From Synergistaceae bacterium (GTDB lineage: Bacteria; Synergistota; Synergistia; Synergistales; 79-D21), in the NCBI GenBank assembly GCA_012517195.1, contig JAAYVK010000031.1, positions 1 through 58,360 on the forward strand: a stretch of DNA of 58,360 nucleotides, in the 5' to 3' direction. The number at the start of each line of letters is the position of its first letter. The first letter of the stretch is position 1. The notes beneath the pieces are model-generated. The model was given only the letters and a program-made list of their open reading frames with translations. It was not told where the DNA came from and did not search any database. Positions 1 to 58,360 of the stretch are shown in pieces. Position numbers and translations under genes: made by a program.

Positions 1-101
1 AGCGTGAAGACTCCCGTGAAGCCCGTCAGAAGGGAAACGCCCATGGCGGCGATCCCGTTGATGAAAAGGAGGATGATGATCCCTTCAACATAGCCAGACA
101 T
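1..101 (-). CDS. Branched-chain amino acid ABC transporter permease, LivM-like (N-terminal end only; gene runs off the window)
   Basis: Reverse strand from ATG at 101 reads MSGYVEGIIILLFINGIAAMGVSLLTGFTGVFTL, a hydrophobic LivM-type N-terminus. It starts 12 nt after the livH stop and a GGAGG-like SD lies upstream. Confidence 0.6.
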   Translation of the reverse strand, partial: MSGYVEGIIILLFINGIAAMGVSLLTGFTGVFT

Positions 102-112
102 GGGAAGGCCTC

Positions 113-994
113 CTACACCTTTTCGCTGACCTGTTTTCCCAGGAGGCCTGAAGGCCTCCAGAGAAGCGTCAGAACCAGCATGCCAAACACGACCAAATCC
201 CGCATCTGGCTGGAGATGAATCCCGCCGTCAGCATTTCCGCCAGACCGAGGATCAGGCTCCCGAGCACGGCCCCGGGAAGGCTGCCCAACCCTCCGATGA
301 CCGCCGCGACAAAGGCCTTGATCGTGATAAAGCCCAGCTGGGGATAGAGCGTGTACCGCACGGACAAAAAGATGCCTCCGACCGCTGCGAGCAACCCGGC
401 GACGAAGAACACGATCGAGATGAGCCGGTTCACGTTTACACCCATCAACCCGGAGGTGCGCAGGTCATAGGAGGCGGCCCGGATGGCAAGGCCCCATTTC
501 GTCTTGCTGAGGAAAAGTTGAAGCGCCGTTAGGAAGAGGACGGCCATTCCCAGGGAAAGGAGGTCGAAAGCGCTTGTTGTCGCCAGTCCGAAGAAATTCA
601 CCGGGTCCGTCGGGATGACGGGAGGAAGGGCCCTGAACCGGCCACCGACGGTGACGACGAAGATGTTTTCTATCACGATGCTCATGCCCATGGAGGCGAT
701 CAAGAGGTAAAGGGTGACATTGGTCCGTTCCCGGATTGGCTTGTAGGCGAGCCGTTCAACCAGGATTGCCACCACGCCGGCGCCGACCATGGCCAAAAGG
801 CCTGATAGCCAAATGTTATGGCCCATTGCGGCCAGAGTGTAATAGCAAATATAGCCCCCGATGACCAGAAAGCCGCCGTGAGCGAAGTTGGAAAAAAGGA
901 GAATCGAATAAACCAGCGAGTAGCCGACGGCAATCAACGCGTAGACCGATCCAAGGGAAAGGCCGTTGATAATCTGTTGTATCAATGTATCCAA
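113..994 (-). CDS. livH: Branched-chain amino acid ABC transporter permease LivH
   Basis: 293-aa polytopic membrane ORF. The N-terminus MDTLIQQIINGLSLGSVYALIAVGYSLVYS is the classic LivH signature. It sits between a binding-protein gene and a LivM-like gene. Confidence 0.9.
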   Translation of the reverse strand: MDTLIQQIINGLSLGSVYALIAVGYSLVYSILLFSNFAHGGFLVIGGYICYYTLAAMGHNIWLSGLLAMVGAGVVAILVERLAYKPIRERTNVTLYLLIASMGMSIVIENIFVVTVGGRFRALPPVIPTDPVNFFGLATTSAFDLLSLGMAVLFLTALQLFLSKTKWGLAIRAASYDLRTSGLMGVNVNRLISIVFFVAGLLAAVGGIFLSVRYTLYPQLGFITIKAFVAAVIGGLGSLPGAVLGSLILGLAEMLTAGFISSQMRDLVVFGMLVLTLLWRPSGLLGKQVSEKV

Positions 995-1080
995 GTGGCC
1001 AACACCTCACTTGCTGAACAGGATATCCCCCAGGTCAAGGAATTCATGAAGCATGCGGTACCGATCGGTTCCTAGAATCG

Positions 1081-1114
1081 TGAAGGCGGGCGCGGACTAC
1101 CGCGCCCGCCTTCA
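1081..1114 (-). terminator. Perfect 15-bp GC-rich hairpin between the binding-protein gene and livH (partial terminator or mRNA stabiliser)
   Basis: tgaaggcgggcgcgg-acta-ccgcgcccgccttca. It lies 22 nt downstream of the binding-protein stop. The flanking T-tract is only weak. Confidence 0.5.
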
Positions 1115-1135
1115 CTTTGATTCGGATGCAGGAGA

Positions 1136-2290
1136 CTACTTGGGCTGAACCTTCGTGTAGAAGACCGCCTTGCCGCCCTTTGCAAGAAGGACGACGGCCG
1201 TCTTGTTCATCGGGTTGTGGGTTTTCGGGTCGATGGACATGACGGCGTGATGCAACTTCACGTCCTTCGTCTTTTCCAGGGCATCGCGGATGGCGGTGCT
1301 GTCTACCTTTCCGGCGCGCTTGATCGCGTCGGCAAGCCAGTAGACGGAGTCATAGGCGAGAACGCCGTTGACGAATTCCTTGCACTCGTCGTTGTATTTC
1401 TTTTTGTAGGAATCGAAGAAGGGCTTCATGGCGGGGTCGGCCGGGTCAACGTGGTTGATCCAGTAGCTGCCCTCCATGGAAGGTCCGGCGATTTCCCACA
1501 TGAAGTCGCCGTAACCGTCGCCTCCAATGAACACGATGTCCTTCATGCCGAGCTCGCGAGCCTGCTTCATGATCAGGGCCATTTCCTTGCCCATGTTCGG
1601 AAGGACGAGGACCTCGGCCTTGCTGTCGCGGATGGTGGTCAGCTGGGCGCGGAAGTCCACGTCGGTCCCGGCGCGGAAGCCCTGGTCGGCGACAACGGTG
1701 CCGCCGTATTTCTTGTAGTACTGCATGAAGAAGTCACGCAGTCCCTGCGAGTAATCGCTTCCGACGTCATAGAGGACGGCGGCCTTCATCTTCTTGAGGT
1801 TCTTCGCGGTAAAGTAGGCAATGACCTGCCCCTGGTAGGGATCGGTGAAGCAGATGCGGAACATGTAGGGGTTCAGCTTGCCTTCCGGGGTCACCGTGAC
1901 GTTCAGGTTTGTGGAGACGGTTCCGATCTGGGGAATCCTGTACTTCGTGGAAAGGGGGGCGGTAGCGATGTTGATCCCGCTTCCGTTGGCTCCGATGACA
2001 GCGACCACCTTGTCATTCTCGGCCATTCGGCGGAAAGCGTTCACCGCATCCTCGGGACGGGTTCGGAAGTCGTAGGGGACGAGCTCGAGCTTCTTGCCAA
2101 GCACGCCTCCCTTGGCGTTTATCTCGTCAACTGCGAGTTTCGCCGAGTTCAATTCCGTCTGTCCATAGGCAGCCCAGTCGCCGGTGAGAGCGGCCAGGTA
2201 CCCCACCTTGATCGTATCCGCGGCCAAAGCCGAACCGGCGAACACGACCGCCAGCGCAACTGCAACCAGCAGCAGTCCCAACTTCCTCAA
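1136..2290 (-). CDS. ABC transporter substrate-binding protein, LivJ/LivK (branched-chain amino acid) family
   Basis: The ORF runs 1136-2326. GGAGGTG lies inside the longest ORF, 7 nt before the TTG at 2290. That start gives a signal peptide MRKLGLLLVAVALAVVFAGSALA|ADT followed by IKVGYLAALTGDWAAYG, typical of type I periplasmic binding proteins. Confidence 0.85.
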   Translation of the reverse strand: MRKLGLLLVAVALAVVFAGSALAADTIKVGYLAALTGDWAAYGQTELNSAKLAVDEINAKGGVLGKKLELVPYDFRTRPEDAVNAFRRMAENDKVVAVIGANGSGINIATAPLSTKYRIPQIGTVSTNLNVTVTPEGKLNPYMFRICFTDPYQGQVIAYFTAKNLKKMKAAVLYDVGSDYSQGLRDFFMQYYKKYGGTVVADQGFRAGTDVDFRAQLTTIRDSKAEVLVLPNMGKEMALIMKQARELGMKDIVFIGGDGYGDFMWEIAGPSMEGSYWINHVDPADPAMKPFFDSYKKKYNDECKEFVNGVLAYDSVYWLADAIKRAGKVDSTAIRDALEKTKDVKLHHAVMSIDPKTHNPMNKTAVVLLAKGGKAVFYTKVQPK

Positions 2291-2336
2291 AACCAACCAC
2301 CTCCAATGATTGTTTGGAACTTTCAAACGCGCATCG

Positions 2337-2345
2337 ATTCTATCA
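2337..2345 (-). promoter_or_regulatory. Candidate extended -10 (TGATAGAAT) for the liv operon
   Basis: The minus strand reads TGaTAGAAT about 45 nt upstream of the proposed TTG start. No good -35 is present. Confidence 0.3.
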
Positions 2346-2403
2346 CAAAACCCGGGGACGATGACGTTTCAGGACTGGGCCCGCTGATGTATAAGTGACC
2401 AGC

Positions 2404-2412
2404 TGGTACAAT
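2404..2412 (+). promoter_or_regulatory. Candidate extended -10 (TGGTACAAT) for the HAD/kinase genes
   Basis: TGgTACAAT lies 26 nt upstream of the ATG at 2438. It overlaps the ATG at 2411, which argues against that upstream start. Confidence 0.3.
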
Positions 2413-2437
2413 GAACCTGTCTGAAGGGAGGACCAGG

Positions 2438-3325
2438 ATGAAGCTTTTGATCACGGATATCGATGGGACGCTGACGGATGGAAACCGCGTTCCGGAAGAG
2501 GTGGCGGAAGCCTGCGGTCGATTGAGGGCCAGGGGATGGAAGCTCATGATCGCCACAGGCCGGATCTGGGCTTCGGCCAGACCGTTTGCCGAAGCGATCG
2601 GCTCGGACCTCCCCTCGATCGTGTATGACGGGGCGAGGGTGCTGCAGGACGCGGGAACTGTCCCCTTCCCCTGCAGGGAGTGGAAGATCCCGAAGGGAAC
2701 AGCGGATCGGGTCCTGGCGCTTGGATGGGACTCTTCCCTCTTGATCCAGGCGTACGGGGATGAAGAGGTCACCTGCAGGCCTAAAGACGAGGTCACACAA
2801 CGCTTCTTCCGGGGACTTCGCGTGCCCGTCAGGCCGGACCTGGAAGCCCCTCGAATCGACTTTGACCCTTTCCGGATCATCTTTTACGGCGACCCCGGGG
2901 AGGCGCGGGCCCTGGGAGAAAGCATCAAGGGAACCCTGGCCGCGAAGGTGGAAGTGACCCTGGCGGGGGAAGGTTTTCTGGACATTCTGCCCGCGGGGGT
3001 ATCCAAAGGCGCGGCATTCAGGGCCTACCGGGCAGCCTCACGGCTCAGGACCGAGGCGGTTGTCGCTGCCGGCGATCACCTGAACGACATCGATCTCCTG
3101 CTTGAGGCCGACCTGGCCGTCACGTTCGAGGATGCCCCGCTGGAAGTGAGGGCTGTCTCCCATCTGGTCCTGCCTCCCGCTTCCTGCATGGGGTTTCTTG
3201 AGCTTTGCCGTTTCCTGGAGAAGGGGGAATCAACCCGGTTTTTCTCGAACATCGATAGAAATCACAGGCGGGGTTGCCCGGTCTTTCTTCGGGGGCAACC
3301 GCCCGAAACCAAACGGGAGGTGTGA
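2438..3325 (+). CDS. HAD-superfamily hydrolase (Cof-like phosphatase)
   Basis: [15 protein letters not shown] carries HAD motif I (DxDGT). A later [10 protein letters not shown] matches motif IV (GDxxND). SD GAAGGGAGGA precedes the ATG at 2438. Confidence 0.8.
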
Positions 3326-3327
3326 AA

Positions 3328-3825
3328 ATGTCGGCAATCAAGGGATGGCAGGTCGAACGGATGGAGATCCCGGAGGGGTGCAACATCATCCTCGGGCAGA
3401 GTCACTTCATCAAGACGGTGGAAGATCTTTTCGAGGCTCTCGTCACGTCCTCCCCTGGCCTGCAGTTCGGAATCGCCTTTTGCGAGGCATCCGAACCCTG
3501 TCTTATCCGCCGTGACGGGAACTGCCCGGACCTGGTCGAGGCCGCGGTGAGAAACGCACGGGCGCTCTCCGCCGGGCACGCGTTCGTTGTCCTCATCCGC
3601 AACGGGTATCCGATCAACGTGCTCAACCGCATCAAGGGGGTTCAGGAAGTCTGTGGAATATTCGCAGCCACGGCGAACCCCCTTGAAGTCCTGGTCTTCG
3701 AAACGGAACAGGGCCGCGGAATTGCCGGGGTTGTGGACGGTTTCTCCTCGAGGGGAGTGGAAGAGGAAAGCCACGTCGAGGCCAGGAAAAATCTGCTGAG
3801 GAACATCATCGGCTACAAGCGTTAG
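3328..3825 (+). CDS. Adenosine-specific kinase family protein (PF04008-like)
   Basis: [38 protein letters not shown]...[18 protein letters not shown]...[10 protein letters not shown] closely resembles the conserved prokaryotic adenosine-specific-kinase family. SD GGAGGTG precedes the start. Confidence 0.75.
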
Positions 3826-3845
3826 TCGAAAAGCGCAAGAAATGT

Positions 3846-5234
3846 TCAGCCTGGGGACGGCCCGCCGGAGGCCGTCCCTTTTCTTTTCCAGCCCAGGAGG
3901 CAGCAGAGAGCGGAAACGAGAAGGCCGGAAAAGAGCGGGTTCCCGGGAAGGTGTGTTAGCGGCCACGAAAGGGTCAAGGCCAGCCCCGACAAGGAAGACA
4001 GGAAGGCCCAGCCGGCGGAAAGCCGCCCCGGGGCGAGCAGGGCGATCGAAAAGGGAAGGAAGGTCCCCGCGCCCCTCAACCCCATGCTCAGGTAACTCCA
4101 GGAGAGGATGAGGGACCCGGGTGCCAGGAGGGCCAGGAAGGCGGCAAAAAAGACCAGTGCAAGCAGGGTCAGGCGACTGGCCAGAAGTTGATCGCCTTCC
4201 AGCGGTTCTTTGCGCCGGAGAGCGGATGGGAGATCGCGGACCAGGTTCGTGGCGATGCCAAGGCAGAGCCCCGCCGCAGTTCCGATGATCGTGATGGCGA
4301 TCCCGCTCCAGAGGACCCCGGCGACAAACGGGGGGAAGTGCTGAGCAAGAAACTTCGGAAGGACCTGGGAGGCGACAAGTCCCGGCTGACGGACCCTCAT
4401 GCCGAGTCCCACCCAAATGGCAAAAAGTCCGAGGGGCGGCATCAGGACGGCGGAAAGAAGAGCGCCCTTCCGGGCGGTTTCTTCGCTTGAAGCCGAAAAA
4501 ACCGCCTGGATGTAGATCTGGGTGGTCATGACTCCGATCAGGAGAGAAAGGCCTGCATTCAGATCAACCCCCAGTCCCCTGCCAAAAAGGTTGAACCACG
4601 GATGGAGGGGCAGTGCATTCCAGAGCGGGGGAAGATTTCTCCCTTCCATTGCGGTGACGGCGGCGCAAACCGCCAGAACGAAGTAGAGAAAAGCGATTTT
4701 GGCTTTTCCCAGGACCCCGTAGCTCTTCAACCCGCCCAGAAGGATGAACCCCAGGACGGCCAGTGAGACCAGGCCCGCGGCGAGGGTGTCCGAGAGGGGC
4801 CAGATCCCCTGGATCATGGCCAGGCCCGCAAGGAACTGCGCCACTACCGAAACGAAGGTGCCGAGCGTCGAGGCAGCCAGGGCGACGATCCCGGTTTTCC
4901 TCCCATACTCCCGGGCAAGGAATTCCGGGATGGTCGAGAGTCCCGTTCGCCTCAGGGGGCGCGCAAACCAGAGGCCCAGGACAAGGCATCCGATTCCGCC
5001 TCCCAGGGTGAACCACCAGGCCGAGAGTCCCCAACGGTACGCCATTTCGACGGTTCCGACCGTGCTGGCTCCTCCCACCAGGGCCCCGAGGAGGATTCCG
5101 CTGACCTCCAGAGTGCCGGCGCTGCGTCCTGCCAGTGCGTAGTCTGCAACCGAGCGGACTCCCCTGCCCGAGAGAGTTCCCAAAAGAACAAAGGCGAGGA
5201 GAATGACGGCGGTTCCCATACCGAAGGCAACCAT
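3846..5234 (-). CDS. Sodium:solute symporter (SSS) family transporter
   Basis: Polytopic membrane protein. ADYALAGRSAGTLEVSGILLGALVGGASTVGTVEMAYRWGLSAWWFTLGGGIG is typical of the SSS N-terminal region. The longest ORF reaches 5312, but that extension is basic, non-hydrophobic and contains an 18-bp palindrome. Confidence 0.8.
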   Translation of the reverse strand: MVAFGMGTAVILLAFVLLGTLSGRGVRSVADYALAGRSAGTLEVSGILLGALVGGASTVGTVEMAYRWGLSAWWFTLGGGIGCLVLGLWFARPLRRTGLSTIPEFLAREYGRKTGIVALAASTLGTFVSVVAQFLAGLAMIQGIWPLSDTLAAGLVSLAVLGFILLGGLKSYGVLGKAKIAFLYFVLAVCAAVTAMEGRNLPPLWNALPLHPWFNLFGRGLGVDLNAGLSLLIGVMTTQIYIQAVFSASSEETARKGALLSAVLMPPLGLFAIWVGLGMRVRQPGLVASQVLPKFLAQHFPPFVAGVLWSGIAITIIGTAAGLCLGIATNLVRDLPSALRRKEPLEGDQLLASRLTLLALVFFAAFLALLAPGSLILSWSYLSMGLRGAGTFLPFSIALLAPGRLSAGWAFLSSLSGLALTLSWPLTHLPGNPLFSGLLVSALCCLLGWKRKGTASGGPSPG

Positions 5235-5262
5235 GGCTTTCGTCCCTTTCGTTCCGGATCTG

Positions 5263-5280
5263 CCGATATCGCGATATCGG
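5263..5280. promoter_or_regulatory. Perfect 18-bp palindrome CCGATATCGCGATATCGG (candidate operator)
   Basis: Exact inverted repeat in the divergent region between the SSS transporter (start 5234) and the DRTGG operon (start 5371). Confidence 0.5.
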
Positions 5281-5370
5281 GGAATTCTGTCCCGCTGACG
5301 GATCGTGGGCATTATGTTATTTTTATCACAGAGAACACCATGCTGACGCAGACCGGGGAGGTCGGACTTC

Positions 5371-5736
5371 TTGAATCTGAAGCAAATCGCAGCCTGTATC
5401 GGAGCGGAGATCCTTCATGGCGAAGCCCTGCTCGAAAAGGTCGAGATCGAGAGAGCTTACGCATCAGACCTGATGAGTGATGTGCTGGCCTTTGCCAGCC
5501 CTGGGACACTCCTTCTGACCGGACTGACCAACGTCCAGATCATCCGGACGGCCCAGATGATGGATATTCCAGCCGTAGTCTTCGTGAGGGGCAAAAAACC
5601 GCAGGAAGAAGCGGTAACCCTGGCCAGGTCAGCCGGCATGCCCCTTCTGGTCTCCTCGAAAAGCATGTACGAAACATGCGGCCTGCTTTACGCGGCCGGC
5701 CTGTCTCCCTGCGTCATCCCCACCCGGGAGGCATAG
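5371..5736 (+). CDS. DRTGG domain protein
   Basis: 121 aa. ...ASDLMSDVLAFASPGTLLLTGLTNVQIIRTAQMMDIPAVVFVRGKKP... matches the DRTGG fold pattern (LLTG in place of DRTGG). TTG start with GGGGAGG upstream. Confidence 0.7.
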   Translation: MNLKQIAACIGAEILHGEALLEKVEIERAYASDLMSDVLAFASPGTLLLTGLTNVQIIRTAQMMDIPAVVFVRGKKPQEEAVTLARSAGMPLLVSSKSMYETCGLLYAAGLSPCVIPTREA

Positions 5737-5739
5737 CGT

Positions 5740-6186
5740 GTGGATAGCCGTTATGAAGTGGAATTCACGGTGAGGGGGGACGATTTCCTCGCAGCGGGTG
5801 AAGCCTCCAACCAGATCAAGGAAACGCTGGTCATGCTGGGGGTCCCCTCCGCCATTTCCAGGAGGGCATCGGTCATTACCTACGAGGCGGAAATGAACCT
5901 CGTGATCCATGCAGGGGGTGGGATCCTGCGGGCGGTCATCACCCCGGAAAGGTTGACGATCGTGGCGACTGACCTGGGCCCCGGCATTCCGGACCTTGAC
6001 CTGGCCATGAAGGAAGGTTTTTCAACCGCCTCCGACCGGGTTCGCGAGATGGGATTCGGCGCCGGAATGGGGCTGCCGAACATCAAGCGCAATGCGGATG
6101 TCCTGAAAATCGACACGGAGGTCGGAAAGGGAACCACCTTGACTGCAACGGTTTTTTTCGGGCGGCAAGCCGAACAGGGGGGGTAG
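5740..6186 (+). CDS. RsbW/SpoIIAB-like serine-kinase-type ATPase (HATPase_c_2 family, anti-sigma-factor-like)
   Basis: 148 aa with an N-box EAEMNLVIHA, a G1 box DLGPGI and a G2 box GFGAGMGLPN. It starts 3 nt after the preceding stop. Confidence 0.75.
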   Translation: MDSRYEVEFTVRGDDFLAAGEASNQIKETLVMLGVPSAISRRASVITYEAEMNLVIHAGGGILRAVITPERLTIVATDLGPGIPDLDLAMKEGFSTASDRVREMGFGAGMGLPNIKRNADVLKIDTEVGKGTTLTATVFFGRQAEQGG

Positions 6187-6189
6187 GGG

Positions 6190-7503
6190 ATGGAAACTGG
6201 GGTAAAGATCGTCGAGGGAAGCTGCAAAGGATGCGTCAACTGCATCAAGTCCTGCCCAACCGAAGCCCTGAGGGTCATCGAGGGAAAGGTGAAAATCCTT
6301 CCCGAACTTTGCATTGACTGCGGGGAGTGTCTTCGAACCTGCCGGGAAAAAGCACTTGCCCTCGACGAAGATGATTGGGATCTCCTTAAAAGCCACGGCC
6401 CGGTGACGCTCATGGCAGACCCCACCTTTTGCGCCCAGTTCTCCCATTACTGGAGTCCGGGCCTGATTCGGGAAGCTTTGGCCTCCCTCGAAATGCAGGA
6501 CCTTTTCGACCAGGCCTCCATCGCCTTCGACCTGGCGGCGCTGGCAACCGCCCGCCAGCTGCAGGAGGCCTCCAGGGAGAGTCTTCCCCTCATCTCGATC
6601 TATTGCCCGGCGGTCGTGCGATTGATCCAGGTCCGCTTCCCCGAGTTGCTCCACCGGCTTGTGAAAACGGAAACCCCTCTTGAAACCGGAACCCTTCTCT
6701 GGAGAAGGGAAACCGGCTCGAAGGGCGGCGTCATCCTGGTGACCCCCTGCAGCGCAAAGGTGATGCTGGTAAGAGGGCCCGTGGGAAGGACAAAAAGCAT
6801 GATGGACCACGTCGTTTCGGTGAAGCGGCTGGCGAGGGACCTGCTTGCCGCCGGCCCCAAGGTGGAAGGCAAATCAGGCGCTCCCATCGGAAGCCGCTGG
6901 CTGGCCTGGGCGCTGCGGGGCGGAGAAAGCCGGCATGTCCGGGCGTTTTCCGAAAGGAAACTGACGACGATGGCCGTGTCTGGGCTCAGGAACACAATCG
7001 ACCTTTTACAGGACCTGGAACTCGGAAGACTGAAAGGCGTTGATTTCGTGGAATGCCGGGTTTGCGATCTCGGCTGCATCGGGGGGATCGGGAACGCGGA
7101 ATCCCGATTCCTTTCAGAGCTGAGGCTTTCCCGACAGCCCATCGAGTGGAAAGTCACGGCAGGGGAGCATGCCGCACTCCAGGAACTGTACGAAACCGGA
7201 ATCTGGAAGCTGGAGCAGCCCATCCAGCCAAGGCCCAGGCCCTCCCTGGCGGATACCCTCGACGTAGCGATGAAGAAATTGAAAGAGATGCAGGCCCTTT
7301 ACGCCGAACTGCCCCATATCGACTGCGGGGCCTGTGGGCGCCCCTCCTGCAGGGCTCTTGCGGAAGACGTGGTGAGAGGCGAGGGGGAGTTGACTGACTG
7401 CGTCTTCAAGCTGCGGGAACGGATCTCCCTCCTTGGGGAAGAGATCACCCTTTTGAGCGGCAAACTGCCGCACGCCTTTCATGAAAGGAAGCATGTCAAA
7501 TGA
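6190..7503 (+). CDS. [FeFe]-hydrogenase-like Fe-S protein (2x[4Fe-4S] ferredoxin domain, degenerate H-cluster domain, C-terminal CxxCxxxxC Fe-S domain)
   Basis: CKGCVNCIKSCP and CIDCGECLRTC are ferredoxin motifs. SIYCPAV, VTPCSAK and ECRVCDLGCIGGIGN parallel H-cluster motifs P1-P3. CGACGRPSCRALAEDV resembles the putative Fe-S cluster domain. Confidence 0.7.
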   Translation: METGVKIVEGSCKGCVNCIKSCPTEALRVIEGKVKILPELCIDCGECLRTCREKALALDEDDWDLLKSHGPVTLMADPTFCAQFSHYWSPGLIREALASLEMQDLFDQASIAFDLAALATARQLQEASRESLPLISIYCPAVVRLIQVRFPELLHRLVKTETPLETGTLLWRRETGSKGGVILVTPCSAKVMLVRGPVGRTKSMMDHVVSVKRLARDLLAAGPKVEGKSGAPIGSRWLAWALRGGESRHVRAFSERKLTTMAVSGLRNTIDLLQDLELGRLKGVDFVECRVCDLGCIGGIGNAESRFLSELRLSRQPIEWKVTAGEHAALQELYETGIWKLEQPIQPRPRPSLADTLDVAMKKLKEMQALYAELPHIDCGACGRPSCRALAEDVVRGEGELTDCVFKLRERISLLGEEITLLSGKLPHAFHERKHVK

Positions 7504-7835
7504 CCGTTTCGTCGTTGATCGAGGCACTCGGGCTGACCGTCCACCATGAAGGGAACGGGGATTGTCCCGTTTCCCGCGGAGTGGTCGGAGATCTTTTGAG
7601 CTTTGTCATGGGAGGGGCGCCGGAAGGTGCCGTCTGGGTGACCCTCCAGACTCACGTCAATATTGCGGCGGTAGCGGTTCTGAAAGACATCCCGCTAATC
7701 ATCCTGGCATCGGGGAGGACTCCAGACGCAGAGCTTCTCGAGCGGTGCCGCCAGGAAAACATTGGCCTTGCTGCCGCATCCGCTTCGCCCTTCGATGTCT
7801 GCGGTGCCCTCCACGACCTGGGGTTGAAGGGATAA
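7500..7835 (+). CDS. DRTGG domain protein (second copy)
   Basis: 111 aa. ...VGDLLSFVMGGAPEGAVWVTLQTHVNIAAVAVLKDIPLIILASGRTPD... has the same architecture as the 5371 gene. ATGA overlap with the upstream stop. Confidence 0.7.
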   Translation: MTVSSLIEALGLTVHHEGNGDCPVSRGVVGDLLSFVMGGAPEGAVWVTLQTHVNIAAVAVLKDIPLIILASGRTPDAELLERCRQENIGLAAASASPFDVCGALHDLGLKG

Positions 7836-7843
7836 ACGGGCGG

Positions 7844-8602
7844 ATGAGACCAGTCCGGGCGGATCTCCACATCCACACCGTCCTTTCTCCATGCGGCGGC
7901 CTTGACATGGGAGCTCCCGAGATCGTTGCCCGCGCCCTGAAGTGCGGACTTGAGGTGGTCGCGGTGACCGACCACAACACGTGTCGAAATGCGGCCGCCG
8001 TGATGAACGCTGCACGGGGCAAAAACCTTGTGGTTTTGCCCGGCCTCGAGGTGCAGAGCTCCGAAGACATCCATGCCGTAGTCCTTTTCGGGACTCTTGA
8101 GGAGGCCCTTGATTTTGAAACCTGGCTCTGGGAAGGATTCCCGAAGGTGTTGAACCGGCCGGAGCTTTTCGGCGAGCAAATCCTGATTGATGAGGAGAAC
8201 CGGATTCTCGCCGAGGAACCCGTTCTTTTGGTCCAGGGGGCCAGGCGCAGCATCGATGAGATCGTATCCGAGGCCAGGTCCCGAAGCGGGGTGGTTTTCC
8301 TGAGCCACGTTGACCGAGAGGCGTTCTCCTATCCAGCGGTTCTCGGCCCGATACCCCCGGACTACCCCGTCGACGCCCTTGAACTGACCTGCAACGCGAC
8401 GGAGATAACCGTGGAGAACTGCCGGAAAGCCTGCCCTTCGCTTCCCCTGATCCGGAATTCGGATGCGCACACCCTGTCTCAGATCGAGCCCCGCTGTTCC
8501 ACGGCATTCCTGGTGCAGGAACCGGATTTCCCAAATCTTCGGCGGGCTTTCCGGAATGAAGGGGGCTGCAGGATCCTGGACCCCTGGAAAGAAACGGCAT
8601 GA
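7844..8602 (+). CDS. PHP-domain metal-dependent phosphoesterase
   Basis: MRPVRADLHIHTVLSPCGG...VVAVTDHNT...PGLEVQS...LSHVD...NSDAH carries the PHP His/Asp motifs. The ATG at 7844 is 8 nt after the DRTGG stop. Confidence 0.8.
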   Translation: MRPVRADLHIHTVLSPCGGLDMGAPEIVARALKCGLEVVAVTDHNTCRNAAAVMNAARGKNLVVLPGLEVQSSEDIHAVVLFGTLEEALDFETWLWEGFPKVLNRPELFGEQILIDEENRILAEEPVLLVQGARRSIDEIVSEARSRSGVVFLSHVDREAFSYPAVLGPIPPDYPVDALELTCNATEITVENCRKACPSLPLIRNSDAHTLSQIEPRCSTAFLVQEPDFPNLRRAFRNEGGCRILDPWKETA

Positions 8603-8646
8603 AAAGGGAAGACTGCCCCTGAATGGGGTAAAATCGGGAAAAGGAG

Positions 8647-8859
8647 GTGTCCGCCTTGCTGGAAGAAAAGCCCGAAGAACTCAGCGCCCCCCAGCGGAAA
8701 CTGCAGTGCTGGTGCGGCCGAAGGATGATCCTGGTGGAATCCTTCCCCGATGATGGAACTTTTCGTTATGCCTGCCCCTTGTTGCTGGCAGGGGACACAA
8801 ATCACGACCAGCTTCTCAGCGAAGAAGAATACGTCGAAGAACCGGATGAGAAGCCGTAG
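8647..8859 (+). CDS. Small hypothetical protein (about 67-70 aa, acidic C-terminus, CxC...C)
   Basis: The ORF follows AAGGAGG at 8641-8647. The likely start is the TTG at 8656 or the GTG at 8647. It is on the same strand as the PHP gene, 45 nt downstream. I recognise no family. Confidence 0.4.
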   Translation: MSALLEEKPEELSAPQRKLQCWCGRRMILVESFPDDGTFRYACPLLLAGDTNHDQLLSEEEYVEEPDEKP

Positions 8860-8865
8860 TGCCCG

Positions 8866-9390
8866 CTACTCGGGTTTTCGAATGAACCAGAGTGCAGCAT
8901 TGTGGCTCGCGGCATCGAAGGAAGCAGGGCTTTCCGGAATAGAGGAAAGGGGCCCCTTTACGGTCATCCCGTAAAGGGGCAGGGAAACCCCCAGGGATTG
9001 AAGGCGGGCGAGGGTGTCCCGGCTAACCGAGAGCGAGACGAAAATGACGGTTGCCTCTGCCCTTTCTGTCGAAGATCCAGCCACGCCAATCCAGTAGTCG
9101 GGAGCGAGAGGAATTTTATCCAGGTACCGGCCAGGGCCGGCATTCCCGTTCATGTCCTGGATTGTCGTTCCCTTCTTCATCCAGACAGGCCATCTCCCGT
9201 AGTCTGCGTGATAGAGCACGGCGGCGCTTTTCATCGACCGCATGTCTTCCAGAATCCGGGTTGCTTCAGCCTTGCCTGTCGCAGAAAAGGAAACGAGCAT
9301 CATCGCTCCCGCCAGGATGCCAACCAGAAGGAGTACCACCAGGATCTCGACGAGCGTGAGCGCCGTCCGTTTCTTTCTGTTCCTTCCCAT
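8866..9390 (-). CDS. Prepilin-type N-terminal cleavage/methylation domain protein (pilin/pseudopilin-like)
   Basis: MGRNRKKRTA|LTLVEILVVLLLVGILAGAMMLV has a basic leader, Glu at +5 and a hydrophobic helix. Alternative starts lie at 9438 and 9447. Confidence 0.6.
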   Translation of the reverse strand: MGRNRKKRTALTLVEILVVLLLVGILAGAMMLVSFSATGKAEATRILEDMRSMKSAAVLYHADYGRWPVWMKKGTTIQDMNGNAGPGRYLDKIPLAPDYWIGVAGSSTERAEATVIFVSLSVSRDTLARLQSLGVSLPLYGMTVKGPLSSIPESPASFDAASHNAALWFIRKPE

Positions 9391-9533
9391 TTTCCGATCC
9401 CGCCTTTTGGGTCCGGCCGCTTTTCCTGAAAAGTTCATCGAAACCAAGCATACCCGAGAAACCGCAGCCCCGCAACCGGCCAGCCGTCCCGTCGCCGTTT
9501 CGCAGTTTCCCGGGCGGGTGCTAAGATATCGGC

Positions 9534-9962
9534 ATGAGAAAAAAACAAAATCCTCGAGTCGAACTGCGGGAAGGTCCGGTGGAACACCGGCTCCTGGAAG
9601 ATCTCTTCAAAGCCAGGGGGCTGCTTCCGGCGGAGGAAATCCGGTCACCCGAGGAAGAAACATCCCGGCTTGAGGAGACCTTGCGCCAGCCGGACTATTC
9701 GAAAGTCGAACGGGTCGTCCTGCGATACGAAAGGAAGGGGCACGGGGGGAAATCGGTGACCCGTGTCGAAGGTGTGCCTTTTGCGGAGGACGCCCTCGAA
9801 GACTTGGCCCGCGAACTCAAAAAGTCGTTGGGGTGCGGAGCCTGGGTGGAGGGGAACGAGATCCTCCTGCAGGGCGACCTGACCGAAAGGTCGCAGGCCT
9901 GGTTTCAGAAGAAGGGAGTAAGGCGCGTGGTCATCTCAAAAGCGGGTGGGTTCAGGAAATGA
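9534..9962 (+). CDS. yciH: SUI1/YciH-family translation initiation factor
   Basis: ...VVLRYERKGHGGKSVTRVEGVP...LKKSLGCGAWVEGNEILLQGD... is the SUI1 domain pattern. Confidence 0.75.
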   Translation: MRKKQNPRVELREGPVEHRLLEDLFKARGLLPAEEIRSPEEETSRLEETLRQPDYSKVERVVLRYERKGHGGKSVTRVEGVPFAEDALEDLARELKKSLGCGAWVEGNEILLQGDLTERSQAWFQKKGVRRVVISKAGGFRK

Positions 9963-10894
9963 GCTTTCGGGCTTTCCGGGAAGAAGACCTGGCAGCGCTT
10001 GTCAATGAAGTGCGCCCCCTGGCATCGGAAGGAAAAGTCGCGACCTATATCCCCGAACTGGCCCGGGGAAACCCAAAAGCCCTGGCGGTTGCAGCGATGG
10101 ATGGGAACGGATCGGAAGTTGCCGCCGGTGACAAGGAACTTCGGTTTACCATGCAGTCCATCTCGAAAGTCGTTTCGCTTTCCGTCGCCCTATCGGAGCT
10201 GGGTGAAAAGGCGGTCTTCAGCAGGGTGGGAATGGATCCCACCGCTGATCCCTTCAACTCCGTCATGCGCCTGGAGATGGTTCGTCCGCACCGTCCGCAG
10301 AACCCCCTTATCAACGCCGGGGCGATCGTCGTTGACTCCATGCTTCTCGCGGGTGGAGCGGAGGAGGCCTTCCATTCCATCCGGGAAATGGCAAGGCGTT
10401 TGACGGGCAACCCCCAACTCCGGGAAAATGATGCGGTCTATCTTTCCGAGAAAAGAACGGGAGACCGCAATCGTTCCCTCGCTTACTTCCTGAAGAGTGT
10501 CAAAACGATCCGCGGCGATGTAGAAGAAATCCTGGATGTCTATTTCAGGCAGTGCAGCCTTGAAGTGACGGTTTCGGACCTTGCCGTGCTCGCAGGGACC
10601 CTCGCCTTCGATGGGAAAAATCCCCTGACGGGAGAAACGGTGCTCCCCGGGAAGATCTGCCGGATCCTTAGAGCGCTGATGGCCACGTGCGGACTTTACG
10701 ACGGTTCAGGCGAGTTCGCGGTCAGGGTCGGGATTCCGGCAAAAAGCGGGGTCGGAGGAGGCATCGTGGCCACCGTCCCCGGCATCATGGGGATCGCTGT
10801 TTGCGGGCCCGCCCTGGATCACCAGGGGAATTCCATCGCAGGCATTGCGCTTTTGGAGCGTTTGTCCGACCGGTTCGGCCTGAGGGTTCTCTAG
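9959..10894 (+). CDS. glsA: Glutaminase A
   Basis: ...GKVATYIPELA...FTMQSISKVVSL...NPLINAGAI... and GIPAKSGVGGGI are glutaminase signatures. The ATG at 9959 overlaps the SUI1 stop (ATGA). Confidence 0.9.
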   Translation: MSFRAFREEDLAALVNEVRPLASEGKVATYIPELARGNPKALAVAAMDGNGSEVAAGDKELRFTMQSISKVVSLSVALSELGEKAVFSRVGMDPTADPFNSVMRLEMVRPHRPQNPLINAGAIVVDSMLLAGGAEEAFHSIREMARRLTGNPQLRENDAVYLSEKRTGDRNRSLAYFLKSVKTIRGDVEEILDVYFRQCSLEVTVSDLAVLAGTLAFDGKNPLTGETVLPGKICRILRALMATCGLYDGSGEFAVRVGIPAKSGVGGGIVATVPGIMGIAVCGPALDHQGNSIAGIALLERLSDRFGLRVL

Positions 10895-10908
10895 GTCCCG
10901 CTGGGTGC

Positions 10909-10945
10909 AAAAAAAACGGCTGGGACAGCAACATCGCCCCAGCCG
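10909..10945 (-). terminator. Rho-independent terminator of rubrerythrin
   Basis: The minus strand reads cggctggg-loop-cccagccg followed by TTTTTTTT. Confidence 0.75.
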
Positions 10946-10959
10946 GATCCGGCGTCCGT

Positions 10960-11454
10960 CTAGTCGATTTTTCGGTACGCCTGTTTTTTTGCCCCGCAGA
11001 TGGGGCAGCGATCCGGTGCCTCCCCTTCCGCGATGTGTCCGCAAACGGTGCAAAGGTAAAGGTCGGTAGTTTCTCCGCTGTGGAGGGTCTGCAGGGCTTT
11101 CTCGTAGAGGTGCGCATGAACCGCCTCTGCTTTCCCGACGAGATCCAGTTTCCTCGCTATGGGCTCGGCGCCTTCCTGCTTTGCATTCTCGACGAATTCC
11201 GGGTACATCCGGGTGAACTCGTACGTTTCCCCCTCAATGGCCGCCCTAAGGTTTTCTTCCGTGGTGCGGATCATTCCCAACGCCTTGAGATGATCGATCG
11301 CATGGATCGTTTCTGCTTCGGCAGCCGCCCTGAAAAGCTTTGCGGCCTGGTGGAACCCTTCCGCCTCCGCCTGGCGCGCGAAGGCAAGATACTTGCGGTT
11401 GGCCATCGATTCTCCAGCAAAGGCTTCCTTGAGGTTTTCCTCGGTCTTCTTCAT
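10960..11454 (-). CDS. rbr: Rubrerythrin
   Basis: MKKTEENLKEAFAGESMANRKYLAFA is a ferritin-like di-iron domain (ExxH motifs). The C-terminal CTVCGH...CPICG is a rubredoxin-like domain. Confidence 0.93.
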   Translation of the reverse strand: MKKTEENLKEAFAGESMANRKYLAFARQAEAEGFHQAAKLFRAAAEAETIHAIDHLKALGMIRTTEENLRAAIEGETYEFTRMYPEFVENAKQEGAEPIARKLDLVGKAEAVHAHLYEKALQTLHSGETTDLYLCTVCGHIAEGEAPDRCPICGAKKQAYRKID

Positions 11455-11480
11455 CTGTCAACATCCCTCCAAGTTTGAAA

Positions 11481-11495
11481 TTGTAATAATTATAG
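11481..11495. promoter_or_regulatory. PerR/Fur-family box (TTGTAATAATTATAG) overlapping the rbr -10
   Basis: It matches the 7-1-7 consensus TTATAATNATTATAA at 12 of 14 defined positions. Confidence 0.5.
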
Positions 11496-11517
11496 AAAAA
11501 TTGAGCCCGGGATGCAA
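11489..11517 (-). promoter_or_regulatory. Sigma-70-type promoter of rbr
   Basis: The minus strand reads TTGCAT-17 nt-TATAAT. The -10 lies about 35 nt upstream of the ATG, with GGAGGGA as SD. Confidence 0.65.
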
Positions 11518-11537
11518 TGCGACAAAAAGGCAAAACC

Positions 11538-12593
11538 TCACCCGGAGTCCACCTCCAGGGAGTGCAGGAGGACTTCAATGTCCTCATCCTTGCCTTGCAG
11601 GGGAAGGGGCAGGCCGATGGTCCTCTCGCCGAGGGCGTAAGCGGAAGGGCAGGAGAACCGAAGGGCAGGGTTCAGGCGCCAGAGAGATGGACACTCATAT
11701 CCGGATCTGCGCAGGACAAAACGGATCCGGTTTGCATCGAAAGCGACCCGGACGGGCAGCACGAGGGGTGCTGCGTCCTCCCCGACGGAGCGGAAAAGAG
11801 GGCGGATTCCGCAGCTTTCCAAGGACGGCCGGGCCAGGTGTTCAAGCAGGAGTTTCCCGAAAGTCCTTCTTCGGCGGGCTTCCTCCGGAAAATTCTCCGC
11901 GTTCAGCTTTGCCCACGAAACCGAAGAGGGGCGGCGGGGGATGGAGGAAAAGGAGGCTTCCAAATCTGCTTCCGCCTCTTCCAGCCTGGAAACTCCTTTT
12001 TCAAAGTCCCCCTTCTCAAGGCTCTCAAAAGCCTTCTCCCGTTTTTCCGCGATTCGCGGATCAGCCAAAGCCAGGTCGGCCTGCACCGGAAACCTGGAAA
12101 CGAGGGCTCCGCCATCCGGGACCTGGAAGAATTTTCGAAAACTGAAAAGTGCAAAATCCCCATCAAACCCAATGTTCCCGCTCAACGAGGAACCTGCGCA
12201 ATCTTCGACCAGGAAAGGCCGGTTTTCAGGGGACCTCGCCCGGAACCAGCCAAGAGCCCCTTGATTCGGGAATCCGAAGTAATGGATGATCAGCAAAAGA
12301 TCGCCCCGGGAAGGGCCGGAACCAGGAAAAACCGGTTTGAAGTCCGAAGAGTTTTCATAGAACCGCAGGCGGATTCCGCTTTTCCTGAAAACCGCGGGAA
12401 CGGATGGACAGGAATATGCCGGGAGCCATGCCGTTCCAGAAAATCCGTTTCCGGCCAGGTGCCGAAGGGCAAGAACCAGCGCGGATCGCCCGCTGTCTGT
12501 CGGGATGACGGTCCTGCCGATTTTCTCGTATTTGCCGAGAAACGGGTCGACTCCCTTTTTCCCGAGATTGAGTTCGAACGTTCGGTCGCCCAT
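11538..12593 (-). CDS. DegT/DnrJ/EryC1-like PLP-dependent enzyme (fold type I), function unknown
   Basis: SGRSALVLALRHL, LPAYSCPSVPAVFRKSG, LLLIIHYFGFPN, FLVEDCAGS and GDFALFSFRKFFQVPDGGAL parallel the DegT family blocks, including the candidate PLP lysine. The longest ORF reaches 12677 but would then overlap the divergent methyltransferase start. Confidence 0.55.
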   Translation of the reverse strand: MGDRTFELNLGKKGVDPFLGKYEKIGRTVIPTDSGRSALVLALRHLAGNGFSGTAWLPAYSCPSVPAVFRKSGIRLRFYENSSDFKPVFPGSGPSRGDLLLIIHYFGFPNQGALGWFRARSPENRPFLVEDCAGSSLSGNIGFDGDFALFSFRKFFQVPDGGALVSRFPVQADLALADPRIAEKREKAFESLEKGDFEKGVSRLEEAEADLEASFSSIPRRPSSVSWAKLNAENFPEEARRRRTFGKLLLEHLARPSLESCGIRPLFRSVGEDAAPLVLPVRVAFDANRIRFVLRRSGYECPSLWRLNPALRFSCPSAYALGERTIGLPLPLQGKDEDIEVLLHSLEVDSG

Positions 12594-12646
12594 GGGGATA
12601 TCATATCTCTCAAGGGGCCTTTGGATGAAAGGGGTTGATCTCCTGG

Positions 12647-13222
12647 ATGGAAAAGCCCTTTGACCGGATTGCTCCATATTACAACCGATGGATTGGCCGG
12701 TTCATGTCAGCGCGGATGGACCGGATGGCCGAGATGATCGCCTGTTCACCCGAAGAAACTCTCCTCGACCTTGGAGGCGGCACGGGGCTTTTTGCCAGGA
12801 GGCTGGTGGGCCGCTGCGGGGAAATCCACCTGCTGGACGAAAGCCAGCGAATGATCGAACAGGCAGACTGCGAAAAAATCCGCGTGCGTTCGGGAGACGC
12901 AACGAACACGGGATATCCGGAACGCTCCTTTGACTGGGTCGTCCTTTCGGACGTCATACACCATATCCGGGAACAGGATCGACTCTTCACAGAAGTTGCC
13001 CGGCTTCTGAAGCCCGGGGGGAGACTGCTGGTCAACGAGATCGACCGGGAAAAAACCTTGGGGCGGCTCTTTGGAAAGCTTGAGGGGTTTGTCTTTCCCC
13101 CGGTCTATCACGTTGGTTTTATGGAACTTTCCGAAGCACTTGCCCGCTACGGGTTCACCCTGCGGCAAAAGGTTCAGGACACCTGGAGTTTCATTGCATT
13201 ATGGGAGAAATCCCGGCGCTAA
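12647..13222 (+). CDS. Class I SAM-dependent methyltransferase
   Basis: MEKPFDRIAPYYNRW...LLDLGGGTGLFARRL (motif I)...LKPGGRLLV (motif post-II). An alternative TTG start lies at 12635. Confidence 0.8.
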   Translation: MEKPFDRIAPYYNRWIGRFMSARMDRMAEMIACSPEETLLDLGGGTGLFARRLVGRCGEIHLLDESQRMIEQADCEKIRVRSGDATNTGYPERSFDWVVLSDVIHHIREQDRLFTEVARLLKPGGRLLVNEIDREKTLGRLFGKLEGFVFPPVYHVGFMELSEALARYGFTLRQKVQDTWSFIALWEKSRR

Positions 13223-13845
13223 CCTTTGGTGCTGCGGTGTCGCTTCGACAATTCCCCCAGGATGTCCGTGGGCTTGAGATCGAGGGAAATCAAAGCGACG
13301 AGCAGGTGGTACAAGAGATCCGCAGCCTCGTAGCGAGTGCCTTCCCGATCCTTCAAAGCAACTGCCAGGGCGGTTTCGACGCCTTCCTCGCCCACCTTCT
13401 GCGCGATGCGGGAAGATCCTTCCTGAAGCAGGCGGGCCGTGTAGCTCTCTTCCGCGGGGGCGTGGCGCCTTTCCAGAAGGCATCTCCACAGTCGCCCCCA
13501 GAAGGTGCAAAAGGTTCCGCTCTCTCCCCAGAGAGACCTGTAGAAGCATGTCCTCTGACCGGTGTGACAGGCGGGCCCAGCGGGTTCAGCGAGAGCAAGC
13601 AGGGTATCGCCGTCGCAGTCGATTTTCATCTCCACGACCCGCATGGTGTTGCCGCTCGTTTCTCCCTTTTTCCAGAGGCGGTTCCGGGATCGGCTGAAAA
13701 GGGTCAATTCCCCCGATCGTTCCGTTTCCTCCAGGGCCTCCCTGTTGGCCCAGGCCACCATGAGCACTTCGCCCGATTCACAATCCTGGACGACGACCGG
13801 CACCAGGCCGGTTGAATCGAAACGGACCAGATCGAGAAGGCTCAT
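13219..13845 (-). CDS. hisI: Bifunctional phosphoribosyl-AMP cyclohydrolase / phosphoribosyl-ATP pyrophosphatase
   Basis: LVPVVVQD...[12 protein letters not shown]...[17 protein letters not shown]...DCDGDTLL...CHTG..CF is the HisI part. The C-terminal part is HisE-like. ATGA overlap with the hisF stop. Confidence 0.92.
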
Positions 13846-14615
13846 CTTGATTTTTCCACCTCGCTTCCGATTCGAACGGGAATGTCCCATTTCGCCAATT
13901 CCCGCTTGACTTCCCGGATCGATAGAATCCCATAGTGAAAAATCGAAGCGGCCAAAGCCGCATCCGCCCCGGATTCGAAGGCGCGGCGCAGATCTTCGGC
14001 TGATCCGGCCCCACCCGAGGCGATCAGGGGAACCGGCGCGGTTTCGGATACGGTCCGGATCAGCTCAAGATCGTATCCCTCGTTTGTCCCGTCCTGGTCC
14101 ATGCTGGTCAGGAGAATTTCCCCGCACCCGAGGCGCACACCTTCCCTGGCCCAGTCCACCACATCGAGGCCCGTTGCGGTTCGCCCCCCTTCGACAAGAA
14201 CCTCCCAACCGCCGCCAGGTTTCCGTTTGGCATCGATCGCCAGGACGACCGCCTGCCTGCCAAGGGTTCGGGCGCAATCCCGGATCAGGTTTGGATTGCG
14301 GACGGCCCCGGTATTCAGCGAAACCTTGTCCGCCCCAAGTGCGACGAGCTGCCGTGCCTCTTCGGCACGGGTGATGCCGCCCCCGACGGTAAAGGGGATG
14401 AAGAGCCGTTCCGCGACCGCCCTGACCCAGTCGGTCATGGTCCTGCGTCTTTCCAGCGAAGCGGAAATGTCCAGAAAAACGAGTTCATCCGCGCCTTCTT
14501 CCATGTAGGCAGCCGCGAGCTCCGCGGGATCCCCGGCATCCCTGAGGTTCCGGAACCGGATCCCCTTCACGACGCGCCCCCCCTTGATGTCGAGGCATGG
14601 GATGATTCTTTTCAT
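13842..14615 (-). CDS. hisF: Imidazole glycerol phosphate synthase cyclase subunit
   Basis: [18 protein letters not shown]...[12 protein letters not shown]...GGGI...SLNT.... The ATG at 14615 overlaps the hisA stop. Confidence 0.95.
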
Positions 14616-15334
14616 CAGCACTGGTGTTCCACCTCCAGGGCGTCTTCCAGCTTCAGATCCCCTTCGTACAGGGCCTTCCCGACGACCGCATCGGAAATCC
14701 CGAGGTCGGCAAGCGCCTGGAGGTCCTCCAGGCAGCGGATGCCGCCTGCCGCTGTGAATTGCATCCCGGGGACGGTCTTCCGCAGAGTGGCGTAGAGCCC
14801 GAGATCGGGCCCCTCTCCCGTTCCATCCCGTTCAACCGCAGTGACAAGGCAATGCCGGAAGCCGGCCCTGTACAGCCGATGCAGGGCTTCTTCCGGGCCC
14901 AGGGCCGCCTTTTCGGTCCACCCGCTGACGGCGACTTGCCCCTTTTTGATGTCGATCGTGGGGATGACGCGCTCACCGAATTTCCGGAAAAGATCGAAAG
15001 GCATTTCCCCGGAGGCGAAAAGCAGGCTGCCTACCATCGCAAAATCGGCCCCCATAGCGAGGACCTTCCCGATTGAATCCGGGGTCCTCAGGCCGCCTCC
15101 GTAACGGATCGTCAGGTCCAGTGCTGAAAGGGGCGGCAGAATGTCCGCGTGGCGGGGAGTCCCCCTCTGGGCCCCCTCCAGGTCGACCACGTGCAGCCGC
15201 GGGCATCCGCAGGACTTGAAGGCCGAGGCCACAGAAAGGGGGTCGTCGGCATATTCCGTTCTGGCGGAGTAGTCCCCCCGTGTGAGCCGGATCACCTTTC
15301 CCTGGTAAAGATCGATCGCGGGCCAGATTCTCAT
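14615..15334 (-). CDS. hisA: ProFAR isomerase
   Basis: [22 protein letters not shown]...LHVVDLEGA...GGGLR. The start overlaps the hisH stop. Confidence 0.93.
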
Positions 15335-15951
15335 GAGGATGTCCCCGAAAGGAAACCGATGAACGTCCCGAAAAGCCGCAGCCCCTCCCGGCCGCTTCGT
15401 TCCGGGTGAAACTGGAAGCCCGCGATCCGGTTCCGAAGGGACACCGAGCTGAAGCGAACGCCGTCAATGGCTGTGTCTGCAAGGCTTGCCTCGTTGACGG
15501 GGGCGGCGTAGCCGTGGACAAAGTAGGCATCGAGCCCCCCCTTGAAAAGATTGGTGATCCCGGTTACCTCCCTGAGCCAGGAAACTCGGTTCCAGCCCAT
15601 GTGCGGTGATTTTTTTAGGCCCGCAAGGGGGGCAACGGTTCCCGGGAAGAAACCGAGGCCTTCCGTGAGCCCGTCTTCCAGGCTTGCTTCGTAAAGAAGC
15701 TGCATTCCCAGGCAGATCCCGAGCAGGGGCTTGCCGCTGTTTCCCCATTCCCTGAGGGCAGGAATCCATCCCCTTCTGGCTAACTCTTCCCGTGCCGGAG
15801 GGAACGCTCCAACACCCGGAAGGACAAGCAAATCCACCTCCCCGGCCAGGTTTGAAGGGCTTTCCAGGAGAGATGCCTCATATCGGAGGGATGAAAGGGC
15901 CCGCAAGACGTTTCCCAGGTTTCCAGCCCCGTAGTCGATGATGCCGATCAT
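15331..15951 (-). CDS. hisH: Imidazole glycerol phosphate synthase glutamine amidotransferase subunit
   Basis: MIGIIDYGAGNLGNVLRAL...LPGVGAF...GICLGMQLL...FQFHPERS (Cys-His-Glu triad context). The ATG at 15951 overlaps the hisB stop. Confidence 0.95.
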   Translation of the reverse strand: MIGIIDYGAGNLGNVLRALSSLRYEASLLESPSNLAGEVDLLVLPGVGAFPPAREELARRGWIPALREWGNSGKPLLGICLGMQLLYEASLEDGLTEGLGFFPGTVAPLAGLKKSPHMGWNRVSWLREVTGITNLFKGGLDAYFVHGYAAPVNEASLADTAIDGVRFSSVSLRNRIAGFQFHPERSGREGLRLFGTFIGFLSGTSS

Positions 15952-16523
15952 ATCCAGAGTCCTTTCGTGCTGGCTTCTCGGCTGGAAGGGACGAGAGCCG
16001 ACCGGAGGGCCCTGGCGGCGCCCTTGAAGATTGCCTCCGCCAGGTGATGGGAATTGTCGACCGCAAGGGCATGGATATGGAGAGTCAGTTTCCCTTCCCG
16101 GGCGAAGGCCGTCCAGAATTCTCGAACCAGTTCCGTGTCGAAATCGCCGCAGCGTTGAGTGGGGAATACGGCATTCCAGGTGAGTCCCCCGCGGCCGCTG
16201 ATGTCCGTCGCCACCAGGACGAGCGTGCCGTCCATGGGGAGAGCGATCGAGGCGTAGCGTTGGCAGGGGCCGCTCCTGAAAAGATCCAGGAAAGCCGATC
16301 CCATAACGATCCCCACATCCTCGGTCAGGTGATGGGCGTCCACCTCGGTATCGCCCGACGCTATCAGTTTTGCCGGGATATCGGCATGGTGGAGGAAGAG
16401 GCCGATCATATGGTTCAGAAATCCGAGGGGAGTTTCCACCCGGACCGTTTCCCCCGGGGGAAGGAACTCGAACTCCACAGCCGTTTCTCTGGAACACCTC
16501 TCATACCGCTTTTCCATCCTCAT
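15948..16523 (-). CDS. hisB: Imidazoleglycerol-phosphate dehydratase
   Basis: ...RETAVEFEF...GFLNHMIGLFLHH...DAHHLTEDVGI...HHLAEAIFKGAARAL. The start at 16523 (alternative 16517) has SD GAGGAAAG and overlaps the hisG 3' end. Confidence 0.92.
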   Translation of the reverse strand: MRMEKRYERCSRETAVEFEFLPPGETVRVETPLGFLNHMIGLFLHHADIPAKLIASGDTEVDAHHLTEDVGIVMGSAFLDLFRSGPCQRYASIALPMDGTLVLVATDISGRGGLTWNAVFPTQRCGDFDTELVREFWTAFAREGKLTLHIHALAVDNSHHLAEAIFKGAARALRSALVPSSREASTKGLWI

Positions 16524-17163
16524 CGCCCGCTTTCCTCGAAGAACTGGAGAATTTGCCGATGATCTCCTCGATGCCATCCCAGGCCAGCTGAAGGCTTTTG
16601 CAGCTCGCAACGAATTTCAGGCTGACCGGGGCGATTTCCGCGATCACGGAAAGCGCGTTGGCCTTAAGGGTCGAGCCGGTCTGGACGATATCGACGATGC
16701 AGTCGCTCAGCCCCAGGCGGGGAGCCATTTCGATCGAACCGTTGAGGTGAACGAATTCGACCTGGATTCCCCGGTCCGCGAAAAAAGCTTCCGCGATCCG
16801 GGGGTACTTGGTGGCGACCCTGAGCCCCATCAGCCGGCTTTCGTGGCCGAGGAACCGAGCCGCGACTTTTTTCGGGCCCGCCAGGACGATCCGGCAAACC
16901 CCTCTTCCCGTGTCCGCAAGTTCCACGAGGGAAGCGCCGGTTTCCCAGATCACGTCCGAACCTGCGAGGGCAAGGTCTGCGATCCCGTAATGGACATAGA
17001 CAGGGACATCCATGGGCTTCGCGAGAAGAAAGCGGAACTCGCCCTCCTGGATGACCAGGGACCGCCCCCTTTCCCTCAGCCTGAGCGTTGGAATTCCGAG
17101 GTTTTCAAGAACTTCGACCGCCTCGTCCAGAACCCGCCCGGTCGGAAGGCAAAGCGTCAGCAT
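16501..17163 (-). CDS. hisG: ATP phosphoribosyltransferase, short (HisZ-dependent) form
   Basis: MLTLCLPTGRVLDEAVEVL...FLLAKPMDVPVYVHYGIADLALAGSDV...DIVQTGSTLKAN. At about 220 aa it has no C-terminal regulatory domain. The start overlaps the hisZ stop. Confidence 0.92.
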   Translation of the reverse strand: MLTLCLPTGRVLDEAVEVLENLGIPTLRLRERGRSLVIQEGEFRFLLAKPMDVPVYVHYGIADLALAGSDVIWETGASLVELADTGRGVCRIVLAGPKKVAARFLGHESRLMGLRVATKYPRIAEAFFADRGIQVEFVHLNGSIEMAPRLGLSDCIVDIVQTGSTLKANALSVIAEIAPVSLKFVASCKSLQLAWDGIEEIIGKFSSSSRKAGDEDGKAV

Positions 17164-18338
17164 CCGTTCTCCTCCTCTTCCATTGAATCCAGCGGGAAGG
17201 CGGTGCACGCCGGCAGGTCGATCCACCAGCCGTAGTTTCTCGAACGGGCGAGCTGGATCGCGCCCTCTCTATTCTCCTGCCAGCTCAGCTCGATTCGGTA
17301 TCCAGAGGCGATAAAATCATCCGCCCGCTCGAGGGCGACTCTCGGGGAAAGTTCTCCGCACCAGGCGACCGCAGGTGTTGGGCCTTCAAAGCGGGAAAGT
17401 GAGGCAACCGTCCTCAGGTCCAGCCCGAATCCAAGGGCCTGCCCAACAATGCCGTACTGTTCCAGCAGTCCGTCGTACCTTCCTCCGCCTCCGAGGCTGA
17501 AACCCGCACTTCCTGAAAAGATCTCGAAAACGGGGCCGCTGTAATACCCCAGTTCCCGGGCCAGGGCGAGGTCGAGCCTAAGGTTTTCTCCCAGCCCGAG
17601 TTCTTCAAGTGCTTCGACGATCAGGGCCAAATCCCGCAAGGGCTGTGTTTCACCGAAGAGGCGAGTTGCTTCCTTCAAGGTTCTGGGAGCGTTTCCCCGT
17701 AAATACGGAAGTCGAAAAAGCGGATCCTCCTCCCCTCTCGGTAGATGGGCTTCCCCAAGGGCGTCGAAGAAGGCTTCGTAACGGCGTTCAAGAAGCGCGA
17801 ACGTCAGCGTGGAAGCGAGCGAACGATCGAGATTCGAAAGGGACTCCCTGAGAAAACCCGCATGACCGAGCACGACGACGGGGGAATGAATGCCGAGCCG
17901 TCGCAGGGATCTCAGGAGAAGTGCGATGACTTCGACATCCGCCCCTTGTCCTTCCCATCCGAGAAGCTCCGCTCCAAACTGCATTTTTTCGAAGTCGGTT
18001 TCCGGCGGGATTGGAGCCCTGTAAAGGGGGCCCGCGTAGCAAACCCGCAGCGGTCTTTCCTGTGGCGAAAAGTGCGACGAGAGATAGGCGACTGCAGCCA
18101 GGGTCAGGTCCGCCCTCAGGAAGCAGGGTTCACCGGAAGGGGTGTAGACGGGGATCAGGCGCTTCCTGAAGCGTGGCGGGAGTTTTTCCCACGCGGATTC
18201 AAAAAGCTGGAGCCCCGGGGCGTAAAAGGGTTGGTAGCCGTATGCGGAGAAGGTTTCGAAAAAAACTTTCCTGCAGCGTTCGACCCTTTCTCCCTCCCTG
18301 CCCCCGAGCGTCCGTGTTCCCTTTGGTTGACGGCTCAA
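17157..18338 (-). CDS. hisZ: ATP phosphoribosyltransferase regulatory subunit
   Basis: HisRS-paralogue pattern: (M)SRQPKGTRTL...FETFSAYGYQPFYAPGLQLFE...FLRADLTLAAV...GGGGRYDGL. The TTG at 18338 overlaps the hisD stop (AATTGA). About 393 aa. Confidence 0.85.
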   Translation of the reverse strand: MSRQPKGTRTLGGREGERVERCRKVFFETFSAYGYQPFYAPGLQLFESAWEKLPPRFRKRLIPVYTPSGEPCFLRADLTLAAVAYLSSHFSPQERPLRVCYAGPLYRAPIPPETDFEKMQFGAELLGWEGQGADVEVIALLLRSLRRLGIHSPVVVLGHAGFLRESLSNLDRSLASTLTFALLERRYEAFFDALGEAHLPRGEEDPLFRLPYLRGNAPRTLKEATRLFGETQPLRDLALIVEALEELGLGENLRLDLALARELGYYSGPVFEIFSGSAGFSLGGGGRYDGLLEQYGIVGQALGFGLDLRTVASLSRFEGPTPAVAWCGELSPRVALERADDFIASGYRIELSWQENREGAIQLARSRNYGWWIDLPACTAFPLDSMEEEENGC

Positions 18339-19597
18339 TTCCCGGATCCCCCCCTCAGCCGCATCGCGAGGGCGTGGGCGTGCAGCCCTTCCGCGAGAGC
18401 CAGGCATTCTCCCGGCTTTGACAGGGAAGCGGCCGCCTCCTTCGTCATTTCCAGGTGGGTCAGGGGCCTCAGGAAAGTTCCGACCCAAAGGCCGCCGGAG
18501 TAGCGGGCGCGCCCCTCTGTGGGGAGAACATGGTTGGTCCCGGCGATGTAGTCTCCGAAGGCTTCCGCAGAATGGTGACCGAGGAAGGCGGCCCCATAAG
18601 CCGTGCATTTCTCCAGGACTTCGCGCGGATTTTGAACGGCGAGTTCTAGGTGTTCCGGGGCAACCCGGTTTGCGGCGCTGACGGCTTCCTCGAGGCTGCA
18701 TAGGGCAACTGTTCCTGACGCCTCCCAGGCCTGTTGTGCCGTCTTTGCCGTGGGCAGCGTGCGCAGGAGGTTCTCGACTGCCGCCAGAGTCCTGCTTACC
18801 AGGCTTTCCTCAAGGCCATACAGGGAAACCCGGGCCAGTGGATCGTGTTCGGCCTGGGCCAGCAGGTCGGAGGCAAGGACGCCGGGATCTGCCGTGTGAT
18901 CAGCGATGATAAGGACTTCGCTTGGTCCGGCCAGGCTATCGATGCCGACCCTCCCGAACATCTGTCTTTTTGCTTCCGTCACGTAGGCGTTTCCAGGTCC
19001 TGCCAGAAGATCGACCGGAGGAATCCCCGGAAGCCCCCTGACCAAGGCTCCGACTCCCTGGGCTCCGCCCACCGCGAGGACCTCTTTCAGGCCGAGAAGG
19101 GACAATGTGGCCAGGATTGGCTTGGATATGCCCGAACTGCCCCTGGGGGGCGAGAAGGCGACAATTCGGGGAACCCCGGCTTCCTGGGCCGGGATGATCC
19201 CCATCACGGCCGTGCTGATCAGCGGATAGCGGCCCCCTGGGATGTAAACCCCTGCGCTTCTGACGGGAAGGAACCGCATGCCGGCCCTGATGCCCTGCGA
19301 GATTTCCCATTCCTGGTCCCTGAACATCTCCCGTTGTGCCCTGTGAAAGGCACGGACGTGATCGATGGCGATTTCGACCGCTTGCCTCAGGGACGGGTCC
19401 ATTTGGGCAAGGGCCTCGTTCATGGCCTTTTCCCGAACCAGGATGGGGCCTTCGTAGCCGTCCAAGTGGCGGTTGAGTTCTGACAGGGCCTTTTCTCCAT
19501 CCTCGAAAACCCGTTGGAGAATCGAATGAACCCGTTCCTGGATGGAACGGTCGATGGACTCACGGTTAGAAGATGCGGGGGCCTTGACGATGATCAT
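18335..19597 (-). CDS. hisD: Histidinol dehydrogenase
   Basis: 420 aa. ...VYIPGGRYPLISTAVM...LAGPSEVLIIAD...QAEHD...APEHLEL... are histidinol dehydrogenase signatures. Confidence 0.95.
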   Translation of the reverse strand: MIIVKAPASSNRESIDRSIQERVHSILQRVFEDGEKALSELNRHLDGYEGPILVREKAMNEALAQMDPSLRQAVEIAIDHVRAFHRAQREMFRDQEWEISQGIRAGMRFLPVRSAGVYIPGGRYPLISTAVMGIIPAQEAGVPRIVAFSPPRGSSGISKPILATLSLLGLKEVLAVGGAQGVGALVRGLPGIPPVDLLAGPGNAYVTEAKRQMFGRVGIDSLAGPSEVLIIADHTADPGVLASDLLAQAEHDPLARVSLYGLEESLVSRTLAAVENLLRTLPTAKTAQQAWEASGTVALCSLEEAVSAANRVAPEHLELAVQNPREVLEKCTAYGAAFLGHHSAEAFGDYIAGTNHVLPTEGRARYSGGLWVGTFLRPLTHLEMTKEAAASLSKPGECLALAEGLHAHALAMRLRGGSGN

Positions 19598-19653
19598 GCA
19601 AGTCTCCTTTACTAGTTTAGTATAATAGCAAGATAAGAATTGGCGCGGATTGC

Positions 19654-19683
19654 ATCATATCACGCTACCCAAGCTCCTGTAAA
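19654..19683 (-). promoter_or_regulatory. Candidate his operon promoter
   Basis: The minus strand reads TTTACA-18 nt-TATGAT with an extended TG (TGaTATGAT), about 55 nt upstream of the hisD ATG. Confidence 0.4.
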
Positions 19684-19730
19684 GGGGATTCGGAAATGGA
19701 AACCCTTTTAGCAATTGGAAGGGGTCAAGG

Positions 19731-19759
19731 TCGACAAACACGACGAGAGTTGTTAAAAT
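19731..19759 (+). promoter_or_regulatory. Candidate radA promoter
   Basis: TCGACA-17 nt-TAAAAT in the AT-rich divergent region, 45 nt upstream of the radA ATG. Confidence 0.35.
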
Positions 19760-19803
19760 CTATCGTGTTAAATTGTAGAAGTCTGGAGGCAAAAGGGAAC
19801 ATA

Positions 19804-21150
19804 ATGGCGAAAAAGCCGGGGGAAAAACGCTTTCGTTGCTCAGAATGCGGTTTTTTTTCCCTGACCTGGTCAGGGAAATGTCCTGCCTGCGGAAGTTGGG
19901 GAACTTTCGAGGAAGAACGGGCCGAATTCCCGCCCTCCGGCCCTGCCTCGAAAACGGTGACGCCCGTGTCGGGCCTCTTCGACCTTGCGTTGCCCAGGAG
20001 AATCCCCTCCGGAATCGAAGAGTTGGACCGGGTGACAGGCGGGGGCTGGGTCGAGGGGAGCGTGGCCCTGCTGGCAGGCGAGCCTGGGATCGGAAAATCC
20101 ACCCTGCTGCTTCAAACCTGTGCTGCCATTTCAAGGGCGGGCTACAGGGTCCTCTATGTTTCGGGAGAAGAGGCAGCCTCGCAGGTTGCCTTGAGGGCGA
20201 GGCGTCTCGGTGCGGCGGATTCGGGAGTTTCGGTCCTTTGCCAGGAAAGCGTTCAGGAGATTCTGCCGCTGCTTCAGGGGTACGATTTTGCGGTGTTTGA
20301 CAGTGTTCAGGCCCTGCGCCATACGGACACGCCGGGTTGGCCGGGGACGCCGGGGCAGGTTCGAGCCGTCGCGCAGGTTATCTCGGAGGAAGCCAGAAGA
20401 TGCGGCTGCTCTTCGGTCCTTGTCGGGCACATTACAAAAGACGGCCAGATCGCGGGTCCCAAGCTTCTCGAACACATGGTGGACGTCGTCCTGTACTTTA
20501 CCGGTGAAAGGACTTCCGCCTACCGGCACGTCCGGGGAGTGAAAAATCGTTATGGCAGTACGGATGAATTAGGAGTTTTCGAGATGGCGGAAGCGGGCCT
20601 GGTGGGAATTCCGGATCCCAGCCGGCTCTACTGGAACGAAAACGAGGAACCCATCCCCGGAACCGCCGTGACGGTTGTCCTGGAAGGGGCTCGTCCCCTG
20701 GTGGCGGAGATCCAGTCGCTATCCTGCAACACTCCGTTTCCCTACCCGAAAAGGACGGCCCGCGGGGTGTCCGTCAGCCGAATGGGACTTCTTTTGGCGG
20801 TTCTGGAACGGAGGGGGGGATTGCCCTCGCGGTCGATGGATGTCTTCATGAACGTTGTGGGAGGGCTTCATATCGAGGATCCGGCTGCTGACCTGGCCGT
20901 CTGCATGTCTCTCGCTTCTTCCCTTTCGGACCTTCCTTTGCCCCGCGACACGGTGTTTATCGGCGAAGTGGGATTGGGAGGAGAAGTCCGTCCCGTACCG
21001 CGCATCGCAACGCGGATCAGGGAATCATCCCGGCTTTGCTTTTCCACGGTTGTCACAAGCCGTTACCAGGATCAGGATGCCCCGGCGGGGATCCGAATCG
21101 TGAAAGTGGGATCACTCGGAGAGGCAATGAAGGAGTTGACCGGGGGATGA
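19804..21150 (+). CDS. radA: DNA repair protein RadA/Sms
   Basis: MAKKPGEKRFRCSECGFFSLTWSGKCPACGSWGTF is the zinc finger. GEPGIGKSTLLLQ is Walker A. KNRYG and a Lon-like C-terminal domain follow. Confidence 0.95.
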   Translation: MAKKPGEKRFRCSECGFFSLTWSGKCPACGSWGTFEEERAEFPPSGPASKTVTPVSGLFDLALPRRIPSGIEELDRVTGGGWVEGSVALLAGEPGIGKSTLLLQTCAAISRAGYRVLYVSGEEAASQVALRARRLGAADSGVSVLCQESVQEILPLLQGYDFAVFDSVQALRHTDTPGWPGTPGQVRAVAQVISEEARRCGCSSVLVGHITKDGQIAGPKLLEHMVDVVLYFTGERTSAYRHVRGVKNRYGSTDELGVFEMAEAGLVGIPDPSRLYWNENEEPIPGTAVTVVLEGARPLVAEIQSLSCNTPFPYPKRTARGVSVSRMGLLLAVLERRGGLPSRSMDVFMNVVGGLHIEDPAADLAVCMSLASSLSDLPLPRDTVFIGEVGLGGEVRPVPRIATRIRESSRLCFSTVVTSRYQDQDAPAGIRIVKVGSLGEAMKELTGG

Positions 21151-22502
21151 AAAAATGGATCAAAGTGGCTCTGGGCGTTTTTCTCGTTGTTTTTTCCCTT
21201 TCTGGAATTGCTGAAAGTGCGCCCCTGCCGGCGGAAAAGACGGCGATTGTCGTATCCGTGCCGATGGAGGGGGTTGTGGGGGTTTCCCTTGAAAATTATC
21301 TGGAAGAGGCGTTCGCCTATGCCCTGAAGGAAAGGGCAGCCCTGGTGGTGATTGGCCTGGATACCCCCGGAGGCCTGGTGACCTCGATGCGTGGGATGTC
21401 CCAGAAAATCCTTTCCGCACCGATCCCTGTGGCGGTTTGGGTGGGTCCAACCGGTGCCCGGGCGGCATCGGCGGGTGCGTTTCTGGTGATGGCCGCCCAT
21501 ATCGCGGCCATGGCACCTGGGACGAACATCGGGGCGGCCCACCCGGTCAGTGCTTCCGGGCAGGATGTGCAGGACAGCGAACTGAACCGGAAAATCACCA
21601 ATGACCTTGCCGCACAGATGCGGTCCCTCGCTGAGGAACGGGGGAGGAACGCCGGGGTGGCGGCATCGATGGTTCTTAACAGCGTTTCTCTGACCGCCAG
21701 GGAAGCCTTGGACAAGAAGGTGATCGACACAATCGCCCCAGATGTCCCGTCCCTGCTCAAGTGGGCCGACCGCCGCAGGGTGAGGGTTAATGCGGACGAA
21801 GTCGCCCTGGACCTCAGGCGCTACGAGATCCGGACCTTTGAAATGAGCGCACGGCTTCGGGCCCTTCACTTCGTTTCCCGGCCGGATGTGGCCTATCTGC
21901 TGCTGACGCTCGGCATGCTTGCGATCGTTTTCGAGGTCCTGACACCGGGGGGGTTCGTCCTGGGGACGGCAGGAGCCGTGATGGCGCTCATCGGCGCGTA
22001 CGGCCTGAGGATGCTTCCGTTCAACTGGGCGGGGATCATCCTTCTGGCGGCCGGAATCGTCGTTCTCGTCCTGGATCTCGTCGTTGGGGGAATCGGTGTC
22101 CTGAGCCTTTTCGGGCTGGCGTCCCTCGTCGTGGGGTCGCTGGTACTTTTCAGGGCGCCTGGGGGTGAGCTCTTGAACGTTTCGTTCGGATTCATGGCAG
22201 GGGTTGCCCTGACCCTGGGCCTTTTCTTTATCCTGGCGGCAGGAGCCGTGTGGCGTTCCGCGAGGAAGAGGGTAACTTCTGGGCAGGAAGGAATGGTCCA
22301 TGATGAAGGCGTTGTCGTCGAAGACCTGACTCCTTACGGCTTTGTGAGCTGTCACGGAGAAGTCTGGAAGGCCGTTACCGAAGATGGGACAAGCATCCCC
22401 AAGGGAACCCGGGTCCGGGTTTCCCGGGCCGAAGGCCTGTTGCTCCACGTAAGGGAAGAAAAAACGGAATCCTTGAAGGAGAAGGGAGCGGAGCGCAAAT
22501 GA
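21147..22502 (+). CDS. NfeD-family membrane-bound ClpP-class serine protease
   Basis: Signal/TM segment MKKWIKVALGVFLVVFSL. A ClpP-like domain follows (IGLDTPGGLV...AASAGAFL), then several TM segments and a C-terminal OB-fold (GEVWKA). ATGA overlap with the radA stop. Confidence 0.85.
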   Translation: MKKWIKVALGVFLVVFSLSGIAESAPLPAEKTAIVVSVPMEGVVGVSLENYLEEAFAYALKERAALVVIGLDTPGGLVTSMRGMSQKILSAPIPVAVWVGPTGARAASAGAFLVMAAHIAAMAPGTNIGAAHPVSASGQDVQDSELNRKITNDLAAQMRSLAEERGRNAGVAASMVLNSVSLTAREALDKKVIDTIAPDVPSLLKWADRRRVRVNADEVALDLRRYEIRTFEMSARLRALHFVSRPDVAYLLLTLGMLAIVFEVLTPGGFVLGTAGAVMALIGAYGLRMLPFNWAGIILLAAGIVVLVLDLVVGGIGVLSLFGLASLVVGSLVLFRAPGGELLNVSFGFMAGVALTLGLFFILAAGAVWRSARKRVTSGQEGMVHDEGVVVEDLTPYGFVSCHGEVWKAVTEDGTSIPKGTRVRVSRAEGLLLHVREEKTESLKEKGAERK

Positions 22503-23296
22503 TCGGTAGCCTGATCGATTTTCTTTTCAACGCGGGAAGCACGCTAGGGATTCTTTTGATCGCGGTTGTCCTTCTGACTTCTGCGGTCAAGATCATTCCG
22601 GAATACCAGAGAGGCGTCGTTTTCCGTCTCGGACGGCTTGTCGGGGCAAAAGGTCCGGGTCTTGTTCTAATCGTCCCCTTTGTTGACCGGATGGTTCGGA
22701 CCGACCTCAGGGTCGTTACGCTGGATGTCCCGGTCCAGGAAGTGATCACGAAGGACAACGTCCCGATCAAGGTTAACGCGGTCGTCTATTTCAGGGTCAT
22801 GGATCCCAACCGTTCGGTGGTCGAGGTCGAAAACTACATCATGGCCACCAGCCAGCTTTCCCAGACGACCCTTCGGTCGGTGATCGGACGGGCGGAACTG
22901 GACGAAGTGCTGAGCGAAAGGGACAAGATCAACCTTGAGCTGCAGAAGATCATCGATGAAAAGACCGACCCCTGGGGGATCAAGGTCAGCGCTGTCGAAG
23001 TCAAGGAACTGGAGCTGCCAGAGGGGATGAAGAGGGCCATGGCGCGCCAGGCGGAGGCCGAGAGGGAACGGAGGGCGAAAATCATCAGCGCCGAGGGAGA
23101 GGCCCAGGCTGCAGAAAGGCTAAGCGAGGCCGCACGGATCATGGCCGTGAGTCCGGTTACCTTACAGCTTCGGTACCTTCAGACCATGAGGGAGATTGCG
23201 AGCGAGAAGAACTCGATGACGCTTTTCCCCTTCCCCTTTGAAATCGTGAAAGCGTTCATGGAACGGAGCACCCCGGAAAAGAGACCTCCCGAATAG
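22499..23296 (+). CDS. SPFH/band-7 (stomatin-like) protein
   Basis: N-terminal TM segment, then VKIIPEYQRGVVFRLGR...PVQEVITKDNVPIKVNAVVYFRV...AEAERERRAKIISAEGE. ATGA overlap with the NfeD stop. Confidence 0.9.
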   Translation: MIGSLIDFLFNAGSTLGILLIAVVLLTSAVKIIPEYQRGVVFRLGRLVGAKGPGLVLIVPFVDRMVRTDLRVVTLDVPVQEVITKDNVPIKVNAVVYFRVMDPNRSVVEVENYIMATSQLSQTTLRSVIGRAELDEVLSERDKINLELQKIIDEKTDPWGIKVSAVEVKELELPEGMKRAMARQAEAERERRAKIISAEGEAQAAERLSEAARIMAVSPVTLQLRYLQTMREIASEKNSMTLFPFPFEIVKAFMERSTPEKRPPE

Positions 23297-23309
23297 GCAG
23301 GAAGCCTGC

Positions 23310-23350
23310 AGGGGCGCAGGTCCTTTCGGGCCTGCGCCTCTGCTTGTTTT
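23310..23350 (+). terminator. Rho-independent terminator after the radA-nfeD-SPFH unit
   Basis: aggggcgcagg-tcctttcgg-cctgcgcctct followed by gcttgtttt. Confidence 0.7.
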
Positions 23351-23377
23351 GCCTATGCTTGCCAAGGTGGGTATAAT
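23349..23377 (+). promoter_or_regulatory. Sigma-70-type promoter of leuS
   Basis: TTGCCT-17 nt-TATAAT, 48 nt upstream of the leuS ATG. Confidence 0.65.
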
Positions 23378-23424
23378 AAACCAACATCCGGTTTGGATGG
23401 TTTAACGGGAGGGGAGAGGCCTAG

Positions 23425-25905
23425 ATGCCATATGATTTTGAACGCGTTGAGAGAAAGTGGCAGCAATATTGGGCAGAAAACAGGGTTTTCGACGTCGAAC
23501 GGGATCCTGGAAAACCCAAATTCTATTGCCTTGAGATGTTTCCCTACCCCAGCGGAGCCCTGCATATGGGGCACCTGAGGAACTATTCGATCGGTGACCT
23601 CCTGAGCCGCTACCTCTGGATGAAAGGCTGGAACGTGCTGCACCCCATGGGCTTCGATGCCTTCGGACTCCCCGCGGAGAACGCTGCGCTGAAATACGGC
23701 GTCCACCCCAAGAAGTGGACCTGGGACAACATCGAGCACATGACCGCCCAGCTCAAATCGATGGGATGCAGTTATGACTGGAGACGAAGGGTCGAAACAT
23801 GCGCCCCCGAGTACTATCGGTGGACGCAGTGGATTTTCCTCCTCTTCCTGAAAAACGGCCTTGCCTACCGCAAACACGCGCCGGTCAACTGGTGCGAGAG
23901 CTGCCAGACCGTTCTGGCGAACGAGCAGGTGATTGACGGAGGGCATTGCTGGCGATGCGGCAGCGTCGTCACGAAAAGGAAACTGGAGCAATGGTTCCTC
24001 AATATAACCCGTTACGCGCAGGAACTGCTTGATTCTCTGGACAGCCTGGCGGGCTGGCCCGAAAGGGTCAAACTCATGCAGCGCAACTGGATTGGCAGAT
24101 CGGAAGGCGTCCGGCTGACCTTCCCCGTGGAAGGGCTGGAAAAGGGCCTTGAAACCTTTACCACCCGGTTCGACACGATCTATGGGGTCACGTTCCTGGC
24201 CCTAGCCCCCGAGCATCCGATGGTGGAAGAGTTCGCCCGGTTGAGCCCAAACGGGGAACAAATCCGGGCTTTCGTGAAGGAAACGGTTCAGAAGAGCGAA
24301 ATCGAACGGACGGCCGTCGGGGGGGAAAAGAAAGGCGTCGACACGGGCTTCAAGGCGATCAACCCCGTCAACGGAGAAAAGGTTCCCATCTGGGTTTCCA
24401 ATTATATCCTGATCGAATACGGAACCGGGGCGATCATGGGCGTTCCGGCCCATGACCAGCGGGACTTCGAGTTTGCCCGCAAATACGGTATCCCGATTCG
24501 CCTTGTCATCCAGCCTGAAGTTGGGGCGCTCGAGCCTGAGACCATGTCCCATGCCTTTGAAGAAGAAGGGATCCAGTGCAATTCGGCCGGTTTCGACGGC
24601 CTCCCCACGCGGGAAAGCATCCCCCGGATGGCCCGGTGGGCGGAAGAGACCGGTATCGGAAAGCGGGAGGTCAATTACCGGCTTCGCGACTGGCTCATTT
24701 CACGGCAGCGCTACTGGGGAGCGCCGATCCCCGTGGTCTATTGCGAAAAGTGCGGTATCGTTCCCATCCCGGAAGAACAGCTGCCGGTCCTTCTACCGGA
24801 TGTACAGGTTCTTCCGGGTGGGAAAAGCCCTCTGCCGGAAACCCCCGAGTGGGTCAACACGACCTGCCCGGCCTGCGGCGGCCCGGCAAGGAGAGAGACC
24901 GACACCATGGACACCTTTATCTGCTCGTCGTGGTATTTCCTCCGGTTCACCTCTCCCTGGACACAGGACGGCCCCTTCAGGGGGGAGGACGTCAACTACT
25001 GGATGCCGGTTGACCAGTACATCGGAGGCATCGAGCATGCCTGCCTGCACCTGATTTATGCGCGCTTTTTCACGAAAGTCCTTTCGGATCTGGGATATGT
25101 CGAGGTTCGAGAACCGTTCACGAACCTTTTGACCCAGGGCATGGTTATCAAGGACGGATCGAAGATGTCCAAGTCAAAGGGAAACGTGGTGGACCCGGAC
25201 GAGATCATTCGCAAGTACGGGGCTGACACCGCCCGCCTTTTCATCCTTTTTGCGGCGCCTCCCGACAAGGACCTGGACTGGTCGGAGAAGGGCGTCGAAG
25301 GAGCTCACCGCTTCCTCAAACGGGTCTGGCGACTTGTGGAAGAGGGAGGAGCCCGTTTGAAGGAGGCCCCGCGCCGCAGGATCCCGCTGGCTGAAATTGA
25401 GGAAAGAAGCCGTCGCGAGCTCAAGCGGAGGATCCACAGCACGATCGAAAACGTCGGCAGGGACATCGAGAAGGAGCGGCAGTTCAACACGGCCGTCGCA
25501 AGGCTGATGGAACTGAGCAACGATCTTTCCGACTTTGTCCCGGAAACGGACCAGGACTGGATCCTTTACCGTGAGGGCATCGAAACGCTCCTGCTTTGCC
25601 TTTCCCCCTTCACTCCCCATCTTTGCGAAGAGCTCTGGGAAATGCTGGGGAACCGGGGGTGTTTGGCTACGGCCGCCTGGCCAGAAGTTGAGGCCGATTG
25701 CCTGGAGGCGGAGTCCGTGACGATCGTCATGCAGGTGAACGGCAAGGTGAGAGAGAAGATTGAGCTCCCAGCCGGTCTTTCGGAGGAACAGCTGAAGGAA
25801 AGGGTCCTTTCCCACGAAGCGGTCAGAAAACGTCTGGAAGGAAAGGAAATCCTGAAGGTCATCGCCGTTTTGGACCGCTTGGTCAATGTGGTGGTGAAGG
25901 GCTAG
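23425..25905 (+). CDS. leuS: Leucyl-tRNA synthetase
   Basis: 826 aa. PYPSGALHMGH is the HIGH motif and KMSKSKGN the KMSKS motif. The N-terminus is the typical MPYDFERVERKWQQYW. Confidence 0.97.
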   Translation: MPYDFERVERKWQQYWAENRVFDVERDPGKPKFYCLEMFPYPSGALHMGHLRNYSIGDLLSRYLWMKGWNVLHPMGFDAFGLPAENAALKYGVHPKKWTWDNIEHMTAQLKSMGCSYDWRRRVETCAPEYYRWTQWIFLLFLKNGLAYRKHAPVNWCESCQTVLANEQVIDGGHCWRCGSVVTKRKLEQWFLNITRYAQELLDSLDSLAGWPERVKLMQRNWIGRSEGVRLTFPVEGLEKGLETFTTRFDTIYGVTFLALAPEHPMVEEFARLSPNGEQIRAFVKETVQKSEIERTAVGGEKKGVDTGFKAINPVNGEKVPIWVSNYILIEYGTGAIMGVPAHDQRDFEFARKYGIPIRLVIQPEVGALEPETMSHAFEEEGIQCNSAGFDGLPTRESIPRMARWAEETGIGKREVNYRLRDWLISRQRYWGAPIPVVYCEKCGIVPIPEEQLPVLLPDVQVLPGGKSPLPETPEWVNTTCPACGGPARRETDTMDTFICSSWYFLRFTSPWTQDGPFRGEDVNYWMPVDQYIGGIEHACLHLIYARFFTKVLSDLGYVEVREPFTNLLTQGMVIKDGSKMSKSKGNVVDPDEIIRKYGADTARLFILFAAPPDKDLDWSEKGVEGAHRFLKRVWRLVEEGGARLKEAPRRRIPLAEIEERSRRELKRRIHSTIENVGRDIEKERQFNTAVARLMELSNDLSDFVPETDQDWILYREGIETLLLCLSPFTPHLCEELWEMLGNRGCLATAAWPEVEADCLEAESVTIVMQVNGKVREKIELPAGLSEEQLKERVLSHEAVRKRLEGKEILKVIAVLDRLVNVVVKG

Positions 25906-26855
25906 TGCCCCACCTGATCGTAGCGGGCGCCGCTGGGACAACCCAGCGGCGCCTGGTTTCGGAAACGGTTCGCCGGGAGCGGGAGATCGGGTATCCTCTT
26001 GCAGCGAGAAGGGAAGGGGGGGACTGGAAGGAACTCCTCTCGGCGGAAAACTGCGGCGGTCTCTTCGACGCCCGCAGGCTTGTCCTGGTCGAAGAGGCTC
26101 AGCAGCTGGGGAAGTTCCCGATCGGGCTGGAATCCCTTCTCGAGGATGCCTCTTCTGCCACGCATCTCCTTTTGGTTTATGACGAAGATCCGAAGGCGGT
26201 ATTCCCGAAGGAAGCCCATTCGAGGATCACCTGGCTCAAGGGAGAGGAAATCCCGCGGTTTGGGGCGGCAAGAAGGCGATGGGCCGAAGAGAGGGCCTCG
26301 GAAATGGGCATCCGTCTCTCAACAGAGGCCATGGGCCTTCTCCTTGAGTCGGTGGAGGATCCTGAAGAACTCCTTTCTGAGCTTGCGAAACTGGCAATCG
26401 CGGCGGACGGCCGCCGGATCGAAGTCGAGGAAATCCGTACCCTTTGCTTCGATGAAGGGGAAAAGGCGCTTCTTTCCCTGTTGGACGGTTTGTGCGAAGC
26501 GGACAGGAGCAAGGTCGCGTCAGTTCTGCCGCATGTGAAGAGAAGGGATCTGATACCAGTCCTTGCGGCCCTTCACAATCGTTTCCGCCTGGCCTTCTAC
26601 CGGTCAGTCTTCAAGGCTCCCCGTCTTCTGAAAATCGCCAGCGAGGCCCTGAAAGCGAGACCCTACCAGGAAAGACAGGCGGCTGAAGCCGTGCGTCACT
26701 ACGGCAGGGAGAAGATGGCTCATTTCCTGAAACAGCTCTGCGGGATCAACATGGGAGAAAAGACGGGCAACCGAAACGGCTGGATCGAGCTGGAGCTTGC
26801 AATTCTTGGCCTTCTTGCGGACAGCAAGCCGGCAGAGAGAGAGGAAAGGCGATGA
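25905..26855 (+). CDS. holA: DNA polymerase III delta subunit
   Basis: 316 aa in the usual leuS-holA synteny. ...LFDARRLVLVEEAQQL... and a helical C-terminal region are typical of HolA. GTG start overlaps the leuS stop. Confidence 0.75.
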   Translation: MPHLIVAGAAGTTQRRLVSETVRREREIGYPLAARREGGDWKELLSAENCGGLFDARRLVLVEEAQQLGKFPIGLESLLEDASSATHLLLVYDEDPKAVFPKEAHSRITWLKGEEIPRFGAARRRWAEERASEMGIRLSTEAMGLLLESVEDPEELLSELAKLAIAADGRRIEVEEIRTLCFDEGEKALLSLLDGLCEADRSKVASVLPHVKRRDLIPVLAALHNRFRLAFYRSVFKAPRLLKIASEALKARPYQERQAAEAVRHYGREKMAHFLKQLCGINMGEKTGNRNGWIELELAILGLLADSKPAEREERR

Positions 26856-26884
26856 AAGCCGCCGCTTAGGCGTCGGCTTTCATC
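26851..26884. terminator. Shared hairpin between convergent holA and rpsT
   Basis: Perfect 11-bp stem gatgaaagccg/cggctttcatc with a 12-nt loop. It contains both stop codons. There is no clear T-tract. Confidence 0.4.
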
Positions 26885-27141
26885 GCTTCTTTTGCTTTCA
26901 GGGTCAGAGCGGACTTGCGTCTTGCAACCGTGTTCGGATGGAGCACCCCCTTACCGGCGGCTTTGTCCAACACTGACTGGGCTTCATCCAGGCGGGCCCT
27001 GATGATCTGCGGGTCTTTGCCCTCAAGGCTTTCCAGAAGCCTCTTCGCGGCAGTTTTGCAACGACTCTTCCAGAACCGGTTGTAGAGTCGGTTTCTTTCC
27101 GAAATTCGGACTCTCTTTTCAGCGGACTTCTTGTTCGGCAC
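26866..27141 (-). CDS. rpsT: 30S ribosomal protein S20
   Basis: (M)PNKKSAEKRVRISERNRLYNRFWKSRCKTAAKR.... GTG start at 27141 with GAGGAGGTG upstream. Confidence 0.93.
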   Translation of the reverse strand: MPNKKSAEKRVRISERNRLYNRFWKSRCKTAAKRLLESLEGKDPQIIRARLDEAQSVLDKAAGKGVLHPNTVARRKSALTLKAKEAMKADA

Positions 27142-27280
27142 TCGGTTCACCTCCTCCCGTAAAGCAAAGCAAATTCTAGCATGCCCGAGTCTACCGGGCA
27201 AGGAGAAGAAAATTACAGTCCCCGTGAAGTCGTATTATACAATACCGGAAGGTTTTTTTCGCGGAGAAGAGGCGGGATCA

Positions 27281-28207
27281 ATGGAAATGCCGCAGCGGGG
27301 CCAAAGAATGAAGAGCGGAAGGGGATTGGTGACAGCCGGACTGCTGATTCTCTCCGTCGCGGGTTTTTTCGCCGAAAACCGGGGGATTGCCTTGGGGAAG
27401 CTGCTGTGGCTTGCCGGGGGGTCCGGGATCGTGGGGCTCATGACGAACGTCCTTGCGGTGAGGATGATTTTCCATAAGGTCTGCCTTCGTTTTGGTGCGA
27501 GGCAGTGGATCCTGCCTGGAAGCGGCCTGGTGACGCGGAATCAGGAGAAGATCCTGGAAACGCTTGCCCAGGAGCTGAGGGAGAGGCTTTTGACTCAGGA
27601 GACCCTCGAACGGGCGGTTTCGGAAGGGAAGCTCCTGGAAAAGACAGGGGGCACCTTCCGAAAAGAGGTCCGGAGGCTTTTCCTCAGAAGGTCGAACCTC
27701 CGGAAGATGGCGAGCGCGGTTGAGGGTCCACTCCAGCGGCTGCTGCTCGGACCGGAAACCGAGAGATTTGTCCGCCTCCAGGTAGAAAAAGCGCTTCAGG
27801 ACAGCCTGCTTCTCGGTATGGCAGGAAAGCTGGGGCTCCTGAAAAGCGAGAAGGTTGCAGAATGGATCCTTCGCTCCGCTTCGGAAAGCCTGAACCGGTC
27901 CCTTTTGACCGAAGCGGGGCTGCGGGTGACACAAAGGAAACTGGCGTTTTTGCTGGAAAACGCAGGCCGCCTTGGGGACGCGGAAATCCTCGAGCTGGTC
28001 AAGGACAGCTTGGAGAGGCTCCTGATCCGGATGCTCAGAGAGATCGATCTCGGCGAACTCGCGAAAAGATCCTTGAGGCAAGCGACTCCAGAGCAGCTTG
28101 AGGATTACCTGGAAGCGCTGGCCAGGAAATACCTTGACTGGATCGAAATCTGGGGGGGGCTCATGGGAGCCGCCCTCGGCCTGATCCTGTGGCTTTTGTC
28201 AAAATGA
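27281..28207 (+). CDS. DUF445-family membrane protein
   Basis: N-terminal TM segments (LVTAGLLILSVAGFF; LLWLAGGSGIVGLMTNVLAVRMIF), a long helical middle and a C-terminal ...YLDWIEIWGGLMGAALGLILWLL, as in DUF445/YjiN-like proteins. Alternative starts lie at 27287 and 27308. Confidence 0.65.
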   Translation: MEMPQRGQRMKSGRGLVTAGLLILSVAGFFAENRGIALGKLLWLAGGSGIVGLMTNVLAVRMIFHKVCLRFGARQWILPGSGLVTRNQEKILETLAQELRERLLTQETLERAVSEGKLLEKTGGTFRKEVRRLFLRRSNLRKMASAVEGPLQRLLLGPETERFVRLQVEKALQDSLLLGMAGKLGLLKSEKVAEWILRSASESLNRSLLTEAGLRVTQRKLAFLLENAGRLGDAEILELVKDSLERLLIRMLREIDLGELAKRSLRQATPEQLEDYLEALARKYLDWIEIWGGLMGAALGLILWLLSK

Positions 28208-30123
28208 CCGCTCACCCGATGGAAGCGTATTTCCGTGAGGGCGGAATCCTCTCGGAGATGCAGGGCTTCGAGTTCCGTCCGCAACAGCTTGAGATCGCCG
28301 TGAAAGTCTGGGACCTGCTTCACTCGGGAAACGCAGACACGATGGCCATCGAGGCCCCCACGGGGATAGGGAAAAGTTTTGCACTCCTTGTCCCGTCCCT
28401 TCTATGGGCGGCGGAAGCCGACAGGACGGTGCTTTTGCTGACGGCGGGACACGCTCTGCAGGGACAGCTGATGACCAAAGACCTCCCCCTCCTGGAAGGG
28501 TTTCTTCGACGCCCTTTCCGGTTCGGTACCCTGAAAGGGCGGAACAATTATCTTTGCCTAAGAAGGTGCGCCGAACTTGAAAGGGGAGGATTTCTTGCCT
28601 TCGGGGATACGGGGGAGACTTCAGAGAAAGTCCTTCAGTGGAGCAGGGAAAGCGCGACGGGGGACCTGTCGGAACTCGAGCTCCCTGAAACCCATCCGGT
28701 TCTGGAATTGGTCGCGGCAACCCGGGAAGGGTGTCTGGGAAGACTTTGCCCGCTGAAAGGGGAGTGCTTTCTCCAGCGTCTGTATCTTCAGGCGCAAGAC
28801 TGGCATCTGATCGTCACCAATTACCACCTTTTCTTTTCCCACCTGGACGGCGGGAGAAGGCCTTTCCCCGTCCCCTTCGATGCCCTGCTCTGTGATGAGG
28901 CGCACCGCATTCCCGAAGCCGCACGTTCATCCGCAACGAGGGCCGCATCGCCGGAGCGGTTCCGCAAGATGTTTTCGGCAAGGCACCTTTCCAGCCTCAT
29001 CCAAGCTTTCCGATGCCTGAAAATCCCCGATGAGAAACTGGAATCGGGGTGGCAGCGGGCAGCCCAGGGGGTGGAACGCCTCTTCAGCCGGCTTGCCCTG
29101 CTGTCAAGAGAAGAAGGCGTGTTCACAAAACCCTTGTCTGACCTCCGCCACGACCTGGAAGATTGCGTGGAGTCCCTTGTGGCGGAAGTGGAACGGTTTC
29201 TTGCCAGGATGATGGAAGACGGGGAGGCTCCCGACGCCGCTGAAGGATTCGCGGTCGCATCCCAGCTCGTTGAGGCGCTTGAGGACCTTCGATGGTGCCT
29301 TGATGTTGTGGACTATCCGCGCTGGGCGACCTGGTGGGACGGCGCCCAGATTCAGAGCACCCCGGTACTGGCGGCTTCCCCCGTTCGAGAGGCTCTTTCT
29401 TCCCTGGAGGGAGTCCCCATCGTCTGCACTTCGGCAACTTTGACGGTAGGGGGAGATTTTGGCTTTTGGGAAAGGGAAAGCGGGATTTCACCCGCTGAAA
29501 CCCTTATTCTTGATTCGCCCTTCGATCTGCCTGCGCAGATGTCGATCTGGGTGATCGATCTTGGACAGAGGGTGACGGAAAAAGGGTACGATGCAACGGC
29601 AAGCCGGGTTATTGAAAAGCTTTGCGACCTGAACGGGGGAAGGACCCTCGTCCTATGCAGCTCGATGCGTCTGCTGAGGTCTGTCTCGGCGAGGCTGAAG
29701 ACGAAGGAAAGAGGGTACCGTCTCCTCTTTCAGGGGGAAGCCCCAAAGGAGGAACTGCTCGAGGAATTCCGCAGCGATGAAACCTCGGTTCTTGTAGGAA
29801 GCCTCTCTTTCCGGGAGGGGATCGATATCCCGGGAGACGGGCTGACGCAGGTGATCCTGGATCGCATCCCCTTCCCCCATCCGGCGGATCCCCTCGTGAG
29901 AGCCAGGCGTGACCTGGAGGGCAAGGATACATTCCTGCGGAGCACTCTCCCGATGAGCCGCCTTTTGCTCAGGCAGGCTTTCGGACGCCTCATACGGAGG
30001 AAGACCGATGCCGGAAGGGTTGCGATCCTGGATGGGAGAGCCCTCCAGCGGGAGGATTGGGGAATTTTCCAGGATTTTCGGGGAGTGCCGATCAAAAGAG
30101 TCCGCCTGGTTCAGACTCCTTGA
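28204..30123 (+). CDS. dinG: DinG/Rad3-family ATP-dependent DNA helicase
   Basis: [18 protein letters not shown] is Walker A and LLCDEAHR is the DEAH box. The Cys cluster CLRRC...[12 protein letters not shown] fits the Fe-S domain. The C-terminal helicase motifs include [16 protein letters not shown] overlap with the DUF445 stop. Confidence 0.88.
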
Positions 30124-30149
30124 TAGCCTTCCGCAGCCTGTGTTATAGT
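30120..30149 (+). promoter_or_regulatory. Sigma-70-type promoter of the rpmH-rnpA-yidD-yidC-jag operon
   Basis: TTGATA-18 nt-TATAGT. The -35 overlaps the dinG stop. Confidence 0.55.
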
Positions 30150-30215
30150 ATCAAGGCTGCCGAACAAGTCTATTTAATCTTCTTAAGATTTTTGAACAGC
30201 AAGGGGGTGTCGTCA

Positions 30216-30350
30216 ATGAAGCGGACTTTTCAACCCCATAAAACGCGCCGCAAGCGGACAATGGGTTTTCTCGTGCGCTCCAGTTCTCCGACTGGGCGCC
30301 GCGTCATCCGCAACAGGAGACGCAAGGGGCGCAAGCGCCTCGCAGTCTAG
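30216..30350 (+). CDS. rpmH: 50S ribosomal protein L34
   Basis: [44 protein letters not shown], 44 aa, canonical L34. Confidence 0.97.
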
Positions 30351-30779
30351 ATGGATCGTCTTTTCGGGTTCCCAGCCGACTTCCGGTTGAAAAAGGGGTG
30401 GGAATTTGATCGGGTCTTCCGCACCGGCCGACGCGTCAAAGGAGAGCTGGTGCGGTTGCTGTTTCTGGACACGGGCGAGGGGCCCCCTCGATTGGGGGCT
30501 GCTGTCGGGAAGCGGCAGGGGGCTTCCGTGGTCCGCAACCGCGGAAGGAGAATCCTTCGGGAAGCTTTCCGAACCTGCAGGCCCTGGTTAAAAGAAGGAA
30601 TCTGGATCGTTGCCATGCTGAGATCCGCAGGGCTTTGCGCGGGAGCGGGGGAAATCTACGAGGACCTGGTTCGCCTCCTTGAGAGGGAAGGCCTGTTGCG
30701 TCCCGGGTTTCCCATTCACTTCCCGCCGAACGGCAAAACGAACGATGAAGAGATCGGTACCGGCGGCGCTCGCGCTTAG
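30351..30779 (+). CDS. rnpA: Ribonuclease P protein component
   Basis: It immediately follows rpmH. ...[28 protein letters not shown]...[24 protein letters not shown] contains the RNR motif. Confidence 0.9.
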
Positions 30780-31008
30780 CCTGATCCGGTTCTATCAGCG
30801 TTTCATCTCTCCTCTGCTGGGGAAGAACTGCCGCTTTCTACCGACCTGTTCGGCCTATGCCTTTGAGGCGATTGAACGCTATGGTTTCCTGCGCGGGGTC
30901 TACCTCGGAATCCGCCGCATCCTTCGATGCGGTCCATGGTGTGCGGGGGGGTACGATCCCGTTCCCGACCTGGAAAAGAAAAAGCGCGCCAAAGAATTCG
31001 AAGACTGA
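30745..31008 (+). CDS. yidD: Membrane protein insertion efficiency factor YidD
   Basis: [51 protein letters not shown]...[14 protein letters not shown]. Confidence 0.93.
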
Positions 31009-31020
31009 ACCAGAGGGACG

Positions 31021-31815
31021 GTGAACCGTTTGGGTACTTTATGGAACCAGGCAGGCGAACTGCTGCTAAAGATCCTGAACCTGTTTTACGGGCTGACCCA
31101 CTCCTACGGAATCGCAATCATCCTGCTCACGATCCTCGTGAGGGTTGTCCTTCATCCCCTGAACCAGAAACAGCTGGTCAGCATGCAGAAAATGCAGAAG
31201 ATCCAGCCAAGAATCAAAACCCTGCAGGAGAAGTACGGACACGACAAACAGAAACTGAACGAGGAAACAATGAAGCTTTATAAGGAGAACCAGGTGAACC
31301 CTGCGGCGGGTTGCCTGCCCCTCCTTGTCCAATTGCCCATTCTGATTTTGCTTTTCAGGGTTCTCACGAACTTCAAGTTCGGTGGAGTGTCGTTTCTGGG
31401 AGTGGGACTCGAGGAATCCGTTCTCTCCACGATGGGCAAGGCCGTCGGGTTAACCGGAAAGACGCCCGGTATCACGGCGCTCCTGACCGGGATCGCTGCA
31501 AACCCGTCAGGGCTGATGAATGTGGGGATGTACGGTCCCAACCTGATCCTTCTCGTTTCCATCGGATTTTTAACCTGGTTCCAGCAGAAACTTTCCGCCT
31601 CCAACAACCCGCAGATGGCCTTCATGAACTGGTTCATGCCTGTGTTTTTGACCTTTATCTGCCTGAACCTGCCGGGAGGGGTTCTGCTCTACTGGGGGGT
31701 TTCCTCGCTGTTGAGCGTTGTCCAGCAGTGGCGTGTCGTAAAGACCACCGAACTTGAAATGGAGAAAAAACCGGTTCTGTTTAAGAACAAGCCTACGCGG
31801 GACGGGGATTCGTAA
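31021..31815 (+). CDS. yidC: Membrane protein insertase YidC (short form)
   Basis: ...YGIAIILLTILVRVVLHPLNQKQLVSMQKMQKIQPRIKTLQEKY...NPAAGCLPLLVQLPILILLF...GVLLYWGVSSLLSVVQQ. GTG start. Confidence 0.93.
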   Translation: MNRLGTLWNQAGELLLKILNLFYGLTHSYGIAIILLTILVRVVLHPLNQKQLVSMQKMQKIQPRIKTLQEKYGHDKQKLNEETMKLYKENQVNPAAGCLPLLVQLPILILLFRVLTNFKFGGVSFLGVGLEESVLSTMGKAVGLTGKTPGITALLTGIAANPSGLMNVGMYGPNLILLVSIGFLTWFQQKLSASNNPQMAFMNWFMPVFLTFICLNLPGGVLLYWGVSSLLSVVQQWRVVKTTELEMEKKPVLFKNKPTRDGDS

Positions 31816-31857
31816 GCGGTTGACAGAAAGCCCCAAAAGACGGAAAGGGAAGAAAAG

Positions 31858-32499
31858 ATGGAACGGACCGAACCTCTGGTTGTTGAAACGGATTCGATCG
31901 AAAATGCCGTACTTGACGCAGCCCGAAACTGGAAGATCCTGCCCGAGGATGTGCAGGTACGGATCCTTGAGGAGGGGAAGCGGTTTCTCGGCTTCTTTGC
32001 ACGAAAAACCAGGGTGGAACTGTTTCCTTCTGGAGACCTGGAAATCCTGAAAGCGAAAAGCGTTCTCTCCGGAATCCTGCAGCAAATGGGAATGGATGTT
32101 GAGGTCCGCATGGGCGAGGAAGAGGTGCTGAACATCACGGGGGCGGATGCAGGGATCGTCATCGGCAGGTACGGCGAAACGCTGAAAGCCCTGGAGTACC
32201 TGCTGAACCTGATCTACAGAGAAGGGAGGCCGTCCCGGCCGATCCGGCTCGACAGTGACGGATACAGGGAGAGGCGTGAAGAAAACCTGAAGCGGATCGC
32301 CCTTGCGTCGGCAAGAGAGGCCCTCAGGCGGCGGCGCCCCGTGACGATGGAGCCCATGACGAGCTGGGAGAGAAGGGTTGTCCATCTCGCCCTCAAAGAC
32401 CACCTTGAGGTCGATACCCGCTCGGTGGGGGACGAGCCGCAGCGGCGAGTCGTGATTTGGCCCAGGTCCGGTTCAAGGCAGAAAAACAGGTTGAATTGA
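31858..32499 (+). CDS. jag: RNA-binding protein Jag/KhpB (Jag_N, KH, R3H)
   Basis: The position after yidC is conserved. GADAGIVIGRYGETLKALEYL is the KH GxxG region and ...EPMTSWERRVVHLAL... the R3H region. Confidence 0.88.
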   Translation: MERTEPLVVETDSIENAVLDAARNWKILPEDVQVRILEEGKRFLGFFARKTRVELFPSGDLEILKAKSVLSGILQQMGMDVEVRMGEEEVLNITGADAGIVIGRYGETLKALEYLLNLIYREGRPSRPIRLDSDGYRERREENLKRIALASAREALRRRRPVTMEPMTSWERRVVHLALKDHLEVDTRSVGDEPQRRVVIWPRSGSRQKNRLN

Positions 32500-32538
32500 A
32501 ACGAAGCGGGGCCCCTCAGGCAGGGCCCCGCTTCGTTT
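32499..32538 (+). terminator. Terminator hairpin after jag
   Basis: Perfect 16-bp stem aaacgaagcggggccc/gggccccgcttcgttt with an 8-nt loop. The U-tract is limited to the stem end. Confidence 0.6.
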
Positions 32539-32620
32539 CAGTAAAAAAACCGATCCCTCGCCCGACCTGGTTCGCTAAACTAAAATGGAACGACGAACCG
32601 GAAAGGAGAGGTGAATTCCT

Positions 32621-34039
32621 ATGGAACGAATCAGAAAAATCGGTTTGGTCTTGGGCATTGCACTCCTGTTCATCGGCATTGTCTACACGGCGCCCCAATC
32701 CTTCAAGCCTGTCGTGACTCCGGCCGTTTCGCAGGATGTCTTCACGGGAAATCCCGTTGCGGCGATTGCCAGCAAGTCTTCACCCGCCGTGGTGAACATC
32801 GACACGAAAACGCTGGTCAGGCGCTCTTTTTCGCCTTTCGGGGACGATCCGATCCTCAGGCAGTTTTTTGGTGACCAGATGGACCTGTTTTCCAGGGTGG
32901 TGCCGATGGAAGGGAAAGGGTCCGGTTTCATCGTGAGCCCGGACGGGATGATCCTGACGAACAACCACGTTGTTGACGGGGCCGATTCGGTGACGGTAAC
33001 CCTTGCGGACGGCAGGCGCTTCGATGCAGAAATCGTCGGCAAGGACCCGACCTATGACCTGGCTGTGATCCGGATCAAGGCTTCCAACCTTCCGGTTTTG
33101 AAGATGGGCGATTCGGACCGGACCCAGGTGGGGGAGTGGGTCGTCGCGATCGGGAACCCGTTCGGTCTTGAACATACCGTAACCGTCGGGGTTATCTCCG
33201 CGAAGAACAGGAGCATTCGGCTAGAAAGGCTCAATTTTGACGGGTTTTTCCAGACCGATGCAGCGATCAACCCGGGAAACAGCGGCGGACCCCTGATCAA
33301 CCTCGACAACCAGGTCATCGGGATCAACACGGCGATCGTTCCTTACGCCCAGGGAATCGGGTTTGCGATCCCGATCAACGTCGCGAAGCAGGTCATGAAT
33401 GACCTTGTCCGGTACGGGCGCGTGAAACGGGCCTGGCTGGGGGTCTACATGCAGCCGATCACGCCGGATATCGTGGAGGCCTTTGGACTGAAATCCTCCG
33501 ACGGGGCCCTTGTCAGCGACGTGGTCCCGGATTCTCCCGCGGAGAAGGCCGGCGTTCAGCGGGGGGACATCATCAGGAAAGCCGGAAATGTACCCGTAAA
33601 GACACCGGATGACTTGTCGAACGCTGTCCGGAAACAGGCCGCTGGAGACAGCCTCAGGCTTGAAATCCTGAGGGATGGGAAAACCCTCAGCCTGACTGCC
33701 AAACTGGCGGAAATGCCGGACGAGCGAAACCTCGGCGGCCAGCCGCAAGGAAGGATCGGAAACCGTCTGGGCCTCCAGTTGGGCAACGTGGACCTGAAAA
33801 ACAGGCAGAGGTTTGATCTGCCGGCCCTTCAGGGCGTTGTGGTCCTTGGTGTCGAGGACGGATCTCCGGCCCAAAGAGCCGGGCTTCAGCCCGGGGATGT
33901 CATCCAGGGGGTCAATGGAAGGGTTGTTCGTGACCTCGCTTCCTGGGAAAAGGCGATGAGCCAGGCGAGCGGGAAAAACCTGGTCCTTCTTGTCTGGAGG
34001 GAGGGAAGGACGACTTTCGTGCCCCTGAAAGCCCGCTGA
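32621..34039 (+). CDS. htrA: HtrA/DegP-family serine protease with two PDZ domains
   Basis: N-terminal TM anchor. The catalytic triad contexts are TNNHVV, DLAVIR and GNSGGPL. Two PDZ-like segments follow (GALVSDVVPDSPAEKAGVQRGDII and GVVVLGVEDGSPAQRAGLQPGDVI). Confidence 0.93.
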   Translation: MERIRKIGLVLGIALLFIGIVYTAPQSFKPVVTPAVSQDVFTGNPVAAIASKSSPAVVNIDTKTLVRRSFSPFGDDPILRQFFGDQMDLFSRVVPMEGKGSGFIVSPDGMILTNNHVVDGADSVTVTLADGRRFDAEIVGKDPTYDLAVIRIKASNLPVLKMGDSDRTQVGEWVVAIGNPFGLEHTVTVGVISAKNRSIRLERLNFDGFFQTDAAINPGNSGGPLINLDNQVIGINTAIVPYAQGIGFAIPINVAKQVMNDLVRYGRVKRAWLGVYMQPITPDIVEAFGLKSSDGALVSDVVPDSPAEKAGVQRGDIIRKAGNVPVKTPDDLSNAVRKQAAGDSLRLEILRDGKTLSLTAKLAEMPDERNLGGQPQGRIGNRLGLQLGNVDLKNRQRFDLPALQGVVVLGVEDGSPAQRAGLQPGDVIQGVNGRVVRDLASWEKAMSQASGKNLVLLVWREGRTTFVPLKAR

Positions 34040-34056
34040 AGGGAAGAGCAAACCGA

Positions 34057-34103
34057 GCAGGGAGGGACCGCAGGCCTTTTGCCGGCGGTCCCTCCCTGCT
34101 TTT
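34057..34103. terminator. Bidirectional terminator between htrA and the histidine kinase
   Basis: 15-bp stem gcagggagggaccgc/gcggtccctccctgc followed by TTTT. It abuts the kinase stop. Confidence 0.7.
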
Positions 34104-34975
34104 CAGGCTGAAGGGAAACGAACGCGAAACAGCAATCCCTCCCCCGCCTTTGAATGGACCTCGATCCGTCCGTTGTGGATCTGGGCGATCCTGTAAACGA
34201 GCGGCAGACCGATTCCGTACCCCGGCATATGTCTTGAACCATCGGCCCTCCAGAAGAGTTCGAAACATTGGCGGATCTCTTCCTGTGACATGCCGGGTCC
34301 CGTATCCCACACTTCAAGCACGGATTCTCCCGCCGAACCCTCCGGGTAGGTCCGGATTCCCAGGCGTCCCCCGGGGGGGGAATACTTGCTGGCATTGTCG
34401 AGAAGGTTGCAGGCAAGGGTGAGTAGGAGCGGCCCTCGCCCGAGCAGCGAAGCGGGTTTAACCTCTTTGATGACTTCCTGTCCTCTTCGGTTGAAAATCG
34501 GGCCGAGGTTCTGGCAGGCCGTATCCGCGATTTGCATCAGATTCACCCTCTCGAATTCCAGGGGCTTTTCAGCGAGATCAAGCCGGGAAAGCTCAAGAAG
34601 GGATTCGATCATGTTCCTCATGGAGGAAACATGATCGATGATTTCAGAGAGTTTTTTCTCGTAATATTCAGTGGATCTCGGGCGCAGCAAGGTAACCTCT
34701 GCCTTGCTGCGGATCACGCTCAAAGGATTGAGCAGTTCATGACTTACGTTCGAGGTGTAGCGGCGCAAGTTCCCGATCGCCTGCGTGAACCGTTCCGAGA
34801 AGGAAGCTAAGGCGGCCTCAAGCCTTTCTCGATCCTCCTTTTTTCCGGGGAGCGGCGGTAACGGACCAGGACGATCCAGATTGAGATCCTCAAAATATTC
34901 CGCCAGGGCACGAAAAAGCTCCGGCTCGGAGGTCTCCTCTCTAGATGGGGTTTCTCTGGCCCGCTCATTATTCAT
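34103..34975 (-). CDS. Histidine kinase, cytoplasmic, without TM or recognisable sensor domain
   Basis: 290 aa. H-box SNVSHELLNPLSVI, N-box LLDNASKYSPPGG, G1 box WDTGPGM and G2 box GYGIGLPLV. The first 70 or so residues are acidic and Pro-rich with no hydrophobic segment. Confidence 0.85.
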   Translation of the reverse strand: MNNERARETPSREETSEPELFRALAEYFEDLNLDRPGPLPPLPGKKEDRERLEAALASFSERFTQAIGNLRRYTSNVSHELLNPLSVIRSKAEVTLLRPRSTEYYEKKLSEIIDHVSSMRNMIESLLELSRLDLAEKPLEFERVNLMQIADTACQNLGPIFNRRGQEVIKEVKPASLLGRGPLLLTLACNLLDNASKYSPPGGRLGIRTYPEGSAGESVLEVWDTGPGMSQEEIRQCFELFWRADGSRHMPGYGIGLPLVYRIAQIHNGRIEVHSKAGEGLLFRVRFPSA

Positions 34976-35000
34976 GGAAGCGTTTCCCCAATCGCGAGTT

Positions 35001-35681
35001 TCAGGCCTGATCCGGGCAAACCACCTTGTATCCGACTCCCCGGACGGTCACCACCATCAGATCCAGGCCAAAGGGGCGAAGCTTGTCCCGGAGGTATTTG
35101 ACATGAACATCCACCACGTTGCTTGTCCCTTCGTACTCTTCCTGCCAGACGTTCGAGATGATCTTGTCTCGCGTGAAGACCTGATTTTCGTGCCTCATGA
35201 GGAGTTCCAGGATATCGAATTCCCTCCGTCTCAACGGTACGGTCTCTTCCCCGACACGGCACTCCCTTGCCAGCGGGTCGAGCGTGAGCGGACCGCAGCG
35301 AAGCAGGGCCGGCTTGGGTTCGGAAATCCTCCGGATCAGGGCGTTAACCCTGGCAAGAAGCTCACGGAAATCGAACGGTTTGATAAGATAGTCGTCAGCC
35401 CCCTGCTCGAGCCCCGTGACGCGATCCTCGATCGAATCCCGGGCGGTGAGCATGATCACGGGGACCTTCTTTCCTTCCTCCCGCAATGCCGAAAGGATTT
35501 CAAGACCGCTGAGCTTCGGCAGCATCAGGTCAAGGATGATACAGTCATGGTCACCCGCACGGGCTTTCTTCAGACCGTCCTGGCCGTCGTAGGTGAAGTC
35601 GACCGTAAAACCGTTTTCCGAAAAGCCTTCGGAAAGGACCTCCACCAGTTCCTTGTTGTCTTCAATAATTAGCAGTTTCAT
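35001..35681 (-). CDS. OmpR/PhoB-family response regulator
   Basis: MKLLIIEDNKELVEVL...DCIILDLMLPKLSGLE is the receiver domain with its Asp. The C-terminal winged-helix domain includes ...TVRGVGYKV. Confidence 0.93.
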   Translation of the reverse strand: MKLLIIEDNKELVEVLSEGFSENGFTVDFTYDGQDGLKKARAGDHDCIILDLMLPKLSGLEILSALREEGKKVPVIMLTARDSIEDRVTGLEQGADDYLIKPFDFRELLARVNALIRRISEPKPALLRCGPLTLDPLARECRVGEETVPLRRREFDILELLMRHENQVFTRDKIISNVWQEEYEGTSNVVDVHVKYLRDKLRPFGLDLMVVTVRGVGYKVVCPDQA

Positions 35682-35772
35682 CGAGATCCCCCTCTCAATT
35701 CTAATGAAATCGGGATTTTCATTCTATTAAAACACAGGGAAGAGGAGTTGTCGAGAGGGAAATCTGCTTTTT

Positions 35773-35801
35773 TTGCACAATTTGGCTCGTGATGGTAGAA
35801 T
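35773..35801 (+). promoter_or_regulatory. Sigma-70-type promoter of rpsO
   Basis: TTGCAC-17 nt-TAGAAT with an extended TG (TGgTAGAAT). Confidence 0.6.
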
Positions 35802-35879
35802 ACCTTTCGACCCGGTACTCGGATTGGGGATTCGGACCCCTTTCTGGGGCTTGGGATTTGTTTGAATCGGGGTGTCGAA

Positions 35880-36146
35880 ATGATCGAGCGTGAAGAAAAG
35901 CAGCGAATCATCGAGGAGTTCAAGGTTCACGGGGCCGATACAGGGTCTCCGGAAGTACAGGTTGCCATCCTGACGCACAGGATTCGCAGCCTGACGGAGC
36001 ATCTGAAAGCTCACAAGAAGGATTTCCATTCCCGCAGAGGCCTTCTCATGATGGTGGGACAGAGGAGGAAGCTGCTGAACTACCTGAAAACAAGGGATTT
36101 CAACCGCTACCAGGCACTGATCCAGCGGCTGGGCCTGCGGCACTGA
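35880..36146 (+). CDS. rpsO: 30S ribosomal protein S15
   Basis: [69 protein letters not shown]. Confidence 0.96.
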
Positions 36147-36165
36147 GGAACCTGGGAAGTCGAGA

Positions 36166-36199
36166 GGCGGGGACGGGACGACCGTCCTCGCCTTTTTTT
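36166..36199 (+). terminator. rpsO terminator / rpsO-pnp attenuator hairpin
   Basis: ggcggggacgg-gacga-ccgtcctcgcc (one G-U pair) followed by TTTTTTT. It lies 66 nt upstream of the pnp start. Confidence 0.75.
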
Positions 36200-36264
36200 A
36201 TCATCGTATGGTATGCTCTTCAGGACGAAAAATTATTGAAAGAGTCAAGGAGGCTCAAAGGATT

Positions 36265-38568
36265 ATGGTTCAAACATTTTCAATTGAAGTGGGAGGAAGG
36301 ACCCTGTCTTTCGAAACCGGCAGGCTTGCAAAGCAGGCCAGCGGTGCAGTCCAGGTCACTTACGGGGAAACGGTCCTGCTCGTCACCGCCTGTATGACGG
36401 AGAAGCCGCGGGAAGGGTTGGATTTTTTCCCGCTCCTCGTTGATTTTGAAGAACGTTTCTACTCGGCGGGGAAGATCCCGGGCGGATTTATCAAGAGGGA
36501 AGGAAGGCCTTCCGAAACGGCAATTCTCAGCGCCCGGATTATCGATCGCTCGATCCGGTCCCTTTTCCCGGACCACATGAGGAACGATGTGCACGTGGTC
36601 GCGACGGTTCTCTCCGTTGACCAGGTCAATGCCCCGAACATTCAGGCGATTAACGCGGCATCAATGGCCCTGACCCTTTCCGAGATCCCGTGGAACGGTC
36701 CTGTTGCGGCCCTCCGTGTCGGTTGCATCGATGGGAAATTTGTCGTGAACCCCACAGAGGAAGAACTTCTCCAGAGCACCCTGGACCTGGTTTTGGCCGG
36801 CCACATGGGCGGGATCACCATGGTGGAGGCGGGTGCCAAAGAAGTGCCGGAATCTTTGATGGTGGATGCCCTCGAGTTTGGCCATGAACAGATCAAGCGG
36901 CTCGTTCGGTTCCAACTCGAAGCCAGGGAGAAAGCCGGAAAACCGAAGGTGGAAATTCCTGCCCCCGTCAGGATCGAAGCGCTCGACGAGGCCATCCGGA
37001 GGAACTATTACGGCGAAATCTACGAGGCGGTAGGAATTCATGCGAAGGGGCAACGAAACGAGAAAATCGCCCTGGTCAAGCAGAAGGCCGTTGAGACACT
37101 TGAGGGCGAATTCCCCGATTCTTCCCGGTACATCGGCGAGGTTGTGGAAGAACTGGTCAAGAAGGCAATGCGCTCCATGACGGTCGATGAACGCCGTCGT
37201 GCTGATGGAAGGACCATGGACCAGGTCCGCCCCATTTCCTGCGAAGTGGGAGTGTTGCCGAGAACGCACGGATCGGCCCTTTTCACGCGTGGCGAAACGC
37301 AGGCCTTGGTGACGACCACCCTGGGAATGATGGGGGAGGACGAGCAGGTCCTCGATGGCCTGAAGATCGACGAGCCCTCCAAGCGGTTCATGCTCCATTA
37401 CAATTTCCCGCCTTACTCCGTCGGTGAAGTCCGGCCAATGCGGGGGCCCGGAAGGCGCGAGATCGGCCATGGGGCCCTTGCTGAAAGAGCTGTCCGAAAT
37501 CTGATGCCGTCCGAGGAAGAGTTCCCCTACATCGTTCGGGTGGTTTCGGATATCCTCGAGTCGAACGGCTCAAGTTCGATGGCATCCGTCTGCGGCGCCA
37601 GCCTGGCCCTGATGGATGCGGGGGTGCCGATCAAAAGACCGGTCGCAGGGGTTGCCATGGGATTGATCAAGGAAGGCGAAAAAGTTGAAATCCTTACGGA
37701 CATCCAGGGGCTTGAGGATCACTACGGGGACATGGATTTCAAGGTTACCGGCACCGAGGTGGGGATCACAGCCCTGCAGATGGACAACAAGGCGGGCGGG
37801 ATCACACGGGAAATCCTGGAAAAAGCACTGGGGCAAGCCCGAGAAGGGCGTTTGCACATTCTTGGGGAAATGGCCAAGGTGATCCGGGAGCCCAAGAAGG
37901 ATCTCTCCCCGTACGCTCCCAGGATGTACACCACAAGCGTTCCCGTGGACTCCATCCGGGATGTCATTGGCCCCGGGGGCAAGGTGATCCGTGGGATCTG
38001 CGCGGATACGGGCGTCAAGATGAACGTCGAGGATGACGGCAGGATTTTCATCGCGGCAACCAACGAGGAGTCCGCCAAAAAAGCCTTGCAGATCATCCGC
38101 GACCTGACCCGGGATGCAGAGCCGGGGGAGATCTTTTACGGCAAGGTAACACGGCTGCTGAGTTTCGGGGCTTTTGTCGAAGTCCTTCCCGGCAAGGAGG
38201 GCTTGCTCCACGTCAGCGAAATCAGCACGCACCACGTGCCAAAGCTGGAGGATGCCGTGAAGCCGGGTGATATGGTGCTAGTCATGGTCAAGGAGATCGA
38301 CGACATGAACCGCGTGAACCTGACTCGGCGCCGCCTGCTGGAGAAGGCGGCGGAGCACCGGCTCGCCGAGCTGTACCCCGAAGCCTACGCCCTGGAGCTA
38401 GCCCGGGAAGAGCGCATTGCACAGGCGAGCGCAGCCGCGGGTACAGAGCGAGATCGGCCAAGGCGGAGCGAGGGGGAAAACCGGGATCGGCGCCCCGGCG
38501 GAGAACGACATGACAGGCGTGGAACCGGTCCAAGAGATCGCGGGAGGGGTCCGGTTGAACGCCATTAA
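36265..38568 (+). CDS. pnp: Polynucleotide phosphorylase
   Basis: MVQTFSIEVGGRTLSFETGRLAKQASGAV.... Two RNase PH domains are followed by a KH domain (IGPGGKVIRGI) and an S1 domain (GKVTRLLSFGAFVEVLPGKEGLLHVSE), then an Arg-rich C-terminal tail. Confidence 0.96.
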   Translation: MVQTFSIEVGGRTLSFETGRLAKQASGAVQVTYGETVLLVTACMTEKPREGLDFFPLLVDFEERFYSAGKIPGGFIKREGRPSETAILSARIIDRSIRSLFPDHMRNDVHVVATVLSVDQVNAPNIQAINAASMALTLSEIPWNGPVAALRVGCIDGKFVVNPTEEELLQSTLDLVLAGHMGGITMVEAGAKEVPESLMVDALEFGHEQIKRLVRFQLEAREKAGKPKVEIPAPVRIEALDEAIRRNYYGEIYEAVGIHAKGQRNEKIALVKQKAVETLEGEFPDSSRYIGEVVEELVKKAMRSMTVDERRRADGRTMDQVRPISCEVGVLPRTHGSALFTRGETQALVTTTLGMMGEDEQVLDGLKIDEPSKRFMLHYNFPPYSVGEVRPMRGPGRREIGHGALAERAVRNLMPSEEEFPYIVRVVSDILESNGSSSMASVCGASLALMDAGVPIKRPVAGVAMGLIKEGEKVEILTDIQGLEDHYGDMDFKVTGTEVGITALQMDNKAGGITREILEKALGQAREGRLHILGEMAKVIREPKKDLSPYAPRMYTTSVPVDSIRDVIGPGGKVIRGICADTGVKMNVEDDGRIFIAATNEESAKKALQIIRDLTRDAEPGEIFYGKVTRLLSFGAFVEVLPGKEGLLHVSEISTHHVPKLEDAVKPGDMVLVMVKEIDDMNRVNLTRRRLLEKAAEHRLAELYPEAYALELAREERIAQASAAAGTERDRPRRSEGENRDRRPGGERHDRRGTGPRDRGRGPVERH

Positions 38569-39001
38569 GGTGAAGGTGAGGCGGGACGAAACTTCCAGGG
38601 GACTCCCCCTGCCGCACTACGCGACCCCGGGTTCTTCAGGGGTGGACCTTCGGTCGGCTGAATCTGCCCTGATCGAGCCGGGGAGCTGGGCGGTCCTGGG
38701 AACGGGTCTTCATCTGGAAATTCCAGAAGGTTACGAAGCCCAGGTCCGATCCAGAAGCGGTCTTGCGCTGAACAAGGGTGTGATGGTCCTGAACAGCCCG
38801 GGCACAATCGACAGCGATTACCGCGGGGAAGTGCGGGTCATCCTGATGAACCTGGGGAAAGTCCCATTCCGTGTCGAACCCGGTGATCGAATCGCCCAGA
38901 TGGTTTTCTGCCCGGTGGTCGGGGCGGACCTGGAAGAAGTTGAGAGCCTTTCTTCAACGGAAAGGGAACAGGGCGGGTTCGGAAGCACGGGTTCCAAGTG
39001 A
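38510..39001 (+). CDS. dut: dUTP diphosphatase
   Basis: ...LPLPHYATPGSSGVDLRS...SRSGLALNKGV...GTIDSDYRGEV...GDRIAQMVF...RGGFGSTG are the dUTPase motifs. The start is ATG 38510 (SD GGAG) or TTG 38555 (SD GGGAGGGG). Both overlap the pnp 3' end. Confidence 0.88.
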   Translation: MTGVEPVQEIAGGVRLNAIKVKVRRDETSRGLPLPHYATPGSSGVDLRSAESALIEPGSWAVLGTGLHLEIPEGYEAQVRSRSGLALNKGVMVLNSPGTIDSDYRGEVRVILMNLGKVPFRVEPGDRIAQMVFCPVVGADLEEVESLSSTEREQGGFGSTGSK

Positions 39002-39010
39002 CGGGAGGAG

Positions 39011-39048
39011 AAAAACGGGGAGCGGGCTTAAGCCCGCTCCCCGTTTTT
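39011..39048. terminator. Bidirectional rho-independent terminator
   Basis: aaaaacggggagcgggc-ttaa-gcccgctccccgttttt is a perfect stem flanked by an A-tract and a T-tract. It lies between convergent dut and the NSS small-subunit gene. Confidence 0.85.
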
Positions 39049-39086
39049 CCTGTGCTCAGTTTCCGGCTTGATATCGATGAATCGGT

Positions 39087-39188
39087 TTAGTGCCCTTTCT
39101 TTGTTTCAGCGTTCATGGCGGTCTTCAGGCACCAGATGAAACCCCCGAAAACGCAAATCAGGATGATCGTCATCGTTGCAGGCCACAT
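39087..39188 (-). CDS. Small (33 aa) single-TM protein, MetS-like small subunit of the NSS transporter (below the ORF-track length cut-off)
   Basis: AAGGAGGG-7 nt-ATG gives MWPATMTIILICVFGGFIWCLKTAMNAETKKGH, one hydrophobic helix plus a basic tail. It lies 31 nt downstream of the NSS gene on the same strand. Confidence 0.65.
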   Translation of the reverse strand: MWPATMTIILICVFGGFIWCLKTAMNAETKKGH

Positions 39189-39218
39189 TTCAATACCCTC
39201 CTTTTCAAGCCGCGAAAG

Positions 39219-40688
39219 CTAGTACTTCGCTTCCAGCTTGTGGGTGGTCTTTTCCGCCAGCCAGTTGTTCAGGAAGAAGAACACGACGGCGGCGATGATC
39301 CACTGGTAGTACATTGTCCCGACGGTGTAGGTGTACTTGGAGATCGGGAGCCACTTGTACCATTCGCCGGGATACCAGGAAATGGCTTGCATCGTCCACC
39401 AGCCGAAGATGATGACGAACCACACCGGGAAGAGGCACACCAGCCACCACATCCAGTAGTACTTGATGTCCGAGCAGGGCTCGATGTACTCCACCCAGAT
39501 CTTTCTGACACCGACTTTCATCGCACCGATGGAGAAGAGGAGCCCGGAAAGCAGCAGCCCCACGCCCCAGACCCAGTCCTGGTTCTCGAAGAACCAGTTG
39601 TACATGGCGGAAGGCAGCCCGCAGACGAGACAGGCGATGCCGATAGCCCAGGTTGCCTTCTTTGTGCCCCAGCCAGCATCCTCCAGGAGACGGACGCCGA
39701 GCTGGATCATCGAAATTTCCGAGCTCAGGGCCGCCATGATCAGGGCCGCGAAGAAGGCCAGAGCCATGATAATGCCGCCCGGAATCTGGGTAAAGAGGTT
39801 CGTCAGGTGAATGAAGGCAAGACCGTTGTTGCCGGATTTCACGGCCGCCATCGGATCTGGAGCGATCGCGAAAATGGTGGGGATGACGCAGAGGCCCGCA
39901 AGCGAAGCTGCCGCCGTGTCAGCGAACGCGGTCGTCGCGGAGTTCAGGAGGATGTCCTCATCTTTCTTGGCATAAACGAAGTAGGTGAGGAAAAGCCCCC
40001 AGCCGGCACCGGTGGACCAGGCCGCCTGCGTGAACGCTTCCAGGTAGGTTTTCCCCTTCATGACATCTTCCATGCGGATTGTGAAGAGGTATTCCAGCCC
40101 TTTCCAGGCCCCGGGCAAAAACTGAGCGCGGATGGCGAGAAAGATCAGCAGGATGAAGATGGAAGGGATCATGAACTTGTTGGCTTTTTCAAGACCGTTC
40201 TGAATGCCCCTGGAAACGATAAAAATGCTCACGAGCAGGGCGATGATGAAGAAGAGCGCGCCTTGAGTGGGATTGTTGATGAAGGCATCCCAGAGTGCCT
40301 TTGAATCGACTCCGGGTTTGAGCACCCCGGTTGCCGCGTACAGGAAGTAGCGGATGCACCACCCGATGACAACTGCGTAATAAAAGGCGATGGCAAGGGA
40401 AATCCAGGCGATGAGAGCTCCGACCCAGGTCCATTTCTTGCCGAGCATTTCTTTCCAGGAACCGATAACGCCCATCCGGGAAACTTTGCCCCAGACTCCT
40501 TCGGCTGCAAGGAGCGGGATGGCCCACAGGAACAGGGCCAGGAAATACGCGATATAGAAAGCCCCGCCGCCGTTCGTTGCGGCAACCCGCGGGAATCTCC
40601 AGATGTTGCCCGTCCCGATGGCCATTCCCATTGCTGCGAAGACGAGACCCCAACGGCTTGACCACTGCTCGTTCGTGTTCTCGGACAT
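39219..40688 (-). CDS. Sodium-dependent NSS (SNF) family transporter
   Basis: MSENTNEQWSSRWGLVFAAMGMAIGTGNIWRFPRVAATNGGGAF is the NSS signature (GxGNxWRFP). 489 aa and polytopic. AAGGAGGG lies 8 nt upstream of the ATG at 40688. Confidence 0.9.
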   Translation of the reverse strand: MSENTNEQWSSRWGLVFAAMGMAIGTGNIWRFPRVAATNGGGAFYIAYFLALFLWAIPLLAAEGVWGKVSRMGVIGSWKEMLGKKWTWVGALIAWISLAIAFYYAVVIGWCIRYFLYAATGVLKPGVDSKALWDAFINNPTQGALFFIIALLVSIFIVSRGIQNGLEKANKFMIPSIFILLIFLAIRAQFLPGAWKGLEYLFTIRMEDVMKGKTYLEAFTQAAWSTGAGWGLFLTYFVYAKKDEDILLNSATTAFADTAAASLAGLCVIPTIFAIAPDPMAAVKSGNNGLAFIHLTNLFTQIPGGIIMALAFFAALIMAALSSEISMIQLGVRLLEDAGWGTKKATWAIGIACLVCGLPSAMYNWFFENQDWVWGVGLLLSGLLFSIGAMKVGVRKIWVEYIEPCSDIKYYWMWWLVCLFPVWFVIIFGWWTMQAISWYPGEWYKWLPISKYTYTVGTMYYQWIIAAVVFFFLNNWLAEKTTHKLEAKY

Positions 40689-40834
40689 ACAACGTGCCCT
40701 CCTTTTCATCGGATGATAGTAAGGTTGGAAAGACATCCCCCTTTCCCTTCTCTACGGCATGGCACCCCTCCTCCCTGGATGTGAACTTGGATAAAATATA
40801 CAAAAACAAACAGCCCCATGGTTCAACACAGTTG

Positions 40835-40864
40835 ATTATAAAGGCAGGATATGGGAAATGCCAA
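40835..40864 (-). promoter_or_regulatory. Sigma-70-type promoter of the NSS transporter operon
   Basis: The minus strand reads TTGGCA-18 nt-TATAAT. This implies a 5' UTR of about 140 nt. Confidence 0.5.
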
Positions 40865-40994
40865 GGATAGGACCTGCGCAAAAAAACTTAAATTAACGGT
40901 CAAATTGGACAATACAGAAAGAGTCAAGTTGTCGGATAGGGAAAAGGAGGGGTAGAATGACTCAAAAGATCACGACGGACCGGAGGGATTTTCG

Positions 40995-42890
40995 ATGCCG
41001 CAGTTCAGGGGGAGTGCAGGACAAATCATGGAGGCAGATCATCGAAGCGCCTGGGAGATTTTAAAGGAATGGGGAATCCACCGTGGCGCTGTGGCTGCCT
41101 TCGTGAACGGGAAGCCAACGGACCTGAAGACCGTCCTCGATTTTGACGCTACCGTGGAACCGATCCCGGCGGATAGCGAAACGGGACTAGAAATCCTGCG
41201 TCATTCCGCATCGCACCTCATGGCTCAGGCCGTTCTGCACCTGTATCCGGGAACGAAGGTCGCGATCGGACCCTCGATCAAGGATGGATTCTACTATGAT
41301 TTCGAGCTTCCGGTTCCGGTTTCCGAAGAGGACCTGCCCAAAATCGAGGAAGAGATGAAGCGGCTTGCACGGGAAGCCCTACCGGTGGAGCGGCTTGAGA
41401 TCCCCCGGGAGAAACTGATGGAAAAATACACGGCAACGGGGGAAGTCTACAAGGCGGAGCTTCTCGAGGATATTCCGGATGAAACGGTTTCCGTCTATCG
41501 GCAGGGGGATTTCGAGGATATGTGCCGCGGTCCTCACGTGCCTGACACTTCCTTCCTCCGTCACACGAAACTTCTCTCCGTCGCGGGGGCTTATTGGCGC
41601 GGAGATGAAAAGAACCGCATGCTCACCAGAATTTACGGCACGGCATTCGCCGACAGGGAAGCCCTGGACGCTCACATCAAGAAAATGGAGGAGGCCCGCC
41701 GGAGAGATCACCGGAAACTCGGGAAAGAACTGGATTTGTTCAGCATCCAGCCGGAAGGGCCCGGGTTCCCCTGTTTTCACCCCAAAGGCATGGTGATCCT
41801 GAACACCCTGGTTGATTTTTGGAGACGGGAGCATGTCCGGCGCGGATACTCCGAGATCCGGACACCGCTGATTCTCGATAAGGACCTTTGGGTCCGTTCG
41901 GGCCATTGGGACCATTACAAGGAGAACATGTACTTTACGGAAATTGATGAGAAGCCCTACGCGATCAAGCCCATGAACTGCCCGGGCGGTCTTCTGGTCT
42001 ACAAGAGTTCGCTGAAAAGCTACCGGGATTTGCCGCTGCGGATGGCGGAACTCGGGATCGTCCACCGCCATGAACGGTCCGGGGTGCTTCACGGGCTCAT
42101 GAGAGTGCGGTGCTTTACGCAGGATGACGCGCACCTGTACGTTACCCCGGCCCAGATCAAGCAAGAGATTCTCGGGATCATGGACCTGACCCGCTATATC
42201 TATCGGGATGTGTTTGGATTCAATTATCACGTGGAATTGTCGACGCGACCGGAAAAGGCCATGGGCAGCCTTGAAATGTGGGAAAGGGCAGAAACCGCCC
42301 TTGAAGAGGCACTGAGGGAAAGCGGTGTGCCGTACCGCGTGAATCCCGGGGATGGGGCCTTTTACGGTCCCAAGATCGATTTTCACTTGGAGGACTGCAT
42401 CGGGAGGACTTGGCAGTGCGGCACAATCCAGCTGGATTTCCAGATGCCGGAACGCTTCGACATCACCTACGTGGGAGCGGACGGAGGTCAGCACCGGCCG
42501 GTCATGCTTCATCGAACCGTCTTTGGAAGCCTTGAGCGTTTTCTTGGAATTCTGATCGAGCATTTTGCGGGAGCCTTTCCCTACTGGATTGCCCCGGTCC
42601 AGGTGAAGGTCATTCCCGTGAAACCCGAGCTGGAAGAATACGCGAAAGAGATAGAAGCCAGGGTGAAAGGCTGGGGAGTGCGCGTCGAGACAGACCTGAG
42701 GGATGAGAAACTCGGGAAGAAAATTCGCGATGCACAGGTTCAAAAGGTCCCTTACATGGTGGTCCTCGGCGAAAGGGAGATGGCGGAGAAAACCCTGTCG
42801 GTCAGGGATCGTTCGCTGGGTGACTTGGGAACGATGACGCCTGATGCTTTCAAGGAAAAACTGGAATCGGAGTTTGACCCCCGGCACTGA
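40995..42890 (+). CDS. thrS: Threonyl-tRNA synthetase
   Basis: 631 aa. It has a TGS-like N-terminus, the editing-domain motif ILRHSASHLMAQAV, a class II core and an anticodon-binding domain. GGAGGG lies 7 nt upstream of the ATG at 40995. Confidence 0.95.
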   Translation: MPQFRGSAGQIMEADHRSAWEILKEWGIHRGAVAAFVNGKPTDLKTVLDFDATVEPIPADSETGLEILRHSASHLMAQAVLHLYPGTKVAIGPSIKDGFYYDFELPVPVSEEDLPKIEEEMKRLAREALPVERLEIPREKLMEKYTATGEVYKAELLEDIPDETVSVYRQGDFEDMCRGPHVPDTSFLRHTKLLSVAGAYWRGDEKNRMLTRIYGTAFADREALDAHIKKMEEARRRDHRKLGKELDLFSIQPEGPGFPCFHPKGMVILNTLVDFWRREHVRRGYSEIRTPLILDKDLWVRSGHWDHYKENMYFTEIDEKPYAIKPMNCPGGLLVYKSSLKSYRDLPLRMAELGIVHRHERSGVLHGLMRVRCFTQDDAHLYVTPAQIKQEILGIMDLTRYIYRDVFGFNYHVELSTRPEKAMGSLEMWERAETALEEALRESGVPYRVNPGDGAFYGPKIDFHLEDCIGRTWQCGTIQLDFQMPERFDITYVGADGGQHRPVMLHRTVFGSLERFLGILIEHFAGAFPYWIAPVQVKVIPVKPELEEYAKEIEARVKGWGVRVETDLRDEKLGKKIRDAQVQKVPYMVVLGEREMAEKTLSVRDRSLGDLGTMTPDAFKEKLESEFDPRH

Positions 42891-42895
42891 AAGGC

Positions 42896-42924
42896 TTGTG
42901 GAATATCGAAAACTGTGATATATT
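42896..42924 (+). promoter_or_regulatory. Candidate promoter of the infC-rpmI-rplT operon
   Basis: TTGTGG-17 nt-TATATT with an extended TG (TGaTATATT), directly after the thrS stop. Confidence 0.45.
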
Positions 42925-43042
42925 CCGCCGGTACGCTTGAGAGAAGAAGAGGGCCCACCTCTCACCTGAAGACGCCAAAGCGGCTGTTGTCGGGTTTCAA
43001 GCCGGTTCAAATGCGGGTTTGATCGCAAGTGGATCAGGTATT

Positions 43043-43080
43043 GGGGGGGGCCGCTCGTAGAGACGGCCCCCTTTATTTTT
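43043..43080 (+). terminator. Rho-independent terminator in the infC leader (thrS terminator and/or L20-type attenuator)
   Basis: gggggccg-ctcgtagaga-cggccccc followed by TTTATTTTT. It ends 4 nt before the infC SD. Confidence 0.75.
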
Positions 43081-43097
43081 GCCGGAGGTGATGAGCT

Positions 43098-43682
43098 ATA
43101 GCTACAAAACCGGATGAACCCAACGTGAACGAGGAGATCAGGGCTCAGGAGGTCCTTCTCATTGATGATCAGGGCGTCAAGTTGGGGGTGGTTCCAACGA
43201 GAGAAGCCCTGAAGCTGGCCGAAGAGCGTCTGCTGGACCTGGTTGAGGTTGCCCCGCAGGCTACTCCTCCAGTGTGTCGGATCATGGACTACGGGAAGTA
43301 CAAGTACCAGATCCAGAAACGAGACAAGGACGCTCGGAAAAAACAGAAGGTTCAGACCGTCAAAGAGATGAAGATGAGGCCCAAGATCGACGAGCACGAT
43401 TACAACTTTAAAGTTCGGGCAATCCGGGGTTTTCTGGAGAGCGGACACAGAGTGAAGGTTTCCGTCTTTTTCCGGGGACGGGAAATGGCGTTTCTCGACC
43501 GGGGCAAGGCGGTTCTCGAAAAAGTCGAAAAGGACGTGGCCGAATACGGCAAGGTGGAAATGGAACCGCGCATGGAGGGCCGATACATGAGAATGATGGT
43601 TGCACCCGTGCCCTCCACGAAAAAGCCGGCATCCAAAGCGGAGGGCTCGAAGCTGACCGAAGAAGGCGAAAACCGAGGATAA
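43098..43682 (+). CDS. infC: Translation initiation factor IF-3, probable non-canonical ATA start
   Basis: ...[22 protein letters not shown]...[15 protein letters not shown]...[13 protein letters not shown].... GGAGGTG (43084-43090) lies 7 nt before the in-frame ATA at 43098. An in-frame stop lies at 43092. The first conventional start is the GTG at 43125, which has no SD. Confidence 0.85.
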
Positions 43683-43744
43683 CCCCCCGAACCCGGGGGC
43701 TGACAAAGAGCTGTTTCGAATCATACAAGGGGGGACTTGTTCAG

Positions 43745-43942
43745 ATGCCCAAGATGAAGACGCATTCGGGGGCCAAGAAGCGTTTCCGCACGACCGGAAC
43801 GGGGAAGGTGACGTATCAGAAGGGCGGAAGAAGGCATATCCTGGAATCGAAAAATTCCAAGAGGACGCGTACCTTGCGCAGGAAAGGCTATCTTTCCGGG
43901 GCGATCGAGGATCGCGTGAAGGTCCTTCTGGTTGGCCGTTAA
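43745..43942 (+). CDS. rpmI: 50S ribosomal protein L35
   Basis: [33 protein letters not shown]..., 65 aa. Confidence 0.96.
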
Positions 43943-43985
43943 GTCGGACCAGTCGTTCCAGAAACCGAAAGAGGAGTGATCTCCC

Positions 43986-44345
43986 ATGGCAAGGGTAAAG
44001 GGCGGAAGCGCCAGTAACAGCAAGCGGAAAAAACTCTTCAGCATCACCAGGGGATACTGGGGAAGAAAAAAGAACGTCTACCGGCGTGCCCGCGAGGCGT
44101 TCCTCCGGTCGATGACGAACGCTTTCCGGGATCGGAAGGCGAAAAAACGGGAGTATCGGAAGCTCTGGATTATCCGCGTCAATGCGGCGGCCCGGATGAA
44201 CGGCATGTCCTACAGCAGTTTCATGCACGGATTGAAACTGGCGGGGATTGAGCTCAACAGGAAGATCCTTGCAGATATGGCCGTAAACGACATGCCGGCT
44301 TTCGTCAAGCTGGTCGAAAAATCCAGGGAAGCGCTGGTTCGTTAA
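43986..44345 (+). CDS. rplT: 50S ribosomal protein L20
   Basis: [38 protein letters not shown]...[12 protein letters not shown]... Confidence 0.96.
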
Positions 44346-44376
44346 TTCCCGGCTTTCTCCCTTTTCTGGATGCGAC

Positions 44377-44418
44377 ATCATAGGGTTCCCGCGCAAAACG
44401 GCGCAGGAACCCTATGAT
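44377..44418 (+). terminator. Hairpin after rplT (possible terminator)
   Basis: 13-bp stem atcatagggttcc/ggaaccctatgat with a 16-nt loop, followed by cTTTc. The T-tract is weak. Confidence 0.4.
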
Positions 44419-44595
44419 CTTTCGGGGGGCTTTGATTTTTCACGGGCAACGCATGGTCTTTTTCGATATACTCTTCTAGAATTGCCATGGATGAAGGGAA
44501 GCTTGAAGGGAAAAGGCATCCGGTGTCGAAACAGGGGGCGGACGGTTTACGCGAGAAACGGAAAGCGTAGCGGGGAAAGCGGGAGGGATGGCTAA

Positions 44596-45633
44596 TTGGA
44601 AACGATAAACGCAAAAATCGCAAACATCCGTGAAAATATGATGCAAGAGCTGGATTCCGCTGGTAGCAGCGAATCCCTGCAAGCTTTGCGGGTTCGATAC
44701 CTGGGGAAAAGGGGCGAGCTGACCCAGATGCTCCGCTCTCTGGGGAATTTGCCGCCGGAAAAACGGCCAGCCGCGGGTCAGGCTTTAAACGAGCTGCGCC
44801 AGGAAATTGAGGCCGCCCTTGAAGCCAGGTCCCTTCTGATCGCACGAGCTGAAGATGAGGCCCGGGAGGCCACGGACTTCGTCGACGTGACTCTTCCTCC
44901 ACGGGGCAGGGGATGGGGGGGCTTTCATCCAGTTGTCCAGACGATGAATGAGATCATCGACATCTTTGTCGGCATGGGATTTTCCGTGGCTTACGGGCCG
45001 GAAATCGAGGATGATTTCCATAACTTTGAAGCCCTGAATATCCCTCCCCACCATCCGGCACGGGACATGCAGGACACATTCTACCTGGACAACGGACGGC
45101 TCCTGCGCACACACACGAGCCCGGTGGAGGTCAGGGCAATGCTTCGATGGGGGGCCCCGCTGAGGATCATCGTGCCGGGCAAGGTCTACCGGAGGGACAG
45201 CGACCAGACACACTCCCCGATGTTTCACCAGCTTGAAGGCCTCCTGATCGACGAGGACGTTTCCCTGGCCGATCTCAAGGGATGCCTGAACACGTTCGTC
45301 GGGGCGATTTTCGGACGGCCGCTGGACAGCCGTTTCAGGGCCAGCTATTTCCCTTTCACGGAACCCTCCCTGGAGATGGATGTCGAATGTTTTGCCTGTT
45401 CCGGACGGAACCCTTCCTGCAGAATCTGCAAGGGGACGGGCTGGCTCGAAATCCTTGGGTGCGGGATGACTCATCCGAACGTCCTCCGCTACGGCGGCAT
45501 TGATCCTGACCGATACAATGGTTTTGCCTGGGGAATGGGGCCGGATCGGGTCGCCATGCTGAAGTACGGCTTGACCGACCTGAGGGTGCTTTTCGAGGGA
45601 CATGGATCGTTCCTGACAGGGGGAGGGTACTGA
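44596..45633 (+). CDS. pheS: Phenylalanyl-tRNA synthetase alpha subunit
   Basis: TTG start with GGGAGGGA upstream. ...LRVRYLGKRGELT...HPARDMQDTFY...RTHTSPVEVR...FHQLEGL...FPFTEPS...GMGPDRVAML are class II motifs 1-3. Confidence 0.95.
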   Translation: METINAKIANIRENMMQELDSAGSSESLQALRVRYLGKRGELTQMLRSLGNLPPEKRPAAGQALNELRQEIEAALEARSLLIARAEDEAREATDFVDVTLPPRGRGWGGFHPVVQTMNEIIDIFVGMGFSVAYGPEIEDDFHNFEALNIPPHHPARDMQDTFYLDNGRLLRTHTSPVEVRAMLRWGAPLRIIVPGKVYRRDSDQTHSPMFHQLEGLLIDEDVSLADLKGCLNTFVGAIFGRPLDSRFRASYFPFTEPSLEMDVECFACSGRNPSCRICKGTGWLEILGCGMTHPNVLRYGGIDPDRYNGFAWGMGPDRVAMLKYGLTDLRVLFEGHGSFLTGGGY

Positions 45634-45635
45634 TC

Positions 45636-48035
45636 ATGCGGATCTCCTGGAAGTGGCTCAACGAATTCTGCAAAATCCCGCTGTCTCCAGAAGAGGCTGC
45701 CGAGAGGCTGACCGTGACGGGCTGCGAGGTTGAAAGCATCGAACGTCCGTGTTCTACCCTGAAAGGGTTGATCGTCGGAAAGGTCGAGAAACTCCAGGTC
45801 CATCCTGAACGCTCCGACCTTTTCGTTGCCGAGGTTGAGCTTGGCGGCCCGCGGGTCCAGTGCGTGACGGCAGCGCAAAACCTGCGGGAGGGAGATACCG
45901 TTCCCTATGGTGCGCCCGGAAGCGTGATCGCGGATGGTACCGTTCTCGGAAAGCGGACTTTTGATTCCGTCGTCAGCGTCGGGATGATGCTTTCCGCCGA
46001 GGAGATCGGTCTTCCCGGGATTGCTGATGAATTCGGTATCCTGAGATTGCCGGCGGGTTTGACCGCCGGCGAGGATCTAATCAAAGCCCTGAACCTCGAC
46101 GACTGTATCCTGGAAATTTCCATTACCCCAAACCGCGGGGATCTCCTCAGCCTGATCGGGCTAGCCCGGGAGTGCTACGGAGTGATCGAGGGTTCAACCC
46201 TCGAGAAGCAAGAACTTAAGCCGCCCCGGATCGGTGACCCCGGATCCGTTTCCTGGGATGGCCTGACCCTGGCAGACCCTGGATGTCCGCTGTACGGCCT
46301 GTCGTTTGCCCCTTCTGTCCAGATCAGGCCCTCCCCGATGGGAACCCGGATCCGGCTGGCCTTTTCCGGAATCCGGTCGATCAACAATATCGTGGATGCG
46401 ACGAACTACATCATGCTGGTTACGGGACAGCCGCTCCACGCATTTGACCTGGACCGGCTTCCGGCGAGGGAGATCACGGTGCGCGGAGCGAGAGAGGGAG
46501 AGCGTTTCAGAACGCTGGACGGCCAGGATCACACTCTTGCGGAAGGTGACCTGTTGATCACCAGCGGAGGCATCCCAGTGGCCCTCGCTGGAGTCATGGG
46601 GGGAGAGAACAGCGAGATTACCGCGGAAACGAAATCCGTCGCATTCGAGTCGGCCTTCTTTGAACCGCTTCGCGTCAGCCGCACTGCGCGAAGGCTGGGC
46701 ATGGGGACGGAAGCTTCGTACCGGTTCTCCCGCGGGGTCGATCCCAGCCGGGTTTTACCGACCCTTTCCTGTCTCTTTGAGTATCTCTTGAAAGATGGAG
46801 CCCACCAAGTGGAGGAAAACGTTCGTGTCGTATCTTCGAGATCCTGGGAAAAGCGGAGGATTCCCCTGACCAGGCGGAAAATGCATCGGGTCCTCCTCTG
46901 GGATGACCTGGAGCAGGCCTCGAAAATCCTGCAGAAGCTCGATTTGAAAGAAATCTCCGCAACAGGTGAAAAACGGGTTTTTGAGATCCCGACCTCCCGG
47001 GCCGATCTGTCCATCGAGGAGGACTTGATCGAAGAAGTCGGCCGCCTGAGGGGATACGAATCGGTTCCCTCCCGGATCCCTCCCCTTCTTCATGGTACCG
47101 GGAGAGTGGGAGACGAAGTGGAGGCACACCGGAGGATCCGCGTTGCTGCAATGTCCAGGGGATTCCTGGAAATCGTGACCTATAGCTTCATCAATCCAAA
47201 GTGGGTTGAATGGCTACGGATACCGGAAACGGATCCCAGGTCCCGCGGTTTCCGGCTGACAAACCCGATCAGCCAGGACCAGTCCTTGATGAGGACGACC
47301 CTCTTGCCCGGTCTCTTGCAGGCCCTGCAGACGAACTTGCGTTCCGGGTGGAAGGACCCGATTCGGCTTTTTGAGGTGGGGCGTGTCTTTCTTCCCGGAG
47401 AAGAAGGGGAGGATCACCGGGAAAGCTTGAGAATGGCAGGAGTTTCCTGGAACGGAAAGGAGCGGCGGATTCTTCACGAACCTTATCTGAAGGACGACGT
47501 TCTTAGCCTGAAAGCCGATGTGCTTGCGCTTTGCGGGAGCCGCGGGCAGATTCCAGATTTCTCCGCGGGAAGTGAACCATTCGGACACGCCGGGCAGACG
47601 GCCGAGCTGAGGCTGGAGGGGAAACCTTGCGGATACTTGACCAGTATCAAGCCGGGAATCTTGCGGGAGCTTGAGATCCCGGGGCCGGTTTTCGCCTTTG
47701 AGCTGGATATCGAATCTCTCTTGCCGGAAAAAGGGTTCCGCTTCGGCCAGGTCGTTCGCTATCCGGCCGTTTATAGGGATATTTCGCTGATTGCGCCGCT
47801 GAGCAGGCCTGCCGCGTCGGTCGAGGAAGATCTTCGGAAACTCGGAGGAAGCCTGTTGCGTGAACTGGTCCTTTTTGACGTGTACCAGGGGGCCGGAATC
47901 CCTGAAGGAACGAGAAGCCTCGCCTTTTCCCTGGCCTATGGAGATCCGGGCCGAACACTCAGGGACGAAGAGGTGGATGCGATACACGAACAGCTCCGGA
48001 GGAACCTTTCGGAAAAGGGGTATATCTTGAGGTAG
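45636..48035 (+). CDS. pheT: Phenylalanyl-tRNA synthetase beta subunit
   Basis: MRISWKWLNEFCKIPLSPEEAAERLTVTGCEVE.... 799 aa with B3/4, B5 and FDX-ACB regions. It starts 2 nt after pheS. Confidence 0.95.
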   Translation: MRISWKWLNEFCKIPLSPEEAAERLTVTGCEVESIERPCSTLKGLIVGKVEKLQVHPERSDLFVAEVELGGPRVQCVTAAQNLREGDTVPYGAPGSVIADGTVLGKRTFDSVVSVGMMLSAEEIGLPGIADEFGILRLPAGLTAGEDLIKALNLDDCILEISITPNRGDLLSLIGLARECYGVIEGSTLEKQELKPPRIGDPGSVSWDGLTLADPGCPLYGLSFAPSVQIRPSPMGTRIRLAFSGIRSINNIVDATNYIMLVTGQPLHAFDLDRLPAREITVRGAREGERFRTLDGQDHTLAEGDLLITSGGIPVALAGVMGGENSEITAETKSVAFESAFFEPLRVSRTARRLGMGTEASYRFSRGVDPSRVLPTLSCLFEYLLKDGAHQVEENVRVVSSRSWEKRRIPLTRRKMHRVLLWDDLEQASKILQKLDLKEISATGEKRVFEIPTSRADLSIEEDLIEEVGRLRGYESVPSRIPPLLHGTGRVGDEVEAHRRIRVAAMSRGFLEIVTYSFINPKWVEWLRIPETDPRSRGFRLTNPISQDQSLMRTTLLPGLLQALQTNLRSGWKDPIRLFEVGRVFLPGEEGEDHRESLRMAGVSWNGKERRILHEPYLKDDVLSLKADVLALCGSRGQIPDFSAGSEPFGHAGQTAELRLEGKPCGYLTSIKPGILRELEIPGPVFAFELDIESLLPEKGFRFGQVVRYPAVYRDISLIAPLSRPAASVEEDLRKLGGSLLRELVLFDVYQGAGIPEGTRSLAFSLAYGDPGRTLRDEEVDAIHEQLRRNLSEKGYILR

Positions 48036-48138
48036 AAACGGCCGTTCTAGGTGCGGCGGAAGTTCCCGTATTCGAAAAGCAGGGTCCGGCAGAAATGGTT
48101 TCAGGGTACTAAATGAAAATTGAAAAAAAGGAGTTCGA

Positions 48139-48693
48139 GTGAATCTTCACATGGGGCAATTTTCGGCAACAGACATGATCTTGGGCGCGATTGCGGTTTT
48201 CTGGATCGGAAAGGGATTCTTTATCGGATTCTCCGGTGTAGTGTTTTCCCTGCTGGGGATCCTGGCAGGGCTTCTGGTCGCTTTCAAATGGAGCAGAGCC
48301 CTTGCCCTTTCCCTTCTTGGACTGTCCAGCACCCCTCGGATCTCCGAGGGGTTTTTAACCGTTTTTTCCGGCATCGTCCTGTTTATTGCCTGCAATCTTG
48401 CCGCCGCCTTGGTTTGCCGGCTGACTCGGAAAGGGTTGAAGGCCGCCCGCCTGGGGGGGCTGGATCGATTCCTGGGGGCGCTTGCCGGCGGAGCAAAGGC
48501 TGCGCTCCTGATCCTTTTCCTTTTCGGATCCTCCCATCTTATCTTCAGCGAAAACCCGCCGCGGTGGATGGCTGAAAGCCGCCTGCTGAAGGTTGCGGCC
48601 CGGGCATGGCCGGAAACGGAGAAAGTCCTTGCAGAATGGAAGATCCTTGAGATGAAGGGATTCCCTTCCATTCCGCCGGAACCAAGACCATGA
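48139..48693 (+). CDS. cvpA: CvpA-family membrane protein
   Basis: Four hydrophobic segments. ...DMILGAIAVFWIGKGFFIGFSGVVFSLLGILAG... is a CvpA-like N-terminus. GTG start 5 nt after AAAGGAG (alternative ATG at 48151). cvpA-mutS2 synteny. Confidence 0.75.
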   Translation: MNLHMGQFSATDMILGAIAVFWIGKGFFIGFSGVVFSLLGILAGLLVAFKWSRALALSLLGLSSTPRISEGFLTVFSGIVLFIACNLAAALVCRLTRKGLKAARLGGLDRFLGALAGGAKAALLILFLFGSSHLIFSENPPRWMAESRLLKVAARAWPETEKVLAEWKILEMKGFPSIPPEPRP

Positions 48694-51047
48694 AACCTCT
48701 GGGCCGCTTTACCGAAAACGCCCTTGAGCTCCGGAAAATCCTCCAGATCATCGGGAAACACTGCCGGAGCGAGCTGGGAACCAAAACCCTGTACGGGATT
48801 CTCCCTGCGCAAGACCGGAAACAACTGGACCTTCGGCAAGCGCTCCTTCGAAATGTGCTCCGTTACCGGGAGATCGAGGGGGATTTCCCCTGGGATAGCC
48901 GGGTCGTTCCGGTAACAGTCCTCCTCGAAGAGGCGAAGTCCAGCGCCCTGATGTCGGGGGAAGATCTCGTCCATGTCCGGAACCTGATTGCCCTTGCCAC
49001 GGAAGTGAGGAACGAAATCCGCCGCGTCCAGGAACGTTTCGTCGAATTGGAGCAGATCGGGAGGAGAATCCGGGATTTTTCAGAGGAACTTGTCTTGCTC
49101 GGTGTCCTGGATGAAGAGGGATTCCTTTACGACCACGCAACTTTGCAGTTGAAGGAAATCCGAAACCGGATTGACTCCCTGAAAGCGACGATAAGAAAGA
49201 CAGGACAGGCTCTTCTTAACGATCCTGCAACCTCGAACCTGTTACAGGACCGGGTCCTGAGCCTTAGAAACGGTCGATTCGTTGTTCTGGTCAGAGCCGA
49301 AAACATATCCTCCTATCCCGGGATCGCGATCGACCGAAGCAGTTCTGGAAATTCCTTCTACGTGGAACCCTACCGTCTGGCTGCCCTGAACAACCGTCTT
49401 TCGGCTGCACTGGAAGAGGAACGGCAGGAGGTTTTTCGTATCCTTCGCAGGATAACCCTGAAACTCCTCGAACGGGAAACGGCGATCTCCGAGGCCGAAT
49501 CGGCCCTTGGGAGCCTGGACCTGGTTTGTGCGGAAGCAGAAATGGTAGAAAGAGGCGGCTGGCATTTACCCGAAATTTCCCCTTCTCCCGGTTTTCGCTT
49601 TCGCGGGCTCGTGCATCCGCTATTGGGTGAAAAAGCGGTGCCGATCGACATCGCCTGCGGGGATGACTTTAGCGTTCTTGTGGTGACGGGGCCCAACACG
49701 GGGGGCAAGACGGTAGCCCTGAAGACGGTGGGGGTTGCGGTCATCCTTTCCTGGATGGGGCTGCCGATCTCCGCAAGCGAAGGATCGGTTGTGGGAGAAA
49801 TCGATTCTGTTCACGTGGATGTGGGAGATGAGCAGAGCATTGAACAGAACCTGTCAACATTTAGCGCCCACGTGAAAAACATCGTTTCGATCCTGAGGGA
49901 AACGGGTCCCGGATCCCTGGTGCTCCTTGATGAACTGGGGTCGGGCACGGATCCCCAGGAAGGGGCAGCCCTTGGAATTGCCCTGCTTGAAGCCTTCCGG
50001 GAGAAGGGGGCACTTGTCCTGGCCACGACACATCACAATTCCATCAAAACCTACGCGCTCACGACCCCCGGGGTGGAAACGGCCAGCATGGAGTTCGACC
50101 CGGTTTCCCTGAAACCGACGTTTGCTCTTCTTATGGGAATACCGGGGAAAAGCAACGCGCTTCTCATTGCAGAAAGGCTGGGAATGCCCCCGTCGGTGAT
50201 CGAGCGGGCCAGGGCCAGCCTGCGAGGCGAGGATGTCTCGGCGGAAGAACTGATCGGTCAGCTTCAGGAAAAACGCGCTGTCCTTGAAACCGAAGCCAGG
50301 AATCTGGCCGAGGAGAGAGCTCGGCTGACCGCGGCCCGGCAATCCCTGGAAAGCCGGATTTCCCGGTTCGAGGCGGCAAAGGAGGAACGTTTGAAAGAGG
50401 CGGATCGGAAAGCGGGAAAGATCGTGAGGGAGGCCCAGGAGGCTGCGCGGGAGCTCCTCAGGAGCCTTGAGAAATCGAAAACAGTCCCGGCGGCCCATCA
50501 GGCGATCAGCGTCAAGGGCCGGGAACTGGAAAAGATCCGCAACGAGGCAGAAATCAGGGAAGAAAAAAGGCTCGAAAGGCGTTCCGTGAAAGCGGAAGGG
50601 ATCCGCCTTCAGCCGGGAGACCTCGTTCAGATGGTGGATTCTTCCGTGAAGGGGATCGTCGAAAGCATTTCCGGGGAAAAGGTTACCCTCGTTGCTGGTT
50701 CATTCCGCATGGAGGTCCCCATGAACAGGCTGAAAAAAGCAGGAGATGAACTGCCCAAAACAAGACCGGAGATTTCAGTGAAGACCATCCGTCCTGTCGG
50801 AATCCCGGGATCCATCATGATCCGGGGGATGACCGTCGATGAAGCCTTGCCTGAAGTGGAAAGGTATCTCGACCAGGCCTACCGGGCGGGTTACGATCAG
50901 GTCGCCGTCATTCATGGGAGGGGCACGGGGACCTTGCGGAAAGCGGTCCAGGAACTTTTGAAATCCCTTTCCTACGTCAGGGAGTACCGGTTGGGCGAGC
51001 ATGGAGAAGGCGGGTACGGAGTAACGATCGTGACGTTTTCAAGATAG
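48690..51047 (+). CDS. mutS2: Endonuclease MutS2 (MutS domain plus C-terminal Smr)
   Basis: VVTGPNTGGKTVALKTVG is Walker A, followed by LVLLDELGSGTDPQEG. A coiled-coil linker and a C-terminal Smr domain (IHGRGTGTLRKAV) follow. ATGA overlap with cvpA. Confidence 0.95.
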   Translation: MKPLGRFTENALELRKILQIIGKHCRSELGTKTLYGILPAQDRKQLDLRQALLRNVLRYREIEGDFPWDSRVVPVTVLLEEAKSSALMSGEDLVHVRNLIALATEVRNEIRRVQERFVELEQIGRRIRDFSEELVLLGVLDEEGFLYDHATLQLKEIRNRIDSLKATIRKTGQALLNDPATSNLLQDRVLSLRNGRFVVLVRAENISSYPGIAIDRSSSGNSFYVEPYRLAALNNRLSAALEEERQEVFRILRRITLKLLERETAISEAESALGSLDLVCAEAEMVERGGWHLPEISPSPGFRFRGLVHPLLGEKAVPIDIACGDDFSVLVVTGPNTGGKTVALKTVGVAVILSWMGLPISASEGSVVGEIDSVHVDVGDEQSIEQNLSTFSAHVKNIVSILRETGPGSLVLLDELGSGTDPQEGAALGIALLEAFREKGALVLATTHHNSIKTYALTTPGVETASMEFDPVSLKPTFALLMGIPGKSNALLIAERLGMPPSVIERARASLRGEDVSAEELIGQLQEKRAVLETEARNLAEERARLTAARQSLESRISRFEAAKEERLKEADRKAGKIVREAQEAARELLRSLEKSKTVPAAHQAISVKGRELEKIRNEAEIREEKRLERRSVKAEGIRLQPGDLVQMVDSSVKGIVESISGEKVTLVAGSFRMEVPMNRLKKAGDELPKTRPEISVKTIRPVGIPGSIMIRGMTVDEALPEVERYLDQAYRAGYDQVAVIHGRGTGTLRKAVQELLKSLSYVREYRLGEHGEGGYGVTIVTFSR

Positions 51048-51065
51048 ACCGAGGAGGGGCTTTTC

Positions 51066-51755
51066 ATGGAAGAGGGCTTTTTCAACCTGAAATCCTTGAG
51101 AGAGCAAGTTTACGAATACCTCAAGATCCAGCTCAACGAGGGGAAGCTGGAACATGGAGCTTTCCTGAACCTGAACGCCATCAGCGCTGAAATGGGGATC
51201 AGCAAGACTCCCTTGAGGGATGCACTCTTCCAGCTTGAAGCGGAAGGATTCGTGACGATCTATCCACGAAGGGGAGTAAAGGTCAACACCCTAACGCTGG
51301 AAAAAATCCGAAACATCTACCAGATTTTAGGAGGGCTCGAGGGGGCCGTTCTGGTGGAAGTCGCTTCGAAGTTCCGGAAAAAGGATGTTGACGCCATGAG
51401 CCAGTTCAATGAAGAGATGAAAGACGCACTCCGGCGGAACGACTTCGAGCGGTTCTACTCGAGGAATCTTGATTTTCACAACGCCTACCTGGAACTGTCG
51501 GAAAATACCGACCTTCTGCGGACCGTCCGGATCCTGAAGGAAAGGCTTTACGAATTCCCCCGAAGCAAGGGATTCCTGAAGGAATGTGAAGTCGAATCGA
51601 CCGGGGAGCATGACCGGATCATCGAATTTCTCGCAAAGGGGGATTTCAACGGTGCGGCAGATTATATCCGGGACGTTCACTGGTCTTTCGCGGTCCAGGA
51701 AAGATATATCCGCAAATATTATTTCGGCTTGGCTGCCCAGACTACAGAGCGTTAA
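51066..51755 (+). CDS. GntR-family transcriptional regulator (FadR/FCD subfamily)
   Basis: N-terminal winged helix (...VYEYLKIQLNEGKLEHGAFLNLNAISAEMGISKTPLRDALFQLEAEGFVTIYPRRGVKV) followed by an all-helical C-terminal FCD-like domain. Confidence 0.85.
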   Translation: MEEGFFNLKSLREQVYEYLKIQLNEGKLEHGAFLNLNAISAEMGISKTPLRDALFQLEAEGFVTIYPRRGVKVNTLTLEKIRNIYQILGGLEGAVLVEVASKFRKKDVDAMSQFNEEMKDALRRNDFERFYSRNLDFHNAYLELSENTDLLRTVRILKERLYEFPRSKGFLKECEVESTGEHDRIIEFLAKGDFNGAADYIRDVHWSFAVQERYIRKYYFGLAAQTTER

Positions 51756-51782
51756 GCATTTGCCAACGCAGGAATGATGGAA

Positions 51783-51816
51783 AAGGGCAGCAGCCCCGGC
51801 CGGGGCTGCTGCCCTT
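51783..51816. terminator. Bidirectional hairpin between convergent gntR and the serine dehydratase gene
   Basis: Perfect 15-bp palindromic stem aagggcagcagcccc-ggcc-ggggctgctgccctt. Confidence 0.6.
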
Positions 51817-51820
51817 GATC

Positions 51821-53371
51821 TTATTTCCCGACGTCCAGGCGGGGCATGGCTTTAGCGGAAGGGCAGAGAGCCAGCCCCCCTCTTGCGGTGCACCGCAGTT
51901 CCTCGGGAAGCATTCTTCCGACACTGTCGACCGCGGCCAGGGTTTCATCCAGTGGAACGGGGTTTTCATACCCGCCCAGGACCAGGTCGGCACAGAGGAA
52001 GGCCATGGAGGCAAGCGCCGCATTCCTGCTGTGGCAGGGGATTTCAACGATTCCCTGCACCAGGTCGCAAACCGAACCCATGATGTTCTGGAAAACCGTT
52101 GCAGCTGCATCGCAGGCCTGCCGGGCAGTTCCCCCGGCGGCTTCAACGACCGCAGCGGCTCCCATCGCTCCGGCGGCCCCGATTTCAACCTGACACCCGC
52201 ACACCTCTGCCGCGAAGGTGCTTACCCGGTCCAGGGCCTGTCCCACCGCCCCGGCTGCCCACAAGGCCTCGAGAACTTTTTCCCTTGAAAGGCCAAAATC
52301 GAGGATCAAAGTGGAAAGGATTCCCGGGAGCACCCCTGCTGATCCCCCGGTGGGCGCTGCGCAAACGACGCCGCCGGACCCGTTGACGTGCATAGCTGCC
52401 ATTGCCCTTGCGGCGGCCCTCAGGTGCGGTCCGCCGAGGAAAAGGCGTCCTTTTGACTCTGCGTCCAGGATCGAAGACGCCATCGGGCGCAGAAGCTTCA
52501 TCCCCCCCGTCATGGAAAGGCCCGAATCAACGGCGTTGAGCATGACGTTCAGGCGTTGTTCCATTTCCCCGGAAAGTTCCCGCCGGGGGATTTCCAGCAA
52601 GGCTTCTTCGTTGGCCAATGCGGCCTTTCCCAGAGACCAGCCCCGTTCTTCGGCCAATCGAAGAAGGCCCTGGGTATCCTGAAAGAGTTCGGTGCCTTTC
52701 AAAGGGGCCATGACCGGGCTGGATTTCCGAATTTGGGCTTTCGGAGAAAGCTGGCGAAGGCGGGAAAGAAGAAGCTCACCCGGCTTTTCGCAGGCGGAAC
52801 CGTGGAAAAAACGGGAAGAGGCTTGGGCCTCAAGACAAGCGGAGGGGTCCCAGGTTTGAAGGAGTGCGAGTACCGGTTCCGCGGGAACTTCCATTGGGGT
52901 TTCGATCAGAAGTTCATATCGGTCTCCACGGATCAGAAGCGGGAATCCGTCAACGGAGGCGATTTCGATGGATCCACCTCCCACCGAGCGGGCATGAAGC
53001 GAAATTTCTTCCCCGTTTTCACCCCGTAGAAACAAAAACAGGCTGTTGGGATGATCGGCCTCGGCGAAAGGGGTCCTCTCGAAGCGGGCCTGAAGTCCCA
53101 TCTCGGGGGCCAACTCGAGCATCCGGTGGAAACGGTCGTCCGTGAGAGGGAGGTCGAGGAGTCCTGACAGGAGTGCAAGGTCGCTGCCCTGGTCGTGGTA
53201 GCAGACGGACAGGGAACTTGAGGGATGAATCAGGAAACGAGCCATTACCGGCTTTGAGCCAAGCAGGTCCCTGGAAATCCGGCCGATTCGCCAGGGGCCC
53301 GCGGTGTGTGAACTGGAGGGTCCCCTCATAATCGGGCCAATCACGTGATTCAGGATGCTTACTCTCTTCAA
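51821..53371 (-). CDS. sdaA: L-serine ammonia-lyase, iron-sulfur-dependent, fused beta-alpha single chain
   Basis: MKRVSILNHVIGPIMRGPSSSHTAGPWRIG is the beta-domain N-terminus. An ACT-like segment follows, then an alpha domain with ...GGSAGVLPG...EVCGCQVEIGAAG...EIPCHSRNA.... TTG start with GAGAGGGA upstream. Confidence 0.88.
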   Translation of the reverse strand: MKRVSILNHVIGPIMRGPSSSHTAGPWRIGRISRDLLGSKPVMARFLIHPSSSLSVCYHDQGSDLALLSGLLDLPLTDDRFHRMLELAPEMGLQARFERTPFAEADHPNSLFLFLRGENGEEISLHARSVGGGSIEIASVDGFPLLIRGDRYELLIETPMEVPAEPVLALLQTWDPSACLEAQASSRFFHGSACEKPGELLLSRLRQLSPKAQIRKSSPVMAPLKGTELFQDTQGLLRLAEERGWSLGKAALANEEALLEIPRRELSGEMEQRLNVMLNAVDSGLSMTGGMKLLRPMASSILDAESKGRLFLGGPHLRAAARAMAAMHVNGSGGVVCAAPTGGSAGVLPGILSTLILDFGLSREKVLEALWAAGAVGQALDRVSTFAAEVCGCQVEIGAAGAMGAAAVVEAAGGTARQACDAAATVFQNIMGSVCDLVQGIVEIPCHSRNAALASMAFLCADLVLGGYENPVPLDETLAAVDSVGRMLPEELRCTARGGLALCPSAKAMPRLDVGK

Positions 53372-53468
53372 TGCAAATCCCTCTCTTCGTTGAATTGTCG
53401 TCTCTTCCTGTCCATTCGCAATGGATCGTTCTCCTTCCCGTCGTTCGGTCCTTTCCAGGATAGACCGG

Positions 53469-53498
53469 TTGACAGAGGCGGGGCCTTTCGCCTAGGAT
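53469..53498 (+). promoter_or_regulatory. Candidate promoter of the TRAP transporter operon
   Basis: TTGACA-18 nt-TAGGAT. This implies a 5' UTR of about 210 nt before dctP. Confidence 0.45.
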
Positions 53499-53715
53499 AA
53501 TTCTATCGCACGTCAAGATATGTGATGTATTAGATACCTTTTTCCCGTCTCTTTCGTCAAGCCGATTGAATCTACCTCGAAGGTTTCCTCAGAACGATTT
53601 GGACCCGTAGCGTGGAGGAGGTGAATCGATCCGGCCATAAGAAGCTGTTAGCGCCCCCAGAGCAGTCCGTTTTGCAGGCAGTAAAAAATTTCCCATAGAA
53701 GGGAGCCACCGATCC

Positions 53716-54732
53716 ATGACGAAAAACAGAAAGTCACTGTTGCTCTCCGCCGTTCTTTTCGTTTCCCTCTTCGCCCTGATGTCGGGTTCCGCCCTGGCCG
53801 CTCCGGCCGTCACCCTGAAGTTCGCCGGACAATCTCCGGCCGATCACCCGGCCTCGATCCTGATGAACGAGATCGCGAAGGAAGTAGCCCAGAAGACCAA
53901 CGGCCGAATCGAGATCAAGGTTTACCCGGCCAACCAGCTGGGTGACTACACACTCGTCTACGAGGAGCTCATCAAGGGAACCATCGATATGTCCTGCACC
54001 TCCGTTCCCAGCCAGTTTGACCCGCGGCTGGAATTGGTCTATATCAACGGTTTCGTCAAGGGATACGGGGATGTCAAGAGGGTTTTCTCTCCCAACGGCT
54101 GGCTTTTCAAAAAGATGGACGAACTGAACAGCCGGCTGGGGGTCAAGCTTGGGGGCTTCTTCATCGAGGGCATGATCGGGACCGCCACGACGAAGCCGGC
54201 CGCCTCGCCCCTCGATCCAAGCGTCAAGAAGGGCGTCCTGATCCGGGTTCCCAACATGGACGTTTATAAGCTTGCCGCCGAAGCCATGGGATACCGGACT
54301 GTCACAATTCCCTACGCTGACGTCTACCAGGCCCTGCAGACCGGCGTGGCAGAAGGGGTCAACGGATTCTCGGTCGTGGCCGCCTACACCATGCTTCGCG
54401 ATGTCATCAAGTACTGGTACATGACCAACTATTCTCTCGAGTGCCTGAACTACATGATCAGCGGTAAGACCTGGGCGAAGCTTTCACCCGCCGACAAGAA
54501 GATCCTCCAGGAAGCCATCAACCATGCGGCAGCAAAGAGCATCACGCTTGCCAAGCAGTCCGACGAAAAGTACATGCAGCTGATGCGGGATAAGGGCATC
54601 AAGGTCTATACGTACAGCGAGAAGGAGCTGGTCCCGATCGCAAAGGCTTGCGCCAGCACCTGGCCGATGCTCGAGAAGAAGATGACCAAGGAACTGATTG
54701 ACGAGTTCCGGAAGGAACTGGCCCCGAAATAG
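53716..54732 (+). CDS. TRAP transporter substrate-binding protein (DctP family)
   Basis: Signal peptide MTKNRKSLLLSAVLFVSLFALMSGSALA|AP, then VTLKFAGQSPADHP...IEIKVYPANQLG..., the typical DctP-family pattern. Confidence 0.9.
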   Translation: MTKNRKSLLLSAVLFVSLFALMSGSALAAPAVTLKFAGQSPADHPASILMNEIAKEVAQKTNGRIEIKVYPANQLGDYTLVYEELIKGTIDMSCTSVPSQFDPRLELVYINGFVKGYGDVKRVFSPNGWLFKKMDELNSRLGVKLGGFFIEGMIGTATTKPAASPLDPSVKKGVLIRVPNMDVYKLAAEAMGYRTVTIPYADVYQALQTGVAEGVNGFSVVAAYTMLRDVIKYWYMTNYSLECLNYMISGKTWAKLSPADKKILQEAINHAAAKSITLAKQSDEKYMQLMRDKGIKVYTYSEKELVPIAKACASTWPMLEKKMTKELIDEFRKELAPK

Positions 54733-54745
54733 ACCCCCGGTTCCT

Positions 54746-54783
54746 GGATGGACCCAAAGGGGATGCTCCCTTTGGGTCCATCC
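54746..54783 (+). terminator. Perfect 16-bp hairpin after the TRAP binding-protein gene (intra-operon attenuator or stabiliser)
   Basis: ggatggacccaaaggg-gatgct-ccctttgggtccatcc followed by ttctcc. It lies 14 nt after the dctP stop. Confidence 0.55.
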
Positions 54784-54907
54784 TTCTCCATGAGCAGAAC
54801 GTGAGCAGAACAACAGCCCTTCGCAGGGAATCCAGTTTTCAAGAGGGGAGATCTGTCCCGTGCCTCAGTGTAGTGATGCAATAGGGGAAAAACCGGAAAT
54901 AGGGATA

Positions 54908-55429
54908 ATGAAGCCCCGGAACCTGTTCGACAAGATCGTGGTGAATGGTTTTTCGGCCGTCACGCTGGTGATGTCCATTCTGCTGACAATCCTGATCGCG
55001 CTGGCAACCTTCATTCGCTACGTGATCCAGGGCGATCTTTACGGATACGAAGAGTGGGTTAAGCTTTTTGCCTTCTGGCTGTATTTTTCGGGTGCGGCGA
55101 TCGGCGCATTCAACCGGACCCATGTTTCGGCAGACCTGGTGCAGTCTTATGTCCCCGAAGGTTTCCTCAAGCGGTTTCTCGTTTTTCTAAAGGACCTGAT
55201 CACGGTCGGGGTAACGCTGTTGTTTGTCTGGTACGGCTATGGATTCTTCATGTTTGGATTCATGGGTCCTCTAGGAACGGGAATCGCGCTGCCCAGAACA
55301 ACGATCTGGCAGATTCCGCTTTGGACCTCGTACCTGGCGATTTTTCTGGGGTTGATCTTTATGGCCTTTTACTTCACCCGGGACCTTTTCCTGAGTACGA
55401 AGGCCCTGCTCAGGGGGGGGCGCAAATGA
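54908..55429 (+). CDS. TRAP transporter small permease (DctQ family)
   Basis: 173 aa with four hydrophobic segments, located between the P and M components. An alternative GTG start lies at 54860. Confidence 0.85.
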   Translation: MKPRNLFDKIVVNGFSAVTLVMSILLTILIALATFIRYVIQGDLYGYEEWVKLFAFWLYFSGAAIGAFNRTHVSADLVQSYVPEGFLKRFLVFLKDLITVGVTLLFVWYGYGFFMFGFMGPLGTGIALPRTTIWQIPLWTSYLAIFLGLIFMAFYFTRDLFLSTKALLRGGRK

Positions 55430-56742
55430 TTTACGTTGCGATTGTCATCCTGCTTGCCACACTTGTGCTCGGAGTTCCCGTACCGGTCAGTTTCATGGCC
55501 AGCGCGGCCTGGCTCCTCTTCTTCGGGGGGCCGGACGGGGCGGGTTACGAAGCAAGCCAGCTTCTGCCCTACGCCTTCGCCCAGATCAACTCGGTATCCC
55601 TGATCGCCATCGCCATGTTCATCATGGCCGGGGGGATCATGGAACGGGGAAAGATCGGGGAGAAGCTCATCGACCTGGTGGACGTTTTCGTGGGACATAT
55701 CCGGGGAGGCCTGGGGATCGTCGGGACCATCTCCTGCGCAGTATTCGGGTCGATCTCCGGGGCTGCCTGCGCGACCCTCTCCTGCATTGGGACGATCATG
55801 TTTCCGAGGTTGGAGGCAGGGGGATACCCGAGGGGTCACTCCGCTGCGCTGATGGCGAACGCTTCTCTTCTGGGCCTGCTGATCCCGCCGAACGCCACTC
55901 TGATCATCTTCGCGTGGCTGAGCGGTCAGCCGATCCTGGCCTGCTTTTTGTCCACGGTTATGCCGGGGATCGTGACGATCATCCTGATCAGCGTCGTGAA
56001 CATGTGGCTTTTGCGCAACAACAAGGAAGTCCTCGTGGCCCACAAGCGAACCGCAGCGGAGAAGTGGATGCTGTTCAAGACCCGTGGAAAGCTTGCCATC
56101 CCGGCGCTCATGCTTCCCGTCATCGTCCTTGGGGGCATCTACGGGGGGATCATGACAACCACGGAGGCCTCCGCCATGGCGGTCATCTACGCCATCCCGG
56201 TAGGGGTCCTGGTCTACAAGGGGATGAAATGGCGGGAAGTCATCGGTCCGCTCGTGGAATCGGCAGTCACGACGGGGGTCATCATGGCAATGCTCTTCTC
56301 GGTCTCCATGCTGAGCCGCCTGTACCTGCTGGAAGACCTGCCGTCCCGCCTCCTGGCCCTTTTCCGGACGGTTTCGGAAAACCGCTGGGTGATCCTTTTC
56401 ATGATCAACATCTTCCTGGTGATCATGGGCATGCTCATGGACGACATCAGCGTCGTGGTGCTGACGACCCCGATCATGATGCCGATCATCATGGAGCTGG
56501 GCTTCAACCCGATCCACTACGCGGCGATCATCGGGGTCAACACGGCCCTGGGGTGCATCACGCCGCCTGCGGCACCGGTTTTGTACCTGTCGGGGCGATT
56601 GAGCAAGACCCCCATAAACGAGATGATGACCCCGGCCCTGTACTTCATGCTGCTCTGCTGGGCGCCTGTGCTGATCTTCACCAGCTACGTCCCGAAACTG
56701 GTCCTGTTCCTCCCCCACATCGTCCTGGGGACCCCCTGGTAG
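55426..56742 (+). CDS. TRAP transporter large permease (DctM family)
   Basis: 438-aa polytopic protein. MIYVAIVILLATLVLGVPVPVSFMASA... and ...GIYGGIMTTTEASAMAVIYA... are typical of DctM. ATGA overlap with dctQ. Confidence 0.92.
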   Translation: MIYVAIVILLATLVLGVPVPVSFMASAAWLLFFGGPDGAGYEASQLLPYAFAQINSVSLIAIAMFIMAGGIMERGKIGEKLIDLVDVFVGHIRGGLGIVGTISCAVFGSISGAACATLSCIGTIMFPRLEAGGYPRGHSAALMANASLLGLLIPPNATLIIFAWLSGQPILACFLSTVMPGIVTIILISVVNMWLLRNNKEVLVAHKRTAAEKWMLFKTRGKLAIPALMLPVIVLGGIYGGIMTTTEASAMAVIYAIPVGVLVYKGMKWREVIGPLVESAVTTGVIMAMLFSVSMLSRLYLLEDLPSRLLALFRTVSENRWVILFMINIFLVIMGMLMDDISVVVLTTPIMMPIIMELGFNPIHYAAIIGVNTALGCITPPAAPVLYLSGRLSKTPINEMMTPALYFMLLCWAPVLIFTSYVPKLVLFLPHIVLGTPW

Positions 56743-56749
56743 GCAAGGC

Positions 56750-56950
56750 ATGTTCTACCGGAACCTGTTTGCCGCACTCTGCTTTCTTTTCCTGGCGCTG
56801 GGGGTTGTTCTCCATTCGCCGCACGCATTCTGGGCAAGCCTGATGTGCGGGGCTTTTTCCCGTACGGCGGTGAAGAAGAAGTGGAAGGTGCCGCCCATCG
56901 CGAAGAAGTTCTTTATCAAGGGGCTTCCGAACGAGGAGCCTTTGGAATGA
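56750..56950 (+). CDS. Possible small membrane protein (66 aa), uncertain
   Basis: The ORF starts 8 nt after dctM. It has one hydrophobic segment (LFAALCFLFLALGVVL) and a basic C-terminal half. The SD is weak and I recognise no family. Confidence 0.3.
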   Translation: MFYRNLFAALCFLFLALGVVLHSPHAFWASLMCGAFSRTAVKKKWKVPPIAKKFFIKGLPNEEPLE

Positions 56951-56982
56951 GAATCCCCCCGCCCAGTGGGCGGGGGGATTCT
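56950..56982. terminator. GC-rich 15-bp hairpin between the TRAP operon and the convergent DUF1989 gene
   Basis: agaatccccccgccc-agt-gggcggggggattct. There is no T-tract on either side. Confidence 0.5.
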
Positions 56983-56995
56983 GGTATAGCGGAAT

Positions 56996-57619
56996 TCATG
57001 CGTGTCTCTCGGCGCTCCCCTGGCTGACGATGACGGCAATTCCCGAGATCTTCTCCTTCCCGGCGCTGCCTGCCCCGGGGGCTCTTGAGCATGCGGAAAT
57101 GGCGCAAACAAGCGGCAGCAAGGCTGTCAGGGTCAGGCGATCTCCCGGTCTTGAAGCAGGGGGCAAACGGACGAGGGTGCCGTCGGCTTCGAAGCGGGTG
57201 TTTCCGAAGACGTTCAAAGGCTCCGGAATTTGATTACGGGGAATCTCCCAGGGGGCCAGGGCCCCCTCGAAGTTGCCAATACAGCTGTGGTGAGCGCTGG
57301 GCCCTCCCCCCAAACCGTCGCACGCAGGCATCAGCAAATCGTGCGTTGGCGCCGTGTTTTCGGTCACCTCGAGAAGAGGGCGAAGCAAGTTGGACCAAAG
57401 CCTATCCTTTACCCTGATGGTGACCGAACTCAGCGCAAGGCGGGTGTGTGCGGGGGAGAGGGATTCGGAAAGCCGATCCCGGTAGAAAGCCACAAAGGCG
57501 CCGACCTGCCCCCCATCCACGTCAATGATCGTGATCCGACTTCCCTTTTCGATCTCAAAAGCCCTCGCATATCCTTTTGGGACCAGAATTTCCTTTCTGT
57601 AAAAGAACAATCCCTTCAT
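56996..57619 (-). CDS. DUF1989 (urea-carboxylase-associated) family protein
   Basis: MKGLFFYRKEILVPKGYARAFEIEKGSRITIIDVDGGQVGAFVAF...NTAPTHDLLMPACD...NVFGNTRF...PGDRLTLTA resembles the DUF1989 pattern. Confidence 0.65.
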   Translation of the reverse strand: MKGLFFYRKEILVPKGYARAFEIEKGSRITIIDVDGGQVGAFVAFYRDRLSESLSPAHTRLALSSVTIRVKDRLWSNLLRPLLEVTENTAPTHDLLMPACDGLGGGPSAHHSCIGNFEGALAPWEIPRNQIPEPLNVFGNTRFEADGTLVRLPPASRPGDRLTLTALLPLVCAISACSRAPGAGSAGKEKISGIAVIVSQGSAERHA

Positions 57620-57700
57620 TTCCCCTGTACGCTCCTTCGTAACGTTTCAACCATTATTGCATTATAAGTCACCAACGATGGCTGGGCTCGAGATTTCCGC

Positions 57701-57729
57701 GTTGACGATAGCCGGTAAACGTGGTAATT
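57701..57729 (+). promoter_or_regulatory. Sigma-70-type promoter of tRNA-Arg
   Basis: TTGACG-17 nt-TAATTT with an extended TG. The -10 ends 17 nt before the mature tRNA 5' end. Confidence 0.55.
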
Positions 57730-57745
57730 TTTACCGCGCACGGTG

Positions 57746-57822
57746 CGTGTCCGTAGCTCAGCTGGATAGAGTGTTGGCCTCCGGAGCCAAAGGTCGCGGG
57801 TTCGAATCCCGCCGGGCACGCC
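57746..57822 (+). tRNA. tRNA-Arg (anticodon CCG), CCA encoded
   Basis: Cloverleaf folded by hand. Acceptor stem GTGTCCG/CGGGCAC, D arm GCTC..GAGT, anticodon stem TTGGC/GCCAA with loop CTCCGGA, T arm GCGGG-TTCGAAT-CCCGC, discriminator G, then CCA. Confidence 0.9.
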
Positions 57823-57836
57823 ATAAAGGGATAAAA

Positions 57837-57869
57837 AGACCAGGAAACGAAAGGTTCCTGGCCTTTTTT
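57837..57869 (+). terminator. Rho-independent terminator after tRNA-Arg
   Basis: ccaggaa-acgaaagg-ttcctgg with flanking pairs, followed by TTTTTT. Confidence 0.7.
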
Positions 57870-57896
57870 CTATTACCAAGCGGGTCAGCGGACAGG

Positions 57897-58256
57897 ATGG
57901 GGGAGACGGTGGAAATGGGGAATAGCTGGAAAAAAAAGGTCCAGGAGCTAGGAAGGGCGCTCGAAGAGCAGGGGAATGAAGTTCTTGAAAGAGTGAGCGA
58001 AGAAGCCCTGGCCATTGGAAAGCAGGCGAAAGCTTCCCTAAGCCGGGCAAGGAAGAAGACAGAGGAGATCCTGAATTCCGCACAAGAGATCGAAGAGATC
58101 AAGGCCCGCCTCGATACAATCGAAAACGATCAACAGCGGCTTTCGATGCTGGTCTCGGAGCTTGCGAACCAGGTGGGAGCGATCCTGGTGGAAATCCGCC
58201 AACGCATGCAGGCACAAGAGGAGGAGAAAACAGATGACGGTACCGTCGGACATTGA
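57897..58256 (+). CDS. Hypothetical coiled-coil protein (about 113-119 aa)
   Basis: Charged heptad-like sequence ...WKKKVQELGRALEEQGNEVLERVSEEALAIGKQAK...IEEIKARLDTIENDQQRLSMLVSELANQVGAILVEIRQRMQ. The start is ATG 57897 or 57915. The longer ORF-track version runs through the tRNA and is rejected. Confidence 0.5.
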   Translation: MGETVEMGNSWKKKVQELGRALEEQGNEVLERVSEEALAIGKQAKASLSRARKKTEEILNSAQEIEEIKARLDTIENDQQRLSMLVSELANQVGAILVEIRQRMQAQEEEKTDDGTVGH

Positions 58257-58360
58257 GATCGCGCAGGGAGCGAAACTGCTGCCGATCGAGGAGATCGCGG
58301 AGAAGGCGGGGATCCCTGGGGAGTACCTGATTCCCTACGGGAAGACGAAGGCGAAAGTGG
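58235..58360 (+). CDS. fhs: Formate-tetrahydrofolate ligase (N-terminal 42 codons; continues beyond window)
   Basis: GGAGGAG-7 nt-ATG gives MTVPSDIEIAQGAKLLPIEEIAEKAGIPGEYLIPYGKTKAKV, the canonical FTHFS N-terminus. Confidence 0.88.

Follow-up and report, generated by a model that had tools for sequence, protein, structure and literature searches.

The window, the whole 58-kb stretch of DNA analysed here, comes from a Synergistales bacterium and contains an operon of five plus-strand genes with gaps of 3, 3, -4 (an ATGA overlap) and 8 nt. The original prediction had given these spacings, which were exact on re-reading of the ORFs, and the co-transcription and translational coupling that it proposed are supported. 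ORF1 (5371..5736, +) encodes a DRTGG-domain protein of 121 aa, and ORF2 (5740..6186, +) a small GHKL ATPase of the SpoIIAB/RsbW kind (148 aa). ORF3 (6190..7503, +), characterised with Pfam and NCBIfam, encodes a putative sensory [FeFe] hydrogenase of group D (M2e), 437 aa in length, referred to here as HydS. It is followed by ORF4 (7500..7835, +; 111 aa), a divergent paralog of ORF1 with a DRTGG fold whose start overlaps the HydS stop, and by ORF5 (7844..8602, +; 252 aa), a PHP-family metal-dependent phosphoesterase. Each gene has cross-phylum homologues with strong E-values, so we regard all five as real. A longer TTG-started ORF at 7562 was rejected as an artefactual extension of ORF5; aligned homologues begin at the ATG at 7844, from which PHP residues are numbered.

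The 58-bp intergenic region upstream of ORF1 (5313..5370) is shared with a divergent SSF symporter gene (3846-5312, minus strand), which lies directly upstream in the window and in 8 of 11 other mapped Synergistota loci. A consensus sigma-70 scan of this region found no promoter-like site and therefore its role as promoter is only presumed. A GGAGG Shine-Dalgarno-like motif is located ~10 nt 5′ of the TTG start of ORF1.

Components of the cassette

All five domain calls of the original prediction are supported. Profile searches recovered PF07085, HATPase_c, Fe_hyd_lg_C, PF04060 and PHP, whilst PF13581 fell below its cutoff and ORF4 had no Pfam match. As had been claimed, PAS, HisKA/Hpt, STAS, sigma-factor and DNA-binding domains are missing from all five proteins.

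ORF1 matched DRTGG (PF07085) with E 3.5e-7 and 30.4 bits (cutoff 25.2). It is a small alpha/beta protein with the motif DLMSDVLA...LLTGL...FVRGK, and D33, S36, T50, T60, D65, G74 and K75 are invariant in its family, whose profile matches the DRTGG domain of the C. perfringens CBS-pyrophosphatase (3l2b) and AF1212 (2ioj). ORF4 has no match in Pfam or NCBIfam. It can be assigned as a DRTGG paralog because hhalign relates the two families (probability 99.8%, E 1e-28), local jackhmmer searches started from ORF1 or ORF4 converge on the same set, and its AF2 model (pLDDT 89) has as top match AF1212, the Pfam DRTGG structure 2ioj (TM 0.83), followed by the CBS-pyrophosphatase DRTGG domain and the HPr kinase N-terminal domain. 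Similarity to the latter is the source of the NCBI name 'serine kinase' for ORF4 homologues, which we consider a misnomer. Residues D31, L33, S34, W46, T48, N54 and A59 are invariant in the ORF4 family; the invariant D..S, T and N positions are common to both paralogs and lie at strand ends and helix N-termini in the AF2 model. In CBS-pyrophosphatase (3l2b/3l31), AF1212 and HPr kinase this fold serves as a regulatory or oligomerisation module on a phosphoryl-transfer enzyme. Unlike in those proteins, the cassette domain stands alone, is duplicated and has an invariant DL(M/L)S motif of its own. Read from the family name motif, and not from a residue-level Pfam alignment, LTGLxN and VRGK seem to stand in place of the canonical D-R and T-G-G residues.

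ORF2 scored above cutoff against HATPase_c (E 5e-8) and below it against HATPase_c_2 (PF13581; 23.2 bits, cutoff 27.4). Its family profile has SpoIIAB (1til/1l0o, E 1.6e-12) as top PDB match and then RsbW (6m36, 1e-4), with histidine kinases ranking lower. Every ATP-binding box is intact and invariant in the family, namely the N box (Y48-E49-x3-N53-x3-H57), the G1 box (D78-x-G80-x-G82) and the G2 box (G105-F-G-A-G-M-G-L-P-N114), and the N-terminus carries a conserved DF..AGEAS motif. Members of the SpoIIAB clade of GHKL proteins act in signalling. As in the SpoIIAB-SpoIIAA-SpoIIE and RsbW-RsbV-RsbU modules, a small Ser-kinase-type GHKL ATPase is encoded with small alpha/beta partners and a metal-dependent phosphoesterase. 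However, the cassette has no STAS protein, sigma factor or PP2C; its partners have the DRTGG fold, its phosphoesterase is of the PHP type and ORF2 scores far under the cutoff for TIGR01925 spoIIAB (36 bits against 135).

ORF5 matched PHP (PF02811) with E 8.7e-8 and retains a complete predicted trinuclear metal site (H9, H11, C17, H44, E69, H77, H155, D207, H209) that is invariant in the family. Cys17, in an LSPC motif after the HxH motif, probably acts as a third-metal ligand; other PHP enzymes have His or Asp there. ORF5 is closest, in sequence and in fold (AF2 model, pLDDT 96), to EndoQ (5zb8, E 1e-14 and 2e-15), TM0559 (2anu), RNase AM (7ug9) and the pAp phosphatase Cv1693 (2yb1), all of which share the PHP barrel and the full set of metal ligands. 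Only this catalytic core is held in common, since the cassette enzyme lacks the Zn ribbon and DNA-binding domain, and the invariant Cys17 sets it apart from all four. The protein-tyrosine phosphatases YwqE/CpsB rank 44th among structure matches (E 4e-3).

Assignment of HydS to group D

In Pfam searches ORF3 yielded two 4Fe-4S ferredoxin motifs, Fe_hyd_lg_C (E 1.7e-21) and the PF04060 FeS domain (E 1.6e-13). The N-terminal motifs comprise C12/15/18/22 and C41/44/47/51. The H-domain has the four [4Fe-4S]H ligands (C139, C187, C292, C296), K190 and the two glutamates of the group D proton path, E246 and E288, and it is followed by a C-terminal Cx2Cx4Cx16C motif (C379, C382, C387, C404). The cysteines are invariant among 46 diverse homologues. 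T185 occupies the position of CpI M353, and the residue at the CpI C299 position is not Cys. Correspondence with TamHydS of Thermoanaerobacter mathranii was mapped via a Thermoanaerobacterium homologue (L049), by which E246 equals E252 and E288 equals E289; reference data for group D motifs and residues were taken from PMC8163306, PMC10407848 and PMC13104023. Relatives of HydS are encoded in at least 592 species and form 217 clusters at E <= 1e-30 in a 50%-identity representative library.

From these sequence features the locus is very probably a group D HydS cassette. The original prediction had likened the gene combination to the neighbourhoods of group C sensory hydrogenases; we reject a group C identity for the Fe-S protein, the motifs, the residue mapping and the lack of a PAS domain placing it in group D (M2e) with TamHydS. 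TamHydS, an H-cluster protein that turns over slowly and has a low Km for H2, was proposed to be sensory (PMC8163306). The two proteins have the same domain order, neither has a PAS domain or a Cys at the CpI C299 position, and both carry Ser/Thr at the CpI M353 position, the pair of glutamates proposed for the proton path and, around the C-terminal cluster, D378/E392/D393. Moreover, a histidine kinase-like ATPase adjoins each, as was noted for TamHydS (PMC8163306). However, HydS of the window is only ~35% identical to L049, and it differs from TamHydS in having Tyr for Ala (C299 position), Arg for Leu (M497 position) and an extra invariant His249. It is also not upstream of a bifurcating HydABC and has no adjoining AraC-type regulator.

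The group C (M2f) proteins TmHydS, R. albus HydS and HfsB share with HydS the N-terminal clusters and the same C-terminal four-Cys motif. Like the cassette, they are encoded with phospho-signalling enzymes, and they are proposed to report H2 to fermentation control (PMC5707799, PMC11837493, PMC13104023). They differ in having a PAS domain and in pairing with PP2C phosphatases or Ser/Thr kinases, whereas the partners here are a GHKL ATPase, two DRTGG proteins and a PHP enzyme, without PP2C. The suggested likeness to the hfs locus fails on the same grounds, as hfs has the PAS-containing HfsB and the PP2C phosphatase HfsC (PMC11837493). At one locus (L083) a group C system and the cassette lie side by side as separate modules. 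HoxBC with HoxJ/HoxA of Ralstonia eutropha follows the same concept, a slow, high-affinity hydrogenase and a GHKL-type kinase reporting H2 (PMC5707799, PMC8163306), but its metal site and proteins are unrelated to those of the cassette. Its kinase, HoxJ, is a genuine histidine kinase that carries a PAS-like domain, and HoxA is a response regulator that binds DNA; the cassette has neither.

Conservation and gene neighbourhood

In 64 of the 73 loci whose flanks are long enough, the five genes lie together in the same order, very strongly bearing out the expectation that they co-occur in other genomes. The cassette was complete in all 13 Synergistota loci and in 51/60 others, its hosts including Synergistota, Bacillota, Syntrophorhabdus and Armatimonadota; the gene order in T. 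velox is the same. Of 77 loci with sufficient flanking sequence, 73 encode DRTGG1 (the ORF1 protein) upstream of the ATPase and 75 have the ATPase gene directly upstream of that for HydS. PHP never occurs without DRTGG2 (the ORF4 protein), which is found without PHP in 3 loci. Some lineages keep only ATPase-HydS (spirochaetes) or DRTGG-HydS (Anaerosolibacter) and therefore the five parts are not all obligatory. Fusions join DRTGG1 to the ATPase (L035, L080), DRTGG to HydS (P0162, P0192), the ATPase to HydS (P0127) and the HydS C-terminus to DRTGG2 (P0125, P0139, P0213, P0245), that is, pairwise along the chain DRTGG1-ATPase-HydS-DRTGG2. The fusions involving a DRTGG protein fit a role of that protein as stable subunit or adaptor no less well than one as transient substrate of the kinase.

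Outside Synergistota the cassette usually forms the 5′ half of an operon for a HydABC-type bifurcating hydrogenase, and once adjoins a formate dehydrogenase version. The neighbouring enzymes are of the NuoEF type (HydABC/Bfu), and the genes linked to the cassette in the hydrogenase case encode HydC, a second HATPase, a 2Fe-2S protein, HydB and HydA. By contrast, HydABC-type genes were found beside 0/8 Synergistota cassettes, with no Bfu genes within 7-10 kb. Within the 58 kb, ORF and motif scans revealed neither another hydrogenase-like ORF nor any ORF of at least 250 aa with a CX3CX2C motif, and a Pfam scan of the 40 larger ORFs in the rest of the window found housekeeping functions (a few ORFs had no Pfam match) and no hydrogenase or maturase domain. 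The absence of another hydrogenase and of hydEFG maturases from the window is thus confirmed, although the missing catalytic hydrogenase is specific to Synergistota and not a trait of the cassette. The reported lack of a DNA-binding output likewise holds, but it is not particular to the window: across loci no transcription factor or DNA-binding partner is conserved beside the cassette, making 'no visible output' a general property. A full-text literature search found no paper tying DRTGG to a hydrogenase operon and none on the PHP partner, in keeping with the description of this system as incompletely described.

A putative hydrogen-sensing switch and its alternatives

Our best reading is a hydrogen-sensing, ATP-dependent protein switch that would act post-translationally. 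We put at roughly 0.5 the probability that the operon encodes a signalling complex with a group D [FeFe] hydrogenase at its core, sensing H2 or a closely related redox cue, and consider it rather probable that the cassette is an H2/redox signalling module. By analogy with TamHydS, HydS would carry an H-cluster and react slowly, with high affinity, with H2. The SpoIIAB-like ATPase, positioned on HydS with both DRTGG proteins, would read the redox or conformational state of HydS and spend ATP, either phosphorylating a conserved DRTGG Ser/Thr, for which the invariant D-L-(M/L)-S serine at a helix N-terminus is a candidate, or driving an ATP-dependent partner switch. PHP, which co-varies with DRTGG2, may reset the switch or hydrolyse a phosphorylated ligand. 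The switch would exert its effect post-translationally, its target being a hydrogenase-type enzyme of the electron-bifurcating kind whose genes adjoin the cassette in most phyla and, in Synergistota, would lie elsewhere in the genome. The cassette thus offers candidate signalling partners for a group D hydrogenase sensor. Only tentatively do we propose that the switch consists of Ser/Thr phosphorylation of a DRTGG protein reversed by PHP; the kinase/phosphatase pair originally suggested is weakened because the PHP core is far closer to EndoQ and RNase AM than to protein phosphatases. Against this reading, EPR on TamHydS found a C-terminal cluster that did not respond to H2 (PMC13104023), which complicates the path by which a signal would travel within the protein.

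The nearest relatives of PHP, EndoQ, TM0559, RNase AM and Cv1693, would suit an enzyme with phosphodiesterase or nucleotidase activity towards a small nucleotide or RNA. The DRTGG proteins would then be nucleotide- or metabolite-binding regulatory subunits (cf. CBS-pyrophosphatase, Pta), the GHKL protein an ATP-sensing clamp and not a protein kinase, and HydS would couple the H2 level to nucleotide-signal turnover or mRNA processing. The JGI name 'PHP family Zn ribbon phosphoesterase', the co-variation of PHP with DRTGG2, the fold match to a nucleotide-regulated pyrophosphatase insert and to the HPr kinase N-terminal domain, and the modelled invariant D/S/T/N residues at helix N-termini, typical of phosphate-binding sites, are consistent with this. 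We nevertheless think it unlikely: the cassette has no conserved nucleotide cyclase or synthetase and no known receptor for a second messenger, PHP (252 aa, against ~400 aa for EndoQ) is without the Zn ribbon of EndoQ and its C-terminal DNA-binding part, and the ATPase is nearest to proven protein kinases. The cassette might also be no sensor and instead assist HydABC/Bfu-type enzymes as a redox or activation module, serving their ATP-dependent reductive (re)activation or assembly with electrons drawn from H2 by a slow hydrogenase; alternatively, HydS could be a plain low-activity ferredoxin-linked hydrogenase. Co-operonic HydABC or Bfu-type formate dehydrogenase genes in most non-Synergistota loci, the universal absence of an output domain, the competence of TamHydS in both catalytic directions (PMC8163306) and the presence of PF04060 in electron-transfer proteins such as RnfB fit such a role. 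We judge it improbable, given the persistence of the intact cassette in Synergistota without nearby Bfu genes, the signalling functions of the SpoIIAB clade and a TamHydS turnover orders of magnitude under that of catalytic enzymes (PMC10407848). Moreover, purified HydABC holoenzymes are not reported to contain cassette proteins, and the histidine kinase-like gene of a HydABC operon is explicitly outside the holoenzyme (PMC9304861).

Lastly, the hydrogen-sensing reading has to accommodate a clade-specific pocket in Synergistota HydS. Tyr138 (at the CpI C299/TamHydS A137 position), Arg290 (at the CpI M497 position) and His249 occur in 14/14 sequences, and the CpI M353 position, usually Ser/Thr, varies (S/A/T/V). 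Judging from sequence, these bulky or charged residues in the H-cluster pocket could alter or abolish [2Fe] binding. Synergistota HydS may then have lost the [2Fe] subcluster and become an Fe-S redox sensor of the ferredoxin pool or O2, comparable to the hydrogenase-like proteins of the Nar1/NARF type; the uncoupling of the cassette from hydrogenase operons in this phylum and the absence of hydEFG from the window point the same way. This seems quite unlikely to us, as the residues that contact or serve [2Fe], the bridging C296, K190, E246, E288 and G298-G299, stay invariant in the clade, which argues for continued selection on the H-cluster, and the Tyr hydroxyl might stand in for the missing proton relay and not fill the pocket. 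Furthermore, Synergistota possess [FeFe] hydrogenases, with hydABC in Cloacibacillus (PMC10838667), and presumably maturases too; the cassette is itself present in Cloacibacillus.

The five proteins of the cassette

Five plus-strand ORFs occupy 5371-8602 as originally predicted, with spacings of 3, 3, -4 (an ATGA overlap) and 8 nt. They encode DRTGG protein 1 (ORF1, 5371-5736, 121 aa), a GHKL ATPase (ORF2, 5740-6186, 148 aa), the Fe-S protein HydS (ORF3, 6190-7503, 437 aa), DRTGG protein 2 (ORF4, 7500-7835, 111 aa) and a PHP phosphoesterase (ORF5, 7844-8602, 252 aa). The operon is real and was correctly described; its interpretation, by analogy with sensory group C hydrogenases and the hfs locus, is to be corrected to group D. 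Pfam supports the proposed DRTGG (ORF1), HATPase_c (ORF2) and PHP (ORF5) domains but leaves HATPase_c_2 under threshold, and it recovers in ORF3 two 4Fe-4S motifs, Fe_hyd_lg_C and PF04060. PAS, HisKA, STAS, sigma-factor and DNA-binding domains are absent from all five proteins, as had been noted. Promoter and terminator consensus scans of positions 5100-9000 gave nothing exceeding shuffled expectation.

HydS is a predicted group D (M2e) [FeFe] hydrogenase. Across 46 aligned homologues, with identity down to 27%, the N-terminal ferredoxin cysteines C12/15/18/22 and C41/44/47/51, which lie in matches to Fer4 families, are invariant. The same is true of the [4Fe-4S]H cysteines C139, C187, C292 and C296 (including the bridging Cys) of the H-domain (Fe_hyd_lg_C, E 1.7e-21), and of the C-terminal motif Cx2Cx4Cx16C (C379-x2-C382-x4-C387-x16-C404). 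PF04060 matches at E 1.6e-13 and Pfam finds no PAS domain. The M2e/group D definition, a C-terminal Cx2Cx4Cx16C motif with no PAS domain following, describes this same architecture (PMC8163306). Residues were mapped, via a Thermoanaerobacterium homologue (L049), to CpI numbering and to TamHydS, the characterised putative sensory group D hydrogenase of Thermoanaerobacter mathranii. HydS E246 and E288 equate to TamHydS E252 and E289, the proposed group D proton path (PMC10407848). M2e proteins have Ser/Thr at the CpI M353 position, and HydS has T185 there; it also retains K190. The CpI C299 position holds Y138, which is not Cys but not the usual Ala either. The lack of Cys at C299, Ser/Thr at M353 and both glutamates together agree with a group D pocket and proton path. 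Moreover, D378, E392 and D393 flank the C-terminal cluster, where such residues have been described for 70 group D sequences (PMC13104023). A PDB sequence search with HydS returned no group C or D structure, the best match being HDCR HydA2.

In group C (M2f) sensory hydrogenases a PAS domain follows the four-Cys motif, and the partner is a PP2C (SpoIIE-type) phosphatase or a Ser/Thr kinase; the hfs locus comprises the PAS-bearing HfsB and the PP2C protein HfsC (PMC11837493). None of the five proteins matches PAS or PP2C (SpoIIE), and HydS has the group D architecture without PAS; the group C (M2f)/hfs comparison was therefore close, but incorrect. A link to NiFe-HydABCSL, suggested by the names HydS and HydL, was also rejected, these being an unrelated [NiFe] small/large subunit pair. 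Database names mislead more generally: group D HydS homologues are often called 'RnfB', and DRTGG2 homologues 'serine kinase' or 'HPr kinase'.

The ATPase has intact N, G1 and G2 boxes, in which Y48, E49, N53, H57, D78xGxG82 and G105FGAGMGLPN114 are all invariant. Searched against the PDB, its family profile matches SpoIIAB (E 1.6e-12) and RsbW best, ahead of histidine kinases. It shares with them the GHKL fold and its three boxes; neither the operon nor the window contains a STAS antagonist or a sigma-factor target, and the SpoIIAB equivalog TIGR01925 scores the protein at 36 bits against a cutoff of 135.

ORF1 matches DRTGG (PF07085) at 30.4 bits (cutoff 25.2). ORF4 has no match in Pfam or NCBIfam, yet its assignment as a DRTGG paralog holds, as profile-profile, jackhmmer and fold evidence agree. 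The two families align by hhalign at 99.8% (E 1e-28), and local jackhmmer searches started from either ORF converge on one set. An AF2 model of ORF4, built from database homologues (pLDDT 89), has as its top Foldseek match AF1212 (2ioj, the Pfam DRTGG structure; TM 0.83), followed by the DRTGG domain of CBS-pyrophosphatase and the N-terminal domain of HPr kinase. When the motif that names the family is read against the alignment, the canonical D-R and T-G-G do not seem to be retained. Both families have an invariant Thr, an invariant Asn and an invariant D-L-(M/L)-S motif; the model places them at the end of a strand and at the N-termini of helices, the edge at which folds of this kind usually bind anions.

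ORF5 matches PHP (PF02811) at 33.1 bits (cutoff 26.4) and its metal-ligand set (H9, H11, H44, E69, H77, H155, D207 and H209) is invariant. So is Cys17, of an LSPC motif, in the cassette PHP enzymes (families A5 and A6). We infer that Cys17 is the third-metal ligand, at a position generally held by His or Asp elsewhere in the PHP family; the change could mean a different metal or redox sensitivity. The closest structures to the AF2 model (pLDDT 96) are EndoQ (E 2e-15), TM0559, RNase AM, Cv1693 and polymerase PHP domains. A role as a protein phosphatase, as first suggested, is not borne out by these matches: the YwqE/CpsB protein-tyrosine phosphatase branch is far down (3qy6, rank 44, E 4e-3, TM 0.38). 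A defence system was also considered and rejected, the PADLOC library giving just a marginal Ppl-like match at the PHP C-terminus.

Distribution, fusions and linked hydrogenase operons

A scan of one genome per species found HydS relatives in at least 592 species. We examined 80 loci by local profile searches and clustering of all ORFs, and Thermanaerovibrio velox separately. The expectation that the five genes co-occur in relatives was borne out: the arrangement DRTGG1-ATPase-HydS-DRTGG2-PHP, on one strand and in this order, is present in 13/13 Synergistota loci with enough flank and in 51 of 60 such loci elsewhere, from Bacillota, a Syntrophorhabdus MAG and an Armatimonadota MAG. Reduced cassettes consist of ATPase-HydS only (spirochaete loci and locus L057) or DRTGG-HydS (Anaerosolibacter). 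PHP is never seen without DRTGG2, and DRTGG2 occurs without PHP in three loci. The cassette is an ancient and widespread, conserved and uncharacterised system.

Gene fusions connect several of the partners. Twelve of the top 150 representative HydS clusters (~8%) exceed the usual 410-490 aa; ten long clusters were scanned and seven carry a recognisable fused domain. These are HydS-DRTGG fusions (clusters P0125, P0139, P0213 and P0245), an ATPase-HydS fusion (P0127) and DRTGG-HydS fusions (P0162 and P0192). DRTGG1 is fused to the ATPase in two loci (L035 and L080). No PHP fusion was seen among the best 120 of 977 PHP homologues.

Outside Synergistota, five hydrogenase-operon genes lie 3' of the cassette or flank it divergently in 30/38 loci with 7-kb flanks. 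They encode HydC (a thioredoxin-like 2Fe-2S protein), a second HATPase (~185 aa), a small protein (~125 aa), HydB (a NuoF-like subunit) and a group A HydA. The second GHKL ATPase is consistently followed by the ~125-aa protein in electron-bifurcating Bfu/HydABC operons (locus L014, 13119-14061, with equivalents in ~49 loci). The small protein has a weak thioredoxin-like 2Fe-2S match in locus L084, and the L014 copy has no Pfam match at E <= 1e-5. This pair mirrors ATPase-HydS, and it may either sense redox as a second unit or receive the cassette signal. TamHydS is itself encoded 5' of a bifurcating hydrogenase and next to a histidine kinase-like ATPase (PMC8163306), and the 'hisK' gene within Bfu operons is not a component of the holoenzyme (PMC9304861). 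In L084 (8815-14805) the cassette precedes a NuoEF-type molybdopterin formate dehydrogenase in place of the hydrogenase. In another locus (L083, 2168-5242), the group D cassette and HydABC are immediately preceded by a group C-like hydrogenase and a SpoIIE phosphatase; with both sensors adjacent, groups C and D are distinct modules able to coexist. No conserved transcription factor stands beside the cassette among the loci, where Rex occurs in 4, SPOR-domain proteins in 3-4 and otherwise unrelated genes. Nor did literature searches combining DRTGG or PHP with hydrogenase find a description of the cassette or a mention of its DRTGG and PHP partners.

The Synergistota form of the cassette

The source organism of the window belongs to the Synergistales. 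The HydS clade of Synergistota is 33-39% identical to other group D sequences. All 14 of its sequences have Tyr138, Arg290 and His249 as pocket residues, where Ala, Leu/Asn/Gln and Ala/Gly, respectively, are found elsewhere in group D. Tyr138 takes the place of Ala137 in TamHydS and Cys299 in CpI, and Arg290 falls at CpI Met497; the clade does not keep strictly to Ser/Thr at CpI M353. As judged from the alignment, these three residues make it a real question whether the window HydS would bind the H-cluster and react with H2. One explanation would be that the clade has lost the [2Fe] site. The bridging Cys, K190 and both glutamates remain invariant within it, and we regard such a loss as quite improbable.

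The usual group D neighbour, a group A bifurcating HydABC operon, is linked to the cassette in 0/8 Synergistota loci whose flanks each reach at least 7 kb, against the 30/38 elsewhere; HydA, HydB and the second ATPase are all missing near the cassette in these 8 loci. The 58-kb window holds no HydABC-type operon and, in line with the original prediction that hydrogenase and maturase genes are absent, no second hydrogenase-like ORF and no ORF of at least 250 aa with a radical-SAM motif. Linkage to bifurcating HydABC is a typical group D context and not a strict defining trait. Cloacibacillus carries a stand-alone cassette (L010), and its genome encodes hydABC and hydA1 at other sites (PMC10838667), which makes [FeFe] maturation plausible in the phylum.

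In Synergistota the cassette sits in a conserved backbone of OmpH-HAD-adenosine kinase-SSF(-)-cassette-RadA-NfeD-Band7-LeuRS. The conserved adenosine kinase and SSF symporter genes upstream were considered for a functional connection; their position is best explained as backbone synteny, the block being common to genera. RadA directly follows the PHP gene in T. velox and most Synergistota loci, and in the window ~11 kb (8866-19600) is inserted between the two. The window instance is a lineage-specific variant, stand-alone and with a remodelled pocket.

Candidate mechanism and significance

Group D [FeFe] hydrogenases are actively studied as putative H2 sensors. Their signal relay is a stated gap, since PAS is absent and the C-terminal cluster is unresponsive to H2 (PMC8163306, PMC13104023). 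The comparative evidence presented here names four conserved candidate partners, with Rosetta-stone fusions between them. It also indicates an output other than a linked transcription factor.

From the observed composition, conservation, fusions and context of the cassette, we propose that HydS, the ATPase and the two DRTGG proteins would form a complex that senses H2 and switches in an ATP-dependent manner, with the PHP enzyme working alongside DRTGG2 as a reset or effector step. The output would be post-translational, on a Bfu-type enzyme encoded in cis in most phyla and in trans in Synergistota. In a putative kinase version, to which we assign a probability of about 0.35, the ATPase would phosphorylate the conserved DRTGG Ser and PHP would remove the phosphate. 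The invariant DRTGG residues at a presumed anion-binding edge could also be read as serving nucleotide- or ligand-based signalling, a version that we consider unlikely. An accessory, non-sensory role for the cassette is quite improbable.

Taken as a whole, a broader reading is tentative and rather doubtful: the cassette may be a new partner-switching device in which DRTGG-fold proteins replace STAS and PHP replaces the PP2C phosphatase. A group D hydrogenase would supply the H2 input, and the output would directly control electron-bifurcating hydrogenase or formate dehydrogenase complexes and not transcription. The Synergistota form, with its Tyr/Arg/His pocket and no linked hydrogenase, would then be a sensor re-tuned to adjust amino-acid fermentation to ambient H2 in syntrophic communities.

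The question of group D signal transduction becomes directly testable by assays of binding, kinase activity and phosphoesterase activity. In fermenters and syntrophs, H2 sensing governs the redox balance; it also governs how much ethanol engineered thermophiles yield relative to acetate, and how H2 passes to methanogens in digesters and in guts, habitats in which amino-acid-fermenting Synergistota are common. Moreover, Synergistota HydS provides a natural series of active-site mutants from which to learn how the reactivity of the H-cluster is tuned by its pocket.

Elsewhere in the window, the 40 larger ORFs scanned are housekeeping genes, a few of them without a Pfam match. A classical two-component pair at 34103-35681 (minus strand), a HisKA and HATPase_c kinase with an OmpR-type response regulator, lies 26 kb from the cassette and shows no sign of a link to it. 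A 70-aa ORF (8647-8859, plus strand), 45 nt 3' of the PHP gene, combines a CxC...C pattern with an acidic tail. Among the other Synergistota loci, L003, the closest relative, alone conserves it (52% identity, in the corresponding place after PHP); it may be a lineage-specific small protein or non-coding. The insert at 8866-19600 carries a pilin-like gene with an N-terminal methylation motif, SUI1, glutaminase, rubrerythrin, methyltransferase and his genes. As listed, the SUI1-like ORF (9534-9962, plus strand) and the glutaminase ORF (9833-10894, plus strand) overlap by ~130 nt; the glutaminase Pfam match starts at residue 67, so translation probably begins further downstream. The his cluster ends in a 514-aa ORF (17157-18701, minus strand) that matches tRNA-synt_His (HisRS-like) only from residue 130 and is either over-extended or HisZ-like with an extra N-terminal region.
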